Positions 1 to 64,000 of a stretch of 64,000 nt of DNA are shown here, piece by piece. The stretch covers positions 2,507-66,506 of the IMG/VR virus record IMGVR_UViG_3300017917_003093; one strand, given 5' to 3'. Below the pieces are notes generated by a model that did not search any database, was not told the DNA's origin, and worked only from the letters and a program-made list of their open reading frames with translations. Made by a program: the position numbers and the translations under genes. This stretch comes from a virus. How positions within the stretch are numbered: position 1 is the stretch's first letter; the number at the start of each line of letters is the position of its first letter.

Positions 1-1380
1 TCCTTGATAAGATTTCACCCAAGCTGTGCCGGTCCAGCGATATTGTATTTCTGTGGTGAGATTTGTAACATATTGGGTATTGTTGGGGCTGGATGTGCTG
101 TCAAAAGAGATTTGCCATCTCGTGCCATCGTATTCCACTATATCATTGGCATGAGCTACTAAGGGTTGATTATTGATGCCTTCCCAAGCATCAGGATTGG
201 TCATGCCTGGATTGTCATAGGATCCAGTGGCCTGTGTGAGCAGATATCGTTGCCCAGAGGTAGCTGCTGGCAATCCATAACCGGGTCCACTGAGCAATGG
301 ATCAATCACCGCATCAATAGGCAACAGTGTGTTAGAAGGTACTGTGGCAGGGTTTACCGTGAACAACAAAAATCTATCATCGGTGGGATCAAATGCTACG
401 GTACCCGTAACTTCAGTACCATCGGGTTGTTCTAAGGTTACATAACTGATGCCAGGTCTCATGGTACCATACATGCTAACTACACCGGTCCACAACAGAT
501 TGCTGTTAGGTGAATCTGCTGGTTCTAAACTGTCATTAGGCTCATCTACTACTTGTTGTTTTCTTAGTGCTTGCAATCTATTGTTGATCAACAATACCTG
601 ATAGTTGTAAGGAGTGAATCTTTGGCGGGTGCCCAGCAACAAATCGCTGTTGGTCAATGATTCTGCAAGATCACCCTGTGGATCATACATGCTGGCAATG
701 ATGCGCTCAACCACACCTAGTTTCTTGACTTTGGCCGGCGGGGTAATCCAGATAGGCAAGCTAAAGGTCAGTGTAGTAATATCGATAGGGTTGTCTGTGC
801 CTACTGGAATAGAGCGACTGGTGTATCTACTGTCCTTGAGATACAACACAGTAAGACTGGTCCAATCAATGTAATTGTCGGTGCTTTGTATCTCTAGACC
901 AGGATTGAACAAGGTCAGGATCTGTTCTAACAACTGCCATTTTTGATTGGTATTGCTGGTCCATATGTCTAGATTAATGGTCATCTCATATGGTACCGGC
1001 ATGAGGCGTTCAATAGTAAACGCATTCCCTTGCGTAGTTTCGTAACTTTCGGTGTCAGGATCATAAGTTCTCTGACGCACAGCTATGTTGCTAACAAAAT
1101 AGGGTTCTTGCATTCTTGGACGATCATACTTGAGTTCTGTGATGTAAAAAGTCATCAACGGGGTTGATGGCATGTCGTTGGCTGAATTGTTTTGTATGAT
1201 AGTTTGTGCCTGGCGACTGGCATCGCCATAACGCACCGGTACACGAATCAATGTATCTATTTCAGAACCAGGACCTTGCCCGGCCTGATTGGGACCGTAC
1301 TCAACATCAAAGTTTGAAAAGATTCTAGCAAACTGTAGTAAAAATCTACGTATCTGCCCGTCGTAAAAAAATTGTGCCAT
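1..1380 (-). CDS. gp15: T4 gp15-like tail sheath stabilizer/tail completion protein with C-terminal extension (3'-truncated by window edge)
   Basis: Absent from the ORF track because it has no stop in the window. Manual translation from ATG 1380 gives MAQFFYDGQIRRFLLQFARIFSNF...VPVRYGD...MPVPYEMTINLDIWTSNTNQKWQLLEQILTLFNP, a gp15-type signature. Directly follows the gp14-like gene. Confidence 0.8.
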   Translation of the reverse strand, partial: MAQFFYDGQIRRFLLQFARIFSNFDVEYGPNQAGQGPGSEIDTLIRVPVRYGDASRQAQTIIQNNSANDMPSTPLMTFYITELKYDRPRMQEPYFVSNIAVRQRTYDPDTESYETTQGNAFTIERLMPVPYEMTINLDIWTSNTNQKWQLLEQILTLFNPGLEIQSTDNYIDWTSLTVLYLKDSRYTSRSIPVGTDNPIDITTLTFSLPIWITPPAKVKKLGVVERIIASMYDPQGDLAESLTNSDLLLGTRQRFTPYNYQVLLINNRLQALRKQQVVDEPNDSLEPADSPNSNLLWTGVVSMYGTMRPGISYVTLEQPDGTEVTGTVAFDPTDDRFLLFTVNPATVPSNTLLPIDAVIDPLLSGPGYGLPAATSGQRYLLTQATGSYDNPGMTNPDAWEGINNQPLVAHANDIVEYDGTRWQISFDSTSSPNNTQYVTNLTTEIQYRWTGTAWVKSYQG

Positions 1381-2733
1381 TTAGCGTCCTGGAGGTCTTG
1401 GGTTTGGTGGTGTAATATTGCCACCCTGATCACCGTTATCGGGCTGTATTTCCAATATCTTGCTGAGACTCTGACGACTGGGTATGTTACCAACATCTGT
1501 GGTTGGTACAGTGTAGGTGTTGTTTACAAAGCTGGCTCGCTGAGTCAAAGCCTGGGTGGCATAGTCAAGGTCGGTTCTTACATTGTCAGTGATGGCCAAC
1601 CATGCCCGACCATTATATCGGAATAAGCGATTAGGAAAATAATCCAGGCGCAGACAATAGTCACCTAACACAGGAGTGGGCGGAAACTGCACACCCGGAG
1701 TAACAGGTAGTCCATTGGGAGCGTGAGTGCTTCCAGTAAGATATCCTTGCGCATAACCAAACCCATTGGGTGTGATTCCTTCGCCAGTTTCGGTTCCATC
1801 TACTGTAGGTCCAGTCTGATCTGCAGTCAGTCCGGCCGATGCAGGTTCGCCATTGGGCCCCGTAGGCAAGATATAAAACTTTACATTGTCGTAGCCGCTG
1901 ACTGGTACTTCTTCATAGGCCTGTGCCAGTATGGCATCATTGATGGCTAGATCTTTGGGTCGAGTACTTTGCTTGTCGCCTATGGTGTTAGGATTGGTGA
2001 TCTCGGTCCAGTAAGCAGTGTTGGTTATGTCAGTGCCAGGCGGAACATTCTGTGCGGCTTGATAATAGGTGCCACCGTTGTCGACTATTTCTCCTGCAGG
2101 ATAAAAGTTACCCGGATCCCAGATGTTTTCTGGCATAAAGGGCTGATCAATGATTTGGCTGTATTCCTGGGCATTGACCATGGGTGTGGCCTTGACTCGC
2201 CACAGATGTGGTTGCCAGGTTTGGCTAAATCCTTCTGAAGCAAAGTTGGCATCCTGGATCACATAATATCTAGGTAGAGCTTTGACCAATGTGGTATCTA
2301 AAGGATGATAATCTTTGAGATTAGGAACTTCTATCACATCGCCACTCATGAGTTTGCGACCAAAAGTGTCAATCATGTCGTTGTAATGGAACGTAATAAA
2401 CAAAGTATCGCCGTTTAAGAACAGGCCAAACTGTGTGAGATCAAAGTCGATATCTTGGGTGCGATACACACCACGCATGACAAACACATCAGGAGCATAC
2501 ACACGATCACGGTTTTCCAACAACAACAAATCTTCTATGAACAAAGGATTGGTTGTAGGGTAGTTGGGTATAGTCGCATCGTTGTTGCCGTTGTCGGTGC
2601 CAGCCCCTTGTGGTCCAAGATATTTGTGTACATAGATATCAATGCCGCCCACGGTAAACATTTCGCTGATGTTGCGGTCAAGATACTGATAGTCGTAGGT
2701 TCGATTGGGTCTGTAAAGGCTGAGACGTGGCAT
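1381..2733 (-). CDS. gp14: T4 gp14-like neck protein with extra domains
   Basis: MPRLSLYRPNRTYDYQYLDRNISEMFTVGGIDIYVHKYLG...FDLTQFGLFL; start re-set to ATG 2733, 7 nt behind TAAATA; neck gene context. Confidence 0.65.
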   Translation of the reverse strand: MPRLSLYRPNRTYDYQYLDRNISEMFTVGGIDIYVHKYLGPQGAGTDNGNNDATIPNYPTTNPLFIEDLLLLENRDRVYAPDVFVMRGVYRTQDIDFDLTQFGLFLNGDTLFITFHYNDMIDTFGRKLMSGDVIEVPNLKDYHPLDTTLVKALPRYYVIQDANFASEGFSQTWQPHLWRVKATPMVNAQEYSQIIDQPFMPENIWDPGNFYPAGEIVDNGGTYYQAAQNVPPGTDITNTAYWTEITNPNTIGDKQSTRPKDLAINDAILAQAYEEVPVSGYDNVKFYILPTGPNGEPASAGLTADQTGPTVDGTETGEGITPNGFGYAQGYLTGSTHAPNGLPVTPGVQFPPTPVLGDYCLRLDYFPNRLFRYNGRAWLAITDNVRTDLDYATQALTQRASFVNNTYTVPTTDVGNIPSRQSLSKILEIQPDNGDQGGNITPPNPRPPGR

Positions 2734-2755
2734 AGTCGTGTATTTATGGGGGAAC

Positions 2756-2784
2756 TTGACTAGAAAGTTCAAAGCTGATATAAT
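2756..2784 (+). promoter_or_regulatory. sigma70-type promoter, back-to-back with a minus-strand TAAATA box (2741-2746)
   Basis: TTGACT-N17-TATAAT; ATG 7 nt downstream. Confidence 0.8.
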
Positions 2785-2791
2785 TAAGCGC

Positions 2792-3046
2792 ATGGACGAA
2801 CTGTATCAGCGCCTGGATCGCATAGAGCATCAAGTTACCAAGATCAAAAACAAGCGATATCGCAAAGATCTCCAAAAAATGATCCGCACCATTGATTCTG
2901 CCATGTTGGCTATGGACCAGGAAAGCGTGGAATGTCGCAGATTGCACAAAGAAACCCTGCGACACAAAGAGCTGGCCCAAAAAGCCGGCGATCTCATGAC
3001 CACTTTGGAGCAACACCTAACATTTGTGGCGCTTTTAGACGGTTGA
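2792..3046 (+). CDS. hypothetical coiled-coil protein
   Basis: 84-aa ORF from ATG 2792 directly behind the promoter. Confidence 0.7.
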   Translation: MDELYQRLDRIEHQVTKIKNKRYRKDLQKMIRTIDSAMLAMDQESVECRRLHKETLRHKELAQKAGDLMTTLEQHLTFVALLDG

Positions 3047-3071
3047 CCAAAAAACACCAAAATGCTATAAT
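3043..3071 (+). promoter_or_regulatory. strong early sigma70-type promoter
   Basis: TTGACC-N17-TATAAT with TG extension; same GGTTGACxAAAAA format as 39928 and 40094. Confidence 0.85.
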
Positions 3072-3097
3072 ATAGCAATAACTACCTAGGAGTCAGA

Positions 3098-4246
3098 ATG
3101 AACGCACGATCTGCTACAGCCATCAAACCCATGAACCCAAAATCGCCCGATACCAAATACACAGGCTCGGAACCCGAATGGCGCATACAACCTGAACCAG
3201 AAAATCGTTCCAGCAAACTGATCGAAGCGTTTACCTGGTACAACTATCATTATGACAAGAAAGTGGCCAAGGAGTGTGTGATTGATTGGCTGACTCGCAA
3301 CAACCGTGCCAAGGATGCCAAGGACTTTGCTCGTGTGCCAGAAAGTACCTTGCGTAATCAAGTGGGTTGGTTGTGCCGTATGAATCTCATGGGCTATCAG
3401 TTCAATGAACATGAAGAACTCACAGTAGACAACGCCATCGCGGAACATCTGCGCACGGTACGAGCCGTGCGCGAAGTGGTTAAAGAAGCAGAAAAAGAAA
3501 CACCCAAAGGTCCCAACATTCAGGACCGCCTGCGCGAAAAAGTGCAAGAATGTGCCGGCGAGCTAGAAGGAATGTTTGACGATTTTATCATCGCTGGCGC
3601 CAAGATGTCAGCGGATTTCAAACCTATTACTGTCATGCGAGGCATGAACATAGCACCACAAATGGTAAACATCATAGCTGACCATTGGAAGGTCAAGCTG
3701 ACCGAGTTTGAAGAAGTAGTGCAAGGCAAAGATGCACAACTGGTAGAAGGATACAGTCTCTGGACCAAAATCCAGCTCAAAAACTTTGTGAAGTTTGCCG
3801 AACAAGTCATTGCCGACTGCGGCAGTTATGTGCAGATCAAAAAAGTAGAACGCAAACCACGTGCCAAAAAAGCAGTGAGCCCAGAGAAACAAGCCAGCAA
3901 GTTCAAGTACCTAAAAGATTTCGCTGAACTCAAGCTCACTTCAGAATCATCGGCCAAGTTGGTCGGTGCCAGCGAAGCCTGGTTGTATGATACCAAAAAA
4001 CGCAAACTCATACACGTGGTAGCAGACACCCATGCGGGTACAGTCAGCGTCAAAGGTTCCAGCATTATTGGATTTGATCCTACCTTGACCCAGCAAAAAA
4101 CCCTGCGCAAACCTGCAGAACAGCTCAAAGCACTGCTCAGCGGCGGCAAACCTGCACAGCGCAAGTATTTCAAGGACATCAAAGCTACAGAAACCAAATA
4201 CAACGGTCGTGGCAACGAGAACTTGATCATACTCAAGGCCTGGTAA
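3098..4246 (+). CDS. hypothetical early phage protein (382 aa)
   Basis: Long ORF with AGGAG SD behind the early promoter; basic C-terminal domain. Confidence 0.8.
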   Translation: MNARSATAIKPMNPKSPDTKYTGSEPEWRIQPEPENRSSKLIEAFTWYNYHYDKKVAKECVIDWLTRNNRAKDAKDFARVPESTLRNQVGWLCRMNLMGYQFNEHEELTVDNAIAEHLRTVRAVREVVKEAEKETPKGPNIQDRLREKVQECAGELEGMFDDFIIAGAKMSADFKPITVMRGMNIAPQMVNIIADHWKVKLTEFEEVVQGKDAQLVEGYSLWTKIQLKNFVKFAEQVIADCGSYVQIKKVERKPRAKKAVSPEKQASKFKYLKDFAELKLTSESSAKLVGASEAWLYDTKKRKLIHVVADTHAGTVSVKGSSIIGFDPTLTQQKTLRKPAEQLKALLSGGKPAQRKYFKDIKATETKYNGRGNENLIILKAW

Positions 4247-4269
4247 ATACAGGGAACACGGAGTTCCCT
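4244..4269 (+). promoter_or_regulatory. late promoter TAAATA plus RBS-overlapping hairpin
   Basis: TAAATA 4244-4249; AGGGAAC-ACGGA-GTTCCCT stem 4251-4269 spanning GGAG. Confidence 0.7.
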
Positions 4270-4271
4270 AC

Positions 4272-5042
4272 ATGGCCTTAGAAAATCAATCTAGCACCCA
4301 GACCCTAAAACAAAACTTGTTTGACTATGTGCGCCTGCAACTGGGCGATCAGATCATAGACATTGAGCTGGATGCCGAGCACTATGAAGCCGCTTATCAA
4401 AAGACCATTGGAACCTATCGTCAACGGGCACAAAATGCCTATGAAGAAAGTTACAGTTTCCTGGAGTTGGTTGCCAACGTTAATATCTACGATCTACCAC
4501 AGGAAGTTATCACAGTGCGTCAGATCTTCCGTAGAACATTTGGCGACTCAACTGGTCCTTTTGCATCGAACTTTGATCCGTTCAGTCAAGCCAGTTTGAA
4601 TGTGTATCTCATGAACTTCAACGTAGCCGGCGGCTTGGCCACTTATGATTTTTATAGCCAATACGTAGAGCAGGCCGGTCGTATGTTTGGTGCTTACATG
4701 AACTACACCTGGAACCCTGTGACCAAAAAACTACAACTGATCCGTGATCCCAAGGGCACAGGCGAAAATGTCCTGCTTTGGACCTACAATCTCAAACCTG
4801 AATTCAATCTGCTCAGCGACTTTCAGATATCGCAATGGATACGTGACTACATGGTCGCGGCCTGCAAAATGATCATCGGTGAAGCACGTGAGAAGTTTGG
4901 ACAGTATGCTGGCCCTCAAGGTGGTAGCCAACTCAATGGCACTGCCATGAAAACCGAAGCACAAACCCAGATGGACGGCTTGATCGAAAGCCTCAAGAAC
5001 TACGTAGACGGAAGCCAGCCCTTGACCTGGGTAATCGGCTAA
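4272..5042 (+). CDS. gp13: T4 gp13-like neck protein
   Basis: DYVRLQLGDQIIDIEL...WIRDYMVAACKMIIGEAREKF...GPQGGSQLNG pattern. Confidence 0.8.
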   Translation: MALENQSSTQTLKQNLFDYVRLQLGDQIIDIELDAEHYEAAYQKTIGTYRQRAQNAYEESYSFLELVANVNIYDLPQEVITVRQIFRRTFGDSTGPFASNFDPFSQASLNVYLMNFNVAGGLATYDFYSQYVEQAGRMFGAYMNYTWNPVTKKLQLIRDPKGTGENVLLWTYNLKPEFNLLSDFQISQWIRDYMVAACKMIIGEAREKFGQYAGPQGGSQLNGTAMKTEAQTQMDGLIESLKNYVDGSQPLTWVIG

Positions 5043-5069
5043 TATCCACTAGATTTCCTCTAAAAATCA

Positions 5070-5078
5070 TGCTATAAT
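5070..5078 (+). promoter_or_regulatory. extended -10 promoter (TGCTATAAT), leaderless start
   Basis: ATG 6 nt downstream; context nearly identical to the primase promoter. Confidence 0.7.
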
Positions 5079-5084
5079 CACAGC

Positions 5085-5609
5085 ATGAGCTCATTGATGA
5101 TTGACATAGAAGGCTTGGCCACTGGTCCTGATGCCACCATACTGACCATTGCGGCACAGAGTTTTGATCCATTTGGCACCGGCTATTACATGGACCGTTG
5201 TTACTATGCCAGGATCACTTTGGAAAGCCAGGAAACTCGTGCCATAGAACAAGGCACCATACAGTGGTGGGCCACACAGAAAGAAGCACAAGTGGAAGCA
5301 TTCTGCGAAGAAGGCCGCGTGCCATTGGACATAGCCTTGGATAGTCTTTATAAACTGGCATGGCAACACAAGTTTATATGGGCCAATGGTCCGACCTACG
5401 ATATGAATATTCTGGAGCATGCCTACAAGAGCTATGGCAAAAACCTGCCCTGGCAGTTTTTCAATGTGCGTGATGCCAGAACAGTTTACAGCCTGTGGCC
5501 GGGCCTGCCCAAACCACCTACCAGCCACCATGCCTTAGAAGATTGCCGCAGGCAAATAGACATGCTACAAGCCACGCTCAAACACCTCAACATAAAGGAA
5601 ATCAAATGA
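5085..5609 (+). CDS. DEDDh 3'-5' exonuclease (RNase AS/Rv2179c/DexA-like)
   Basis: LMIDIE, WANGPTYDMNIL, RDART and HHALEDC motifs. Confidence 0.85.
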   Translation: MSSLMIDIEGLATGPDATILTIAAQSFDPFGTGYYMDRCYYARITLESQETRAIEQGTIQWWATQKEAQVEAFCEEGRVPLDIALDSLYKLAWQHKFIWANGPTYDMNILEHAYKSYGKNLPWQFFNVRDARTVYSLWPGLPKPPTSHHALEDCRRQIDMLQATLKHLNIKEIK

Positions 5610-6271
5610 TCATTGGAATCTGTGGCTTGATAGGAGCCGGCAAAGACACCACGGCAGACTATTTGGTAAACATACATCAGTTTCGTAGAGAAAGTTTTGC
5701 CAACTCACTCAAGGATGCAGTATCAGCGGTTTTTGGGTGGGATCGCGATCTCCTGGAAGGGCGAACCCGTCAAAGTCGTGAATGGCGCGAACAAGTCGAT
5801 GCCTGGTGGGCTGATCGCCTGAATCTTCCTGGGCTAACTCCGCGATGGGTGCTACAGCACTGGGGTACCGAAGTGGTGCGCCGTGCTTTCCATGACGATA
5901 CCTGGATTGCCAGCTTGGAAAATCGCCTGCGCAAAACCACAGATGATGTGGTGATTTCTGATTGTAGATTTCCTAATGAAATACAGGCCATTAAACGTGC
6001 CGGGGGCATAGTGGTACGAGTAAATCGTGGTCCAGAGCCCGAATGGTATCGATTTGCAGAACTAGTGAATCGAGGCCCAGAACACAATCTAGAGTGGTCG
6101 TGGGCCAAAACTCAACTGGACAAATTCAACGTACATGCCAGCGAAACTGCTTGGGTCGGGACAGATTTTAATGCTTGGTTGGACAACAACGGTTCCATGG
6201 ACGGTCTTTTTGCCCAGGTCAATGATCTGGTTCGAGATCTCCAGGCCGCCAGGTTAGATCTGACAGTCTGA
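5606..6271 (+). CDS. deoxynucleoside monophosphate kinase (T4 gp1-like)
   Basis: IIGICGLIGAGKDT P-loop, SFANSLKD, TPRWVLQHWGTE, ISDCRFPNE; ATGA overlap start at 5606. Confidence 0.9.
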   Translation: MIIGICGLIGAGKDTTADYLVNIHQFRRESFANSLKDAVSAVFGWDRDLLEGRTRQSREWREQVDAWWADRLNLPGLTPRWVLQHWGTEVVRRAFHDDTWIASLENRLRKTTDDVVISDCRFPNEIQAIKRAGGIVVRVNRGPEPEWYRFAELVNRGPEHNLEWSWAKTQLDKFNVHASETAWVGTDFNAWLDNNGSMDGLFAQVNDLVRDLQAARLDLTV

Positions 6272-6566
6272 TTTCTACTACACAGTTTTGACACACAGTC
6301 TTGAGGTTTATTAGATTGCTGTTGTTGAGATTGCCATCCACGTGATATACCATGAGCTGTGCTGAATATCTAGCACGGAATCCACAACGATCACACACAT
6401 TCTTTTTCTTATAACCCGTTGAGCGCCAGCGAGGTTCCGGTGCTCGAACGCGGCGTCCTTTTTTGATACAAGAGTCACATCGACTTCGATAGTGTGTGAC
6501 ATCCCCGGATCTATAGTTTACAGCGCACAATCGTTGATTACAGGCTGTACATTTGGGTCGGATCAT
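6219..6566 (-). CDS. Zn-ribbon/HNH-type protein
   Basis: Several CxxC pairs and YHVDGNLNNSNLINLKTVCQNC; ATG 6566 is 4 nt behind TAAATA (6571-6576, minus). Confidence 0.75.
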   Translation of the reverse strand: MIRPKCTACNQRLCAVNYRSGDVTHYRSRCDSCIKKGRRVRAPEPRWRSTGYKKKNVCDRCGFRARYSAQLMVYHVDGNLNNSNLINLKTVCQNCVVEIRLSDLTWRPGDLEPDH

Positions 6567-6629
6567 GTAATATTTAGTGAAAAAACCTTTGCAAAGGGAC
6601 AATAGACACCATTTTTTTTCTCCTGCCGC

Positions 6630-6635
6630 TAAATA
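6630..6635 (+). promoter_or_regulatory. late promoter TAAATA of tail sheath gene
   Basis: Recurrent motif; AAGGA SD follows. Confidence 0.65.
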
Positions 6636-6662
6636 TGTTATATTGAAAAAAAGGAATAAGTC

Positions 6663-9600
6663 ATGGCCTTAATATCCCCAGGTGTACAAGTCAGTGTTAT
6701 TGACCAAAGCAACTACACGCCCGCCGCAGCAGGTTCAACTCCTTACTTGTTGATCGCTACTGCTGCCAACAAAGTTTCTGGTGCAGGAACCGGAATAGCC
6801 CCAGGAACACTGGCTGCTAATGCAGAGAAAGTGTACCTGATGACCAGCCAGAGAGATCTGTTGAGCACATTTGGTGTGCCGTTCTTCTACAACACCACAA
6901 CAGGCACCCCTATCAATGGCTACGAACTCAACGAATACGGATTGTTGGCTGCTTATTCCGCTCTTGGTGTCACCAACATAGCCTATGTGCAACGTGCCGA
7001 CATCGACTTGGCTGCGCTGACTGCCAGCTTGGTTCGTCCTGTGGGTGCTCCGGCCAATGGCAGCTTCTGGTTTGATACCACGAACAGCACATATGGCATC
7101 ACTGAGTGGAACCAATCCACATCTGCGTTTACTAAAAAAACTGCTTCGGTGATCACAGACACAGTATTTTTAGAGCCACTGAGCACAGTGCCTTTGGCCA
7201 GCTATGGCAGCATCGGAAACTATGCTGTGGTAGCCACTAACGTATACAATCCTATATACTACAAGCGCGGCGGCCCAACCACTGCACAGGCACCGGGCTG
7301 GATACAAGACGGCGCCAGCGCCAGCGATCTTTACAATACCTGGGTATTGGTTGGCAGCGACGAATGGAAAACAGCATGGCCTACAGTGCAAGGTGACTTG
7401 GCTCCGTCCAGCCTCACCGTTGGCAACAGCTTTGCTATCAACGACGTGACCATCACTGTTCCAGCTAGCCCCAACAACACAGTACAACAACTGGCTACTT
7501 TGATCAACGCGGCATTAAATGCCAGCGGTGTGTATGCAGCCAACATTGGCGGCAAGTTGACCATCTATGCTGACAGTTCTGCTACCAATGACGGTAGTAC
7601 AGAAGGCACAGGTTTAGTGGCTATTAACAACGTAAACGGTACACCGTTGACTGCGTTGGGTATTACATCTGGTGAATATGCAGCTCCTGCTTATCTTGCC
7701 GGTCCTAACTACAGCGCACCAAGATGGCGTGCTACAGACACTCAACCAGAACCTACTGGTAGCGTGTTCCAACAAACCAACAGCGTGAATCAGGGTATGA
7801 GCATTCAAGTCAAGGCTTACAATTCTACCTTGGGCACTTTTGTACTACAGAGTTGCCCGGTCTATGCCAATGATGCTGCGGCTTTATATGCTCTTGATCC
7901 TACCACTGGTGGTCAGGTTATTCCGGCTGGCACTACCTACGCTCAGATCGATCCTTACAACAATGGCACAGCAGGATTCTTGTTATTGGAAAGATTAGCA
8001 ACTGGTGCCACAGTGATCACTGGTGCCGACACTACCCCAACTTTTATAAATCCTAGCACGTTTACCTTGACTGCTACGCAACCAGAATCGGCCACAGTGG
8101 CCGCTCCAGTCACTGTGACCATCAATGGTACCACAGCCGCGGACTTTGTGGCTGCTGTGAGTGCTGCCGGTATAGACAATGTCAGTGCAGATGTAAACGA
8201 TCTTGGACAGATTGTGTTCAGTCATGCCACCGGCGGCGATATCTATCTAGTAGACGGAACCAACACACCATTGGCAGACGCTGGATTTACTACATCCGTG
8301 CGTGGTATACGCCAGACCGATGTGGATGGCACAGGCCTTACACTCAGCAACTGGGTTAGCACACCAACGTTTACCTACACTGCCAGCGCCAGCGCACCCA
8401 ATGTGGATCCTGCCAACGGCACTTATTGGTACTACAGTGATGCTACAGACGCTGACATCATGATCCAAAACAACGGTGTATGGTGTGGTTACCAGACCGT
8501 GACCAATGATGTGCGTGGCATGAATCTATCATTGACCAATGCAGCTGGTCCGATCTACAGCACCACAGCACCTACCACACAGACTGATGAAGCAGAAAGC
8601 CCATTGGCCTATGGTGATCTTTGGATCGATACCAGTGACCTAGAAAACTATCCTATCATCAGCCGTTGGTCAACAGTGGATGGCGAAGATCAGTGGGTAC
8701 GTATTGACAACACAGACCAAACCACGATCAATGGTGTGTTGTTCGCAGATGCTCGTTGGGCCCCCAACGGCACTACCAATCCAATCACAGATCCGATTCC
8801 ACCTATCGCTTCTGGTTCAACTCCGCTGATTACCAGCAACTATGTGGACCTAGATGCTCCTAATCCAGAGCTGTATCCTGAAGGCATCTTGTTGTTCAAC
8901 ACACGTCGCAGCGGATTCAACGTGAAGTCATTCCAGGTCAACTACTTCAATGTACAAGACTTTCCGCCTCCTGCGGTATTGCCAAGCCAGACAGACACTT
9001 GGCTCACCGCTTCGGCCAATCGCAACGACGGCAGCCCCAACATGGGACGTCATGCTCAACGATACTTGATCGTGAAAGCCATGCGCCAAGCCATTGATAC
9101 TAGCACACAACTGCGTGAGCAACAGGCTCAGTTTAATCTGATCACTTGTGTGAGCTATCCTGAGTTGGCACCTAACATGGAAGTGCTCAACAACGATCGT
9201 GGACAGACTGCATTTAGTTTGGTAGACACTCCGTTGCGCCTGTCTCCTGATGAAATCGTGACCTGGGCTACCAATAATAATGGTCTGGGACTCAGTACCG
9301 GTGATGGTGCTCTGACTGCGGGCGATCCTTATGGCGCCGCATTTTACCCTAGCTGTACCGCAACCGATCTCACAGGCAACGTGATTGTTACTGCCCCTAG
9401 CCACATGATGTTGCGAACCATAATCCGCAGTGACGCTGTGGCTTATCCATGGTTCGCTCCAGCAGGTCTGCGCAGAGGTACAGTGGACAATGCTCTACAG
9501 ATTGGTTATCTATCAGCTACCACCGGTGAATTCCAGCCCTTGGGCGTGAATCAAGGTCTGCGTGATGTGTTGTACAGCAACAACGTCAACCCAATCACAT

Positions 9601-9992
9601 TTATTCCTGGATCAGGTATTGTAAACTTTGGTAACCATACTTTGCAGGGATTTGCTACTGCGCTGGATCGTATTAACGTGGCACGCTTGGTGGCTTACCT
9701 ACGTGGTCGTTTAGAAATCATCGGCGAACAGTATCTGTTTGAACCCAACGATACTATCACTCGTAATGCTATCACCAACCAGATCACAGCACTCATGGTT
9801 GACTTGGTCAACAAACGTGCGCTCTATGACTTCTTGGTGGTGTGCGATCTCACAAACAACACACCGTTTACCATCGATCGCAACGAGCTGTATGTGGACA
9901 TCGCTATCGAGCCAGTCAAGGCTGTGGAGTTTATCTACATTCCGATGCGTATCCAGAACACCGGGGAAATAGCCGCACAAGGATTGGCCTAA
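6663..9992 (+). CDS. gp18: contractile tail sheath protein (enlarged, 1109 aa)
   Basis: N-terminal LISPGVQVSVID; C-terminal YPWFAPAGLRRG, NVNPI, ALDRINVARL, LFEPND and IEPVKAVEFIYI. Confidence 0.95.
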   Translation: MALISPGVQVSVIDQSNYTPAAAGSTPYLLIATAANKVSGAGTGIAPGTLAANAEKVYLMTSQRDLLSTFGVPFFYNTTTGTPINGYELNEYGLLAAYSALGVTNIAYVQRADIDLAALTASLVRPVGAPANGSFWFDTTNSTYGITEWNQSTSAFTKKTASVITDTVFLEPLSTVPLASYGSIGNYAVVATNVYNPIYYKRGGPTTAQAPGWIQDGASASDLYNTWVLVGSDEWKTAWPTVQGDLAPSSLTVGNSFAINDVTITVPASPNNTVQQLATLINAALNASGVYAANIGGKLTIYADSSATNDGSTEGTGLVAINNVNGTPLTALGITSGEYAAPAYLAGPNYSAPRWRATDTQPEPTGSVFQQTNSVNQGMSIQVKAYNSTLGTFVLQSCPVYANDAAALYALDPTTGGQVIPAGTTYAQIDPYNNGTAGFLLLERLATGATVITGADTTPTFINPSTFTLTATQPESATVAAPVTVTINGTTAADFVAAVSAAGIDNVSADVNDLGQIVFSHATGGDIYLVDGTNTPLADAGFTTSVRGIRQTDVDGTGLTLSNWVSTPTFTYTASASAPNVDPANGTYWYYSDATDADIMIQNNGVWCGYQTVTNDVRGMNLSLTNAAGPIYSTTAPTTQTDEAESPLAYGDLWIDTSDLENYPIISRWSTVDGEDQWVRIDNTDQTTINGVLFADARWAPNGTTNPITDPIPPIASGSTPLITSNYVDLDAPNPELYPEGILLFNTRRSGFNVKSFQVNYFNVQDFPPPAVLPSQTDTWLTASANRNDGSPNMGRHAQRYLIVKAMRQAIDTSTQLREQQAQFNLITCVSYPELAPNMEVLNNDRGQTAFSLVDTPLRLSPDEIVTWATNNNGLGLSTGDGALTAGDPYGAAFYPSCTATDLTGNVIVTAPSHMMLRTIIRSDAVAYPWFAPAGLRRGTVDNALQIGYLSATTGEFQPLGVNQGLRDVLYSNNVNPITFIPGSGIVNFGNHTLQGFATALDRINVARLVAYLRGRLEIIGEQYLFEPNDTITRNAITNQITALMVDLVNKRALYDFLVVCDLTNNTPFTIDRNELYVDIAIEPVKAVEFIYIPMRIQNTGEIAAQGLA

Positions 9993-9997
9993 TGATG

Positions 9998-10026
9998 TCA
10001 GGCAAGTTCGACTAAAACTTGCCTGA
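9998..10026 (+). other. 11-bp stem-loop between sheath and tube genes (terminator or stability element)
   Basis: TCAGGCAAGTT-N7-AACTTGCCTGA; no U-tract; TAAATA follows at 10038-10043. Confidence 0.6.
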
Positions 10027-10067
10027 TTCTGAGACCATAAATAAACATATATTAGGATGACACCCAA

Positions 10068-10694
10068 ATGACAACAGCCTCACTAACCAAACTGACAGTA
10101 CCATTGGCCAGCGACCAGAGCGCAAGCGCACAAGGTCTGCTGATGCCCAAACTCAAGTTCCGCTTCCGCGTGACTTTTTTGAATCTGGGCGTGTCACAAC
10201 CTACTACAGAACTAACCAAGCAAGTCATGGATTTTAGCCGTCCGCAGGTTACATTTGACAACATAGATTTGCCCATCTACAACAGTACTGTGCGGTTGGC
10301 CGGTAAACACTCTTGGTCAGACATCACTTGCCAAGTGCGTGATGATGCAGCCGGTAACGTGTCAAGATTGGTTGGCGAACAACTACAGAAACAACTGGAT
10401 TTCTTGGAGCAGAGTTCTGCTGCTTCAGGTATTGATTATAAGTTTACCACAGTTTTTGAAGTATTGGATGGCGGCAACGGTGCTAACACTCCGATCGCTC
10501 TTGAAACCTGGACTATCCTGGGTTGCTATCTACAAGGCGTCAACTACAATGATGCCAACTACGGATCCGGCACTGAACCCATGACAGTGTCAATGACCAT
10601 ACGTTACGACAATGCTCTGCAGACTCTTACTGGAGCAGATGTTGGTGTTGGCGCAACCATACCGTTGACGGTCAATAACGTAGCCACAGGCTAA
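10068..10694 (+). CDS. gp19: tail tube protein
   Basis: Follows the sheath gene; PKLKFRFRV, AGKHSWSDIT, MTIRYDNA tube-like pattern. Confidence 0.85.
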   Translation: MTTASLTKLTVPLASDQSASAQGLLMPKLKFRFRVTFLNLGVSQPTTELTKQVMDFSRPQVTFDNIDLPIYNSTVRLAGKHSWSDITCQVRDDAAGNVSRLVGEQLQKQLDFLEQSSAASGIDYKFTTVFEVLDGGNGANTPIALETWTILGCYLQGVNYNDANYGSGTEPMTVSMTIRYDNALQTLTGADVGVGATIPLTVNNVATG

Positions 10695-10700
10695 TCTTCA

Positions 10701-11909
10701 ATGGCTTTTGGTCAAGAAAATCTTCGACCATTTCCACCTGGTGAAGGGTTGCGTGATTATACTCACGCTTCTAAAACCTTTCGAGCAGGCGGCTATGACT
10801 TGGCGCCGCGCACCAAGTTCTTATTTTATGTGTACTTCAACTTAAATACCAACATACCTGCTGTGGCCAATCTCACATCAGGCGGCAAAGGCAGCACCAT
10901 TGGTCTTACTGTGAAAACAGCGCAGTTACCGGGCTACACGATAGATGTGGCCACCATGAACCAATACAATAGAAAACGTTTGGTCCAGACCAAGATTAAC
11001 TACAATCCGGTGCAGATAGTTTTCAATGATGATCACAGCGACTTGGTGCGCAACATGTGGTACCAATACTATCAGTACTACTACAGTGATCCGGTCTATA
11101 GATATGGCAACACTCCTAACCAGTCTGGCACCTTGGGAGAAATCAGCACCGCACTTAGTGGTTTCAGTTATTCTAGTAACGACACTTATCAAAGCAGCAG
11201 ACCTGTGCAAAAATGGGGTCTCAATGGGCAAGGATATACCAATCCTACCTTGCAAAGTCTGGCCAGTAGCCTGCTGACAGGACCGGCCAGTGGTCAAGAA
11301 CCGTTTTTCCGCGACATCACGATCTATGGCATGAGTCAAAAGACCTATGCTCAGTATACCATGATCAATCCATTGATCACTGACTGGACTCATGACACAC
11401 ATGATTATGGTCAGGGCAATGGCATCATGACTCATACTATGAGCATACGTTATGAAAATGTCAAATATTATTCAGGGGCAGTTGGTGGCGCCAACCCCAG
11501 TCCTGTGGTTTCTGGATTTGCTGATCCTGCCAACTACGATGTGCAAGACAGTCCTATCGCGCCTCCTGGTAGTACCGACACAGTGGAAGTACAAGGTACT
11601 ATCCGACCCAGCCCAAGTGGCAGCAAACAGGATCTACAATCTTTGGCCACAGGACAGAACACTCTGCAGAATGTGATAGGAGCAGTAGGGCAGGCTCTGG
11701 TGCCTACAGCGGCCAGTTTCTTGAATGGCCAGTTGGCAGGGTCCGGTGCATTGGGTTCCGCAGTGGTAGCAGGGCTTGGAGTTGCTGCTGGCATAGGTGT
11801 ACCTGGCAGTATTGGGCAAGTACCCAATGGTTCTGGTGGCATGAACTTCCCTACACCAGCAGGCGTAGATGCAGCTACCAAACTTAAAAATCTTATCAGC
11901 GGAGGTTAA
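10701..11909 (+). CDS. tail-tube-like baseplate junction protein (gp48/gp54-like) with Gly/Ala-rich tail
   Basis: VKTAQLPGYTIDVATMNQYNRKR...YNPVQIVFNDD tube-fold paralog pattern; position after the tube gene. Confidence 0.6.
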   Translation: MAFGQENLRPFPPGEGLRDYTHASKTFRAGGYDLAPRTKFLFYVYFNLNTNIPAVANLTSGGKGSTIGLTVKTAQLPGYTIDVATMNQYNRKRLVQTKINYNPVQIVFNDDHSDLVRNMWYQYYQYYYSDPVYRYGNTPNQSGTLGEISTALSGFSYSSNDTYQSSRPVQKWGLNGQGYTNPTLQSLASSLLTGPASGQEPFFRDITIYGMSQKTYAQYTMINPLITDWTHDTHDYGQGNGIMTHTMSIRYENVKYYSGAVGGANPSPVVSGFADPANYDVQDSPIAPPGSTDTVEVQGTIRPSPSGSKQDLQSLATGQNTLQNVIGAVGQALVPTAASFLNGQLAGSGALGSAVVAGLGVAAGIGVPGSIGQVPNGSGGMNFPTPAGVDAATKLKNLISGG

Positions 11910-11912
11910 CAC

Positions 11913-12272
11913 ATGGCCTCAGTCAACGCTGTCAACAACAAAACCGATCTTACAGTACAGATCTTTGATAGATTTTATGGATATCAACAACAGGTACCAG
12001 TGGAGGCCTACGATGCTGTGCTGAGCTATTTCAAATCGGTGTTTGATTCGTTAGAGGCCGCTGGTAACTTCACTGTGAGCCTGTTTCGTATTAGCCAGGT
12101 ATCTGGCATACCCGTAATGACCTTGTTGCAACAGTTTCAAGGACTCAGCGCACCTGAGATCAATCTTACCTTGGCTTACTACCTCAATGGTGTAAGAAGT
12201 TCCAGCACGCTGCTGGGAGTCAACACACCCACACAACCCAACTATTATGTGGCCAGAAACATCAGGAACTGA
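11913..12272 (+). CDS. hypothetical virion-module protein
   Basis: ORF tightly packed in the tail operon. Confidence 0.7.
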   Translation: MASVNAVNNKTDLTVQIFDRFYGYQQQVPVEAYDAVLSYFKSVFDSLEAAGNFTVSLFRISQVSGIPVMTLLQQFQGLSAPEINLTLAYYLNGVRSSSTLLGVNTPTQPNYYVARNIRN

Positions 12273-12275
12273 CAC

Positions 12276-12719
12276 ATGGCCAACTTTCGGCAAGGCATTT
12301 ATACTGTAAAAAATCCTGTCAAGTACGTGGGAAAAAATACTCCCAGATACAGATCTGGTTGGGAACTCACATTCATGATGTTTCTTGACACCAATGATAA
12401 CATTCTGCAGTGGGCCAGCGAAAGCATTAGTATACCTTATCGTAATCCCATAACCGGAAAACAAAGCATGTATGTGCCAGATTTCTTTGTTACCTATCGC
12501 AGCCGAAACAACACTACTCGTGCTGAGCTGGTAGAAATCAAACCCAAGAAACAAAGCATAATCGAAAGCAAGGCCAGTGATAGAGATCGTGCTGTGGTAG
12601 CTGTAAACTATGCCAAATGGGATGCAGCCACTAAGTGGGCACGTCGCAATGGGCTAACTTTTAGAGTTATCAACGAAGATCAGATATTCCATCAAGGCAA
12701 TAAAAAAACCGGTAAATAG
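12276..12719 (+). CDS. gp4: head completion nuclease (T4 gp4/TnsA-like)
   Basis: KNPVKYVG, YRSGWE, WASE, YVPDF, VEIKP, NYAKW motifs. Confidence 0.85.
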   Translation: MANFRQGIYTVKNPVKYVGKNTPRYRSGWELTFMMFLDTNDNILQWASESISIPYRNPITGKQSMYVPDFFVTYRSRNNTTRAELVEIKPKKQSIIESKASDRDRAVVAVNYAKWDAATKWARRNGLTFRVINEDQIFHQGNKKTGK

Positions 12720-12722
12720 GGT

Positions 12723-12872
12723 ATGCCTATTTTCCTTTACAAAAAGACTCACAAAGACACAGGTCTAAAATATCTTGGCAAAACCATTGCCGGCGATCCC
12801 TACGCTTATCCAGGTTCCGGAGTGACATGGAAAGTGCTCAATGGTAAAAGAGTTTGGGTAGAAGTATTATGA
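12723..12872 (+). pseudogene. 49-aa internally deleted GIY-YIG homing endonuclease remnant (still an open mini-ORF)
   Basis: Translation MPIFLYKKTHKDTGLKYLGKTIAGDPYAYPGSGVTWKVLNGKRVWVEVL; below the ORF-track cutoff. Confidence 0.75.
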
Positions 12873-13369
12873 CAAGGAAATTAGAGGAGCTTTTTGACCT
12901 ACCACCGTCTGGGTGCGACAGCGAAACCGCCGACGAGCCCACTACTATTCCTGCCACCCAACTGGCTTTGCAGGAGATAGATGCCACTATAGACAAGATT
13001 GATCAAGCCCTACCTGCTGTGCGAGGGCTAGACGCATCAGATGCTGAAATGGATGAACTGGCCACAAAAGCCCAAGAAACATTTGACAACTTGATGGATC
13101 TAGGATTCAATGTGGACAGCAGGTATGCCAGTGAGATATTTGCTGTAGCAGGAACCATGCTGGGACATGCGCTCACAGCCAAAACTGCCAAGCTCAATAA
13201 AAAGCTCAAAATGGTGGATCTACAGTTGAAAAAACTAAAGATGGATCAAGACCAGGCCAGCAAGGCCGGTGACGAGCCCATGGAAACAGCACACGGACAG
13301 GTGCTGAGCCGCAATGATCTTTTGGAACGCCTGTTGTCCAGCAGAGATCAAAACAATGGCAAAGCATAA
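12869..13369 (+). CDS. helical late protein, possible terminase small subunit
   Basis: ATG overlaps the mini-ORF stop (ATGA); helical/coiled-coil; function inferred from size and context only. Confidence 0.45.
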   Translation: MTRKLEELFDLPPSGCDSETADEPTTIPATQLALQEIDATIDKIDQALPAVRGLDASDAEMDELATKAQETFDNLMDLGFNVDSRYASEIFAVAGTMLGHALTAKTAKLNKKLKMVDLQLKKLKMDQDQASKAGDEPMETAHGQVLSRNDLLERLLSSRDQNNGKA

Positions 13370-13390
13370 ATATCATATAGGAACACAAAC

Positions 13391-13999
13391 ATGAAAAAAT
13401 TTCAAGAATATCTAGCCGAAAGCCAAAAAACCTACAACTACAGGATCAAAATTGTGGGTGATGTTGAGCCTGCTGTGATCAAGGCTCTTGAGGAAAAACT
13501 CAAGCAGTTTGATCCTGTAAAGGTTTCGTCTGTTAAGAAAACACCTATCCAACTCAAACCTGCAGACTTTCCAGCACATGCCAATGAGAGTGTGAACAGC
13601 ATGGATTGTGAGTTCCGTTATCCAGCCATTGAACCACAGATACAACAGATCGCTCAGTTGTTGGGTCTTGATCCCAACCGTATCCGCATGTTGACCACAA
13701 CCTATGAAGATAGTCTGATTGATGAAAAAGAAAAGATTGAAGTAGAAAACAAAGATCTACTCACAGACACCGATTATCCTGCTCCAGATGCAGAACAAAA
13801 AGCTCTCAGCAAAGATTATTCAGCAGATCCTTACCAACATGCTGTATTGAAGAATGCCTATCGCAGCGAGTTCACCGTAGCTGGTGGCAAGACACCTCCA
13901 GCCGAAACCACAAATGATTTGCCTATGGGAGTCAAGAGTCCCATGACCAATGTCAAACGTCCGCCACGTCCAGCCACCGGCGCCAACCCAAGAGGATAA
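13391..13999 (+). CDS. putative head-internal protein
   Basis: N-terminus MKKFQEYLAE resembles the T4 IP capsid-targeting sequence; TAAATA at 13367-13372. Confidence 0.6.
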   Translation: MKKFQEYLAESQKTYNYRIKIVGDVEPAVIKALEEKLKQFDPVKVSSVKKTPIQLKPADFPAHANESVNSMDCEFRYPAIEPQIQQIAQLLGLDPNRIRMLTTTYEDSLIDEKEKIEVENKDLLTDTDYPAPDAEQKALSKDYSADPYQHAVLKNAYRSEFTVAGGKTPPAETTNDLPMGVKSPMTNVKRPPRPATGANPRG

Positions 14000-14003
14000 C
14001 AAC

Positions 14004-15761
14004 ATGGATTTTTTTCACAACCTTAATCGCAAACTCGATCAGATCGCGAGCAAACCCGACAATATCAAGGAGACTGTGACCGAAAGCATAGGCAGCACTT
14101 CTGGATTCCTAGAAGGTTCGACCGGTGACTATTCTGCCAAGAAGGCACGTGCTGGCAAAGACATTGGCAAGCCTGGCAAGATGTTTTCAAAGATTGCCAA
14201 ATCAGCTGGCGAACGTTATGGCTCCAAAGAGCGTGGCGAGAAAGTGGCAGGCGCTGTGTTGGCCAAGCTACGCAAAGGCGCCAAAGAAGCCATTGATCCC
14301 AGCCTGGAAGAAGCTGACATGGAAGAAGGCAACGAGTTTTCAGGTGCATTGGCCAAGGCCAAGGCCTCTGGTGCAAAGAGTTTTGAAGTGGATGGCAAAG
14401 AGTATCCAGTCAAGGAAGGCGCCAAGCCCGACTACATTGACCTCGACAAGGACGGCGATCGCAAAGAAACCATGAAAAAAGCTGCCGCGGATGCCAAGAA
14501 AGAAAAAGTAGAAGAGAAAAAAGAAAAAATATTGTGGCCAGGTTCTCCCGAATACAAGGCCAAATATCCAGATGAGCTCCGCACTGGTGAAAAGAGAAAA
14601 TCCTCTACCGGTGGAGAGATTGAAAAAACCGCCACTGGTATCCGGCACACTGCCAAGGCTTACGATGATGAAGAAGATACTAAGGTCGACGACGGCACAC
14701 CTAAAAAACGTGGTCGTCCAAAGGGCAAAGATAAAGGACCTGAACGTGTGACAGCCAAGGCTTGGAAACACAAAGGTGGCCGCAAACAAAAGACTGAAGA
14801 AGATCTTGACACCGATGGTGTGATGATGAATAAGCCTAGCAACATGAGTAGTGAAGACATTGAAGTTGATAGCATAGCTCTCACAGACAAAGGCGAATAT
14901 GATCAAGAAGGTGACATGGCCAAGGATCAACTGCATACTTTGACCAAGGCCGCAGAAGAGTTGGCCAGCATTCTTGATGATGACCAAAACTTGCCAGAGT
15001 GGGTTCAAAGCAAGATTACCAAGGCTTTGGACTATATCAAGACAGCCAACGACTATATGGATCAAGAAGCACATGATGCCGATGAACCCATCGCTGAAAA
15101 AGCCGTGAGTCAACAACAACAAAAATTCATGGGCATGGTACATGCTATGCAAAAAGGTGAGAAAGTCAAAGGCGCCAGCAAGGAACTAAAGAAAGTGGCC
15201 AAAGAAATGCCCAAGAAAGCTGCCAAGGATTATGCAACCACCAAGCATGCAGGCTTGCCCAAGAAAGTCAGCGAGACCGATTCTGAACCCAAGGCCGCCA
15301 AGAGCAAGAGCGGGTATCAGTTTGGCAAAGGTGTCTATGAAAGCCTGGATCAACAGTTCAAACAGGTGTTGAATGAAGGCATGAACATCACAGTGAACAT
15401 GGGGCAAGATGAAAACGGTCAACCCAATAAGAATATCACTGTCAGTGCTGATGGAGACGACGCTGAAGCATTGGCCGCATTGTTGAAGATGGCCGGCCTG
15501 CAAGAAAAATCTAGTTGCGGTTGCGGTCAGACTCCTTGCGGTTGCCAAGAACTAGATGAGAACTCCCCCGATTGGCCCACAAACACTGAGACCTCTGATG
15601 ATGCCATGCAATATTCAGGCGGACTCAACGGTCCTAAATCCACAGGACAGACCACAGTGCCTGTGATTGCCAGCCAACTACGCCGCCAGGTATCCATGGA
15701 AGAATCAGTGGAACTTGAGCGTAGCCTGTTCCAACTTTATCAGAACTACAAAGTCAAATGA
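14004..15761 (+). CDS. highly charged modular protein, putative prohead core/internal polyprotein
   Basis: AGAGGA SD then ATG 14004; short modules separated by xxE motifs; AT-hook-like KKRGRPK; DLDKDGD loop; AVSQQQQKFMG module. Confidence 0.65.
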   Translation: MDFFHNLNRKLDQIASKPDNIKETVTESIGSTSGFLEGSTGDYSAKKARAGKDIGKPGKMFSKIAKSAGERYGSKERGEKVAGAVLAKLRKGAKEAIDPSLEEADMEEGNEFSGALAKAKASGAKSFEVDGKEYPVKEGAKPDYIDLDKDGDRKETMKKAAADAKKEKVEEKKEKILWPGSPEYKAKYPDELRTGEKRKSSTGGEIEKTATGIRHTAKAYDDEEDTKVDDGTPKKRGRPKGKDKGPERVTAKAWKHKGGRKQKTEEDLDTDGVMMNKPSNMSSEDIEVDSIALTDKGEYDQEGDMAKDQLHTLTKAAEELASILDDDQNLPEWVQSKITKALDYIKTANDYMDQEAHDADEPIAEKAVSQQQQKFMGMVHAMQKGEKVKGASKELKKVAKEMPKKAAKDYATTKHAGLPKKVSETDSEPKAAKSKSGYQFGKGVYESLDQQFKQVLNEGMNITVNMGQDENGQPNKNITVSADGDDAEALAALLKMAGLQEKSSCGCGQTPCGCQELDENSPDWPTNTETSDDAMQYSGGLNGPKSTGQTTVPVIASQLRRQVSMEESVELERSLFQLYQNYKVK

Positions 15762-16552
15762 AAACTCTAAAAGAATACATCGTTGAAAGTGCCAAATGGA
15801 TGGAATCGCCTGCCGAAGGTGACACCTTTGCCATTGAGTTACCCGATGAAGTACTGTGCGAAACCTATATCATCGAAGTAGCTGACGATTGTATACTATT
15901 AGATTCAACCGAAGAAATCAACCGTGCTTTGGCAGAATGGGCCACATTGGAGGACACCGACGAAGGTGATTCAGGCGTGATCATGGAAACCATGGGCTAT
16001 GGTACTCTTGTTGGTGAAGGCTCAATGAAAGATCTAGCTATCGAGCTAGAAGATTACAAACGTATGAGCCCACAACAGTTTTATTCTGCCTACGGTCAAC
16101 GCAAAGCCGATTGGGCCATGGCAAATCACGATCTTTTGATGAAACACAATCTCCAGGTAGACTTTACTGGCAAAAGCGGGTTTGATTATACACGTAAACC
16201 CAACATGGAAGATCAAGATGCGGCTACAGTTGCAGCAAAGGAAGTGGCCATTGATACAGCACAGCGCATGGCCACAGACGAAGCTGAGTATCAGGGGCGT
16301 AAAGTTCCCTTGGGCAAACCCATGCGAGGCGATGTGAAAAAGTTCAAAGTCTATGTCAAAGATCCTGCCACTGGTAACGTTAAAAAAGTAAACTTTGGTC
16401 ACGGTGGCACCTCGGCCAAGCGCCTGGGTCAAAAAACCATGAAGATCAAGAAATCTAATCCCGCACGCCGCAAATCATTCCGTGCTCGTCACAACTGTGA
16501 CAACCCAGGACCAAGAACCAAGGCAAGATATTGGTCTTGCCGTGCATGGTAA
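15758..16552 (+). CDS. putative head-internal protein with basic C-terminal domain
   Basis: MKTLKEYIVE N-terminus; C-terminal KKFKVYVKDP..NVKKVNFG...RRKSFRARHNC...ARYWSC module that I recall from T4-like phages. Confidence 0.65.
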   Translation: MKTLKEYIVESAKWMESPAEGDTFAIELPDEVLCETYIIEVADDCILLDSTEEINRALAEWATLEDTDEGDSGVIMETMGYGTLVGEGSMKDLAIELEDYKRMSPQQFYSAYGQRKADWAMANHDLLMKHNLQVDFTGKSGFDYTRKPNMEDQDAATVAAKEVAIDTAQRMATDEAEYQGRKVPLGKPMRGDVKKFKVYVKDPATGNVKKVNFGHGGTSAKRLGQKTMKIKKSNPARRKSFRARHNCDNPGPRTKARYWSCRAW

Positions 16553-16567
16553 TAAGGAAAAACAACA

Positions 16568-16858
16568 ATGGCCGCAAATGTATACACAAGTCTAGCAAAT
16601 GCCACAGTTTACACTGATAAACTGCAGATCTCTACCACAGCCAATGCTGTGACCTATCAGGTCTATGCCACAGCACTAGGCAGCGCGGTAGCTGCTGGCA
16701 ACATATACTCAGCGCCTATCAACATTCCGGCTAACACTGTGTTTGAGGTCTATGCCGGAGCCGGCAACAAAGTCACAGTCACAGGTACGCCATTCACTGC
16801 CTTGGAACTAGGCACCGCAAGTTCAGCTCAATCAGGTGTAATCGGCGGAGGTGCTTAG
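16568..16858 (+). CDS. small beta-rich virion protein (hypothetical)
   Basis: TAAGGA SD; Ala/Thr-rich 96 aa. Confidence 0.7.
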   Translation: MAANVYTSLANATVYTDKLQISTTANAVTYQVYATALGSAVAAGNIYSAPINIPANTVFEVYAGAGNKVTVTGTPFTALELGTASSAQSGVIGGGA

Positions 16859-16860
16859 TC

Positions 16861-17232
16861 GTGCGAGCCCAAGAGTTCGTGACAGAGGCTAAGTCTGGCA
16901 AAATAGGTCGTCGTAGACAAAGTGCCACACGAGGCCTAAACAAATTTCGCGACAGTGAATTCCAAGATCGTATCTATGAACTCAATCGTGTGATGATGGC
17001 CGCGGCCTGCAGTGACGGAACCACACCCATTAACATGGATGGCGAGTCATGGGCTGGTCGCTACAACACAGCACATCCTTATACCGAAGTAGAACAACGC
17101 ATGTTAAAACAGGCTTTCAAAGCCTGTGGATCAGAGTGGGAAGACATCAATCGGGGCGACATGGATTCTGAAGAGTTAAAAAGCACCAATACTCACAGTC
17201 CTATTCAAAGTTTCAAAGGATATCCTCGATGA
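16861..17232 (+). CDS. putative internal protein, paralog 1
   Basis: GTG start after GGAGG; MRAQEFVTE N-terminus; ends SPIQSFKGYPR. Confidence 0.75.
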   Translation: MRAQEFVTEAKSGKIGRRRQSATRGLNKFRDSEFQDRIYELNRVMMAAACSDGTTPINMDGESWAGRYNTAHPYTEVEQRMLKQAFKACGSEWEDINRGDMDSEELKSTNTHSPIQSFKGYPR

Positions 17233-17612
17233 GAGCTCGAGAATTCATAACAGAACAACGTGCAAAACTGCCAGTTGAAGCATCTGCACCCATGCATGAT
17301 ACCTATATGTTGCCTGGTCTGCGTAACAATGATGCTTATCGTAGTTACAGATTTGGTGTAGCTATGGCACGTGCTCGAGCTGACATTGGTGGAGCTGGCA
17401 AAGATTTGCCAGCCTGGAACTCAGAAAGTGCCATGGGCATGTATGGTATTGTTTCGGGCTTTGACGAAAATGTAGATCCTGTGATTGATCTGGCACTCAA
17501 AATGACCGACATACCTGGTGGCAAGATTCCGGTAAGTTCAGATGACAGTGAAGAACCTGCTTATGTTGATTCAACTAGTCCTATAAAACCGTTCAAAGGA
17601 TATCCGCGATAA
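17229..17612 (+). CDS. putative internal protein, paralog 2
   Basis: MRAREFITE N-terminus; ends SPIKPFKGYPR. Confidence 0.75.
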   Translation: MRAREFITEQRAKLPVEASAPMHDTYMLPGLRNNDAYRSYRFGVAMARARADIGGAGKDLPAWNSESAMGMYGIVSGFDENVDPVIDLALKMTDIPGGKIPVSSDDSEEPAYVDSTSPIKPFKGYPR

Positions 17613-17911
17613 TGGCCAATCCGCCACCACCATATGATGATTTGACTGGTATCAGTCGCACTGTGATGAAAGACAATGCGCAGGAGACTGTGACTAACTA
17701 CAACGGCAATGCTAGACCTGCCGAAATGACTGTGAACATCAACACCAATGAAATCTACATTGGCAATGCCACTGGAGCACTTACAAAAGTAATACAGGCA
17801 ACAGGAGCAAATGTTTTCCTTGGCAACGTGCGGGTGGCCAACAGCACCGCAGGCTTACAAGCCCTGTATTTTGATCCTGCCACCGGCGAGATCGTGCGCT
17901 ACCAGCCCTAA
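17612..17911 (+). CDS. small structural hypothetical protein
   Basis: TAATG overlap; Asn/Thr-rich. Confidence 0.7.
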   Translation: MANPPPPYDDLTGISRTVMKDNAQETVTNYNGNARPAEMTVNINTNEIYIGNATGALTKVIQATGANVFLGNVRVANSTAGLQALYFDPATGEIVRYQP

Positions 17912-17926
17912 ACTAAATATAGTATT

Positions 17927-19420
17927 ATGGCATTTCCAGAACCAACCGAAGTAGCACCGTGGTATCTACGTAATATCACCCAGGCTCTTGAGCTCAACAC
18001 AGCCACGGGTCAGGTGTTTGTGCGTACCAACGCCACTGTGGGAAATCTCACAGTGGGCAATGTCAACGTGGGCAATGTTGATATCCGGACACTGGGCAAT
18101 GTAGACATCTCTAGCAATACTCTACCGGTCACAGTAGAATCTGGCAACATCACAGTGTTCCAAGGTACAACACCTTGGTCGGTCACAGGCAATGTCACCG
18201 CTAACATTTCGGGTGGTAACGTAACCACATCTATAACTGGCACCAATCTTGATGCGTTTGGTCGCCTGCGTGTTTCAAATCCAGTTACATTGTTTGACAG
18301 TCAAAACATGTATGTGGATGGCGGTCAGTTTTCAAATGTAACAACCACTGGAGGAACTATAACCTATGTGGCCAACGAAAGCAGTTTTAATCTTGCTGTG
18401 ACCGCGGCCAATGGAAGCAGTGTGATCACCCAGGCCAAGACCACACAGCCTTATCAACCAGGCAAGAGCCTGCTGACCATGGAGTCATTTTGCTTTGCCA
18501 CCTTGGCCGCAGGATGCCGCCAACGAGTGGGCTATTTTACCGACAACAACGGTGTGTATTTTGAAGCCGATGGCACTACTCTGTATCTTGTGATCCGTAG
18601 CAAGGCTTCGGGCACCGTGGTCGAAGAACGTGTGGCACAGGAAGACTGGAACACCAACACTCTAAAAACAGCCACCAGCCCTAATCCGTCGGGCTACATT
18701 CTCAACCCGGCCTTGGTCAACATATTCTGGTGTGACATAGAATGGCTGGGTGTGGGATCGGTGCGTGCTGGCTTTGTGATCAACGGTGAATTTGTAGTGT
18801 GCCACACATTCCAGCATGCCAATCAAAGTGGCAATGTCACGGTGTATATGACCGCGGCCACACTCAATCCCAGATACGAGATTACAAATACCAGTGCCAC
18901 AGCAGGTGCCAGGACCATGAAACAGATCTGCTCCACTGTGATTTCAGAAGGTGGCTATTCACCAACCCCGGCCATTGGTTTTGTGGGCAGTGGCATCCAA
19001 GCCACCAGACTGTCCACAGGCAACGTGTATACCAATCTGGCAACCATTCGACTGAATCCAGCCTGTATAGATGCTGTGGTCCTGCCATCCCAGATTGATC
19101 TCTTACTCACAGATGTGCAGTATGGTTCCTGGCAGTTGGTGTTGGGTGCCAGCAACGTGGCTGGTCTGACCTATGCCAATGTCAACGGTGGTGTGGTCCA
19201 GGCCAACACCAGTCCTGTGCAGATTGGCGATGGCACCGTGGTCTATGGCGGTGTAACCAGCAGCCGAGATACATTTACTGTGGGCGAAGATATTGCAAGA
19301 CGCTTACAACTGAGTAGACACGCTAATGGCACACCAATAACTTTGACCTTATGTGCAGGATACAACAACAACAATGCTGACCTTATCTGGAGATTTGGTT
19401 GGAGCGAAGTAACTAACTAA
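17927..19420 (+). CDS. virion structural protein (GNV-repeat stalk plus beta-sandwich domain)
   Basis: TAAATA 7 nt upstream; repeated GNV/GNI; DAFGRLRVSNPVTLFDS motif. Confidence 0.6.
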   Translation: MAFPEPTEVAPWYLRNITQALELNTATGQVFVRTNATVGNLTVGNVNVGNVDIRTLGNVDISSNTLPVTVESGNITVFQGTTPWSVTGNVTANISGGNVTTSITGTNLDAFGRLRVSNPVTLFDSQNMYVDGGQFSNVTTTGGTITYVANESSFNLAVTAANGSSVITQAKTTQPYQPGKSLLTMESFCFATLAAGCRQRVGYFTDNNGVYFEADGTTLYLVIRSKASGTVVEERVAQEDWNTNTLKTATSPNPSGYILNPALVNIFWCDIEWLGVGSVRAGFVINGEFVVCHTFQHANQSGNVTVYMTAATLNPRYEITNTSATAGARTMKQICSTVISEGGYSPTPAIGFVGSGIQATRLSTGNVYTNLATIRLNPACIDAVVLPSQIDLLLTDVQYGSWQLVLGASNVAGLTYANVNGGVVQANTSPVQIGDGTVVYGGVTSSRDTFTVGEDIARRLQLSRHANGTPITLTLCAGYNNNNADLIWRFGWSEVTN

Positions 19421-19432
19421 AAGAACAATAAC

Positions 19433-19867
19433 ATGAAAAAAATCTTTACCTTCTTATTTTTAATTCCTTGCTTGGCCGTGGCACAAAAAACACCACAAGG
19501 CGTGACCTATGACGCACAGATTGTTCGAGTGAATGATGGTGACACAGTTGTGATCAGTGCGCCGTTTCTTCCTAAACCGCTAAAGCCAGAACTGGCTGTG
19601 CGTGTGTTTGGTGTAGACACTCCAGAAAAAGGACATCGTGCCCAGTGTGACAGTGAAAACCAGCGTGGTTTGGCCGCCAGCGAATTCACCAAAAACGCTG
19701 TAAAGAGTACTAAGAAGCATCAAGTGATTCTCTACGGCTGGGACAAGTTTGGTGGACGTGTGTTGGGAGACATGATCCTGGACGGTGTGAGCCTGAGACA
19801 AGAACTTATCCGCAACGGCTTTGCCCGTGAATACTACGGCGACGCCAAGCAGAGCTGGTGTCAATAA
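19433..19867 (+). CDS. thermonuclease (SNase-like) with signal peptide
   Basis: RVNDGDT, VRVFGVDTPE, DKFGGRVLG, LIRNGFAREY; N-terminal MKK-hydrophobic-AVA. Confidence 0.9.
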   Translation: MKKIFTFLFLIPCLAVAQKTPQGVTYDAQIVRVNDGDTVVISAPFLPKPLKPELAVRVFGVDTPEKGHRAQCDSENQRGLAASEFTKNAVKSTKKHQVILYGWDKFGGRVLGDMILDGVSLRQELIRNGFAREYYGDAKQSWCQ

Positions 19868-19901
19868 TACATCTACCAAAAAACGTTGGTTAAATAGAAA
19901 C

Positions 19902-21053
19902 ATGGACGATTTCTATTGTGCAGCCCCTTGGCGGGGGTTGCATATCAATCCTCGTGGTGACGTCAAAACCTGTTGTGCAGGTAACCCCAACATGCTGGGC
20001 AATCTCAGCAAAAAAAACATTGAGCAAATACTCAACAGCGATCTCATGGTCGAAGTCCGACAAAGTTTATCTCAAGGTCGTCCACATGCCTATTGTTCCA
20101 ACTGTGTACAAGCCGAAAGATTTGGCGCAGATTCTGAACGACGTTGGCACAACAACGTAAATCCTGATTTTGATTACGCCACTGCCGGCAATAACTATCA
20201 TTATCCTGTGATAGTCGATGTACGCTGGAACACCACATGCAATCTAAGTTGCAACTACTGCGGCGAGTTTTGCAGTTCTAAATGGGCCAGCATCAAAAGC
20301 ATACCATTCAAGTCCGGGGCTAGACCTTACTATGATGCGGTGTGCGACTTTATCGGACAACATCAAGAACACATACATGAAGTGGCTTTAGTAGGCGGAG
20401 AACCATTGTTGTTGCCTGAAAACGAAAGATTGCTGGATGTGATTCCAAAAGATGCCATAGTGACATTGATAACCAATCTCAGTGTGGAGTTGGAACGCAA
20501 TAAAATTTTCCGTAAACTACAAAATCGCAACAAGGTAGGATGGTCATTGAGTTTTGATAACATAGGGGCCAAGTTAGAGTATGTGCGACATGGAGCTCAA
20601 TGGAATCAAATCAAACACAACCTTGAGATCATCAAAGATCTTTTTAAGAATCAAGGACAATGGGGAGGTATACATGCTGTCTATAATCTATACAACGCCA
20701 CTAACTTTTGTGAATTGCGAGAGTTTGCACAACACATGCAGATGACCGTGCTATGGCAAAATCTTTTCCAGCCCGAGTATCTTGATCCTTTTTTGTATGG
20801 AGCCGGTGTAGCAAAACCAGCTATGAACGAAATAGAAAAGTTCTATCGTATGGGCGTGGCTACCACTGCTGAGACTCAGTTTTTTCAAACTGCATTTTCT
20901 ACATATGAGCAAAGACTGGCAACGATTCCTGACAGCAAAATCATCAATGCTTTCCGACAACACATCCAAGATATAGAACAAAAATATCATCCAGATCAAC
21001 AAGGAGTATTTAGAAATCTTTGGCCCGAACTGGCCGATTCCTTGCTTAAATAG
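19902..21053 (+). CDS. radical SAM protein with N-terminal SPASM/twitch-like Cys domain
   Basis: CNLSCNYC, VGGEPLL; N-terminal CAAPW...GDVKTCC...CSNC. Confidence 0.9.
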   Translation: MDDFYCAAPWRGLHINPRGDVKTCCAGNPNMLGNLSKKNIEQILNSDLMVEVRQSLSQGRPHAYCSNCVQAERFGADSERRWHNNVNPDFDYATAGNNYHYPVIVDVRWNTTCNLSCNYCGEFCSSKWASIKSIPFKSGARPYYDAVCDFIGQHQEHIHEVALVGGEPLLLPENERLLDVIPKDAIVTLITNLSVELERNKIFRKLQNRNKVGWSLSFDNIGAKLEYVRHGAQWNQIKHNLEIIKDLFKNQGQWGGIHAVYNLYNATNFCELREFAQHMQMTVLWQNLFQPEYLDPFLYGAGVAKPAMNEIEKFYRMGVATTAETQFFQTAFSTYEQRLATIPDSKIINAFRQHIQDIEQKYHPDQQGVFRNLWPELADSLLK

Positions 21054-21057
21054 TCAC

Positions 21058-22605
21058 ATGGCATTAGAAAGCGTATTGATCAAGGCTCCACATCGTCGTC
21101 AGACATTCACTGACGATCAACTGGCTGAGTTTGTGGCCTGTGCTGATCCTGTGACTGGTCCTATGTATTTTATGGATCGTTTTTTCTACATACAGCATCC
21201 TACCCGCGGCAAGATGCTGTATCATCCTTTTGACTACCAAAAACGCCTGATAGATACCTATCATAACTATCGTTTTTCAATCTCTATGATGCCACGACAA
21301 ACGGGTAAATCTACATCGGCTGCTGGCTATCTACTGTGGTATGCCATGTTTGTGCCAGATAGCACAATCCTGATTGCCGCACACAAATACACAGGTTCAC
21401 AGGAGATCATGCAACGTATCCGTTATGCCTATGAGTTGTGCCCGGATCACATCCGTGCTGGTGTCACAAGTTACAACAAAGGATCAATAGATTTTGAAAA
21501 CGGATCAAGAATAGTTTCGGCTACCACAACAGAAAATACCGGTCGTGGTATGAGTATATCGCTCCTGTACGCAGACGAGTTTGCGTTCGTGCGACCCGGC
21601 ATTGCCAAAGAATTCTGGACTTCTATTTCGCCTACATTGGCCACTGGTGGTAAGGCTATTATTACCAGCACACCCAACTCGGACGAAGATCAGTTTGCAC
21701 TGTTGTGGAAAGGTGCCAACCGATGTGAAGACGAGTATGGCAATCCCACAGATCTAGGTATCAATGGATTCAAGGCCTATCGCAGTTATTGGAACGAACA
21801 TCCAGACCGCGATGAGAAATGGGCAGCAGAACAACAAGCTCAACTAGGCGAAGATCGTTTCCGCAGAGAAATGGGTTGCGAGTTCATTATCAATGACGAA
21901 ACCTTGATAGCTCCGGCCAAGCTTCTAGATCTACGAGGGCACGAACCTCTATATAAAACAGGTCAAGTGCGTTGGTATCAGAAACCTCGAAAGGACCGTA
22001 CCTATGTGGTGGCATTGGATCCTAGTCTGGGCACAGGTGGCGACCCGGCGGCCATACAGGTATTTGAAGCCACTACCACTGAACAAGTGGCCGAGTGGCG
22101 GCATAACAAGACCACCATACCGGAACAAATCCGAATACTGGCTGACATCTGCACGCATCTCAATGACACTGTAGATGACCCACAAAAAATCTACTACAGT
22201 CTTGAAAACAACACCATAGGCGAGGCTGCGTTGATATCTATAGCAGAATATGGAGAAGAACGCATACAAGGATATTTCCTCAGTGAGCGCGGCAAAAATC
22301 GTCGAGGGTTCAACACCACTAACAAGCCTAAACTCCAGGCCTGCAACAAGCTAAAGACCTTGATTGAACTGGGACGTATGAAAATACGCAGCGCTAGCCT
22401 AGTCAGTGAGTTAAAAACTTTTGTAGCACATGGCGTGGGCTACGCTGCCAAGCCCGGCGAAACCGATGATCTAGTCATGAGTACTATTCTAGTGGTGCGC
22501 ATGTTGCAGGAACTACAGAGCTATGACAGCGATATCAATAATCAACTGCGCGATCACGGCGATGTGATTATACCGCCCATGCCCTTTATAGCAGTCATGC
22601 GCTAA
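21058..22605 (+). CDS. gp17: terminase large subunit
   Basis: PRQTGKST Walker A, LLYADEFAF Walker B, ITSTPN, ALDPSLG, DDLVMS. Confidence 0.95.
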   Translation: MALESVLIKAPHRRQTFTDDQLAEFVACADPVTGPMYFMDRFFYIQHPTRGKMLYHPFDYQKRLIDTYHNYRFSISMMPRQTGKSTSAAGYLLWYAMFVPDSTILIAAHKYTGSQEIMQRIRYAYELCPDHIRAGVTSYNKGSIDFENGSRIVSATTTENTGRGMSISLLYADEFAFVRPGIAKEFWTSISPTLATGGKAIITSTPNSDEDQFALLWKGANRCEDEYGNPTDLGINGFKAYRSYWNEHPDRDEKWAAEQQAQLGEDRFRREMGCEFIINDETLIAPAKLLDLRGHEPLYKTGQVRWYQKPRKDRTYVVALDPSLGTGGDPAAIQVFEATTTEQVAEWRHNKTTIPEQIRILADICTHLNDTVDDPQKIYYSLENNTIGEAALISIAEYGEERIQGYFLSERGKNRRGFNTTNKPKLQACNKLKTLIELGRMKIRSASLVSELKTFVAHGVGYAAKPGETDDLVMSTILVVRMLQELQSYDSDINNQLRDHGDVIIPPMPFIAVMR

Positions 22606-22615
22606 ATAATGTATT

Positions 22616-25237
22616 ATGTCTAATATAACCCCCGCTCGTAAACTGTTTGATCTGCTAATCAGCCGTGATTTTGATCCAGAAATGCTGGATTCTGCAGGCC
22701 GTGCCGCTGAAGATCCCAGTGACACCGAAATATTCAGTTTTGATTTCCGTGCAGAATCCGGAAGAGACTACGGAACCGTGGTCATAATGCTGGGCAATGA
22801 CAACAATCTCGAAGTGTATTGTTCCGACAATGTAGGACGAAACATGGAGGGGTCCGACAAAGATAACTGGTTTGATTTTCTAGCACAACTCAAACACTTC
22901 GCCACCAAGAACTTTATGGAGTTTGGCATCAAAAATCTCAATCGTTTACGTTACAGCATGCAAGGTCAAGCCGCCATCAAAGAAGGTCTGCTGGAATCCT
23001 GGGCCGGGCGACGTGACGTAAGCTGGAATGCAGGACCCAACGAAAGCCGACTCATGATACGTCACAAACGTGCTCTAGGAGAAGGTGAAGCTAGATTCCG
23101 TTATGTAGAAAGCCTGTTTATTGAAACAGCCGAAGGCGAACGCTACAAGTTACCATTCCGTAATCTCACAGCCGGCAAGGCCATGTTAGAACATGTACGA
23201 GCTGGGGGTCGACCCTATGATGATCGAGGACAACACATCGCAGAGATGGTGCAAGAACTTGGAGTGTTGGGTAGATTCCGTAGAGCCAATCAAGGTCGAT
23301 TGCTAGAAGGTGATACCGCGGCATTGGTAGAAAAAACTGAAATTTACCACGAGACCCTGAAAAAAAATCTCAAGAGCCTGACCACTCGCACCGGTTATAA
23401 AAACTATTTTGAAAACTGGAATCCTGAAACACTCACAGAAGAATCTGCGGTGATTGACGGACTCAAGCATTTGTTTGTCACACAAAGTATCGATCAGAGG
23501 ATTGAAGATGCATTGCCACTGATTGCTCGAATCCAACAACAGGAAAACGTCATGAAAGAAGCTGAAATATTTGAATCCTGGGCTGATCAGCTCATGGAAG
23601 GAACTTGGCAAACACCAGACACCCCGGAAAAACAAACAAGGTTAGTAAAGTTACTGAGCACGGATCTTCCAGTGGGTGCCGATGCTACCAATGCTACAGA
23701 ACAACTGTATGATTTATTAGGCGATGACATTCTGTTTGATCAGTTGCACGACCTTGCTGCCAGCGATGCCAATGCAGATGCACGCCAGATTGTTTTGAAT
23801 CGCATGCAAGAATTGTCTGATAATCCCGATGTGTTGAAAGTGATTACCGATCTCAACATCGACGCCACTGCCACAATGAATCCTCCTGAACAGACACCAG
23901 CTGATCTAGAACCCACAGACGAAGCTGTAAAAGATCCTCGCACACAAACCGAAGATCCTGCTGGCACGAAAGAAAAAGCCTATCCAGAATATGCTCAAGA
24001 TCTGACCAACATACTCCGACACGCCGGCGTTCCGGCCAAAGAACGTGCGGCTCCTGACTATGAACCAGAATTAGACGAAGGCATCTTGTCCGGCAAAGAT
24101 CTACCTTGGCAACAACCAGGACAATCAGCACTGACCAAAACCATGGTCAAGGACTATGAAAAAGACATAGTCAAGCCTGGTCAAGCAGTGTTACAAAAAG
24201 CCAAAGATTTGGCCAAAGAACGTGGTCAGCAAAAAGAAACAGCCAATCCAGGTGTGACACCGGCCGACATAGATGGTGTTCCTAAACAAGAATTAGATGA
24301 ATTCGCTCCTTTGGCTGCTGCTGTTGGAGGTGCACTAGGACGTGCAGTTGTAGGCAGTGCTGTTAAATCTCTCGCAAATAAAATATCTAACAACAACGAA
24401 CTAGATGAAGAATGGTATGCTCATGATTTTGACAACTGGCAACAAGATGCCAATGCTAAAGGATTAGACATCATACATGCTGAAGCTGATGAAACCGGCA
24501 ACAGTCTGCAGGCTTATCATGCTGTGGATAAAAGTGGAGCCATAGTTGGTCACTTTGATGGCAACATTGGTAGCGGTGTGTTAACCAATTCCCCGGAAGA
24601 CTATCAAAAAGCGGTGGCCGTAGATGAAGGATTTAGTCAAAATGCATATGATGCCTACACCAAAGATGTTGTTGATTATCGCTCTGGAGTAGCTGGTGCT
24701 AAAGAATTGTCCAAAATGGCAAATCCGTTGGACGAAGGACGTTGCAACATGACCGAAGCTGGTAAATCCTGCCCAGTGCATGGGTTGGAAGAATGTGGAC
24801 TTGAAGAAGGTTGGAAAGAAAAACTAGCCGCAGCAGGCCTAGCTGGTGCGCTGGCTCTAGGTGCTTCTGGAGCTCAAGCTCGAGTCATGCCGGGGCAAGA
24901 TCCTAACGTCAACCGACTCACAGGAGAACCGATCACACAACAGGCCGCTGACGTTAAGCCTCAAGGATCGTCGCAAGGATTTAGCAAAGAGTATCTGGAA
25001 AAAGCTGCCAACCCGGATCGTGTAGGACGTTTCCTAATCAGTGTGGAACAAGCACAAGAGATGTTGAAACAAATGGACGATGCCTCTACTACCCAGTTGA
25101 AGTTACGACCTTCCATCAAAAGATCTGGCACTCCGGTACAACAAGAAGGCTGGGGCCTTACTGCTGTGCCTACAGCAGAATCCAAAGATCCGGTTTTAGA
25201 AAGGTTTCAACAACTGGCCGCCATAAAATGTAGTTAG
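22616..25237 (+). CDS. large acidic late protein, putative head core polyprotein
   Basis: 873 aa behind TAAATA; C-terminal half made of short modules delimited by LDE/LEE/VDE. Confidence 0.65.
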   Translation: MSNITPARKLFDLLISRDFDPEMLDSAGRAAEDPSDTEIFSFDFRAESGRDYGTVVIMLGNDNNLEVYCSDNVGRNMEGSDKDNWFDFLAQLKHFATKNFMEFGIKNLNRLRYSMQGQAAIKEGLLESWAGRRDVSWNAGPNESRLMIRHKRALGEGEARFRYVESLFIETAEGERYKLPFRNLTAGKAMLEHVRAGGRPYDDRGQHIAEMVQELGVLGRFRRANQGRLLEGDTAALVEKTEIYHETLKKNLKSLTTRTGYKNYFENWNPETLTEESAVIDGLKHLFVTQSIDQRIEDALPLIARIQQQENVMKEAEIFESWADQLMEGTWQTPDTPEKQTRLVKLLSTDLPVGADATNATEQLYDLLGDDILFDQLHDLAASDANADARQIVLNRMQELSDNPDVLKVITDLNIDATATMNPPEQTPADLEPTDEAVKDPRTQTEDPAGTKEKAYPEYAQDLTNILRHAGVPAKERAAPDYEPELDEGILSGKDLPWQQPGQSALTKTMVKDYEKDIVKPGQAVLQKAKDLAKERGQQKETANPGVTPADIDGVPKQELDEFAPLAAAVGGALGRAVVGSAVKSLANKISNNNELDEEWYAHDFDNWQQDANAKGLDIIHAEADETGNSLQAYHAVDKSGAIVGHFDGNIGSGVLTNSPEDYQKAVAVDEGFSQNAYDAYTKDVVDYRSGVAGAKELSKMANPLDEGRCNMTEAGKSCPVHGLEECGLEEGWKEKLAAAGLAGALALGASGAQARVMPGQDPNVNRLTGEPITQQAADVKPQGSSQGFSKEYLEKAANPDRVGRFLISVEQAQEMLKQMDDASTTQLKLRPSIKRSGTPVQQEGWGLTAVPTAESKDPVLERFQQLAAIKCS

Positions 25238-25259
25238 AGCAACCGCGTCATAAATACTC

Positions 25260-25288
25260 TTGACGCTACTCAATCTAGCGTATATACT
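25260..25288 (+). promoter_or_regulatory. sigma70-type promoter of SSB gene (TAAATA also at 25251-25256)
   Basis: TTGACG-N17-TATACT. Confidence 0.75.
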
Positions 25289-25310
25289 GTCATGGTGTAT
25301 GCGCTTTTTT
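25277..25310 (+). terminator. intrinsic terminator-like hairpin overlapping the -10 box
   Basis: AGCGTATATAC-N7-GTGTATGCGCT (with G-U pairs) followed by a T run. Confidence 0.6.
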
Positions 25311-25322
25311 GTTCAGCATCAC

Positions 25323-25382
25323 AGGCAACTAAAATCTAAATCTTTAGATAGGCAACACATAGTAAAACTTTAGAAAGGCAAC
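25323..25382 (+). repeat. three AGGCAAC direct repeats in SSB leader
   Basis: 25323, 25350 and 25376; the last two extend to TTTAGAWAGGCAAC. Confidence 0.85.
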
Positions 25383-25388
25383 TTAACT

Positions 25389-26381
25389 ATGGCATCTTTA
25401 CAAGAAATTCGCGCAAGACTAGCCGCTAGCGAATCCAAACAAGGCGGACAATCCACAGGCGGTGACAACTCGATTTATCCACATTGGAACATGGACGAAG
25501 GCCAAAGTGCCACTCTGCGTTTCTTGCCTGATGGTAATTCAAAGAACACATTCTTTTGGCAAGAACGTGCTATGATTCGCTTGCCATTCAATGGCATCAA
25601 AGGTGAAGCAGACTCCAAACAAGTCTATGTTCAAGTGCCATGCATGGAAATGTGGCAAGAGACTTGCCCAGTGCTCACAGAAGTGCGTACTTGGTTCAAA
25701 GACAAGAGCTTGGAAGAAATGGGTCGTAAGTATTGGAAAAAACGCAGCTACATTTTCCAAGGCTTTGTGCGTGAGAATCCACTCAGCGACGACAAGACTC
25801 CAGAAAATCCCATCCGCAGATTCATCATTGGTCCTCAGATCTTTACTTTGATCAAATCTGCACTCATGGATCCTGAGCTGGAAGAATTGCCAACTGACTT
25901 GCAACGTGGGTTGGACTTCCGCATTACCAAGACTTCAAAAGGTGGTTATGCTGACTACAATACCAGCAAGTGGGCCCGCAAAGAAACTGCACTCACTGAA
26001 GCCGAACAGGCCGCTGTAGACAAGCATGGTCTATTTGACTTGAGCACATTTTTACCCAAGAAACCAACCGAAGCCGAAGTCAAGGTCATCAAAGAAATGT
26101 TTGAAGCATCAGTTGACGGACAGAGCTATGACACCGAACGTTGGGGACAGTACTTCCGCCCAGCAGGGGTCAATGCACCGGCAGGTGGTTCTACTACAAC
26201 AAATTTTGTTGATGGGCACGGCGATGTACGTGAAGTTGCCAAAGCCGCACCGGCTCCTGTTAGCTCGTTTGACGACGAAGATGATGCTCCGGTTGCAGCC
26301 TCCGCACCAGTTGAGGCCAAACCAGCTACTCAGAATGCCAATGACATTCTGGCCATGATCCGCGCAAGACAGAAGCAGTAA
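25389..26381 (+). CDS. gp32: single-stranded DNA-binding protein
   Basis: ATLRFLPD, VPCMEMW..TCP, DFRITKT..GGYADY..SKW; acidic tail; upstream of UvsX. Confidence 0.9.
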   Translation: MASLQEIRARLAASESKQGGQSTGGDNSIYPHWNMDEGQSATLRFLPDGNSKNTFFWQERAMIRLPFNGIKGEADSKQVYVQVPCMEMWQETCPVLTEVRTWFKDKSLEEMGRKYWKKRSYIFQGFVRENPLSDDKTPENPIRRFIIGPQIFTLIKSALMDPELEELPTDLQRGLDFRITKTSKGGYADYNTSKWARKETALTEAEQAAVDKHGLFDLSTFLPKKPTEAEVKVIKEMFEASVDGQSYDTERWGQYFRPAGVNAPAGGSTTTNFVDGHGDVREVAKAAPAPVSSFDDEDDAPVAASAPVEAKPATQNANDILAMIRARQKQ

Positions 26382-26390
26382 TCGTTGAAC

Positions 26391-26421
26391 AAAAGGGCAA
26401 GGGTAACACCTTGCCTTTTTT
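26391..26421 (+). terminator. intrinsic terminator after SSB
   Basis: GGCAAGG-GTAACA-CCTTGCC followed by a T run. Confidence 0.8.
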
Positions 26422-26425
26422 CACT

Positions 26426-27220
26426 ATGGCAAAACTTGTCTGGAAAAAAACCGGCGATTTCATTGACTTGGTTCCTGTAGACCCCGAGGTCTACGTATAC
26501 TTTGTTGAAAACTTGGATCGCACAGGTCAAAATCATTACAGCCTTCCGGAGATGTATCTGGATACTCTGGCAAATGACTTGATCAACGATCTGACCACTG
26601 TGGATACATTTTTTCAATCCAAGTTTGATATAGAACCCTGGATAACACACAGCATCGATCCACTGGACCAGACACAGTTGAATCATTTCCATAGAGTCTG
26701 GGTAGATCTGCATCTGCGATATCCTAATGTTGCAGTATTGAGTGACAAGATCATGCCAGGCATGGCACAACGATTGCACAATATTAACAAACTGATACAC
26801 AAGTTAGAAGAAAGTTTTGATTGGTTAGATTGCAAAACTCCAAGTCCTACAACGAATTTTCCAAATCCATTTGGAGCTCGAATATTGGATTTTGGCACGG
26901 CATCGATACAGATCGATTACAACAATCTAGGAAGAACCACCTATAACAAATGGAGAAACTTTGACACCGATGTAGCTGGCACCGATACCAATGATTTCAA
27001 AGAACTCTATACCTGTATCATAGTGTCTTTGAAACGACCCAGCAGAGCATCGGCACCAAAAGAATATGTGACCTGGGCTGATCGGCATAATATACAACCA
27101 CATGGTAGCACATTGAATCTAGCACAGTTTGACAAACTGGAAGAAAATTTGCTAACATATAGAAAACTGATTTACAAGAATTCTCGCATCACAGAAAATT
27201 ATTTTACTCTAAAGGAATAG
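26426..27220 (+). CDS. hypothetical protein (His-motif family, see 41277)
   Basis: ATG 26426; QLNHFH...INKLIHKLE...YNNLGRT. Confidence 0.7.
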   Translation: MAKLVWKKTGDFIDLVPVDPEVYVYFVENLDRTGQNHYSLPEMYLDTLANDLINDLTTVDTFFQSKFDIEPWITHSIDPLDQTQLNHFHRVWVDLHLRYPNVAVLSDKIMPGMAQRLHNINKLIHKLEESFDWLDCKTPSPTTNFPNPFGARILDFGTASIQIDYNNLGRTTYNKWRNFDTDVAGTDTNDFKELYTCIIVSLKRPSRASAPKEYVTWADRHNIQPHGSTLNLAQFDKLEENLLTYRKLIYKNSRITENYFTLKE

Positions 27221-27225
27221 ACAAC

Positions 27226-28281
27226 ATGGGCAAGCCATTTGACGTATCAAAGTTCCGTAAGGAAATCACCAAGAGCATCGACGGATTGTCGATCGGTTTT
27301 AATGATCCCACCGACTGGATCTCAACCGGAAACTACGCACTCAACTACCTAATCTCAGGAGACTTCAACAAAGGCATTCCGCTAGGCAAGGTTACTGTGT
27401 TTGCCGGCGAGTCGGGCGCAGGCAAGAGCTACATCTGCTCTGGCAATATCGCTCGTAATGCACAACAACAAGGTATCTTTGTTGTGTTGATTGACACAGA
27501 AAATGCTCTCGACGAAGACTGGCTCAAGGCCTTGGGTGTGGATACCAGCGAAAGCAAACTGCTCAAGATCAGCATGGCCATGATCGACGATGTGGCTAAG
27601 ACCATTTCAACGTTTATGGCTGACTACAAGGCCTTGCCCGACGGTGAGCGTCCCAAGGTCATGTTTATCATCGACAGTTTGGGCATGTTGTTGACACCCA
27701 CAGATGTAAACCAGTTTGATGCAGGCGAAATGAAAGGCGACTTGGGTCGCAAACCCAAAGCACTCACAGCGTTGGTGCGTAACTGTGTAAACATGTTTGG
27801 TAGCTATAACGTGGGCCTAGTATGTACCAATCATACCTATGCCAGCCAAGACATGTTTGATCCTGACGACAAGATCTCAGGCGGACAGGGCTTTATCTAC
27901 GCTTCAAGTATTGTGGTGGCCATGAAGAAAATGAAACTCAAAGAAGACGAGGATGGCAACAAGATTTCAGAAGTCATGGGCATCCGTGCCGGCTGTAAAG
28001 TCATGAAAACACGCTATGCCAAGCCTTTTGAAGGTGTACAGGTCAAGATTCCTTATGAAACAGGCATGAACCCCTATTCAGGGTTAGTTGACTTGGCAGA
28101 GAAAAAAGGTCTGTTGAAAAAAGATGGCAATCGTTTGATGTTTGTGACCAGCGATGGTGAGATCATCAAACAGTTCCGCAAAGCCTGGGAAAGCAACGAA
28201 GAAGGATGTTTAGACAAGCTCATGGCTGACTTTGCGAATCAAAAAGAAACGGTAAGTACTGAAGAAAACGCGGAGGAATAA
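27226..28281 (+). CDS. uvsX: RecA-like recombinase
   Basis: GESGAGKS, IDTENA, IIDSLG, NHTY, SGGQG motifs. Confidence 0.95.
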   Translation: MGKPFDVSKFRKEITKSIDGLSIGFNDPTDWISTGNYALNYLISGDFNKGIPLGKVTVFAGESGAGKSYICSGNIARNAQQQGIFVVLIDTENALDEDWLKALGVDTSESKLLKISMAMIDDVAKTISTFMADYKALPDGERPKVMFIIDSLGMLLTPTDVNQFDAGEMKGDLGRKPKALTALVRNCVNMFGSYNVGLVCTNHTYASQDMFDPDDKISGGQGFIYASSIVVAMKKMKLKEDEDGNKISEVMGIRAGCKVMKTRYAKPFEGVQVKIPYETGMNPYSGLVDLAEKKGLLKKDGNRLMFVTSDGEIIKQFRKAWESNEEGCLDKLMADFANQKETVSTEENAEE

Positions 28282-28284
28282 CGG

Positions 28285-28536
28285 ATGTCGACAGATTTAA
28301 GTCAAGAGATTTGGGATGAGTTAAAACGCTATATCAATCCACAGGATCGGTCTGAAGCAGCAGAAACTTTGGTCAGTGTGTTGATCGACAATGATGTAGA
28401 TGCCGATGAGATCAAAGATGTGTTCAAAACAGATCCTGAGGTAAAACGTGCATTGACCAGCTACCTCAAAGATCATGAAGAAGCCGATGAGGAAGAAGAG
28501 TACGAAGAAGATTTTGACGAGGACGACGATTACTGA
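28285..28536 (+). CDS. small acidic hypothetical protein
   Basis: GGAGG SD; D/E-rich tail. Confidence 0.75.
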   Translation: MSTDLSQEIWDELKRYINPQDRSEAAETLVSVLIDNDVDADEIKDVFKTDPEVKRALTSYLKDHEEADEEEEYEEDFDEDDDY

Positions 28537-28988
28537 TGTGGTACAGCAAGGTCGTAGCTGATCTAGGAAACATACCAGACTTCATAGCACACTATGAGCG
28601 TGAGCTTGACGCGGCCAAACTTGAATGCCGCATTGGCGGGCTGATTGAGAAAAACATCACAGCGTTGCCCGGTATTACAGAACATCGTTTCAATCAACTG
28701 CAAGAGATTGAAGCGGTTTTGAACTATCTCAATATACAACTCAGAAAAATACGCCGCAAGCACTTCCAGAAATATTTAGAAGGTTACGCTCGAGCTCTAG
28801 CCAGCCGAGATGCTGAAAAATATGTGGATGGCGAAGACGAAGTCATTGATTTTGAAACCATAATCAACGAAGTAGCTCTACTACGTAATCGCTGGCTGGG
28901 TATCATGAAAGGTCTGGATACCAAACAGTGGCAAATGGGGCATGTGGTGCGTTTGCGCACAGCAGGTATGGAAGACATACAGGTATGA
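28536..28988 (+). CDS. uvsY: recombination mediator UvsY-like
   Basis: 150-aa helical protein, KYVDGEDEV...KGLDTKQWQM; follows uvsX. Confidence 0.75.
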   Translation: MWYSKVVADLGNIPDFIAHYERELDAAKLECRIGGLIEKNITALPGITEHRFNQLQEIEAVLNYLNIQLRKIRRKHFQKYLEGYARALASRDAEKYVDGEDEVIDFETIINEVALLRNRWLGIMKGLDTKQWQMGHVVRLRTAGMEDIQV

Positions 28989-29737
28989 AATTCATACGAC
29001 CCGGCGACAGCCATCGTCATAGTCTACAAACTCTCAATCAACTGTATGAGTATGATGATTTTATGGCCAGCATCCGTAGCATGGTTGATCTAGGGTGTGG
29101 TGATGGCGAAGATCTTGAATGGTGGGCCACAAGAACCACACGTGATGATTCACCTGAACCTTTGAACATACGTTGCACTGGTGTTGATCTAAGATCGACA
29201 CTGCCCATTATCCAACCCTATCTTAATGCCACCTATGTATCACAGAACTTTGAAGATGTTATAATACCGCATCCGGGCGGGTTTGATGTATTGTGGTGTC
29301 ATGATGCTTTTCAGTATGCTATCAATCCCATAGAAACTCTCAGTCGTTGGTGGCATATGACCAGTGAAGGTGGTATGTTGGCCTTGGTCATTCCTATTAC
29401 ACAGTCGGTACATCATCGACAGATTTCTTATGTGCTACCCAGCGGTTGCTATTATCATCATACCATGGTCAGCCTGATCTACATGTTGGCCACATCTGGC
29501 TGGAACTGTTCTCAAGGGTTCTTCAAACAAGAGCCTACAGATCCATGGATCCATGCAGTAGTATACAAAAGCAACATTGAACCCATGAGACCACAAGAAA
29601 TCACATGGCATCGCTTGTCTGAACTAGGATTATTGCCAGAATCTGCACAGGCCAGTGTGTACGCACACAACGCTTTAAGGCAACAGGATCTGGTGGTGCC
29701 TTGGATTGATCACAGTTTCCGCAGCATGGCCTTATGA
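28985..29737 (+). CDS. class I SAM-dependent methyltransferase
   Basis: MVDLGCGDG motif I, FDVLWCHDAFQY, GGMLAL. Confidence 0.8.
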   Translation: MKFIRPGDSHRHSLQTLNQLYEYDDFMASIRSMVDLGCGDGEDLEWWATRTTRDDSPEPLNIRCTGVDLRSTLPIIQPYLNATYVSQNFEDVIIPHPGGFDVLWCHDAFQYAINPIETLSRWWHMTSEGGMLALVIPITQSVHHRQISYVLPSGCYYHHTMVSLIYMLATSGWNCSQGFFKQEPTDPWIHAVVYKSNIEPMRPQEITWHRLSELGLLPESAQASVYAHNALRQQDLVVPWIDHSFRSMAL

Positions 29738-30369
29738 TCAATGACGTTGAACAACGTCAAGGTTGGTGGTGGCCTCGAACAGATCAACGCTGTTGGGATT
29801 ACATGCAGACTCATCCAGATGTGCCTCAACTGATCACAGAATTTGTACCCGTAGATCAACGACGTGTGGTAGTTCAAGCTGGTGGCAACTGTGGATTTTA
29901 TCCACGACAGTACGCTCAATTGTTTGACAGAGTGTATACCTTTGAACCCGACTGGCTAAACTTCTATTGTCTTAACCTCAATGTGCCAGACTCCAACGTA
30001 GTCAAGATACAATCTTGTTTGGGAGACATACATCAAACAGTTGGGCTCAGCATCAAGAGCGTGAACCGAGGTAAGAACTTTGTAGATGGTGCTGGCGCCT
30101 ACCCTGTGTTGCGTATTGATGATCTTGCCTTGGATCAGTGTGATCTCATACAGCTAGATATCGAAGGCTATGAATATTATGCATTGTTGGGCGCAATAGA
30201 TACCATCAAAAAGTTCCATCCAGTGATCACTGTAGAGGTCTGGGACCAACTCAAAAATCGATTTGATCACAACATAAATCAAAAACTTGATGACTTGTTA
30301 AAGTCCCTAGGTTATGACCTAGTCAAGATCCTGTATGATAGTGACAGAATATATCAACATCGAGCATGA
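29734..30369 (+). CDS. FkbM-family methyltransferase
   Basis: VQAGGNCG, YTFEP, LIQLDIEGYE. Confidence 0.85.
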   Translation: MINDVEQRQGWWWPRTDQRCWDYMQTHPDVPQLITEFVPVDQRRVVVQAGGNCGFYPRQYAQLFDRVYTFEPDWLNFYCLNLNVPDSNVVKIQSCLGDIHQTVGLSIKSVNRGKNFVDGAGAYPVLRIDDLALDQCDLIQLDIEGYEYYALLGAIDTIKKFHPVITVEVWDQLKNRFDHNINQKLDDLLKSLGYDLVKILYDSDRIYQHRA

Positions 30370-31034
30370 AAAGTTATATCATCCGACTCAAACAACATGA
30401 ATTCAGTTCTGACATAGCGCAACAATGTGTGAGCCGCGCCCAGCAGTTTGGTCTTGATGTAGAGTTTTTTGACGCAGTCACTGGTAAGCAAGCTCTAGAG
30501 ATATTCCAACATCACGGAATACAAAAATATCCACACAAACTCAAAAGAAACACAGACGGGGTGCAAGGATGTGCCTGCAGCCATTACCTATTATGGAAAC
30601 AGTGTGCTCAAGATCAGACGCCTTATCTGATACTAGAACATGATGCTTACATGATTCGTCCCTTGCCAAACATGTTGGACAAGTTTGATCATGTGCTGAA
30701 ACTGGATCCTTGTGATCCGTTTGCACCCACATATGATTATGACACCGCACAAGATCATGGCATCAATATTGTACGTTATGATACTGGATGGGGTTACAAA
30801 AAGAAAGCGGCTCCTTATGGTGGCTATTTCAGAGGTGCCTGGGCCTATATAATCAAACCCAAGGCCGCGACGATGATCACACAGGCCATGGCTAACAACG
30901 GATGGGTGCCAGCAGACAAGCAGTTTGGAGAAACATTGTTAGATCTAAAAACCACGATGTCTACAGTGTTTCGTATACATCCTACCTATAACAGTGCCAA
31001 CATTGAGCAGTTGAGCCTAACACGTAACTTATGA
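30366..31034 (+). CDS. glycosyltransferase family 25-like
   Basis: YIIRL, FFDAV, GCACSHYLLW, LILEHDA, AYII.P, PAD. Confidence 0.85.
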   Translation: MKSYIIRLKQHEFSSDIAQQCVSRAQQFGLDVEFFDAVTGKQALEIFQHHGIQKYPHKLKRNTDGVQGCACSHYLLWKQCAQDQTPYLILEHDAYMIRPLPNMLDKFDHVLKLDPCDPFAPTYDYDTAQDHGINIVRYDTGWGYKKKAAPYGGYFRGAWAYIIKPKAATMITQAMANNGWVPADKQFGETLLDLKTTMSTVFRIHPTYNSANIEQLSLTRNL

Positions 31035-31822
31035 TCAAATATGCCTTTGCCCGAGACATTGCTGGCGAGCATGTGCGCTGGTCTCTCGAACCTTGGCGCC
31101 AGCGAGGATTGACCATATTTGATCGTCTGTGCGATGTGCCAGATAGTTATGTGGTAGTAGTCAGCCACTTCGCTCCATGGTGGAACCCTTTACAACAATA
31201 CATAGCCGAAGGCCGGCCTTGGATAGAAATCGAATACGGCTACTGGGGGCCTGATTCTCCTCGCCGAGAAACACGCCGAGTGACCTATCGTGGGCATCAT
31301 AATATGATTATGAGATCTGTACCTTACAGCCGCACTGATCTATTTCCACTTCCTGAGCATCAGCCTTGGAGAACCACCGCTGGGGATTATGTACTGGGAA
31401 TACAGCCAGTGGAAGAAATCTTGCAACAACGCACCGGAGAAAATCTCCAACAGTTTAGGCAACGCCTGACCAACTCTATACGTCCTTATTGGTCAGGCGA
31501 GATACGCTGGCGCAAAAAACGCGGCGGCGCAAAACCTGGTCGTTTTGACAGTTTTGTAGAGGAGTTGCACCGGGCACACGCTGTGGTTGGAGAGCGTACC
31601 ATGGCCTGTGTAGAAGCATGCCTGCTGGGGGTACCGGGCTACACCACGGATTCCAGCATGACCACTTTATTAGTGGGCGGTATAGAAAATCTAGCCACTC
31701 CGATCTGCCCGGATAGATCTGCTTGGTGGGAGCATATTTGCTGGAGCCAGTTCAATCGTGCCGAGTTTGATACTGCTGTACCAGCAGATCTAGTAGAACA
31801 ATATCAGATAGCCGATCATTAA
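31031..31822 (+). CDS. KpsS/KpsC-like (capsule-synthesis) putative glycosyltransferase, paralog 1
   Basis: IEYGY; EACLLGVP; C-terminal RSAWWEHICWSQF..E shared with four neighbours. Confidence 0.55.
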   Translation: MIKYAFARDIAGEHVRWSLEPWRQRGLTIFDRLCDVPDSYVVVVSHFAPWWNPLQQYIAEGRPWIEIEYGYWGPDSPRRETRRVTYRGHHNMIMRSVPYSRTDLFPLPEHQPWRTTAGDYVLGIQPVEEILQQRTGENLQQFRQRLTNSIRPYWSGEIRWRKKRGGAKPGRFDSFVEELHRAHAVVGERTMACVEACLLGVPGYTTDSSMTTLLVGGIENLATPICPDRSAWWEHICWSQFNRAEFDTAVPADLVEQYQIADH

Positions 31823-31827
31823 CGGCG

Positions 31828-31835
31828 TATAAATA
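31828..31835 (+). promoter_or_regulatory. full T4-type late promoter TATAAATA
   Basis: Exact T4 gp55 consensus; ATG 5 nt downstream. Confidence 0.75.
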
Positions 31836-31840
31836 TCGGC

Positions 31841-32605
31841 ATGAAAAAGATTGTTTTAGTAACCGGCGGCTTTGATCCTTTGCACAGTGGGCATATTGCC
31901 TATTTTAACGAAGCAAAAAAACTAGGAGACATCTTGGTAGTAGGAGTCAACAGCGATGCTTGGCTCACACGCAAGAAAGGCGCACCTTTCTTGCCACTGC
32001 TGGAACGCACTAACATCGTGCGCAATCTGCACATGGTCGATTATGTGATAGATTTTGATGATTCGGATGGCTCTGCTCGACGTGCCATTACCATGGTTCG
32101 TCAAAGTTATCCCCGAGACACCATTGTGTTTGCCAACGGAGGCGATCGCACCGACAACAACATTCCAGAGATGGATGTAGCCGATGACAATGTGAAGTTT
32201 GTGTTTGGTGTGGGAGGATTCAACAAAGCCAACTCCAGTTCATGGATTTTAGAAGAATGGAAAGCACCTTGTACCAAAAGACCTTGGGGATACTATCGAG
32301 TGTTACACGATGTGGCAGGCACCAAGGTCAAAGAACTCACAGTGGAGCCAGGTCAAAGACTTAGCATGCAACGTCATCAACAGCGGGCCGAGCATTGGTT
32401 TGTTTCGGAAGGCACAGCCACAGTCTACACCATTGACAGAAAAAGTGATGCTGAACTCTTGGGAGAGTTTGGTACACATCAGCACATACATATAGATCGT
32501 GGCGAATGGCATCAACTGTGTAATCTCACGGATGAGCCTTTGCGGGTGGTAGAAATACAGTACGGCGATAGTTGCGTGGAAAATGACATAGAAAGAAAAC
32601 CATGA
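31841..32605 (+). CDS. cytidylyltransferase-like (RfaE/TagD, HxGH) fused to mannose-6-phosphate isomerase-type cupin
   Basis: TGGFDPLHSGH, VGVNSD, FANGGDR; RPWG, LSMQRH..RAEHW, VEIQYG. Confidence 0.9.
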   Translation: MKKIVLVTGGFDPLHSGHIAYFNEAKKLGDILVVGVNSDAWLTRKKGAPFLPLLERTNIVRNLHMVDYVIDFDDSDGSARRAITMVRQSYPRDTIVFANGGDRTDNNIPEMDVADDNVKFVFGVGGFNKANSSSWILEEWKAPCTKRPWGYYRVLHDVAGTKVKELTVEPGQRLSMQRHQQRAEHWFVSEGTATVYTIDRKSDAELLGEFGTHQHIHIDRGEWHQLCNLTDEPLRVVEIQYGDSCVENDIERKP

Positions 32606-33288
32606 CACCTATTCCAATTTTCATAGGGTATGATCCTAGAGAAGCAGTGGCTTATCATACCTGTGTCAACAGTATAATCCGACATGCCAGCCAACCAGTG
32701 GCTATCATGCCCTTGGCATTGAATTTGTTTACCGACTACACAGAAACCCACACTGACGGATCAAATCATTTTATCTATTCTAGATTTCTAGTACCTCATC
32801 TCATGAGTTATCTAGGATGGGCTATATTCATTGATGGAGACATGATCCTACGCGATGACATCGTGAAACTTTGGAATCTCCGAGAAGGCAACAAGGATGT
32901 CATGGTAGTCAAGCATGATTACAAGACTCGCATGCCAATAAAATATCTTGGTTCCAAAAACGAAGATTATCCACGCAAAAACTGGTCGAGCGTGATCTTG
33001 TGGAACTGCTCATCTTGGCCCAACCGGAGACTCACTCCAGAATTTATACAATCGGCTACCGGAGCACAACTACATCGTTTCTCTTGGGTGACCGATGATC
33101 GCATAGGTGAATTGCCCATTGAATGGAACTGGTTACCGGATGAATTTGGAGCCAACCCTGATGCCAAGCTGTTGCACTATACCCTGGGTACACCTTGTTT
33201 CCATGAGTTTGCTGACACTCCGCAAGCAGAGGAGTGGCACAGAGAGCACATGCTCACAGATTACTGTCTACAACGCACACAAAAATGA
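32602..33288 (+). CDS. GT-A glycosyltransferase (GT8-like)
   Basis: IFIGYDPRE, SRFLVP, FIDGDM, YPRKNWSS, LHYTLGTP. Confidence 0.8.
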   Translation: MTPIPIFIGYDPREAVAYHTCVNSIIRHASQPVAIMPLALNLFTDYTETHTDGSNHFIYSRFLVPHLMSYLGWAIFIDGDMILRDDIVKLWNLREGNKDVMVVKHDYKTRMPIKYLGSKNEDYPRKNWSSVILWNCSSWPNRRLTPEFIQSATGAQLHRFSWVTDDRIGELPIEWNWLPDEFGANPDAKLLHYTLGTPCFHEFADTPQAEEWHREHMLTDYCLQRTQK

Positions 33289-34097
33289 TTGATCACCCCG
33301 ATCAAGTGTTGTGTATTGATCGCAAATCCCCGCACAGCACAGTTGACCCAAGACAGACGGCATTTGTCAATAGATTTGCTGCAGGATGTCATGGAGTAGT
33401 GACCAGTCTTATAGAGGCCCGCAGTGCTCCTTTGTCCAATCCTTGGTGCATACGTGGCATGAAATATGCGTTGGCAGTGGCCGAATGCATAGACTCCAAA
33501 CGCACATTGTACTACATCGACAATGGGTATTTTGGCAATCAAGACAAAAAAATCTATTTTAGAATCATCAAAGACGATGTGCATGACACTCGGCCCATTA
33601 TAGCTCGAGACCGAACAAGATTGGATCTTTGTCAGATAAATCTAAAAAAGTTTACCACTGGAAGAAAAATCTTAATAGCCCCGCCCAGTGCAAAAAGTTT
33701 TACCATGTGGGCCATTGATCAGGATCAGTGGATTCAAGAAACTATGGACGAAATCAAACGTCACACAGATCGGCCTATTGAAATACGCATGAAACGTCCT
33801 AGGACTGAACGCTTGGCTGTGGATACCATGGAGCAGGCTCTAGCAGATGACATACATTGCCTAGTGACCTACAACAGTGTGGCAGCATGTGAAGCCATAA
33901 TGCTGGGTAAACCTGCCATCACTTTGGGACCAAATGCAGCCTGTCAACTATCATCCCATCGCATTGAAGACATAGAAACACCCCACATACCTTCACTAGA
34001 TGAACGCGAAGCATGGCTTCGCCATCTCAGCTACAGTCAGTTTACGTTTGATGAAATGAGCAACGGATACGCCTGGCGTATTCTAAATGAACGGTAA
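33285..34097 (+). CDS. KpsS/KpsC-like putative glycosyltransferase, paralog 2
   Basis: YIDNGYF, TDRPIEIR, VTYNSVAACEAIMLGKP, REAWLRHLSYSQFT..E..G. Confidence 0.6.
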   Translation: MIDHPDQVLCIDRKSPHSTVDPRQTAFVNRFAAGCHGVVTSLIEARSAPLSNPWCIRGMKYALAVAECIDSKRTLYYIDNGYFGNQDKKIYFRIIKDDVHDTRPIIARDRTRLDLCQINLKKFTTGRKILIAPPSAKSFTMWAIDQDQWIQETMDEIKRHTDRPIEIRMKRPRTERLAVDTMEQALADDIHCLVTYNSVAACEAIMLGKPAITLGPNAACQLSSHRIEDIETPHIPSLDEREAWLRHLSYSQFTFDEMSNGYAWRILNER

Positions 34098-34982
34098 GAA
34101 TCGCTGATAGATCGCACCGGTTGCGCTTTCCTCGTCAGTCCAGTGTGCAGCGCTGAGATCGTGCAACCATTGTGTTCTATCTGGCATAACTGGTGATTCG
34201 ATTTGATTCAAGTCTTGGTTGGCCACAGACCAGGCCACACAATCATCATCAGTGGCAAACACAGGAATACCAGCCAACGCTGCTGCTACACTGCTGGAAC
34301 TGTTGCAAAATACTGCTGCCCAAGCTCCTGCTAGATCTTGTTGTAGACTGCGACTTGGTGCACTTTGGCTTACTCCCGACAATGCAGTCAGCTCTTTTAG
34401 GTCCATGTGATGTTTTGGGTGTGGACGTATCACAATGGGTCTGGTGGTAATGGATCTCAATCGTCGCACAGTCTGCTCGGTCCAATGAGTCATATCCGTT
34501 CCTTTCATTGACCAACCTCCGTCGCGTTGTAGGCACACTAATATATGATCTCCACGATCTCTCCAAGGGCGTAGATCAAGTTCCAGATGTTGTTTTATGC
34601 GGTGCCATTTAGAAGCATCACTGTTGGTGTTGGCATAGTTGTTGGTGTTGTAAAACACTCCGTCAAGACTGTAGCGTAAAAAATAACTTTCAGGATCTGC
34701 AAACTTAAAACAACTGGCATCAACAGGCATGACATGATTGCCTGTTCGTCGTTGATGGTCTATCACATTCTGTCGTAGTTGTATGTGTGGTCCACGTATG
34801 GTAGTACCAACCCAACCCAGTATCACAGCTAATCTACAAGGTACTACCTGTGTCTGTGTTTGAGTCAACACCCGAGCACCTTGAGCCTGGGCACCAGTAA
34901 CAAAAGCTCGCAGTACTTCAACTTTGCGATTGCGGTCAGAGATCCTGGGTAAACTAGAAAGATAAACTACAACATCATACAT
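34083..34982 (-). CDS. KpsS/KpsC-like putative glycosyltransferase, paralog 3
   Basis: ILVCLQ, RPIVIRPHP, NSSSSVAAALAGIPVF, RTQWLHDLSAAHWT..E..G. Confidence 0.6.
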   Translation of the reverse strand: MYDVVVYLSSLPRISDRNRKVEVLRAFVTGAQAQGARVLTQTQTQVVPCRLAVILGWVGTTIRGPHIQLRQNVIDHQRRTGNHVMPVDASCFKFADPESYFLRYSLDGVFYNTNNYANTNSDASKWHRIKQHLELDLRPWRDRGDHILVCLQRDGGWSMKGTDMTHWTEQTVRRLRSITTRPIVIRPHPKHHMDLKELTALSGVSQSAPSRSLQQDLAGAWAAVFCNSSSSVAAALAGIPVFATDDDCVAWSVANQDLNQIESPVMPDRTQWLHDLSAAHWTDEESATGAIYQRFLPFI

Positions 34983-36051
34983 GATAACGTTTTGTCAACT
35001 CCAAGGCAGTTCCGTCAAACATTTCTTTTTTGGTGAATTGGCTGTAGCTCAATGCACACAACCAGTTACCGATGGACCCACGATATAGGTCATTGATGTC
35101 TGATATTCGAGTGCGAGCCACAGATTGTGAAATGTGTTGGTTCAATGTGATGACAGGAATCCCGGCCCATACCGCTTCTATGGCAGAACAACTGGCATCG
35201 ACAACTACACAATAATAATCGGATTCTCTTAGATGATTGTAAAGATTGTCACGAGTTTTACGATCAGGATTCTTGGGTCTAAACACCACTGGTCGATTGG
35301 TGTGTAACTGTAGTTCTGCCAGCACACGATGCTTCCATTGTTCTAGACTGGTGCCAAATAACTGATGATGAGATTGGCTGTTTTCGATAACTAAAACAGC
35401 CTCACCGTCGCGCCTCCAAGGTGACGGCATGCTGGGCAACAGATGTAATCTATCAGCAGGATAGTAGATTTTTTTGCCTAGAGCATGGTGTATATGATTG
35501 GCTACCAGTCTATGAAAAGTTTTGGCACCAGTTAAAAAGTTGGTGTAACCAGTATCAACAAACCAAAATGGTAACTGATTGGCCATGCGATGTTGCAACA
35601 ATGTTTCGTTGTTGAGTATGTTTCTTATCAATACGTTGCGATCGTCTGGTATCGGATCTCCGGAAATGGTCCATATTGGATCATCAGTGAACTGGGGAGC
35701 AAGATTTTTTATAAAATCTTTTTTAGAAGACTTGAGATACAGATCTATCAGATATTGATGATCTATGCCCAGATCATCGAACTTGTTAGCCAACCAGCGG
35801 ATCACAGGACGATATTTGTTTTTGTATGCTCCAACCACTTCGTCTTTGTAGCATTCGACATCCTGTCTTAACAGTTGATTGACTGTGGCAAAATCCACTT
35901 CGATCAGTCCAGATTTGACCTGTCGTAGTTGCATCTTGTCAAGGTACTGGGTGGTATTAGCCCAGGAAGGTCGTAGTTGGTTGAGATGTTCGGATATGAG
36001 CTGTTTGGCCAACCCAACCACGGCCTCTTCTCGGTTCAGTACAAGATACAT
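34975..36051 (-). CDS. KpsS/KpsC-like putative glycosyltransferase, paralog 4 (N-terminal extension)
   Basis: FVDTGY, TNRPVVFRPK, SCSAIEAVWAGIP, WLCALSYSQFTKKE..G. Confidence 0.6.
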   Translation of the reverse strand: MYLVLNREEAVVGLAKQLISEHLNQLRPSWANTTQYLDKMQLRQVKSGLIEVDFATVNQLLRQDVECYKDEVVGAYKNKYRPVIRWLANKFDDLGIDHQYLIDLYLKSSKKDFIKNLAPQFTDDPIWTISGDPIPDDRNVLIRNILNNETLLQHRMANQLPFWFVDTGYTNFLTGAKTFHRLVANHIHHALGKKIYYPADRLHLLPSMPSPWRRDGEAVLVIENSQSHHQLFGTSLEQWKHRVLAELQLHTNRPVVFRPKNPDRKTRDNLYNHLRESDYYCVVVDASCSAIEAVWAGIPVITLNQHISQSVARTRISDINDLYRGSIGNWLCALSYSQFTKKEMFDGTALELTKRYHV

Positions 36052-36052
36052 T

Positions 36053-36703
36053 TTACCAACCCAAGATTACGTCGTTTCTTATACGGTCTAGCTCTCGTGC
36101 GCCCCATTGCTTCAGCAGATCTACCGCTTCATATTGTGTAAAACGTGTTATGCCAGTGTCTTTGTGCAGTTTTTGTTCCACTACCATGATTGGTCGATGG
36201 GTCTTGATGGTCTGTTCTGCGCCTAGCAGTATGTTGTATTCAAATCCTTCGCAATCAATTTTGCAATAATCAAACTTGGGCAATGCCAGAGCATCCAGCC
36301 GGTGCATGGGTATGCTTCCTTGACCTCGGCTGTCTAGGTTCACATGACTGTGTCCGGTGTTTTCTGCTGTGATGTTCATGTCTATCATGGTATCTTCATT
36401 GCCCAATGCACATTCACGTAGATCTAGATTGTCTCGAGGTACATTTAGTTTCAAGCATTGTCTAAAATCAGCTACAGGTTCAAACGCAATGACTTGATCA
36501 AAGTACAAAGACAAATCTCTACACCATAGTCCTACATTGGCACCAATGTCTACAGCGATGCCTCTATTGGGAGTGAGTTCAATACTACGTCGACGCACAG
36601 GCTCTTGATATACTGCACCACCACCTTTTTTGATATTTTTGGCTAGCATTCCTGCGAAGTGGGTGTCTTGGTCAGGAAACCACCATCCGTGAGCTTGATA
36701 CAT
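36053..36703 (-). CDS. FkbM-family methyltransferase
   Basis: VDIGANVG, AFEP, KIDCEGFE. Confidence 0.9.
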   Translation of the reverse strand: MYQAHGWWFPDQDTHFAGMLAKNIKKGGGAVYQEPVRRRSIELTPNRGIAVDIGANVGLWCRDLSLYFDQVIAFEPVADFRQCLKLNVPRDNLDLRECALGNEDTMIDMNITAENTGHSHVNLDSRGQGSIPMHRLDALALPKFDYCKIDCEGFEYNILLGAEQTIKTHRPIMVVEQKLHKDTGITRFTQYEAVDLLKQWGARELDRIRNDVILGW

Positions 36704-36704
36704 G

Positions 36705-37529
36705 TTATCGTCTTCCTTTGCTTAACACCTGAGACCAGTAAGGGTTGTCTTGATGCATGACTACTTCTTTGGGTTTAGAATGTCCTTCATTCTTTCGATC
36801 TCCTTTGACATGGTCCATATATCGTCCTAGTTCTGAATTTATAAAAGGATGCCCGGCCAGACCCTTGTCGTTGACACTGGGATTTAGATTAAAAAACTTG
36901 TTGTGATTTTGATATCTTTTGCGTACCACGTCCCAGATATAACTGTCGTGCCATTCTCGTTCTTCAAATATTTTATCAGTGTTATACATGCTCACAAACT
37001 CCTTTATGAAGTTTCGTGTCTGTGCGTGATCTAGATTGTAACCTACCCAACCGCATTCGCTGTGATAACGTTCGCCGCGCCCTAGATAACTGATCATGGC
37101 ATCCGAGGGACAAACAGTTTCTAACCATAACAGCGGCACCGGAGCATGAGTGTGGGTGTCTGCGTCCAACCAAATCATGTAACCACCGTCTAGAGACTTT
37201 TCACACAAGCTGACTGAAAATACTTTGTAACAGAATCTCACTGCATTCCATCTGAATGCTTTTTTTGGATTCCAGGTTTCGGCAGGTCCAGCTTGACCAT
37301 GTGCCAGCGGGTTGTTTCGGTGTCGTTCCACAAAGGATCTAAGATTTGGGCTCACGGCCAATAGATCATATACATGAGTATTGGACCTGGTGATACGAGG
37401 CTGACAGTTTTCAGCGCAAACTACAAGATCTACTTCGGCAGGCCACAGGCGCTCAAAAGTTTCTATCATGCGCTGACCGTATTGTTTTAGACCTGATTCG
37501 TTGAAGGAGGTAACTACAGTATATTTCAT
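36705..37529 (-). CDS. putative GT-A glycosyltransferase
   Basis: WLDADT DxD motif, WHDSYIWD, DHVKG; TAAATA 6 nt upstream on minus strand. Confidence 0.65.
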   Translation of the reverse strand: MKYTVVTSFNESGLKQYGQRMIETFERLWPAEVDLVVCAENCQPRITRSNTHVYDLLAVSPNLRSFVERHRNNPLAHGQAGPAETWNPKKAFRWNAVRFCYKVFSVSLCEKSLDGGYMIWLDADTHTHAPVPLLWLETVCPSDAMISYLGRGERYHSECGWVGYNLDHAQTRNFIKEFVSMYNTDKIFEEREWHDSYIWDVVRKRYQNHNKFFNLNPSVNDKGLAGHPFINSELGRYMDHVKGDRKNEGHSKPKEVVMHQDNPYWSQVLSKGRR

Positions 37530-37541
37530 CCTGGATATTTA

Positions 37542-38402
37542 GTGATCAAATCAGTGGCCTATTTTCCTTTGCAGTGTGCTCAAAACAGCGGTCCAGTCAT
37601 GACGGCTGTATTAGATTCCCTGCATCGCGCAGGTATACACGCCCAAGAAAACAGCCGGTCTTCAGATGCGGCTATAATATGGTCGGTACTGTGGGCAGGC
37701 CGCATGGCCCCAAATCAAGAGGTATGGAATCATTACAGACAACTCAATCGGCCTGTGATAGTGATAGACGTGGGTGCCTTATATCGAGGTGAAACCTGGA
37801 AGATAGCTCTGAACTCTATCACAGCCCAGGGCTATTATGGACATACCGAAAACCTTGACTGGGATCGCCCGCGTCGTTTAGGCATAACAGAAGCTGTGAA
37901 CTTTACCAGAAATCCCAACATCGTGATCGCAGCACAGCATGCTCAAAGCCTACAGGTGGCTGATCTGGTCAGCGTAGAATCATGGATAGTGGAGCAGGTG
38001 GAAAAACTTAGGAAAGTCACTGACCGACCCATTGTAGTCCGACCGCATCCTAGAAGTGCATTGAACACAGCCAAACTGGCAAGTTTGCCTGGTGATATTG
38101 TTATTGAACAACCTAAAAAAATCATCAATACCTATGACAGTTACAATCTAGTATTTGATTGTCACGCTCTTGTCAATCACAACTCAGGCCCGGGAATACA
38201 GGCTGCGTTGGCAGGTACCCGTCCCATAGTGGATACCAGCAGCCTGGCACATCCTGTGTCGATCTCGATTCAGGATATTGACAAACCTTACAACATAGAT
38301 CGACACCAATGGTTGGTTGAAATTTGTCACACCGAATATACCTTAGAAGAAATCAAACAAGGCCTATGGCTACAACGATTACAAACTCAACTGGACCTAT
38401 AG
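37542..38402 (+). CDS. KpsS/KpsC-like putative glycosyltransferase, paralog 5
   Basis: VIDVG, IAAQ, TDRPIVVRPHP, NHNSGPGIQAALAG, RHQWLVEICHTEYT..E..G. Confidence 0.6.
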   Translation: MIKSVAYFPLQCAQNSGPVMTAVLDSLHRAGIHAQENSRSSDAAIIWSVLWAGRMAPNQEVWNHYRQLNRPVIVIDVGALYRGETWKIALNSITAQGYYGHTENLDWDRPRRLGITEAVNFTRNPNIVIAAQHAQSLQVADLVSVESWIVEQVEKLRKVTDRPIVVRPHPRSALNTAKLASLPGDIVIEQPKKIINTYDSYNLVFDCHALVNHNSGPGIQAALAGTRPIVDTSSLAHPVSISIQDIDKPYNIDRHQWLVEICHTEYTLEEIKQGLWLQRLQTQLDL

Positions 38403-39100
38403 ACTGCGCCTGTGTGATACATGGCACAGCCTATGATTGGACCTATGTAGAACGTCTGCACAACATGTTGAGTAGACACATCACTCCAGGTATCCGACTG
38501 CATGTGTATACCGAATCAGAAAGACCAGTTCCTGCTCCTATGATCAAACATGAGCTTGAACCCTGGAATATAACTCGGGCTCGTCGCGGATGGTGGTACA
38601 AGATGCAGATGTTTAATTCTGCGCATCACTCTGGTCCGTTGCTATATTTTGATCTGGATACCGTGATAGTCAGCAACATTGATTGGATATGGCAACAACC
38701 ATTGAAATATTTCTGGGCAGTGCGTGATTTCAAATACCTCTGGCGCCCAACACATACTGGTATCAACAGCAGCGTGATGTGGTGGGATACTTCAAAGTAT
38801 CACAAAGTTTGGCAAGATTTTTGTCAACAGGATCTACAACAGATTATGCGTCGTTATCACGGAGACCAAGATTATATCACCCAGGCGGTGGCCCAGAATC
38901 AACGTAGATTTTTACCTCAAGAACGAGTGCTGAGTTGGCGATGGCAATGCCAAGATGGTGGTTATGATTTCCGGCGCCGTCGAGGGCACACACCGGGCAC
39001 AGGCACCACGCTCACCGACATGGCCAGTGTTCTGGTGTTTCATGGCAACCCCAAACCAAACCAAGTAGCAGATAAATTGGTACAAGCCCACTGGTGCTAA
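38366..39100 (+). CDS. GT-A glycosyltransferase
   Basis: WWYKMQMF, LYFDLDTVI, NSSVMWW, GDQDYI, VFHGNPKP. Confidence 0.8.
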   Translation: MATTITNSTGPIDCACVIHGTAYDWTYVERLHNMLSRHITPGIRLHVYTESERPVPAPMIKHELEPWNITRARRGWWYKMQMFNSAHHSGPLLYFDLDTVIVSNIDWIWQQPLKYFWAVRDFKYLWRPTHTGINSSVMWWDTSKYHKVWQDFCQQDLQQIMRRYHGDQDYITQAVAQNQRRFLPQERVLSWRWQCQDGGYDFRRRRGHTPGTGTTLTDMASVLVFHGNPKPNQVADKLVQAHWC

Positions 39101-39123
39101 TAAATAGAATCCAGGAGACAACA

Positions 39124-39900
39124 TTGATAGAAAACAGAACTTATAGATTTTATGGTGTCGGGTGTGGTGTCACTCCGGTGTCGGTTACTGCCACAGTGGG
39201 TGGTGATCAAGTATTTTCCGGCACGGTGCCCACACAGGATATCGATATCAAATCGCCCCCGTCGGCCAGCGAAATAAGAACAGTATTGTTTGAAATAGCA
39301 AACAGTCGTGTCTATGGAACTCAGTTTCAAGGCAATGTTCCTGTCAAGTTGGAGGTCTCTGGTGGGGATGGCATAATCCTGGGGTACATAGAATCAAACT
39401 GGTATTCTGGAAAAAGGAAAACAGACACCAAAGCAGGACAACCGGACAAATTCAATCTATGTTATTACGGTGTTCCAGCCAACAGCGAAACTACCACAGA
39501 TCCCAGATCTAGCGTGACTATCAATGGTGAAATCCAGGTTCCGCCCATGGTACCTTCTACCGGGTGTTGGAGATGGGTAATACCCACTCCTTGTACCATC
39601 ACTCACGATTGGAACATTGGTATAGGACAAGTTGGCGAAGTGTTGGGAAATATCGAATATTTTGCCGGAGACAGTTCCACTACTACGTTTGCTCTGCGTC
39701 AAGTGGTTCGATCATTGGATGACATTGAAGTTTCTTTGATATTAGAACCTTATGTACCTCCTGCACAGTTTGATACTCCACTGACTCCGGGAGTGGATTA
39801 CACAGTGTCCGGCAACATGTTGACCTTCACAGTTCCACCACCGCCACCGCCTATGCCCGAATATGACGGCGTGCGAGTGACCTACAAAACCAATCAATAA
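39124..39900 (+). CDS. putative virion surface protein (beta-rich, C-terminal baseplate-like repeat, poly-Pro)
   Basis: TAAATA 39101, GGAG SD, TTG start; FAGDSSTTTFAL...PGVDYTVSGNMLTFTVPPPPPP. Confidence 0.55.
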   Translation: MIENRTYRFYGVGCGVTPVSVTATVGGDQVFSGTVPTQDIDIKSPPSASEIRTVLFEIANSRVYGTQFQGNVPVKLEVSGGDGIILGYIESNWYSGKRKTDTKAGQPDKFNLCYYGVPANSETTTDPRSSVTINGEIQVPPMVPSTGCWRWVIPTPCTITHDWNIGIGQVGEVLGNIEYFAGDSSTTTFALRQVVRSLDDIEVSLILEPYVPPAQFDTPLTPGVDYTVSGNMLTFTVPPPPPPMPEYDGVRVTYKTNQ

Positions 39901-39922
39901 CCCTGCCAAGAGCAGGGTTTTT
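39899..39922 (+). terminator. intrinsic terminator
   Basis: CCCTGC-CAAGA-GCAGGG followed by TTTTT. Confidence 0.8.
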
Positions 39923-39927
39923 CATGG

Positions 39928-39956
39928 TTGACCAAAAATATCCATTTTGCTATACT
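39928..39956 (+). promoter_or_regulatory. early sigma70-type promoter 1
   Basis: TTGACC-N17-TATACT with TG extension. Confidence 0.8.
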
Positions 39957-40093
39957 CTAAACATGATAAGAAACATTTATCTCCGCCCCCGGCAGAAATC
40001 CAGGGTTTGTTGCACAAAAACAACAGTAAAGCCTAAGCCCGGGACAATGGATATCCATGGTTAGTACCCACTAACCTAGCAGCTACAAGGCGG

Positions 40094-40122
40094 TTGACAA
40101 AAAAACACCCATTTCGTATAAT
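40094..40122 (+). promoter_or_regulatory. early sigma70-type promoter 2 (perfect consensus)
   Basis: TTGACA-N17-TATAAT. Confidence 0.9.
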
Positions 40123-40158
40123 AGTATTATTAAAACAATGCACAAAGGAGCTAGTTGT

Positions 40159-41178
40159 ATGTCAACAATCATCATCAAATCAGGCAGTTATCGCAACAAA
40201 CCCGTGATCAATGTGAGTTTCGCTTTGGTCAAGGATTTTCAAACCGGTGCCAAAGGGGGCTATGTTACAGTGAAGAGCGATGGATACTTTGGACCCGATA
40301 CGCCGGATGTGGTGCGTATCAAAGTAGACTCAATCGAAGATATTGAGTTTACCTCTCAGTCAGCGGGCTCCTCACGAGTTACCGCAGTGACCACGCCAGT
40401 GGAAACCGACGACGAAGTCATGGATCGTATCGAACAACGATTCAACATCCTGGAGCAAATGACCAAGGCCACTATATCAGGTGACGTCCGTGCCATGATC
40501 GTTGTGGGCCCTCCCGGAGTTGGTAAAAGTTACGGTGTAGAAAAACAACTGGAAAAATCTGGCTTGTTTGATCAGCTCAGTGGTCGCAAGATCAAGTATG
40601 AAGTGATCAAAGGTGCTATGACGCCGATTGGACTCTACTGCACATTGTATAAACATTCAGATCCCAACAATGTCTTGGTGTTTGACGACTGTGACTCGGT
40701 GTTCCAAGATGACTTGAGCTTGAACATTTTGAAAGCGGCACTGGACTCAGGCAAGAAACGTAGAATCTACTGGAACTCAGACTCGGCCATGTTGCGCCGT
40801 GAAGGTGTGCCTGACTGTTTTGATTTCAAAGGTGGCTGTATTTTCATCACCAACTTGAAGTTTGACAATCTGCAATCGAAGAAAATGAAGGACCATTTAG
40901 AGGCCTTGCAGAGTCGTTGCCACTTCTTAGACCTTACGCTCAATACCATGCGCGACAAGTTCCTGCGCATCAAACAGATTTTCCGTCAAGGTCAGTTGTT
41001 CAATGACTATGACTTTACACCCGAACAAGGTGACGAAATACTCAACTTCATGGACGAAAATAAGGATCGTCTGCGTGAAATGAGCCTGCGCATGGCGCTG
41101 AAGATCGCAGACTTGACCAAGGTCAGTGCCGAAAACTGGCGAGCTCTTGCAGTGACCACGTGCATGAAAAACTCTTAA
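40159..41178 (+). CDS. AAA+ ATPase with SRC motif (clamp-loader-like clade)
   Basis: GPPGVGKS, VLVFDDCD, IFITN, ALQSRC; AAGGAG SD. Confidence 0.8.
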   Translation: MSTIIIKSGSYRNKPVINVSFALVKDFQTGAKGGYVTVKSDGYFGPDTPDVVRIKVDSIEDIEFTSQSAGSSRVTAVTTPVETDDEVMDRIEQRFNILEQMTKATISGDVRAMIVVGPPGVGKSYGVEKQLEKSGLFDQLSGRKIKYEVIKGAMTPIGLYCTLYKHSDPNNVLVFDDCDSVFQDDLSLNILKAALDSGKKRRIYWNSDSAMLRREGVPDCFDFKGGCIFITNLKFDNLQSKKMKDHLEALQSRCHFLDLTLNTMRDKFLRIKQIFRQGQLFNDYDFTPEQGDEILNFMDENKDRLREMSLRMALKIADLTKVSAENWRALAVTTCMKNS

Positions 41179-41189
41179 ACGGTAGCTCC

Positions 41190-41243
41190 TGGGTGATAGC
41201 AATATCACCCATTTTACACAGGCACTTCGGTGCCTGTTTTTTT
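41190..41243 (+). terminator. tandem hairpins: GCAA-tetraloop stem plus UUCG-loop intrinsic terminator
   Basis: TGGGTGATA-GCAA-TATCACCCA; ACAGGCAC-TTCG-GTGCCTGT followed by a T run. Confidence 0.9.
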
Positions 41244-41276
41244 GATCTTGCTCGAGTAAATATGTTATACTAAAGC

Positions 41277-42125
41277 ATGATCTTATCTATTGATCTTCCA
41301 GAGGTGTCATTGAAGTTTCGGGTATTGGACACACCCGTGGCGGGTCTTTGGGTTGACCGCATGCAACACCGCATAAACTGGCCTTTGGATGACCCAACTC
41401 GATTCTATGGATTCAATGATCCTGAACAAGACACGCAGTTTGCATTGACCAAAATCAATCACTGCATAGATCAAATCAAACAACGCTATCCTGGAATCAC
41501 ACGAGGGCCAGTTACGCAGGTTCATGACCAAGACAGCCTAAACTACTGGCATCACATATTTGAAACACGTCATGGATTGCTAGGGCAAGAAGATCTCAAC
41601 GATCCTTTGACAAGTGTGTTGGCCGAGTTGAACGTGGCTGTGCATCGTTGTGAAAGCGTGGCCCGCGGTAATCATCCTAGATTTGTCTGCACTTGGTATG
41701 GCATGCCCAAGATCAAAACACTGCCCCTGGAGTTAATGGGCGAATACGGCACCCTGTCACCTGAATTTGGTTCTGTGTGTCTGAACTATGCCGAAATCGG
41801 CAAGACTCTTGAGGATCTGTCGCAAGATCGTGATAACTACATCAGTGATCAAGCATTCCGGCCATTCTGCCATTATTCCGCAGACTTTGTAGTGCGCATG
41901 TACGAAGAACCCAAATCAGTGATTGATGCTAGATTAGCCAACATGAAAACCTTTTATTCTCAACACCAAGATTTTTTCTTTGAACAAGGCTACACACAGT
42001 TCGATGATCCTAGACTGTTGCCTTTGAGATTTCCAGTGGCGCAGTTGATAGAAACTCAGCCCAGGTCACAGTTGATACAACACATAGCAAAACAACAACA
42101 CATTACACAGGTCACTTTAGAATGA
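41277..42125 (+). CDS. hypothetical protein (His-motif family, see 26426)
   Basis: Behind TGTTATACT; SLNYWHH...LNVAVHRCE...YAEIGKT. Confidence 0.7.
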   Translation: MILSIDLPEVSLKFRVLDTPVAGLWVDRMQHRINWPLDDPTRFYGFNDPEQDTQFALTKINHCIDQIKQRYPGITRGPVTQVHDQDSLNYWHHIFETRHGLLGQEDLNDPLTSVLAELNVAVHRCESVARGNHPRFVCTWYGMPKIKTLPLELMGEYGTLSPEFGSVCLNYAEIGKTLEDLSQDRDNYISDQAFRPFCHYSADFVVRMYEEPKSVIDARLANMKTFYSQHQDFFFEQGYTQFDDPRLLPLRFPVAQLIETQPRSQLIQHIAKQQHITQVTLE

Positions 42126-43585
42126 AAAAAGCCACCATCGTCATACGAGACGAAGTCAACATCAAGATTGAAGGCCTTGAACTGGATGCTCGTCGCAGTT
42201 GTGTGAACGCATTCAAATATGATGTACCGTATGCTAGATATCTGCCCGCGGTGCGTCTAGGCAGGTGGGATGGCAAGGTCAGCTATTTTCAGTTGGGTGG
42301 TAGCACCTATGTGAACTTGTTGCCTGAAATCATACCCATACTTGAAAAGTTCAACTATGACATTGACTTGGATGATCAGAGAGACTATGCTACAACATTT
42401 GAGTTCCAACCGGTTACCGAAAACAGTTACAGCCACATAGACTGGCCCAAGGGTCATCCTGCGGCCGGAGAACCCATGAAGCTTCGCGATTATCAAGTAG
42501 AGATTATCAACAACTTCTTGGCCAATCCACAATGCCTGCAAGAGGTAGCCACTGGTGCAGGCAAAACTGTTATGACCGCGGCACTCAGTGATGCTGTCAC
42601 AGCATATGGTCGTAGCATAGTGATCGTGCCCAACAAGAGTCTGGTCACACAAACAGAAAAAGACTACATCAACATGGGTCTGGATGTGGGTGTTTACTTT
42701 GGTGACCGTAAAGAATGGGGTCGTCAACACACCATCTGCACCTGGCAAAGTCTTAACGTGTTGCTCAAGAACACAAAAAATGGCACTGCCGCCGATGACT
42801 GCACCATAGGCGAGTTCATAGAAGGTGTGGTATGTGTGATTGTGGACGAAGTACACATGGCCAAGGCTGATGCGCTCAAAACACTGCTCACAGGGGTAAT
42901 GAGTCGCATACCCATACGCTGGGGACTCACAGGAACCATACCCAAGGAAAAGTTTGAAAGTGTAGCCTTGCTTGTGAGTCTCGGGCCTGTGATATCCAAA
43001 CTGTCAGCATCGGAACTGCAGAGTCAGGGCGTGTTGGCTCAGTGCCATGTCAACATCGTACAGTTAGAAGACCATGCCGAGTTTTCTAACTACCAAAGCG
43101 AACTCAAATATCTCTTGGAAGAAGAAGGCAGAATAAAAACCATCGCGGACTTGGTGCGACAAGTAAATCTCACAGGCAACACTTTGGTGTTGGTAGATCG
43201 GATCGCCGCAGGGCAGGCCTTGGTTGATCAACTGGACAATGCGGTATTTGTATCAGGTGCAACCAAAGCCAAAGATCGTCAGGATGAATACGACGAAGTA
43301 GCTGTGGCCGATGGCAAGATCATTGTGGCCACTTATGGTGTGGCCGCTGTAGGGATCAACATTCCCAGGATCTTTAACTTGGTGTTGATAGAACCGGGCA
43401 AGAGTTTTGTGCGGGTGATACAGAGTATCGGGCGTGGTATCCGCAAAGCCGAAGACAAAGATCATGTGCAGATCTGGGACGTGACATCAACTTGTAGATT
43501 TGCCAAACGGCACTTGACCAAACGCAAGGCCTACTACAAAGAAGCCAACTACCCGTTTACACAAGAGAAACTTCCGTGGAAGTAA
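42122..43585 (+). CDS. uvsW: SF2 DNA helicase UvsW-like
   Basis: LRDYQ, ATGAGKT, VDEVH, GLTGT, QSIGRGIR. Confidence 0.9.
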   Translation: MKKATIVIRDEVNIKIEGLELDARRSCVNAFKYDVPYARYLPAVRLGRWDGKVSYFQLGGSTYVNLLPEIIPILEKFNYDIDLDDQRDYATTFEFQPVTENSYSHIDWPKGHPAAGEPMKLRDYQVEIINNFLANPQCLQEVATGAGKTVMTAALSDAVTAYGRSIVIVPNKSLVTQTEKDYINMGLDVGVYFGDRKEWGRQHTICTWQSLNVLLKNTKNGTAADDCTIGEFIEGVVCVIVDEVHMAKADALKTLLTGVMSRIPIRWGLTGTIPKEKFESVALLVSLGPVISKLSASELQSQGVLAQCHVNIVQLEDHAEFSNYQSELKYLLEEEGRIKTIADLVRQVNLTGNTLVLVDRIAAGQALVDQLDNAVFVSGATKAKDRQDEYDEVAVADGKIIVATYGVAAVGINIPRIFNLVLIEPGKSFVRVIQSIGRGIRKAEDKDHVQIWDVTSTCRFAKRHLTKRKAYYKEANYPFTQEKLPWK

Positions 43586-43622
43586 AGGTTGCACTTGCCA
43601 AAAAACGTGTTATAATCATAGT

Positions 43623-44123
43623 ATGAGAATACTAACATTAGACAACCGACCATTTGAACTTGATCATCTACCCGAGGAAGTAGATGACATGCGTTTCGCT
43701 ATATTTGACAACTCGGATCCTAAAGATCCCGATTATCACTATATTCCTTTGATATTCCTGGAAAGTTTTACGGCACCGGCCCTGGTATTACGCATTGGCG
43801 ATCACAGGATCAAGATGCCAGTGGATTGGCAGGTCTTGATTGGAGAACCCGATCTAGGAGATCTAGAAATGTTGCCGTTAACATCCATTAACGATCGTGG
43901 ATTCAAGGCTTTCCAGTTCAATCCTCTCAGTAGTTTCCGTCCCAGCTTCCTGGACGTAGAAATCATTGATGTGTATCAGGAAGTTACCTGGTATGCTCCC
44001 AAACTAAAAAATGGTCAGATGTTGTGCGTTCCAATCAATGAAAGCGAACAACCAGACTGTGTGTATTTCGTCAAAGACATCAGTCGCAACTGTGAAATAG
44101 TAGACTACAACAAGGCCTGGTGA
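43623..44123 (+). CDS. hypothetical protein
   Basis: ATG 6 nt behind TGTTATAAT; first gene of the mini-polymerase operon. Confidence 0.75.
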   Translation: MRILTLDNRPFELDHLPEEVDDMRFAIFDNSDPKDPDYHYIPLIFLESFTAPALVLRIGDHRIKMPVDWQVLIGEPDLGDLEMLPLTSINDRGFKAFQFNPLSSFRPSFLDVEIIDVYQEVTWYAPKLKNGQMLCVPINESEQPDCVYFVKDISRNCEIVDYNKAW

Positions 44124-44124
44124 T

Positions 44125-44460
44125 ATGCAAATCAAATACAATGAACATGACATTGGTGGAGAGGTTGTCAAAGACAACGAAACCTACTTATTAAAAGACA
44201 ATAAAACACTGAACAATCTAGTGTTGAGTTCGACTAGATTGTATCAAGGACAAAGCACTCGTGGACACAGTCATGCAGGCCAGGAAGAAGTTTATTTCTT
44301 TGTACAAGGCACAGGTGTCATGATCGTGGGCACAGACAGATTTGTAGTAAATCCAGGGGATGTTGTTTTGATTCCTGATGGCGAGTTTCATCGCGTGTGC
44401 AATGATGGCGAAACAGATCTGATTTTCAACTGTGTGTTTGATGGCAAACGGAATCACTGA
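44125..44460 (+). CDS. cupin-domain protein
   Basis: GHSH..QEEVYFFVQG, PGDVVLIPDGEFHRV.N. Confidence 0.85.
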   Translation: MQIKYNEHDIGGEVVKDNETYLLKDNKTLNNLVLSSTRLYQGQSTRGHSHAGQEEVYFFVQGTGVMIVGTDRFVVNPGDVVLIPDGEFHRVCNDGETDLIFNCVFDGKRNH

Positions 44461-44465
44461 TTTAC

Positions 44466-44915
44466 ATGAGCGATAAGTTAAACATCAACAATGAAATGCG
44501 ACAGTTTGATCTCAAAAACAGATCATTCTATGATGAGCTTACCCCCGAAGAACGCAAGAAGTTTTCAACATTCCTTATGATACGTTGGGGATCCAGCATA
44601 CAGGCTTCACGTGAACTGCAAGAGTACTATGTGCAGAGTACCAATCACTATCTCAACAAGAACTTCTTTTCCTTGAGCCGACATCCCAAACTACAATGGC
44701 TCATGGCCACCGCGGTCAGTCCTGGGTTGGGCACACACAGACATCAATGGATTGCTCCCAAGAAAAAAGAAGGCGGTGACTCGGCCATAAGAAAACAGTT
44801 GGCTGAAATGTATCCACATCTCAAAGACGACGAACTAGATCTGATGGCCAAGATTACCACCAAAAAAGAAATCGATGAATATCTGAAAGCATCGGGTGCA
44901 GAAAAGAAGAAATGA
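44466..44915 (+). CDS. possible clamp-loader small subunit (T4 gp62-like)
   Basis: Size and pattern FLMIRWGS...N...LQW...QWIAPKKK recall gp62; weak. Confidence 0.4.
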   Translation: MSDKLNINNEMRQFDLKNRSFYDELTPEERKKFSTFLMIRWGSSIQASRELQEYYVQSTNHYLNKNFFSLSRHPKLQWLMATAVSPGLGTHRHQWIAPKKKEGGDSAIRKQLAEMYPHLKDDELDLMAKITTKKEIDEYLKASGAEKKK

Positions 44916-45586
44916 CCTACGAGTGTAGATACTGCAAAAAAAGTTTTGCCAAAGAAACCAGCCTGACTGTTCACATGTGTGAACCTAAACGGCGATTCCA
45001 AGAACAAGACGAGCGTGGAGTACAACTGGGATTGCATGCCTATCTCAAGTTTTATGAACTCACACAAGGCAGTGCTAAACTAAAGACCTTTGATGACTTT
45101 GCTGCCAGTCCTTACTATCGTGCGTTTGTAAAATTTGGCAGGTATTGTGTGGCAGTACGGGCTATCAATCCTGCCAGATTTGTAGAGTGGTTGTTGAAAA
45201 ACAACAAGAAGATTGATCACTGGGCACGTGATACCATGTACACAGAATATCTAGTGACTTATCTGCGACTGGAGAACGTCAACGACGCTCTGGCCCGAGC
45301 CATGGAACATGCCATAACCTGGTCAGAAGAAACCGGCAATCCAGATAGAGATTGCCTGCGCTATGGCAATACCAATGCCATGGTCTATGCTGTGACCACT
45401 GGCAGGATCAGTCCATGGATAGTGTATAACTGTGAGTCGGGTCAAAAGTTTTTGCGTGAGTTAGACAACACGCAGATTGCCATGGTATGGCCTTACATTG
45501 ACTCAGACTTTTGGATGAAAAAGTTCTCGGACTATCCAGCAGATCAAGAATATGTCAAGGATATCTTGACTCAGGCAGGGTGGTAA
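44912..45586 (+). CDS. hypothetical protein with N-terminal Zn finger
   Basis: YECRYCKKSF...HMC. Confidence 0.75.
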   Translation: MTYECRYCKKSFAKETSLTVHMCEPKRRFQEQDERGVQLGLHAYLKFYELTQGSAKLKTFDDFAASPYYRAFVKFGRYCVAVRAINPARFVEWLLKNNKKIDHWARDTMYTEYLVTYLRLENVNDALARAMEHAITWSEETGNPDRDCLRYGNTNAMVYAVTTGRISPWIVYNCESGQKFLRELDNTQIAMVWPYIDSDFWMKKFSDYPADQEYVKDILTQAGW

Positions 45587-46536
45587 TGAGCACGATTATT
45601 CTAGGCAGCAATCACAACAATACCGCTGAGTATTACCAATACCTGGGTCTATCACCCAGTCGTTTGATAACCGCAACAGAACACGATTATGATCCTGGAC
45701 ATACCAGTGTACAGGACATTGATGACTTGACAGTGTTGGAAACTGTGTTGAGTCGCGCCGACCAGGTGTATTGGGCACATCCACACATCAGTGAGTTCAG
45801 TGACAGTGATTCCTACTATGATTTCATGGATTGGTTGAAGGACTACAATCTACGACATCACAATCTACAGAATCTAGAATCTGTGGTTTTTGATCCCTAT
45901 GGGTGGAATCAAAAATTTGAACCAACAGCCAACCATGCTGTGTTCTTAGGATGCAGTTTCACCGCAGGTGTAGGACTGCCAGACCCTCACACCCACTATG
46001 CCCACCAGGTGGCCCAACATTTTGGCAAACAACTGATGAACTTGTCTGTGCCCGGGGGCAACAACAGCCAGATTTTTGACAGATTCACACAGTTACGGTG
46101 CTGTGCCGGTCAACTGGTAGTGGTGCAGTTTACAGATCTGGCCCGCATAAACTATTGTGATCAGCACAAAAATCTATCATCGTTGTTGTTCTCTACTACC
46201 AAGATGGACAAAGATCTACATAGATCTCTGTTGGAAGTTTACCATAAAGACTTTTTGTTTTATGAGTTACTTGTTAAAATAAGAGCCATGGTGGCCCTGG
46301 CTCAAGTCCAGAGATTGAAATTGGTTTTTTGGTTGTCAGACTACAAGAATCCCACGCTGTATTCGCGATTGGATCAGACCTATTTTTATTCTATGAAACA
46401 GTTTGTTCCGGCCAGTTGGATCAAAAACTATCTAGTAGATTTTGCACAAGACGGACTCCATCCTGGAGTACAATCAAACAAAAACATCGCCACAGCATTG
46501 ATACGCTATATTGAAACTGTGTACAAGGACCAATGA
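45586..46536 (+). CDS. SGNH/GDSL-like hydrolase-fold protein
   Basis: FLGCSFTAG, NLSVPGGNN, DGLHPG. Confidence 0.65.
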   Translation: MSTIILGSNHNNTAEYYQYLGLSPSRLITATEHDYDPGHTSVQDIDDLTVLETVLSRADQVYWAHPHISEFSDSDSYYDFMDWLKDYNLRHHNLQNLESVVFDPYGWNQKFEPTANHAVFLGCSFTAGVGLPDPHTHYAHQVAQHFGKQLMNLSVPGGNNSQIFDRFTQLRCCAGQLVVVQFTDLARINYCDQHKNLSSLLFSTTKMDKDLHRSLLEVYHKDFLFYELLVKIRAMVALAQVQRLKLVFWLSDYKNPTLYSRLDQTYFYSMKQFVPASWIKNYLVDFAQDGLHPGVQSNKNIATALIRYIETVYKDQ

Positions 46537-47114
46537 TGCAGACCGATATTGATATTGATTTGGCAGATAGAGAACAAGTGTTGGCATTGATACATCATAC
46601 TCCGGCACGGCAACTACATCAAGGACAGGTACGTCGTCACAACAGCGGAGTGTACGTCACTGACATACCTCAAGATCCAGTGCATGGTTGTGCCAGCCTG
46701 GACTATGAAGAGGCTGAAGAACTTGGATATTTCAAAGTAGACCTTTTGAACATGTCGGTGTACCAACTGGTCAAAGATCCTGCACACTATCAAGCCATGT
46801 TGAATCGTGAACCCGATTGGGCTCGGCTGTGGACTGATCCGGCCTGGGCACAACAACTGGTGCATGTGGGCAACTACACAGATCTGCTGAAAAGTATGCG
46901 TCCAGATTCGATACCACGCATGGCTGCATTTATCAGTATCATACGTCCGGGCAAGGCACATCTACAGAATCAGTCATGGGATCGGGTGTTTGCTTCAGTT
47001 TGGGATGGAGACAACAGCCAAGGATTTGTATTCAAACACAGTCATGCCATCAGTTACGCGGCCTTGGTGGCACTGCACATGAACTTACTCAGTCAAGACG
47101 CCGAACCAAAGTAA
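46533..47114 (+). CDS. miniature family-C (DnaE-like) DNA polymerase catalytic core
   Basis: DIDID, HNSGVYV, GYFKVDLL, IIRPG and FKHSHAISY occur in DnaE order within 193 aa. Confidence 0.8.
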   Translation: MMQTDIDIDLADREQVLALIHHTPARQLHQGQVRRHNSGVYVTDIPQDPVHGCASLDYEEAEELGYFKVDLLNMSVYQLVKDPAHYQAMLNREPDWARLWTDPAWAQQLVHVGNYTDLLKSMRPDSIPRMAAFISIIRPGKAHLQNQSWDRVFASVWDGDNSQGFVFKHSHAISYAALVALHMNLLSQDAEPK

Positions 47115-47466
47115 TACTTTTACGTTTTGATTTTTTACGGGCCATTTCGCTGAGGCTGCACACGGGCCCGTGCATGATGGTAAGATCTTTGTTGGCAAAG
47201 GTGCGTAGATAAGGCCTAAAATCTTCCCAGTCATCTTTGAGGAATATGTTTATGGGCACAGCCCGATTGCTTTCCCACCACCAGATATTGGCCAACTCCA
47301 GGAACCTGCGTTTTATTTCCAAGTCTTGTATGGCTCCAAAATCGTAGATGGTAGTGATGGCATCATCTTGATTCTGTACGATACCCACGTATTCTGTGCT
47401 GGCGTACACGCACAGAGTTATAAATGGGTATTTTTCAGCGAGTTTGGCAAATAAATCGTGGTTCAT
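47089..47466 (-). CDS. hypothetical late protein
   Basis: TAAATA on minus strand at 47476-47481; basic C-terminus. Confidence 0.7.
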   Translation of the reverse strand: MNHDLFAKLAEKYPFITLCVYASTEYVGIVQNQDDAITTIYDFGAIQDLEIKRRFLELANIWWWESNRAVPINIFLKDDWEDFRPYLRTFANKDLTIMHGPVCSLSEMARKKSKRKSITLVRRLD

Positions 47467-47526
47467 ATCACGTGATATTTACCAGACCGTTTTCATGGTT
47501 GTTTCTAAAGTTACTAAATACTCTGT

Positions 47527-48687
47527 ATGTACTCGACCCAGGCTTATGTTTACCAACAAATCACACAAGTGTTGCTCATGGACACTGGTGCGGGCGAAAC
47601 TTTTATCTATAGGTATGATCCTGTGTACGCAAAACGCTTGACTATAAACAAAGGTGTTGACAATGTGTTGTTGTTTGAGTTTATCAATCAGCAAGAAAAG
47701 CCAGTGAACATCACCGGTAGTACTTTTGTTTTCCGTGTGATTGACACCGAAAGCAACAAGATCTTGATACAAGAACCCATGGTCACGCTGAATGCGCCCA
47801 CAGGTCGGGCTAAGGTCACATTGACCAGCGAACAACTGCTGGAAGTGTTGGCACAGCCTGCCAACTACAGCATCAGCAGGACCAGCGGCAATCTAACCGA
47901 AGCTGTGTTTGTTGATGCGCAAGCAGGTGCTCGGGCACCAGTGGACATCGTGGATTCAGTGTTGCCACAGCATGTGCCCAGCAGTCCTCTTACCATACCT
48001 ACTACCAAACTTTCGGCCCAGATCAGCGTGGAAGGATCTGGTTATGAAAATTGGCCAGCCAGTCCTTATTGGGCCGGCAACCCTAATGGCGGCAGCTATT
48101 GGAACAGCTATTTGAATCCACAGTATTTCAGCAGTTTTATTGAACCCAGAAACTCTGTGACCACGGTGCAGATGGATCTAGTGGGCTACACCGGGACCAT
48201 CAAGTTCCAGGCCGCAGAAAACTATCAGAGTATTTGGTACAATGTCACAGAAAGCGTGACTTATCTCAACAAAACAGGAACCATACATTGGAACGTGATT
48301 GGATGGTATCCTATAATCCGTGCCTGTTTTGATAGCAGTTTGTTCTCAGTGCCAAACTACCCTACCCCATCGCCGGCATCGGCCTATGCTGTGTGCAATG
48401 ACGGAGTGGTTACCAGCATTATTATGAACAACAACGGCACAGGTTATCTGGCACCGCCCAAAATCAACATTGTGGGCACCGGATCTGGTGCCACAGCCGA
48501 AGCCATATGGGATCCGGCCACAGGGTCTATATCTGGAATCACTGTGACCAATGGTGGTTCTGGTTATTGGCGGGTACCAAACGCCATGGTCAGCGGTTCG
48601 GGCGGTACCTATCCGGTAGCCCCACAAAATCAAGGTGCTGTGGTTATCATCAGCACCGGTTACGTAGAAAATCTCTTATACCGATAA
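47527..48687 (+). CDS. baseplate/virion structural protein
   Basis: TAAATA 6 nt upstream; KPVNITG..F BppU-like N-terminus; G.GY..PP...G.G.GATA..I..TNGGSGY repeats. Confidence 0.6.
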   Translation: MYSTQAYVYQQITQVLLMDTGAGETFIYRYDPVYAKRLTINKGVDNVLLFEFINQQEKPVNITGSTFVFRVIDTESNKILIQEPMVTLNAPTGRAKVTLTSEQLLEVLAQPANYSISRTSGNLTEAVFVDAQAGARAPVDIVDSVLPQHVPSSPLTIPTTKLSAQISVEGSGYENWPASPYWAGNPNGGSYWNSYLNPQYFSSFIEPRNSVTTVQMDLVGYTGTIKFQAAENYQSIWYNVTESVTYLNKTGTIHWNVIGWYPIIRACFDSSLFSVPNYPTPSPASAYAVCNDGVVTSIIMNNNGTGYLAPPKINIVGTGSGATAEAIWDPATGSISGITVTNGGSGYWRVPNAMVSGSGGTYPVAPQNQGAVVIISTGYVENLLYR

Positions 48688-48690
48688 CGA

Positions 48691-48719
48691 TTGATCATAC
48701 TCAAAAATCATGTTACAAT
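48691..48719 (+). promoter_or_regulatory. sigma70-type promoter of primase, leaderless start
   Basis: TTGATC-N17-TACAAT with TG extension; ATG 5 nt downstream. Confidence 0.7.
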
Positions 48720-48724
48720 ACAGC

Positions 48725-49717
48725 ATGATTGATGTGACTTCCTATCTGCCCAGCAAACACAAAAGCACCACTTCGGGCTGGATCAGTTTCAATGCTGTGT
48801 GTTGTGTACACAACGGCGAAAGCCAGGATCGTCGACAGCGCGGTGGTATCAAGCCAGCAGAAGATGGATCTTGGAGTTATCATTGTTTCAACTGTGGATT
48901 CACTGCCAGCTTTATCATGGGTCGTAATCTTACCTTTAAAGCTCGCAGACTGTTGGAATGGATGAATGTGCCTGCAGAAGAAATCGAACGCATCAATCTT
49001 GAAAGTCTTCGCCACAAGAACGTGCAGGGCATACTGCAAGATCGTCAGCAACTGATGCAAAAGTTGGGCGCCATAGAGTTTGAGGATCGTGATCTGCCCA
49101 GCCGATGCCAGCCCATAGATCCTACCAACGGACTAGGTTATGCCGGCAACGACAACGCTATGCAATATCTGCGTGAACGTTGTGTGCCTATGGATTATCC
49201 TTATCTGTATCGCCCCATGCCACGTCCTGGTATCATAATACCGTTCACACACGACGGGCAGGTAGTGGGTCATACCATGCGGTTCCTGGATGATCGTACT
49301 CCCCGATACATACATGACACACAACCGGGTTATGTGTTCGGCACAGATCTGCAACATGCTGGCTGGCAACATGCGATCGTGGTCGAGGGAGTGTTTGACG
49401 CACTCAGTATCTCGGGCCTGGCAGTGTTGCATGCTGAAATCAACGACACACAGGCACGCTTGATACGCAGCCTGGGACGTGAAATAACTGTGGTTCCAGA
49501 TCAGGATGAGGCTGGCATGAAGTTAGTGGATCGTGCTGTGGAACTGGGCTGGGCAGTGAGCATGCCAGACTGGCCCGCAGATGTCAAAGATGTCAATGAT
49601 GCTGTGATTCGTTGGGGTAGATTGGCCACTTTGATAACTATCATGCAGGCTCGAGAAACCAGTAAAATCAAAATAGAATTGAGGAAGAAACAACTTGTTA
49701 AAAGACTACGGACTTGA
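48725..49717 (+). CDS. DNA primase (Zn finger plus TOPRIM)
   Basis: YHCFNCG, VVEGVFDAL, VPDQDEAG, KDVND; upstream of the helicase. Confidence 0.9.
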   Translation: MIDVTSYLPSKHKSTTSGWISFNAVCCVHNGESQDRRQRGGIKPAEDGSWSYHCFNCGFTASFIMGRNLTFKARRLLEWMNVPAEEIERINLESLRHKNVQGILQDRQQLMQKLGAIEFEDRDLPSRCQPIDPTNGLGYAGNDNAMQYLRERCVPMDYPYLYRPMPRPGIIIPFTHDGQVVGHTMRFLDDRTPRYIHDTQPGYVFGTDLQHAGWQHAIVVEGVFDALSISGLAVLHAEINDTQARLIRSLGREITVVPDQDEAGMKLVDRAVELGWAVSMPDWPADVKDVNDAVIRWGRLATLITIMQARETSKIKIELRKKQLVKRLRT

Positions 49718-51104
49718 TGTCCAAAAACTATTCTTAGAAATGATGTTGCAAGACGCAGAGAGCTATGTGCGTGTGCAGAACATCTACAATCCAGAAAACT
49801 TTGATCGTAGCCTGAGACCTGCGGCCCAGTTTATTGCTGAACACAGCGACGAACACAAGACCTTGCCCACAGCTGAACAGATTCGGGCAGCCACAGGTGT
49901 TGCCTTGAATCATATCCCAGACTTGAACGAAGGACACTTTGAATGGTTTATGGATGAGTTTGAAGGTTTTACTCGCAGACAGGAACTGGAACGTGCTATC
50001 CTTAAATCCGCAGACTTGTTGGAAAAGGGAGAGTATGATCCTGTGGAGAAACTGATCAAGGATGCTGTACAGATATCATTGACCAAGGACATGGGCACAG
50101 ACTACTGGGCCGATCCAAGATTCAGGATCAACAAATATTTTAACTCAGGCGGACAAGTATCAACTGGTTGGCCACAGATGGACAAGATTTTATACGGTGG
50201 TTTCAGCCGTGGCGAACTGAATATTTTCGCAGGCGGGTCAGGATCTGGTAAGAGTCTTGTGATGATGAACATAGCCTTGTCGTGGTTGCAGGCCGGACTT
50301 TCAGGCGTGTATGTGAGTTTGGAACTTAGTGAAGAGCTTTGTGCCCTAAGAACTGATGCTATGTTATCAGGTATGAGCACCAAAGAGATCCGCAAGGACA
50401 TAGATCAGACTGAACTCAAGGTCAAACTTGTGAGCAAAAAAGCCGGACAATATCGTATCAAAGCACTGCCAGCACAAAGCAACATCAACGACATTAGAAG
50501 CTACATCAAAGAAGTACAGGTACAGACAGGACTCCGAGTAGACTTTGTCATGGTAGACTATCTAGACTTGCTGATGCCGGTATCGGCCAAGGTCAGTCCC
50601 AATGATCTATTCGTCAAAGACAAATATGTTTCAGAAGAACTGCGTAACTTGAGCAAAGAGCTCAATGTGCTCATGGTCACGGCTTCGCAGTTAAATCGTA
50701 GTGCTGTAGAAGAAATCGAGTTTGACCACAGCCATATCTCGGGTGGTATTTCAAAAATCAACACAGCAGACAACGTGTTTGGTATCTTTACATCGCGTGC
50801 CATGCGTGAGCGTGGCAAGTATCAGATACAGTGTATGAAATCACGTAGTAGCACAGGTGTAGGTATGAAGATTGACTTGGACTACAACATCGAAACCATG
50901 CGCATAACTGATCCGGGCGAAGACGCTGCGCCAGTCAACGGTTTCCGCAAGCCCGACATCTTGTCCAACATCAGAACACAAAGCCGCTTGAACTCGGAAC
51001 CCGAGCCAGATGCTCCGGCAGAAGAAATGGAAACTGGCAAAATCACAGCCGACGTACAGAGCGCCAAACTCAAGCAGTTGTTGGGCAAAATAAAAACAAC
51101 GTGA
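49695..51104 (+). CDS. gp41: replicative DnaB-family helicase
   Basis: GGSGSGKS, SLELSE, VDYLDL, TASQLNR, MKSRSS; TTG start. Confidence 0.9.
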   Translation: MLKDYGLDVQKLFLEMMLQDAESYVRVQNIYNPENFDRSLRPAAQFIAEHSDEHKTLPTAEQIRAATGVALNHIPDLNEGHFEWFMDEFEGFTRRQELERAILKSADLLEKGEYDPVEKLIKDAVQISLTKDMGTDYWADPRFRINKYFNSGGQVSTGWPQMDKILYGGFSRGELNIFAGGSGSGKSLVMMNIALSWLQAGLSGVYVSLELSEELCALRTDAMLSGMSTKEIRKDIDQTELKVKLVSKKAGQYRIKALPAQSNINDIRSYIKEVQVQTGLRVDFVMVDYLDLLMPVSAKVSPNDLFVKDKYVSEELRNLSKELNVLMVTASQLNRSAVEEIEFDHSHISGGISKINTADNVFGIFTSRAMRERGKYQIQCMKSRSSTGVGMKIDLDYNIETMRITDPGEDAAPVNGFRKPDILSNIRTQSRLNSEPEPDAPAEEMETGKITADVQSAKLKQLLGKIKTT

Positions 51105-52111
51105 TCAGTTATCAAGAAATAAGAGACGTCCACCTAGAAATATCCAGTCTCTGCAACGCCAGTTGTCCATGGTGCCCCAGGACTTTTTGGGGCTATCCCT
51201 ACAACGGCGGCTATCCTGAAACCAATCTTTCTTTGGTGCAAGCTCAGCAAATCTTCCAACCCGAGTTTTTGCAACAGTTGACCAGCATACGCATCAACGG
51301 CAACTTTGGCGACATCGTGATGAATCCTCAAGGCCCCGACATCGTTGATTATTTTTTCTCACAAAACCCAGATCTGTATGTGAGCATCAGCACCAATGGC
51401 GGCGCCAGAGACAAGAAGTTTTGGACACAGTTGGCCCAGACTCCGGTCACGGTGTTGTTTTGTTTGGATGGCCTGGAAGATACACATCATCTTTATCGCC
51501 AAAACACAGTGTGGAAAACCGTGATACGCAACGCAGAAATCTTTATTGAAGCAGGCGGTCGAGCGATTTGGAAAATGATCAAGTTTGATCACAACCAGCA
51601 TCAGATTCTGGAGTGCGCCCAACTGAGTCGGCGCATGGGATTTGCGGATTTTCAGCTGATTGACGAAGGGCGCAACACTGCTCCAGTGTTTGATCAGCAC
51701 GGACAGTTGACCCATGTGTTGGGCAACTATACCGGAGAAAAAGAATTTGAAGTTTTGATATATCGCAAAAAAAATGACGAAATTTTGCTGGAAGATATTG
51801 TGGCAGATCGCCGCCCTGCTCAAAGAATAGAGTGCGAAACACAAAAACTAAGATCCATTTATATTTCGGCCACTGGTGATGTGAGCCCGTGTTGCTACAC
51901 TGGATTTTATCCTCGTAGCTATGGGCACGGACAATACCATCAAGCTGCCAATGCCCAACTGGTTCCTTTGATGGTAAAAAACAATGCGCTGGAATATTCT
52001 TTGCAAGACTGCATACAATGGTTCAAATCCGTGGAAAAATCCTGGAAAATATCGGAATATCAACAGGGCCGTCTAGTAATATGTGATGACAACTGTGGCC
52101 AAAAACAATAA
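51101..52111 (+). CDS. radical SAM protein with C-terminal SPASM/twitch-like Cys motif
   Basis: CNASCPWC, GNFGD, STNG, YISATGDVSPCC, C..NC. Confidence 0.9.
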   Translation: MISYQEIRDVHLEISSLCNASCPWCPRTFWGYPYNGGYPETNLSLVQAQQIFQPEFLQQLTSIRINGNFGDIVMNPQGPDIVDYFFSQNPDLYVSISTNGGARDKKFWTQLAQTPVTVLFCLDGLEDTHHLYRQNTVWKTVIRNAEIFIEAGGRAIWKMIKFDHNQHQILECAQLSRRMGFADFQLIDEGRNTAPVFDQHGQLTHVLGNYTGEKEFEVLIYRKKNDEILLEDIVADRRPAQRIECETQKLRSIYISATGDVSPCCYTGFYPRSYGHGQYHQAANAQLVPLMVKNNALEYSLQDCIQWFKSVEKSWKISEYQQGRLVICDDNCGQKQ

Positions 52112-52135
52112 ATAATACAAAGGTCACAAATCATC

Positions 52136-52384
52136 ATGCAAAAGAAAACACGCAGTCTACTAGAAGAATTAGACGAGATGTATGTACAACGTGATTCACG
52201 TTTGGTCATTGAAAATCGCGCTTCTAATATCATTGCCAGTGCTATACGTCTGCTAGAACAGATTGATGCTACCTATCCGGCTGAACAGGCAGAAAATCTC
52301 AAACGCAAGTTGTTGAATGCCATCAACCAACGTGACCCCGGTAAATTCACCCGAACCGTGAGACGCACAGATGCAAATTCATGA
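52136..52384 (+). CDS. hypothetical late protein
   Basis: TAAATA 52109-52114. Confidence 0.7.
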   Translation: MQKKTRSLLEELDEMYVQRDSRLVIENRASNIIASAIRLLEQIDATYPAEQAENLKRKLLNAINQRDPGKFTRTVRRTDANS

Positions 52385-53444
52385 CATCACTAAACCCCAG
52401 ATAAATGAAGGGTTAGGAGATTTTATCAAGTCGGCCCAGCGACAAAGACAGATAAACAAAATAGCCGACACATCATACAAGGCCTGGAAACAGTATGAAA
52501 AAACCTTGTTACAAGCCAATCCCGATGCACGAGCAGATGGCATGTATGAGCAAGCATTATTGGCCTTTGTGACTAAAAATCTCTTGGGCGGACAATATCT
52601 ACCCAACGTTATAAACAAACAACAAATACAAGCTCTGGTCAAACAACTCAGTAGCGGGGGAAAAATAAGTGAAGCCAAACCGTTTGCTGTAACTGGAGCT
52701 GCCAATCCTGGGGCACCCACAGCTGCCGAGCGTGCAAAACTGCAACAAATGATAGCGGCCAAAACACAGGCCCAACAACCGGTCGCCGCACCTGTTGCTA
52801 AAAAAACTGTCGCACCTGCCTCTAAAACTTCTGCGCCTATTACCTCCAAAGCATTTGGCTCCATGGTAAAAGACCTTTCCACATCTCAACCAGTTGGTCC
52901 AAAAACCAGTAGCACAGGAGGAACTACCACAGTTACTCCAACAGGAACAGTGCATAAAGCAAGTGCAACCAATCCAAATATTGCTAAAGAACCAGCTCAA
53001 CCTGTTGCCACTCCAACTGCACCGGCCGCACCTGCTCAACCCGTTGCTACACCTGCTCAACCCGCTGCTACACCTGCTCAACCCGCTGCTACACCTGTTG
53101 CACAAAAACCAGTTACCCCCGCAAGTTTGTCTCCGCAACAGGAAAAAGATCTTTGGTTAAAACTGACTCAACAGGCAGCAGTGGCAACCACCACAGCTCC
53201 CGGTACCGGAGTCAAACAGACTCCAGTTGCGGATACCGAAAAACAAAATGCATCTCCGGAATCCTCTGGCGACGCCAGATCATATGTGCAGTTACTCAAC
53301 GGAGCTGTTCCAGCAGAGACCATCCGAGGTCTGGCAGAGTTTGGAAATCAGTCCACTAAAAATCTCGGAACTCTAAAAGTCAACAGCACCGGAAATCCAG
53401 TGGCTGATGCACTGTTGTTGATGGCCGGCTTCAAGGGTATCTGA
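52371..53444 (+). CDS. putative internal/virion protein with long Pro/Ala/Thr-rich region
   Basis: MQIHDITKPQINE N-terminus; low-complexity centre. Confidence 0.65.
   Translation: MQIHDITKPQINEGLGDFIKSAQRQRQINKIADTSYKAWKQYEKTLLQANPDARADGMYEQALLAFVTKNLLGGQYLPNVINKQQIQALVKQLSSGGKISEAKPFAVTGAANPGAPTAAERAKLQQMIAAKTQAQQPVAAPVAKKTVAPASKTSAPITSKAFGSMVKDLSTSQPVGPKTSSTGGTTTVTPTGTVHKASATNPNIAKEPAQPVATPTAPAAPAQPVATPAQPAATPAQPAATPVAQKPVTPASLSPQQEKDLWLKLTQQAAVATTTAPGTGVKQTPVADTEKQNASPESSGDARSYVQLLNGAVPAETIRGLAEFGNQSTKNLGTLKVNSTGNPVADALLLMAGFKGI
53031..53093 (+). repeat. 21-bp coding tandem repeat x3 (PAQP[V/A]AT)
   Basis: CCTGCTCAACCCG(T/C)TGCTACA repeated, with degenerate flanking copies. Confidence 0.9.
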
Positions 53445-55309
53445 TGAACATATTTGAAGGCGGCAATGTATTCAAAGACGACGAAGGTCGTAGTCTCACA
53501 CAGCGTATCAATCAGACTGATGTGAAATCTACATTGGCCTGGTTGGAAGAACTGGTGCCAGGACTGGATCTACAAAACAACACCCTGGGCAGCACCGGCA
53601 TCAAAGCCACATCGGGCGACCTAGACATAGCAGTGGACACCGGCCAAGTCACCAAAGAGCAAATGGTGGCACAACTCACACGTTGGGCACAGAGTCATGG
53701 TTTCCGCCCAGAAGAATGGATACGCAAGTCGGGCACCGCTGTGCATTTCAAAACTCCTATCAATGGGCGACCTGATCTGGGATTTGTGCAGACTGATTTT
53801 ATGTTTTTACAAAATGTGCCTTGGTCAAAGTTTGTGTTGGGTGCCATGCCTGCAGATTCAAAGTACAAAGGTCGTGAACGCAATATATTGATCAACTCGA
53901 TAGCCAAGAGTATGGGTTACAAACTCAACCAACTGGCCGGCATCGCAGATCGAGCCACCAACGAGATCATCACAGACGATCCGGACAAAGTAGCCAAACT
54001 GTTGCTGAATCGTACAGCCACACGCCAAGACCTAGCATCTGTAGAAACCATACTACAGGCTCTCAGCACTGATCCCAATCGCGAAGCCAAGCTGGCCGAC
54101 TTCCGCGAACACATGCAACGCGAAGGTCTGCCTTTTTTAGAAAGCACAGAAGTGCAACAACCCATGTCTGATGTAAACTTCCTGGCTCGTCTAAGAGACC
54201 GCATAGTCAATCAAGGCATGGTGCCCATCATGGAGGCCGGCGGAGCCCGCATTGAGCATCTAGAAGATTTGGTGTTTGAGCGCGGCACACGTGGTGTCAA
54301 AGAAGCTCTTGACATCATTCAGCAGGCCGCAGAAGATACTCGCAAGACTACCACGGTGAAATGGGATGGCAAGCCCGCTATCATCTGGGGTCGTAAACCC
54401 ACCGGAGAGTTTGTGCTCACAGACAAATCAGGATTTGGAGCCAAGGGCTACGATGGTTTGGCCACCAGCCCGGAACAAATAGCTCGTATCATGAGCATGC
54501 GCGGTGGAGAAAGATCAGGACTGATCGCTATCTATCAAAAACTGTTTCCCATGTTGCGTGCTGCCACGCCAGAAAACTTCCAAGGCTACATCCAAGGCGA
54601 CTTGTTGTATACCGATACTCCTCCCGAAGTATCTGGTGCCTATGTGTTCAAGCCCAACTTTGTGGAATATCGTATTCCTGCGGCTAGCAAGCTGGGCGAG
54701 AGTATCGGCTCCAGTGAAGTAGGCATAGCCGCACACACTAGATATCTCAGCCAGGATTCAGCAGCTGAACCTTTGCGCAACGTAAATCTAGAACCCGTGC
54801 CTGGATTATTGATAGTGGAACCCACTGTCAATGACATCAAGAATGTGGTGCCCAACAAAAAACTAATACAACAGTTGAAACAAGTTGTAAATCAAAATGC
54901 CGCGGCCATAGATGGTTTGTTTAATCCTGCCGATCTCCGAGCCGCACAACTTAGCGATCTGCCGCAGTTATGCAAACGCTATATCAACAGTCGTATCATG
55001 AGCAACTATGACAATCTGTTGCCGGGCTTTGGCGAGTGGTTGAAGGCCAATGTCACGCCCAGGAAGTTTGCCAATCTGGTAGAATATCTACAAAGTCCTA
55101 GATCAAACATGGACGGAATAACTGCTGCTTTTACAGCGTTCTTATTGTTACACGAAATCAAGACCGATATGCTGGAACAACTAGATCGTCAACAGCCAGG
55201 ACAAGAAGGCTGGGTCTTGGCCACTGATGCTGGTCGTGCCAAGTTGGTAAATCGCTTTGGATTCTCGGCCGGCAATCGTATCCTAAACAACCCAAATCTA
55301 GCTACCTAA
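53444..55309 (+). CDS. fusion of Pol-beta-type nucleotidyltransferase and ATP-dependent ligase-like (KxDG) domain
   Basis: LGS...GDLDI...QTD; TVKWDG, IQGDLLY, EGWVL, RAKLV. Confidence 0.7.
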   Translation: MNIFEGGNVFKDDEGRSLTQRINQTDVKSTLAWLEELVPGLDLQNNTLGSTGIKATSGDLDIAVDTGQVTKEQMVAQLTRWAQSHGFRPEEWIRKSGTAVHFKTPINGRPDLGFVQTDFMFLQNVPWSKFVLGAMPADSKYKGRERNILINSIAKSMGYKLNQLAGIADRATNEIITDDPDKVAKLLLNRTATRQDLASVETILQALSTDPNREAKLADFREHMQREGLPFLESTEVQQPMSDVNFLARLRDRIVNQGMVPIMEAGGARIEHLEDLVFERGTRGVKEALDIIQQAAEDTRKTTTVKWDGKPAIIWGRKPTGEFVLTDKSGFGAKGYDGLATSPEQIARIMSMRGGERSGLIAIYQKLFPMLRAATPENFQGYIQGDLLYTDTPPEVSGAYVFKPNFVEYRIPAASKLGESIGSSEVGIAAHTRYLSQDSAAEPLRNVNLEPVPGLLIVEPTVNDIKNVVPNKKLIQQLKQVVNQNAAAIDGLFNPADLRAAQLSDLPQLCKRYINSRIMSNYDNLLPGFGEWLKANVTPRKFANLVEYLQSPRSNMDGITAAFTAFLLLHEIKTDMLEQLDRQQPGQEGWVLATDAGRAKLVNRFGFSAGNRILNNPNLAT

Positions 55310-55378
55310 CTCCTGATTTTTTGCCCAAAAGGTAAATAAAAGTAGGTCTTCAGTGACCATATATTAAGGAGAATCAAA

Positions 55379-55792
55379 ATGGCTTATATTACCCCCGTAT
55401 CCGGCGGCGCACAACCAGTATTTGCAACCGACGTTCGCAATCCTGTAGCAGCTGGTGCTTCCACAGCAGCAACACCTGTAAACTTCCAAGGTCCTAAGTT
55501 AGACTTTTATCAAGTGACAGCCAACGTGTCTGTTGCTACACAGCAAGACGTGAACGAGTACGTTTCCAACGTTATTCAATCTTTGCAAAACACATGTACA
55601 GTTGCAGTATATCAAGTTGATGGTGCTCAAATCAGCTTTGGTATTTTCCCAACTGGTGCATTTGGTGATTCCACAGCGAATCCTCCAACAACCGTTAACA
55701 CTACCAACTTCTTGACAGCTGCCAACATCACCTACACAGGTTATCAGTTGGATTCTTGCACAAGCATTGGTTTCAAACTTGCAACATCATAA
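55379..55792 (+). CDS. small, probably abundant virion protein
   Basis: TAAATA 55333, TAAGGAG SD, own terminator, Thr/Ala-rich. Confidence 0.7.
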   Translation: MAYITPVSGGAQPVFATDVRNPVAAGASTAATPVNFQGPKLDFYQVTANVSVATQQDVNEYVSNVIQSLQNTCTVAVYQVDGAQISFGIFPTGAFGDSTANPPTTVNTTNFLTAANITYTGYQLDSCTSIGFKLATS

Positions 55793-55813
55793 TCAAATCA
55801 TATTTGATTGCAC

Positions 55814-55837
55814 AAAACCCGCCCAGGCGGGTTTTTT
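55814..55837 (+). terminator. intrinsic terminator
   Basis: AAAACCCGCC-CA-GGCGGGTTTT TT; preceded by AATCAAAT-N3-ATTTGATT. Confidence 0.85.
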
Positions 55838-55881
55838 GTTGACTTTACAAACCATCAGGTTGTAGTATATTAAATACACAC

Positions 55882-56136
55882 ATGCAGGTCAGCAAAATAA
55901 CTGAAGTAACTATCTTTGAAAGCCCCGACGGCGGCCGCACTGTGTATGCTCGTAAATCAAACGATTCTCACAGAGAACTGCACTGGCAAGACCCCAATCT
56001 GCAACGCGAGCTCAAAGAGCTGGAAAGTCAAAAACGCTGGGTGGACATATTCCAAGCACGGCGAGACAATCCAGAACTGGATCGCCTGTGCGAGCAAGTG
56101 GAAATCCTGTATGAACTAGGACGCCCAACACCATGA
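55882..56136 (+). CDS. hypothetical protein
   Basis: TAAATA 5 nt upstream; IFESPDGGRTVYAR motif. Confidence 0.75.
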   Translation: MQVSKITEVTIFESPDGGRTVYARKSNDSHRELHWQDPNLQRELKELESQKRWVDIFQARRDNPELDRLCEQVEILYELGRPTP

Positions 56137-56552
56137 GATATATCTGCCAAACTGAGTTTGATATCACAGCCACAGGAGTAACTGGACACTGCCGCCCTCA
56201 ACGCATGCCCTATCGAGACAGTGCCGGGCAGATGGTGAACAACGAGCAACAATGGCACAGATCCAGGAACCAACAACGTAACTGGGAAACTATCACGCAG
56301 ATCTTGGGATTGCGTACTCAGTTGTTTGATATTACTGTTCCGGTGCAAGATTCCACTGGTAAACGCTGGATGTTTGAGTTTGAAACTGAGCGTGACGGCA
56401 TCTACGGACCAGATTCTGATCCTTGCGAAGTGCTACGCCTAGATGCAGACGGCGTGCCCATGTTGAAGGACCTCAAAAATCAGCCTGACATAGAGCCCTG
56501 TTTGCGTACTTCCGGCCCCCGACAAAACATTTGGTTCGCTCCAAAACCATAA
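56133..56552 (+). CDS. hypothetical protein
   Basis: ATGA overlap; FDITATGV...RNQQRNWET. Confidence 0.7.
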   Translation: MRYICQTEFDITATGVTGHCRPQRMPYRDSAGQMVNNEQQWHRSRNQQRNWETITQILGLRTQLFDITVPVQDSTGKRWMFEFETERDGIYGPDSDPCEVLRLDADGVPMLKDLKNQPDIEPCLRTSGPRQNIWFAPKP

Positions 56553-56562
56553 ATAATATATT

Positions 56563-56826
56563 ATGAGCGAAGCCACGGATATCGAAAAGAAAAGTCTGGA
56601 GGCACACGTAGAACTGTGTGCCGAACGCTACAACCAACTGGAAGCCAGATTTGAGCATGTGGAAGGCAAGATCAACCACCTGGACACTCTCATGCGTGAA
56701 GTGCATGACATGGTGCAGAAAATGTCAGAAAAACGCAACGATCAGATCATAGGTTGGGGCCTGGGCATCATTGGTGCTCTGTTGGCATCCACGGTCTGGT
56801 TAGTAACTCACTACGCTTTCAAATGA
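56563..56826 (+). CDS. coiled-coil protein with C-terminal transmembrane helix
   Basis: TAAATA 7 nt upstream; IIGWGLGIIGALLASTVWLV. Confidence 0.75.
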   Translation: MSEATDIEKKSLEAHVELCAERYNQLEARFEHVEGKINHLDTLMREVHDMVQKMSEKRNDQIIGWGLGIIGALLASTVWLVTHYAFK

Positions 56827-57329
56827 TCAACGAACAACAGATGGAACGCATGTTCCAAAAAGAAATCAACTATCTCATGCCCAATGTAATCTGGCAGAAT
56901 GATGATGGCATCTATGAAGTTTTTGGACGGTATCGTATACAACCCAAATATCCAGGATTCCGTGTGTTTTGTGGTGCAACAGAAGTAGGAACATTCAGTT
57001 CTACTCGTACTGCATTGAGCTGGTGCATAGCCGACAAAAACTGTGCCTACAACACCGCCCGAGAAATACTATCAGTAGACTCCAAGCTGTCGGCCTTGAC
57101 AGCAGATATTGCCACTCGTGCATCCGTGGGTGATCGCAGCAAAGACCTCGATCGACGAGAAATCATTTCAACCAAACTAGAAACCAAGATTATACATAAA
57201 AAAGCCTTAGAAAATCAACTGGCCAAATGTGTGGATTGGGCTAAATATTGTCAACAACGAGGATTCGATAATGAAACTGCAAGAACTGGCCGTGGCCAAC
57301 CCAACAAAACAAGCCGCCAAGGTATTTGA
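56823..57329 (+). CDS. hypothetical protein
   Basis: ATGA overlap start at 56823. Confidence 0.65.
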   Translation: MINEQQMERMFQKEINYLMPNVIWQNDDGIYEVFGRYRIQPKYPGFRVFCGATEVGTFSSTRTALSWCIADKNCAYNTAREILSVDSKLSALTADIATRASVGDRSKDLDRREIISTKLETKIIHKKALENQLAKCVDWAKYCQQRGFDNETARTGRGQPNKTSRQGI

Positions 57330-58083
57330 AAGCTATTTTGGCGACAGCGTGAATTTTGAACAGTTACCGGCTGATCAAGCCCGTAAAATGCTCAATCGCG
57401 TGCGTTCACTCATCGCTGAACATCGCAGAACACCCAAGTTCCATACCAGCGAACAGAATCCTGCTTATTTGAAACTGGTAGTCATGGAACAGGCCCTGGC
57501 TGCCACTGCTACACAAGCTGATCCTCAACAGACTGCTGCTGCCATGGCTCTGCAACGCCAGCAAAAACAACGCCAGCTCGATGACGAAATCAAAGTCAAA
57601 CAAAAAGAATTAGCTGATCTGCAAAAACAAAAAGGCATGTTAGAAACACGTCGTAGCTTGAAACAACGCCTCAAAGAAGCTAGCGAAGTTCAACAGGCTC
57701 AAGTTGTACTGGCCAGCCAGGACATGGTTGATCAAGTGCAAAAGATGAGTGAACAGATTTCAGCCATGCAGTTCAAAGACTTGCCAGCCTTGGTAGATCA
57801 GATCAAGAACGAAGTTGGCACAGATCAAGCCATGCAGTTCAACACAGACGCCACAGCCGCACTGGCAGGCTTGTTACAAAATCTACAAGGCGCCAAAACA
57901 CAACTGGAAGCCGCACTTGGTGTGGTCACAGGACAGGCTCCTGTGATTCCGGGTGAAGAAATGGTTGCTCCTGCTGTGGGTGAAGTTCCTGCAGAACTGC
58001 CAGAGCCCGGTGAAGAAATCGACATCACGGACACCGAGATCGAAGAACCCACCGATGTGGGCCTAGGACGTGAACGCAGATAA
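57271..58083 (+). CDS. coiled-coil protein, putative prohead core/scaffold
   Basis: GAGGA SD; MKLQELA N-terminus; acidic tail ending LGRERR. Confidence 0.6.
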   Translation: MKLQELAVANPTKQAAKVFESYFGDSVNFEQLPADQARKMLNRVRSLIAEHRRTPKFHTSEQNPAYLKLVVMEQALAATATQADPQQTAAAMALQRQQKQRQLDDEIKVKQKELADLQKQKGMLETRRSLKQRLKEASEVQQAQVVLASQDMVDQVQKMSEQISAMQFKDLPALVDQIKNEVGTDQAMQFNTDATAALAGLLQNLQGAKTQLEAALGVVTGQAPVIPGEEMVAPAVGEVPAELPEPGEEIDITDTEIEEPTDVGLGRERR

Positions 58084-58430
58084 TGCTTATCCGCGAGTTT
58101 GCGTCTGATAACACTGTCAAAGGTCAAGACCGATTGCTGGCCTTGGCCACGTTTCTCAAGGATCGAGCTTCTGACGAGGATGCCCGGGCACAGATCAGTC
58201 AAGATGCATTCATTGAAGCAGCCAAGAGTCTTGGCATCAATGTGACCACAGAAAATTTAGCAGACATCGTCGCACAAGAACCTCTCAAAAATGTGTTGGA
58301 ACCCATCGAGCCTGCTTCGAGCGTGATACGTTTCAAGGGCAACACCGAGGCCCAAACTGGCATGAGTGTGGATCAAGCGCGAGCTGTGGTCGATGCCAAT
58401 GCCAAACAGGCCATGAAACGGCGCATGTAA
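58083..58430 (+). CDS. hypothetical protein, putative internal protein
   Basis: MLIREF N-terminus; TAATG overlap. Confidence 0.65.
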   Translation: MLIREFASDNTVKGQDRLLALATFLKDRASDEDARAQISQDAFIEAAKSLGINVTTENLADIVAQEPLKNVLEPIEPASSVIRFKGNTEAQTGMSVDQARAVVDANAKQAMKRRM

Positions 58431-58445
58431 TCCAACCAAAATCGG

Positions 58446-58474
58446 TTGTAAATATCCATAAAGTATGTTATAAT
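58446..58474 (+). promoter_or_regulatory. sigma70-type promoter of iscU with embedded TAAATA
   Basis: TTGTAA-N17-TATAAT with TG extension; AAGGAG SD. Confidence 0.7.
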
Positions 58475-58492
58475 AACTCAAGGAGTTGATTT

Positions 58493-58948
58493 ATGGCTTA
58501 TTCTGAACAAGTAATCGATCATTATGAAAATCCACGCAACGTGGGCTCATTTGAAAAAGGCGACGATAGCGTAGGTACCGGCATGGTGGGTGCGCCTGCT
58601 TGCGGTGACGTAATGAAACTACAAATAAAGGTTGACCATGATACAGGTATTATTACAGATGCAAAATTTAAAACGTATGGCTGCGGATCGGCTATCGCAA
58701 GCTCAAGCCTTGTCACAGAGTGGGTCAAAGGAAAAACACTTGACGAAGCAGGAGAAATTAAAAACTCCGCCATCGCAGAAGAACTAGCATTGCCGCCAGT
58801 TAAGATTCACTGCTCCATCCTGGCCGAAGATGCCATCAAGGCGGCCATAGAAGACTATCGCAAAAAGCATCCTGTGGATGAACTTGAAGAGTATCGTCGT
58901 CAGGCACAGGCTCTGTGGAATGATTCTTGCACTTCGCCACGAGCATGA
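58493..58948 (+). CDS. iscU: Fe-S cluster scaffold IscU
   Basis: YSEQVIDHYENPRNVG, GAPACGD, KTYGCGSAIASSS, LPPVKIHCS. Confidence 0.97.
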   Translation: MAYSEQVIDHYENPRNVGSFEKGDDSVGTGMVGAPACGDVMKLQIKVDHDTGIITDAKFKTYGCGSAIASSSLVTEWVKGKTLDEAGEIKNSAIAEELALPPVKIHCSILAEDAIKAAIEDYRKKHPVDELEEYRRQAQALWNDSCTSPRA

Positions 58949-59274
58949 TCAATATCACAGACACAGCCGCTACTAAGATAAAAGAAAACATCACCCGACG
59001 CGGTCGCGGGCTGGGCATCAAGATTGGTGTAAAAACTACTGGTTGTTCGGGATTGGCCTATGTGCTTGAATACGTTGACCAAGAACAAGGAAGAGAACAC
59101 TGCATGGCTCACTATGACATCAATGGTGTGCGAGTCTATGTAGATCCCAAGCATGGCCCTTATCTACAAGGCATGACCATGGATTGGATACGGCAAGGTC
59201 TCAATGAAGGCTTTGATTTTATCAACCCTAATGAACGCGACCGCTGTGGTTGCGGAGAAAGTTTCCGAGTTTAA
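58945..59274 (+). CDS. iscA: Fe-S cluster carrier IscA
   Basis: TTGCSGLAY, F.NPN...CGCGESF. Confidence 0.95.
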   Translation: MINITDTAATKIKENITRRGRGLGIKIGVKTTGCSGLAYVLEYVDQEQGREHCMAHYDINGVRVYVDPKHGPYLQGMTMDWIRQGLNEGFDFINPNERDRCGCGESFRV

Positions 59275-59275
59275 T

Positions 59276-59986
59276 TTGTATAATCCTCGATTTGACTATC
59301 GGCCCTTGAGCAGAGTCACAGAAGACGGTCGTAGACTCTACGACACTCCCGGAGGCAAACTGCCCAGTGTCACTACAATCTTAGACCGCACTAAGCCTGA
59401 AGAAAAGAAACAAGCTCTCAATGAATGGCGCAACCGTGTAGGGCATGCTCAAGCTCAAGCCATCACCACAGAAGCTGCCAACCGTGGCACCAGGATGCAT
59501 ACATATCTTGAGCATTATGTAAAAACAGGGCAGATCCGAGAAGCCGGAACCAACCCGTATGCATGGGCCAGTCATGCCATGGCACAAACAGTGATCGATC
59601 AAGGATTGAAAAATGTCGATGAATTCTGGGGAGTTGAAATACCCTTGTACTATCCGAAGCTTTATGCAGGAACTAGCGACGGTGCTGGTATACATCTTGG
59701 TAGCGAAAGCATCCTAGATTACAAACAAACCAACAAGCCCAAGCGCCGAGAATGGATCGAGGACTACTTCCTTCAACTGGTAGCCTATGCTCTGGCACAC
59801 AATGAAGTCTACGGAACAAAAATACGCAAGGGCGTGGTCTTGATGTGTGTCAAACCCGAAACTGATGACCAGTTCAATATTATCAAGCCACCCGAGTACC
59901 AAGAGTTTGTGTTGGAAGAACGAGATTTTGATTATTGGGAACAACAGTGGTGGAAAAGGCTGGAACTATATTACCTGCAGGCATGA
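59276..59986 (+). CDS. PD-(D/E)xK exonuclease
   Basis: LPSVTTIL, RGTRMH, YAGTSD, DYKQT, Q..AY; probable TTG start 59276. Confidence 0.85.
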   Translation: MYNPRFDYRPLSRVTEDGRRLYDTPGGKLPSVTTILDRTKPEEKKQALNEWRNRVGHAQAQAITTEAANRGTRMHTYLEHYVKTGQIREAGTNPYAWASHAMAQTVIDQGLKNVDEFWGVEIPLYYPKLYAGTSDGAGIHLGSESILDYKQTNKPKRREWIEDYFLQLVAYALAHNEVYGTKIRKGVVLMCVKPETDDQFNIIKPPEYQEFVLEERDFDYWEQQWWKRLELYYLQA

Positions 59987-61092
59987 CGCATAGTTATTGC
60001 GCAGCTCCTTTCAACAGCGTCAGAGTCGAAGCCACCAGCCACAATCAATCTCGCTATCGACCCTGTTGCATGTATCAAGGACAACAGACCTACAACAACA
60101 TCCAGCAATATCTACACAGCCCTGAACTACAACAACTCCAACAGCATTTTTTAACCCAGGATTCGTTGCCTCCGGGATGTCAGGCCTGTCAGAATCAAGA
60201 ACAGCAAAATCAGATCAGCTGGCGCCAGCATTTCAACAACAAGTTTGGCGATAAAAAACAACTCTCACAACTGGAAATGTTTCCAGGTAATGTGTGTAAT
60301 CTACGATGTTTCATGTGCAACGACAACTACAGCACCGCGTTGGGAGCCGAACGCACCAAGTTGAATTTCATTGACAGTTACCAAGAGATCGACAATGTAG
60401 ATGCTTGCATGGATTCCATAGCCAATCTATCTCAACTGACCGACATCAGTTTTATTGGTGGAGAGTTTTTCCTGACCAAAAAAAACCTCGACATACTGGA
60501 TCTTGTGATTGAAAAACAACTGGGAGTCCGAGTAGTCACTAATGGTACCATACTGTTGCCCGATCACATGTCTCGTTTGAAACAGATCTCAAGACTAGAA
60601 CTACAGATCAGTATAGATGGCACGCATGATAACTATGAGTTCATGCGCTACCCGGCGCAATGGGATCAAGTGGAAGAAAACATCCAACGCATCAAACATG
60701 AACTGACCCACGCCCAGGTAAATTTTAACTTTGTAGTCCAGCCATTGAACGTGCAGTACATGATATCCACCATGGACTATGCCAACCGATTGATGATACC
60801 CATAAGACTGACAAATCTCGTGGATCCTGCTTGGTTGACCTGGACCATCTTGGATCAACAGGAAAAAGCCGTGTTGATTGATCTGTTGCAATCGCAAGTG
60901 AGTCAGCATAGACTAACCACCCGACAGCAACAAACAGTTGAGGATTATCGGCAGACCATAGCACATACAGCCATGTCAGCACAAGATCGCTTGATTTTTC
61001 AGCAAAAAATGAAGGCCACACTAAAACACCGCGGTATTCCACCGCAAAAAGTCCAGCAACATCTGGGCTGTATCAGCAGTCTGTTGGTTTGA
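59983..61092 (+). CDS. radical SAM protein with N-terminal SPASM/twitch-like Cys domain
   Basis: CAAPF...PCC...CQAC; CNLRCFMC; IGGEF; TNGT; SIDG; ATGA overlap. Confidence 0.9.
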   Translation: MTHSYCAAPFNSVRVEATSHNQSRYRPCCMYQGQQTYNNIQQYLHSPELQQLQQHFLTQDSLPPGCQACQNQEQQNQISWRQHFNNKFGDKKQLSQLEMFPGNVCNLRCFMCNDNYSTALGAERTKLNFIDSYQEIDNVDACMDSIANLSQLTDISFIGGEFFLTKKNLDILDLVIEKQLGVRVVTNGTILLPDHMSRLKQISRLELQISIDGTHDNYEFMRYPAQWDQVEENIQRIKHELTHAQVNFNFVVQPLNVQYMISTMDYANRLMIPIRLTNLVDPAWLTWTILDQQEKAVLIDLLQSQVSQHRLTTRQQQTVEDYRQTIAHTAMSAQDRLIFQQKMKATLKHRGIPPQKVQQHLGCISSLLV

Positions 61093-61145
61093 TATCGCAG
61101 TACCCAAAACTGATAAATACCCAATAGAATCCAAGGACAACAAAC

Positions 61146-62738
61146 GTGGCCATTGTACAGATATCACAAATCACTAACCGCAAAGGTTTAGCCGAAAATT
61201 TACCGCAGCTGGCCGGTGCCGAGCTGGGGTGGAGCACAGACACCCGACAACTATGGATCGGTAATGGTACACTAGAGGATGGTGCGCCCGTGATTGGCAA
61301 CACCGAGATCCTTACAGAATTTTCCGATATATTAAACTTTACCAATACCTATACCTACAAAGGGCAGGCAGCAGGATATGTGGTACAGACCGGCCCTACC
61401 GCTGGCACGCCCGTGACACAGAGCCTACAGACATGGCTGGATCAGTTTGCCACGGTCAAAGACTTTGGCGCCACCGGTGACGGAGTCACCGATGATACTG
61501 CTGCGATAAATCGTGCGTTGTATCAACTGTTCTGTCGAGAAGTTAATCCACAAATTCGCCGAAGCTTGTTTTTTCCAGCTGGTGTTTATCGTGTGACCAG
61601 CGCCATCAAGATTCCGCCTTACGCTACCTTGTACGGCGAAGGCAGCGACAACTCAGTCATTACCATGGACAATGGAGTAGATGATTATGTGGCACGCACA
61701 GCGGACAGTCTACAGAATGTAGGCGTCAATATTGGCGATGGTGGGGCTACACCTCCCCAATACATAACTGTCACTAACATGGGATTTTCTCATCTTGATC
61801 CAACCAAGGATGTGTTTTTGGTCGAAGACGCCAGTGATTGCATATTCCAAAACGTGAGCTTCCAAGGAGCTTCTACAGAAGCAGATCTTGATTCCGACAT
61901 TAATGGTAGCATTGGCGTGAGTTTTGCCAGCACATCCGCTCTAGTGTGTCAAGAAATCATTTTTGATTCCTGTGAGTTTAGAGGACTGGTTTGGGGTGTT
62001 TATACCAACCAACAGATCAAAGGTGTGACCATATCCAAATCACACCTTGACACTCTGTATCGAGGCATAGTGTTAGGTCAGGCGGCTGTGACCAATGGAG
62101 GACCCACTGGCACACGCATAGTAGGCAACATGTTTGACAATGTCTATGCCGAAGGCATCATATTTGGCACGAACTTGGTCTTGGGTATCAATGCCAGTGG
62201 GCACAACGTCTTCTATGATGTGGGCAACCATTTTACTGGAAGCGCCGGAACTCCGGCTACTAGTATCATCAGCATACAGAGCAACAACAATGTCAGCATC
62301 GGTGATCTATTTGAACGTACCGATTCATTCTCTCTCACGTTTCCCCGAGTGGATCTCAACGACACTGTCAGTATTGCTACCACCAATGGTTCTCAGCTGA
62401 GCCTGGGTACCTACACTCGCAAGAGTGGTGTGCTAGACACCTTGGTCAACAATGACACAGGCACCATATTTGAACTGGATGCCAACAAAGTCAAAGCATT
62501 CATGGTGGACTATACCTTGACACGCACTGTGTCCTATCGTACAGGAACCATAGTTGTGGCCACCGATGTTGGTGATTCCAGTGCCGGTCTGGATGTCACC
62601 GATGACTTTGTGGAAAACAACAATCTCGGCGTTGAGCTGACTGTGAATCAAAGTGGAGATGTGATCAGTTTGGATTACTCTACTACCAACACAGGCAACA
62701 ACGCCACCATCAGCTACTCCATAACCTATCTAGCTTGA
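61146..62738 (+). CDS. tail/baseplate fibre-like protein with pectate-lyase-like beta-helix
   Basis: TAAATA 61114; N-terminal L..AELGWSTDTRQLWIGNG; VKDFGATGDGVTDDTAAI, LFFPAGVY. Confidence 0.8.
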   Translation: MAIVQISQITNRKGLAENLPQLAGAELGWSTDTRQLWIGNGTLEDGAPVIGNTEILTEFSDILNFTNTYTYKGQAAGYVVQTGPTAGTPVTQSLQTWLDQFATVKDFGATGDGVTDDTAAINRALYQLFCREVNPQIRRSLFFPAGVYRVTSAIKIPPYATLYGEGSDNSVITMDNGVDDYVARTADSLQNVGVNIGDGGATPPQYITVTNMGFSHLDPTKDVFLVEDASDCIFQNVSFQGASTEADLDSDINGSIGVSFASTSALVCQEIIFDSCEFRGLVWGVYTNQQIKGVTISKSHLDTLYRGIVLGQAAVTNGGPTGTRIVGNMFDNVYAEGIIFGTNLVLGINASGHNVFYDVGNHFTGSAGTPATSIISIQSNNNVSIGDLFERTDSFSLTFPRVDLNDTVSIATTNGSQLSLGTYTRKSGVLDTLVNNDTGTIFELDANKVKAFMVDYTLTRTVSYRTGTIVVATDVGDSSAGLDVTDDFVENNNLGVELTVNQSGDVISLDYSTTNTGNNATISYSITYLA

Positions 62739-63151
62739 TCTGGCCCGCTACATTTGCTTCTCGATTGGATCAATGGAATCGTTTGCGCCAGCGGGCCCAA
62801 TCTTTCCCACCCCAAACTGCCTTGGAGCACATCAATCAATGGTGGTTCCAAGCACCCTGGCGTCCGTATTATCTACATTGGGATGATCAAGACACTTGGC
62901 CCGATCCTTGGCAGCTTTTGAGCGATGACGTCTACTGTGAAGTTGCTCGCGGGCTAGGAATCCTGTATACTATAAGTTTGTTGGACCGTGCAGACTTGGC
63001 ACCTGCAGACTTGGTTTTGACTGAGTCTGGGCACAATTTAGTCCTGGTGGACCAGGCAAAATATATATTGAATTGGGAATCGAACAACGTCGTAAATACC
63101 AGCCAAGAACTAAAAATCAAACGGCAATACCAGCAACACCCTATTATCTAG
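62735..63151 (+). CDS. hypothetical protein, possible transglutaminase-like Cys protease fold
   Basis: WPDPWQLL...YCE...GHNLVLV...ILN; TTG start. Confidence 0.5.
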   Translation: MIWPATFASRLDQWNRLRQRAQSFPPQTALEHINQWWFQAPWRPYYLHWDDQDTWPDPWQLLSDDVYCEVARGLGILYTISLLDRADLAPADLVLTESGHNLVLVDQAKYILNWESNNVVNTSQELKIKRQYQQHPII

Positions 63152-63188
63152 CAACAAGCGGTAAAAATTTAAACAATACGAGAGACGG

Positions 63189-64000
63189 ATGACGCAAATT
63201 ACAGTTGTAAAAAGAAGCGGCGCTAAAGAGCCACTGCAAATCGACAAGTGGCAGGCTCAGGTCGCAAAAGTTTGTCAAGGCATTGCTGACGTAAGTCAGA
63301 GCATGATAGAGATCAAGGCACAGTTACATTTTTATGATGGTATAACCACGGAAGAAATCGATGGGATTACTCTGCGGGCCATTGTGGATCTCATTGATGT
63401 AGAGGCCAATCCTGATGTGGGGCATACCAACTATCAGTTTGTAGCCGGCAAACAACGCCTCAGCATGTTGCGCAAAGATGTGTATGGTTCATACCAGCCA
63501 CCACATCTCTACGAAATCGTAAAGAAAAATGTCCAGGTAGGGTTGTACACTCCGGAACTTCTTGAGTGGTACACGGAGGATGACTGGAACCGTATGAATG
63601 ATATCATTGATCATGACAAGGACGAACAGTATTCATATGCAGCCATCGAACAACTTATTGAGAAGTATCTTGTACGCAATCGCGCTTCGAAGGAGATCTA
63701 TGAGACTCCACAAGTTAGGTATATGGTCGCGGCCGCTACGGTCTTTCATAAGGAAGAACCTCAATCGACACGTATGCGTTACATCAAAGAGTACTACAAC
63801 TGTGCGTCAGATGGTCTATTTACTCTTGCTACACCTGTGCTGGCTGGTCTTGGCACTCCAACTAAGCAGTTTTCTAGTTGTGTTCTTATCCGCAGTGACG
63901 ACGATCTGGATAGCATATTTGCTAGTGGGGAGATGATGGCCAAGTATGCGGCCAAGCGAGCCGGCATCGGCTTGGAGGTTGGTCGTCTACGTCCACTTGG
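63189..64000 (+). CDS. nrdA: class Ia ribonucleotide reductase alpha subunit with ATP cone (truncated by window edge)
   Basis: Manual translation: MTQITVVKRSG...KYLVRNR...YETPQ...LATPVLAGLGTPTKQFSSCVLI..DDDLDSI...AGIG. Confidence 0.95.
   Translation, partial: MTQITVVKRSGAKEPLQIDKWQAQVAKVCQGIADVSQSMIEIKAQLHFYDGITTEEIDGITLRAIVDLIDVEANPDVGHTNYQFVAGKQRLSMLRKDVYGSYQPPHLYEIVKKNVQVGLYTPELLEWYTEDDWNRMNDIIDHDKDEQYSYAAIEQLIEKYLVRNRASKEIYETPQVRYMVAAATVFHKEEPQSTRMRYIKEYYNCASDGLFTLATPVLAGLGTPTKQFSSCVLIRSDDDLDSIFASGEMMAKYAAKRAGIGLEVGRLRPL

Follow-up and report, generated by a model that had tools for sequence, protein, structure and literature searches.

The open reading frame at 53444-55309 encodes a fusion of two predicted nucleic-acid enzymes, a minimal family-X-polymerase-like (PolX-like) domain followed by a DUF6267 domain whose model adopts a ligase/capping-type nucleotidyltransferase fold. 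The best explanation, which we put forward tentatively, is that the fusion is a repair protein in which two enzymes 'extend and seal', acting mainly on nicks, short gaps or breaks in phage DNA. The frame lies in a window of 64,000 nt, the whole stretch of DNA analysed here (positions 2,507 to 66,506 of IMG/VR record IMGVR_UViG_3300017917_003093).

Fold and conservation of the two domains

The ORF and every motif named in the first-pass annotation were found where they had been placed, using the ORF translation and string positions: IFEGG starts at residue 3, GS at 49, DLD at 59, TDF at 117, FLES at 231, IMEAG at 262, KWDG at 306, QGDLL at 384, EGWV at 588 and KLV at 600. The ATG shares one base with the stop of the preceding ORF (TGATG), and AAGGG is located 8-12 nt 5' of the start codon. 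A single copy of the T4 late-promoter word is present in the 64 kb window, with 1.36 expected. The features of the protein are listed below.

53444-55309, + strand: fusion ORF, open frame of 621 aa plus stop
53444..54127, + strand: N-terminal domain, residues 1 to ~228; minimal family-X-polymerase-like palm plus thumb, then an extra helix (213-226)
53450..53464, + strand: IFE-GG, residues 3-7; N-domain start motif [LIVMF]-x-E-G-G-N-[VI]-F (site 1)
53588..53626, + strand: G49-S50 ... S57-G58-D59-L-D61; nucleotide-binding loop and two metal-binding Asp, predicted strand 59-65
53792..53800, + strand: T117-D118-F119; third catalytic Asp, predicted strand 114-122
53837..54058, + strand: thumb-like subdomain, residues ~132-205; helix 143-156 (R146 and S152 conserved), three short strands, helices
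54128..54247, + strand: inter-domain linker, residues 229-268; FLE-S, conserved helix FLARLRDRIVNQGM (246-259), IME-AG
54134-54145, + strand: FLE-S, residues 231-234, within the linker (site 2)
54227-54241, + strand: IME-AG, residues 262-266, within the linker (site 3)
54248..55306, + strand: C-terminal domain, residues ~269-621; Pfam DUF6267, predicted ligase/capping-type nucleotidyltransferase fold without an OB domain
54257..54268, + strand: H272-L-E274-D275; invariant motif opening the long helix that precedes motif I
54359..54370, + strand: K306-W-D308-G309, motif I, with K306 as the lysine predicted to accept AMP
54593..54607, + strand: Q384-G-D386-L-L, motif-III-like; D386 invariant
54857..55192, + strand: helical insert of ~110 aa, residues 472-583, separating motif IV from the nucleotidyltransferase strands; predicted secondary structure
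55205..55255, + strand: E588-G589-W-V (motif IV) and K600-L-V602-N-R604 (motif-V-like); E588, G589, K600 and V602 invariant

The AlphaFold2 model of the N-terminal domain has a pLDDT of 93.9, and the ten best of the 50 rows obtained with it in VIA-align come without exception from family X polymerases. Pol beta (4rpx) aligns with a Z of 10.3 and an rmsd of 3.3 over 164 residues, and ASFV PolX (5hr9) with a Z of 8.9 over 158 of 176 residues; the Pol-beta nucleotidyltransferases outside family X reach Z <= 7.2 over ~90 residues. A Foldseek search of the PDB returned 121 matches at E <= 1e-3, with Pol lambda first and Pol beta also leading, and in BFVD the closest named viral proteins after the domain's own family are giant-virus PolX. 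No row of the VIA-align or BFVD matches is recognisable as RlaP, from which the domain is set apart by model match and description. At the level of fold, residues 11-201 of the model superpose on Pol beta residues 139-335, with an alpha/beta thumb placed directly after the palm. The G-S loop and the three catalytic carboxylates (D59, D61 and D118) are conserved and lie on predicted strands: G49, G52, S57 and D61 are invariant in 19/19 full-length relatives (32-61% identical), D59, D65 and D118 are conserved in at least 90% of these 19, and D118 is present in all 20 sequences of alignment A2.

The sequence models behave differently from the folds. Neither the palm (PF14792) nor the thumb (PF14791) model of PolX matches the fusion protein at E <= 1, and each matches one of 20 N-domain relatives (E 0.081 and 0.22, respectively); the RlaP model PF10127 gives no match to the protein at E <= 1 and none to the 20 relatives at E <= 10. 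The 8-kDa (lyase) and fingers (helix-hairpin-helix) domains, which bind gapped DNA in cellular PolX, are absent, the protein beginning at the palm 5 residues before the conserved GG. The predicted fold nevertheless identifies the N domain as specifically family-X-polymerase-like, palm plus thumb, with a predicted catalytic activity, in place of the generic Pol-beta nucleotidyltransferase first described. This assignment indicates DNA gap filling at least as much as tRNA repair.

The C-terminal domain matches PF19782 (DUF6267) with an E of 1.2e-36 and 127.3 bits (cut-off 27), residues 270-611 covering model positions 4-371 of 376, and in the Pfam search of the whole protein at E <= 1 this is the only match, with no PolX and no ligase family model. 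With the model of this domain (pLDDT 92.3), ranks 1-27 of the 50 VIA-align rows are taken up entirely by capping enzymes and RNA/DNA ligases (Z 7.7-5.0, 143-207 residues aligned). The best are Naegleria Rnl (Z 7.7), fungal Trl1 (7.0), REL1 (7.0) and T4 Rnl1 (6.6); RNA ligases rank first, but differences within 1 Z unit count as ties. Helical-bundle rows appear from rank 28 on, and the helical insert and helix 273-297 form a helical bundle. Foldseek gave no match at E <= 1e-3, the best E being 0.015, and its leading rows are ligases. We regard the fold scores of this domain as moderate.

The catalytic Lys, Asp and Gly of motif I (K306, D308 and G309), the Glu-Gly and the later Lys are invariant in 19/19, 43/43 and 6/6 aligned relatives, and the set invariant in the 19 full-length relatives also includes D386, V602 and R604. 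Position 604 is R in 5/6 cultured-phage homologues and K in 1/6. The conserved GD386LL, F402/P404/Y409, E588-G589 and K600 follow the order of ligase motifs III, IIIa, IV and V, a correspondence at the level of sequence only. The series deviates in two places, with ~110 residues inserted before motif IV and a motif V of K-x-V-x-R/K. The usual form in covalent nucleotidyltransferases is K-x-K, whereas here the second basic residue is at +4, not +2, and the usual second lysine is missing. An OB domain and motif VI are absent, as only 21 residues follow K600. Comparison of the domain by hhalign with four gp30-type ligases of related phages gave a probability of 0.25%, the Rnl1 (PF09511) and Rnl2 (PF09414) family models gave no match at E <= 1, and an Atlas feature search produced a weak lead from the protein to PF09414 (score 0.77).

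These data suggest placing DUF6267, in which KxDG, EG and K-x-V-x-R/K are invariant, within the lysine-nucleotidyltransferase (ligase/capping) fold as a member that lacks the OB domain. In the alignments, the conservation of the catalytic motifs of both domains exceeds chance. Taken domain by domain, both predicted folds agree with the motifs and support both enzyme calls, and together with the invariant catalytic residues they bear out the proposed fusion of a Pol-beta-superfamily nucleotidyltransferase to a ligase-superfamily enzyme. The DUF6267 family comprises 1633 representative clusters at E <= 1e-3 and has matches in 323 phage records, almost all of them from marine cyanomyoviruses; no mention of it was found in the literature searched.

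Relatives, gene neighbourhood and virion proteins

Among the best 150 representatives, 56 have the architecture N-C, 8 C-N and 1 N-C-N, while 53 contain the C domain only and 32 the N domain only. The fusion of both domains in both orders suggests that they work together. Agrobacterium phage Atu_ph07 has a ligase-like gene, gp66, directly upstream of the N-domain homologue gp65 (hhalign 99.4%, E 2e-21); gp66 carries KLDG at residue 9 and matches Pfam RNA_ligase with an E of 0.002, below the cut-off. A PF01068 ligase is present in 3/4 records of relatives (G001, which is complete, G002, 89% complete, and G004; the fourth record is 53% complete), and such a canonical gp30-type DNA ligase in the phage clade suggests that the fusion is an accessory repair enzyme and not the replicative ligase. 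G001 and G002 contain no recognisable end-healing or RNA-repair genes (AAA_33 kinase, Rnl1, separate Rnl2 and RlaP, 0/2 each), a result that bears on the proposed rescue from PrrC/RloC-type toxins. The search for AP endonucleases covered both families and was negative in all five genomes (0/5), which argues against a phage-encoded excision-repair pathway.

The phage that carries the fusion ORF is giant and T4-like. The genes upstream of the fusion include a DNA-polymerase piece, a primase, a DnaB-type helicase and a radical-SAM-like protein, and those downstream NifU, an IscA-like protein and an exonuclease. The neighbours with a bearing on function are:

48710..51104, + strand: primase (48710-49717) and DnaB-type helicase (49695-51104), 33% and 47% identical to Atu_ph07 gp71 and gp70, respectively
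52136..52384, + strand: 82-aa ORF, phrog_11854, like Atu_ph07 gp68 (BLASTP E 1.6e-6)
52371..53444, + strand: 357-aa upstream ORF, translationally coupled, no family; a variable gene in an otherwise conserved neighbourhood
57229-58083: ORF of phrog_14154, family label 'virion structural protein'

In Atu_ph07, a primase and a helicase likewise precede the ligase-like and PolX-like gene pair. The first-pass annotation had set the gene among putative head proteins, which holds for two neighbours in virion-labelled families (phrog_11854 carries the same label as phrog_14154), but a primase and helicase lie close by on the upstream side.

Published virion tables of phages with homologues of either domain bear on whether the protein is packaged. 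The N-domain homologue gp65 was detected in Atu_ph07 virions (10 unique peptides, 36.8% coverage), as were gp67, gp68 and gp69 beside it, gp68 being the homologue of the 82-aa ORF (5 peptides, 63.8% coverage). The ligase-like gp66 is absent from the same 131-protein table, and the preparation was PEG-purified and also contained RecA-like, SSB and RNR proteins at 1-3 peptides. In cyanophage S-SZBM1, the DUF6267 homologue SSZBM1_141 has 0 occurrences in the 30-protein virion table or text, while the products of the two genes downstream of it are in the virion list and the cytidylyltransferase adjoining the cyanophage DUF6267 gene is found in the virions. The evidence on virion delivery, all of it from homologues, is mixed and points both ways.

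Possible functions of the fusion

From the folds, conserved catalytic residues, repeated domain fusion and gene context described above, we infer the activities, order of action, substrate, cofactor, and place and time of action of an extend-and-seal protein. In the N domain, D59, D61 and D118 would hold two metals and the G49-S50...S57-G58 loop the triphosphate, so that a 3'-OH at a gap or damaged end could be extended by one or a few nucleotides. K306 of the DUF6267 domain would accept AMP and transfer it to the 5'-phosphate, whereupon attack of the 3'-OH on the activated 5' end would close the break. The likeliest substrates would be nicks, short gaps and breaks in the phage's own DNA, although the ligase part, in lacking an OB domain, has the build of an RNA ligase, so that a ribonucleotide patch is possible, as made by bacterial LigD.

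We favour DNA over RNA as the substrate because the closest N-domain structures are DNA polymerases and because the gene follows a primase and helicase here, in Atu_ph07 and, as regards the C domain alone, in the four records of cyanophage type that were inspected. The lack of AAA_33 kinase, Rnl1, separate Rnl2 and RlaP in G001 and G002, and the deoxyribonucleotidase-type HAD domain (NT5C) of some relatives (P0155 and P0236), point the same way, as does the PolX-ligase fusion PgVPolX, described as biochemically active in base excision repair in the available part of its report (PMC5537341). Counted against the extend-and-seal reading are the missing PolX and ligase sequence-model matches, the middling C-domain fold scores, the lack of OB domain and motif VI, a motif V without its second lysine, the top ranking of RNA ligases, the absence of an AP endonuclease and of 8-kDa and fingers domains, and the RlaP precedent.

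That precedent underlies a possible but less probable reading, RNA (tRNA) repair, in which an RlaP-like N domain would restore one or two lost 3' nucleotides and DUF6267 would rejoin the halves, countering host anticodon nucleases. It draws on the RNA-ligase architecture of the C domain (no OB domain, helical accessory parts) with RNA ligases as its highest fold rows, on the weak match of gp66 to Pfam RNA_ligase, on the HAD phosphatase fusions among relatives, and on the niche that the fusion could occupy given the lack of RlaP, Rnl1 and separate Rnl2 in G001 and G002. Anticodon-nuclease breaks need a 5'-kinase step before an ATP-type ligase can act, and such a kinase is recognisable in 0/2 of these genomes. 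Moreover, XaC1 and Atu_ph07 hold full sets of Rnl1, Rnl2, RlaP and kinase besides their DUF6267 or N-domain homologue, DUF6267 is near-universal in cyanomyoviruses and lies in their replication region, and the N domain is unmatched by PF10127. Jumbo phages are reported, in the accessible part of PMC7824862, to pair Pol-beta nucleotidyltransferases with RNA ligases, and the available text on RlaP, an RNA-ligase-associated Pol-beta nucleotidyltransferase, has it adding 1-2 nucleotides to damaged RNA (bioRxiv 10.64898/2025.12.29.696909); the C domain described there for RlaP is all-helical, however, and the thumb of the present model is of the PolX alpha/beta type. Of the functions first proposed, nucleic-acid end repair is retained as the best reading, and nucleotide-signal interference finds no support beyond a sole hint, the repeated association of DUF6267 with a domain resembling NMN adenylyltransferase. 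That hint is the basis of an improbable alternative in which DUF6267 would be an adenylyltransferase working with an NMN-adenylyltransferase-like (HIGH-motif) enzyme in NAD+/nucleotide metabolism or signalling, and the N domain a non-templated transferase. Of the 44 larger relatives scanned, 6 have a CTP_transf_like domain joined to DUF6267 or to the complete fusion (P0141, P0144, P0145, P0149, P0246 and P0257; best NCBIfam rows NMN/NaMN adenylyltransferases, all below the cut-off), a 'cytidylyltransferase' gene adjoins DUF6267 in P-TIM40, Syn9 and S-SZBM1, the phrog_455 profile covers both parts, and motif V is atypical. Yet none of the ligase-type residues varies, the top structural matches are to polynucleotide ligases and not to small-molecule enzymes, the partner has a PolX-like polymerase fold of the type that binds primer ends, and the fusion in the window has no HIGH-motif domain (Pfam at E <= 1).

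A further reading, also quite unlikely, concerns delivery: the protein would be packed in the head, where a T4-type prohead protease would cut behind IFE, FLE and IME to free the separate enzymes, which would be injected along with the DNA and be active before phage transcription. In T4, head proteins have short targeting leaders at the N terminus and are cleaved behind L/I-x-E. The protease-like strings claimed for the domain borders are present, and [LIVMF]-x-E immediately precedes the GG in 68/71 N-domain starts among the best 150 representatives, behind leaders that vary from 4 to 25 residues; the exceptions are three proteins that begin M-GG or lack the motif. The protein contains 11 [LIF]-x-E triplets, compared with 7.5 +/- 2.4 in 2000 shuffles, of which 19 placed one site in the first 10 residues and two in 225-270. 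This placement is unusual, yet sites 2 and 3 fall within the linker, where model confidence is low at residues 231-245 and 258-266 and flexibility is predicted, and in which helix FLARLRDRIVNQGM is conserved among relatives. Across the aligned relatives, [LIVMF]-x-E is retained at site 1 in 15/19, at site 2 in 4/19 and at site 3 in 10/19. The strings form no special pattern, and three-site processing is unsupported by conservation. The leader of the fusion protein is 5 residues long, gp65 begins M-GG with no leader, and the motif is equally constant at internal starts (23/23, C-N proteins included), as expected for a structural part of the domain; in these sequences [LI]-x-E-GG appears to mark the N-domain start even when internal. 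Packaging itself is favoured by the presence of gp65, gp67-69 and the S-SZBM1 cytidylyltransferase in virions and disfavoured by the missing gp66 and SSZBM1_141 and by the RecA-like, SSB and RNR proteins in the Atu_ph07 preparation.

The ligase reading of DUF6267 may extend to the cyanophages. The available portion of a review (PMC2984593) reports no DNA ligase or RNase H homologue in cyanomyoviruses, leaving distant homologues possible, and both DNA ligase families are absent from 3/3 Kyanoviridae-type genomes carrying DUF6267. The position of DUF6267 in the replication region of these ligase-less phages makes it a concrete ligase candidate. In the boldest and quite unlikely form of this reading, DUF6267 would be a new, OB-less branch of the ligase superfamily and the missing DNA ligase of T4-like cyanomyoviruses; fused to a minimal PolX in jumbo phages, it would form a virion-associated module for break repair that mends nicks, gaps or ends of the entering genome ahead of any phage gene expression. 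DUF6267, a core gene of marine cyanophages without a known ligase and previously unrecognised as ligase-like, hereby gains a testable biochemical identity as a predicted lysine-AMP ligase-type enzyme, and the virion data, which point both ways, prompt the question whether phage DNA carries repair enzymes along with it.

Comparison with known systems

PolX-type polymerases are rare in tailed phages, and a polymerase-ligase fusion that has arisen independently in both domain orders suggests a self-contained repair module. The nearest counterpart is PgVPolX of Phaeocystis globosa virus, a PolX core fused to a ligase domain for which gap filling and sealing were shown (PMC5537341). As far as the available part of that report describes it, PgVPolX resembles the fusion in carrying both enzymes on a single polypeptide, the family-X-type polymerase at the N terminus and the ligase at the C terminus, and differs in that its ligase part is related to NAD+-dependent ligases, its PolX part has lyase activity and its host genome is that of a giant virus. 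The present protein, from a bacteriophage, has a DUF6267 ligase part that is OB-less and unrelated in sequence, and a polymerase without 8-kDa or fingers domains. ASFV PolX (~174-176 aa) is likewise a palm plus thumb without these two domains, but in ASFV the PolX and the viral ligase are separate proteins, the ligase has an OB domain, and sequence identity to the N domain is 15%.

The cyanophage proteins Syn9 gp183, P-TIM40_182 and S-SZBM1_141 (DUF6267, PF19782/phrog_455) have the same invariant residues as the C domain; there DUF6267 stands alone or is adjoined by or fused with a cytidylyltransferase-like gene, whereas its fusion partner here is PolX-like. RlaP (PF10127) with Rnl1, Rnl2 or RtcB, and T4 NrdC.11, RnlA, RnlB and Pnkp, offer a parallel in large phages, where an OB-less ligase is genetically linked to a Pol-beta-superfamily transferase; the fusion differs from these systems in having no PF10127 match, a PolX-like thumb that is not helical and no kinase/phosphatase partner in the complete relative G001. 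Bacterial LigD (polymerase, phosphoesterase, ligase) similarly combines end extension and sealing in one break-repair protein, but its polymerase is of the archaeo-eukaryotic primase fold and not PolX, its ligase has an OB domain, and the likeness of its ribonucleotide patches to the phage fusion is one of analogy only. The fusion may thus be viewed as analogous to LigD and PgVPolX, assembled from different parts.

Fold assignment and pairing of the two domains

The open reading frame encoding the fusion is uninterrupted, its ATG shares one base with the stop of the upstream ORF, and every motif that the first-pass annotation had named in it was found at the residue assigned.

Features of the fusion gene and its product
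53444-55309, + strand, fusion ORF (621 aa)
residues 1-228, N domain
residues 229-268, linker
residues 269-621, C domain (DUF6267)
residues 3-7, site 1, proposed protease site IFE-GG
residues 231-234, site 2, proposed protease site FLE-S
residues 262-266, site 3, proposed protease site IME-AG

The source record of the 64-kb window is a 66.5-kb IMG/VR record with completeness rated 19%; genomes of close relatives reach 317-337 kb, one of them having terminal repeats and being rated complete; T4-type genes in the window are sheath, tube, terminase, gp32-like SSB, UvsX and UvsY. A word-indexed search in which 8000 candidates were scored returned 4108 proteins at E <= 1e-3, and among the matches listed (120 of 4108) lengths are 618-627 aa, identities 82-90% and all are metagenomic. 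An exhaustive search against representatives clustered at 50% identity gave 1633 hits with E <= 1e-3, 258 of them with E <= 1e-30. Megablast of the surrounding 8 kb gave no match in the phage collection, and PDB sequence searches with the whole protein and with a profile per domain gave chance rows only (best E 0.045-0.8). In a 192-kb relative (L060 8001-9083) the fusion ORF stops after 360 aa, as might result from splitting or frameshifting of this copy or from faulty assembly.

Searches of Pfam, PHROGs and NCBIfam gave no matching model for the N domain. Its AlphaFold2 model (39 sequences, pLDDT 93.9) has 121 Foldseek matches in the PDB at E <= 1e-3; human Pol lambda, Pol beta and Thermus PolX head the list, over ~190-205 columns. 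When VIA-align was run over 48,161 chains the top ten rows were family X polymerases, with residues 11-201 of the model lying on 139-335 of Pol beta (Z 10.3, rmsd 3.3, 164 residues) and 158 of 176 residues aligning with ASFV PolX (Z 8.9). From rank 11 onward come terminal uridylyl and poly(A) transferases, CD-NTases and CCA enzymes, with Z of at most 7.2 and only ~90 residues aligned. A viral structure library returned the protein's own family first, including a 277-aa protein of Agrobacterium phage Atu_ph07, followed by giant-virus PolX proteins. PolX sequence models run against the N-domain relatives matched 1 of 20 each (E 0.08 and 0.22). Because the PolX rows lead over palm and thumb together, the N domain is more than the Pol-beta-type nucleotidyltransferase first proposed, which was right in kind; as modelled, it is PolX-like and has the PolX thumb.

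The C domain belongs to Pfam DUF6267 (E 1.2e-36) and phrog_455. The name DUF6267 appears in no paper of the literature searched, no paper was found on Syn9 gp183, and the accessible part of the polyvalent-protein paper (PMC5512222) has nothing on the family. The model (43 sequences, pLDDT 92.3) has no Foldseek match at E <= 1e-3, although nearly every top-ranked row is an RNA or DNA ligase, and VIA-align ranks 1-27 are without exception ligases or capping enzymes.

VIA-align rows for the C-domain model (Z values middling; the aligner itself warns about such scores)
Naegleria RNA ligase, Z 7.7, 185 residues
Fungal tRNA ligase, Z 7.0
REL1, Z 7.0
T4 Rnl1, Z 6.6
DNA ligases, about Z 6
Vaccinia capping enzyme, Z 5.0

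The ligase call is made because this list is homogeneous and K-x-D-G, G-D-L-L, E-G and K-x-V-x-R/K are invariant; the same catalytic residues are invariant in six cultured-phage DUF6267 homologues. The earlier ligase-type assignment holds in kind, and the modelled C domain marks DUF6267 as a ligase-type enzyme; that it serves some role other than ligation is improbable. Its distinctive features are a ~110-residue helical insert ahead of motif IV, the lack of an OB domain, with 21 residues only after K600, and an invariant H-x-E-D ahead of motif I.

Domain maps of the best 150 representatives, drawn with HMMs built from our own alignments and including some short-contig fragments, comprise 56 N-C, 8 C-N, 1 N-C-N, 53 C-only and 32 N-only proteins. 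That they are found fused in both orders strongly indicates joint action of the two domains. Across 19 full-length relatives (32-61% identical) G49, G52, S57 and D61 of the N domain are invariant, as are K306, D308, G309, D386, E588, G589, K600, V602 and R604 of the C domain; D59, D65 and D118 are conserved in at least 90%. Linker residues 246-259 (window 54179-54220) form a conserved amphipathic helix, FLARLRDRIVNQGM, which some N-only proteins also carry at their C end and which may be a docking element. PTIM40_181, XaC1_100 and XaC1_101 were considered as split N-domain homologues and proved not to be homologues.

Gene neighbourhood and the replicative ligase

The fusion is preceded by a DNA-polymerase piece, a primase, a DnaB-type helicase, a radical-SAM-like gene, an 82-aa ORF and a 357-aa ORF that varies; it is followed by seven ORFs that are small or of unknown function, by NifU, by an IscA-like gene and by an exonuclease. 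This order is conserved among the matches listed (BLAST, 17 of 75 related loci). The 357-aa ORF (52371-53444) overlaps the fusion by 1 nt and is the least conserved gene there, both its flanks being conserved: among the matches listed it matched 3 loci (34-46% identity, 103-130 aa), and Pfam, PHROGs and NCBIfam gave no family. The cytidylyltransferase of cyanophage P-TIM40, also 357 aa, is unrelated to it. Atu_ph07 has, in this order, primase gp71, helicase gp70, gp69, gp68, gp67, gp66 and gp65, where gp68 is a homologue of the 82-aa ORF and gp65 is genuinely homologous to the N domain (hhalign 99.4%, E 2e-21). The gp66 protein is ligase-like, with KLDG at residue 9 and a Pfam RNA_ligase score under the cut-off (E 0.002); between it and DUF6267, hhalign aligned the KxDG stretch only (E 0.11).

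Stand-alone DUF6267 genes of P-TIM40, Syn9, S-SZBM1 and Melnitz have replication genes of the uvsX and gp41 types upstream of them; in the first three, all cyanophages, MazG is also upstream and a 'cytidylyltransferase' follows directly. Among 44 larger relatives, 6 carry this HIGH-motif (cytidylyltransferase-like) domain joined either to DUF6267 or to the complete fusion; NCBIfam ranks NMN adenylyltransferases highest for it, all under the cut-off. Two cytidylyltransferase-like genes follow cyanophage DUF6267 (S-SZBM1, L087 5284-7773; Syn9, L004 5902-8641), and the phrog_455 profile covers DUF6267 plus the cytidylyltransferase part.

Elsewhere in the window, a 193-aa ORF (46533-47114), whose sole match is DNA-polymerase family phrog_11778 and which is short in relatives also, may be a split polymerase subunit. 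Three radical-SAM-like ORFs are grouped with NifU and IscA-like Fe-S assembly genes (19821-21053, 51101-52111, 59935-61092, 58493-59274), and the radical-SAM gene between helicase and 82-aa ORF differs among relatives. The block at 28928-39900, with methyltransferases, a glycosyltransferase and an ORF (31841-32605) resembling heptose-1-phosphate adenylyltransferase/mannose-6-phosphate isomerase, has the look of a module for sugar nucleotides or glycan modification.

A PF01068 ligase is present in three of four related records (G001, G002 and G004; the fourth is half complete), and the fusion is for this reason not the replicative ligase here; none of the four has PF01653. The idea that DUF6267 replaces the canonical ligase in this clade was rejected, as XaC1 also carries PF01068 and Atu_ph07 carries PF01653. 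A profile comparison (hhalign) of DUF6267 with the clade's gp30-type ligase found nothing. P-TIM40, Syn9 and Melnitz have neither family (0/3), in agreement with the accessible part of a review describing cyanomyoviruses as without g30 and rnh homologues (PMC2984593).

Protease-like sites, virion association and promoters

The protease-like sites proposed at the domain borders fared unequally in the 19 relatives, [LIVMF]-x-E being mostly kept at site 1 (15/19), poorly at site 2 (4/19) and in about half at site 3 (10/19). Site 1 lies within [LIVMF]-x-E-G-G-N-[VI]-F, the motif with which 68 of 71 N domains begin, including 23/23 preceded by other domains, with leaders of 1-25 residues ahead of it (5 residues in 14 cases). 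Judged from sequence, the [LIVMF]-x-E-GG motif fits a structural element of the N domain; a conserved cut at N-domain starts may also occur. In Atu_ph07, gp59-gp63 (L003 7576-11753) are paralogues (BLASTP E 1e-4 to 1e-56) whose N-terminal leader ends in L-x-E, and some leaders ahead of the N domain in metagenomic relatives resemble theirs.

The Atu_ph07 virion table as available (131 proteins), its gp numbering fixed by the match of computed masses, lists gp65 with 10 unique peptides (36.8% coverage) together with gp67-69 and gp59-63; gp66 is missing. According to the same accessible source, the preparation was PEG-purified and also contained RecA-like, SSB and RNR proteins, seen as a few peptides. 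For S-SZBM1 the accessible text and tables, reporting 30 virion proteins, list _140 (cytidylyltransferase), _139 and _136, with both cytidylyltransferase-like products at low abundance; the DUF6267 homologue _141 is absent from them. These virion data from homologues are mixed: virion association is supported for the polymerase-like part only, by one homologue, and this support is real but indirect. Head location, protease processing and late timing of the fusion are unproven, and the full model, in which it is packaged in the head and cleaved, is quite unlikely.

The T4 late-promoter word shows no enrichment in the window, and a scan for sigma-70 promoters (19 vs 17.8 expected) and terminators (20 vs 12.6 expected) was uninformative. 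Sigma-70-like -35/-10 boxes stand upstream of some genes (5085, 40138, 43623, 58493) and ATAAATA-like boxes precede the tube gene, the ORF that follows the fusion and a fibre-like gene (upstream of 10068, 55379 and 61146); the two kinds of box may represent separate promoter classes.

DNA or RNA as the substrate

Repair of DNA breaks or gaps is our tentative reading of the fusion, held at somewhat below even chances. The PolX fold of the N domain, the adjoining primase and helicase in three lineages and NT5C-type HAD fusions in relatives all speak for it. It is further favoured by the lack, in the complete relative G001 and the 89%-complete G002, of AAA_33 kinase, Rnl1, RlaP and any Rnl2 beyond DNA ligase itself. 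Repair of RNA, somewhat unlikely on this evidence, draws on a C domain that is built like an RNA ligase, OB-less, and on the RNA ligases in its top rows; a partnership of RlaP with RNA ligase is also described in the accessible parts of two reports (PMC7824862; bioRxiv 10.64898/2025.12.29.696909). Both families of AP endonuclease were absent from the five genomes searched (0/5), which counts against a full excision-repair pathway. For DNA break or gap repair, PgVPolX offers a biochemical precedent in the accessible part of its description (PMC5537341), and the N domain is like ASFV PolX in that both are without the 8-kDa and fingers domains.
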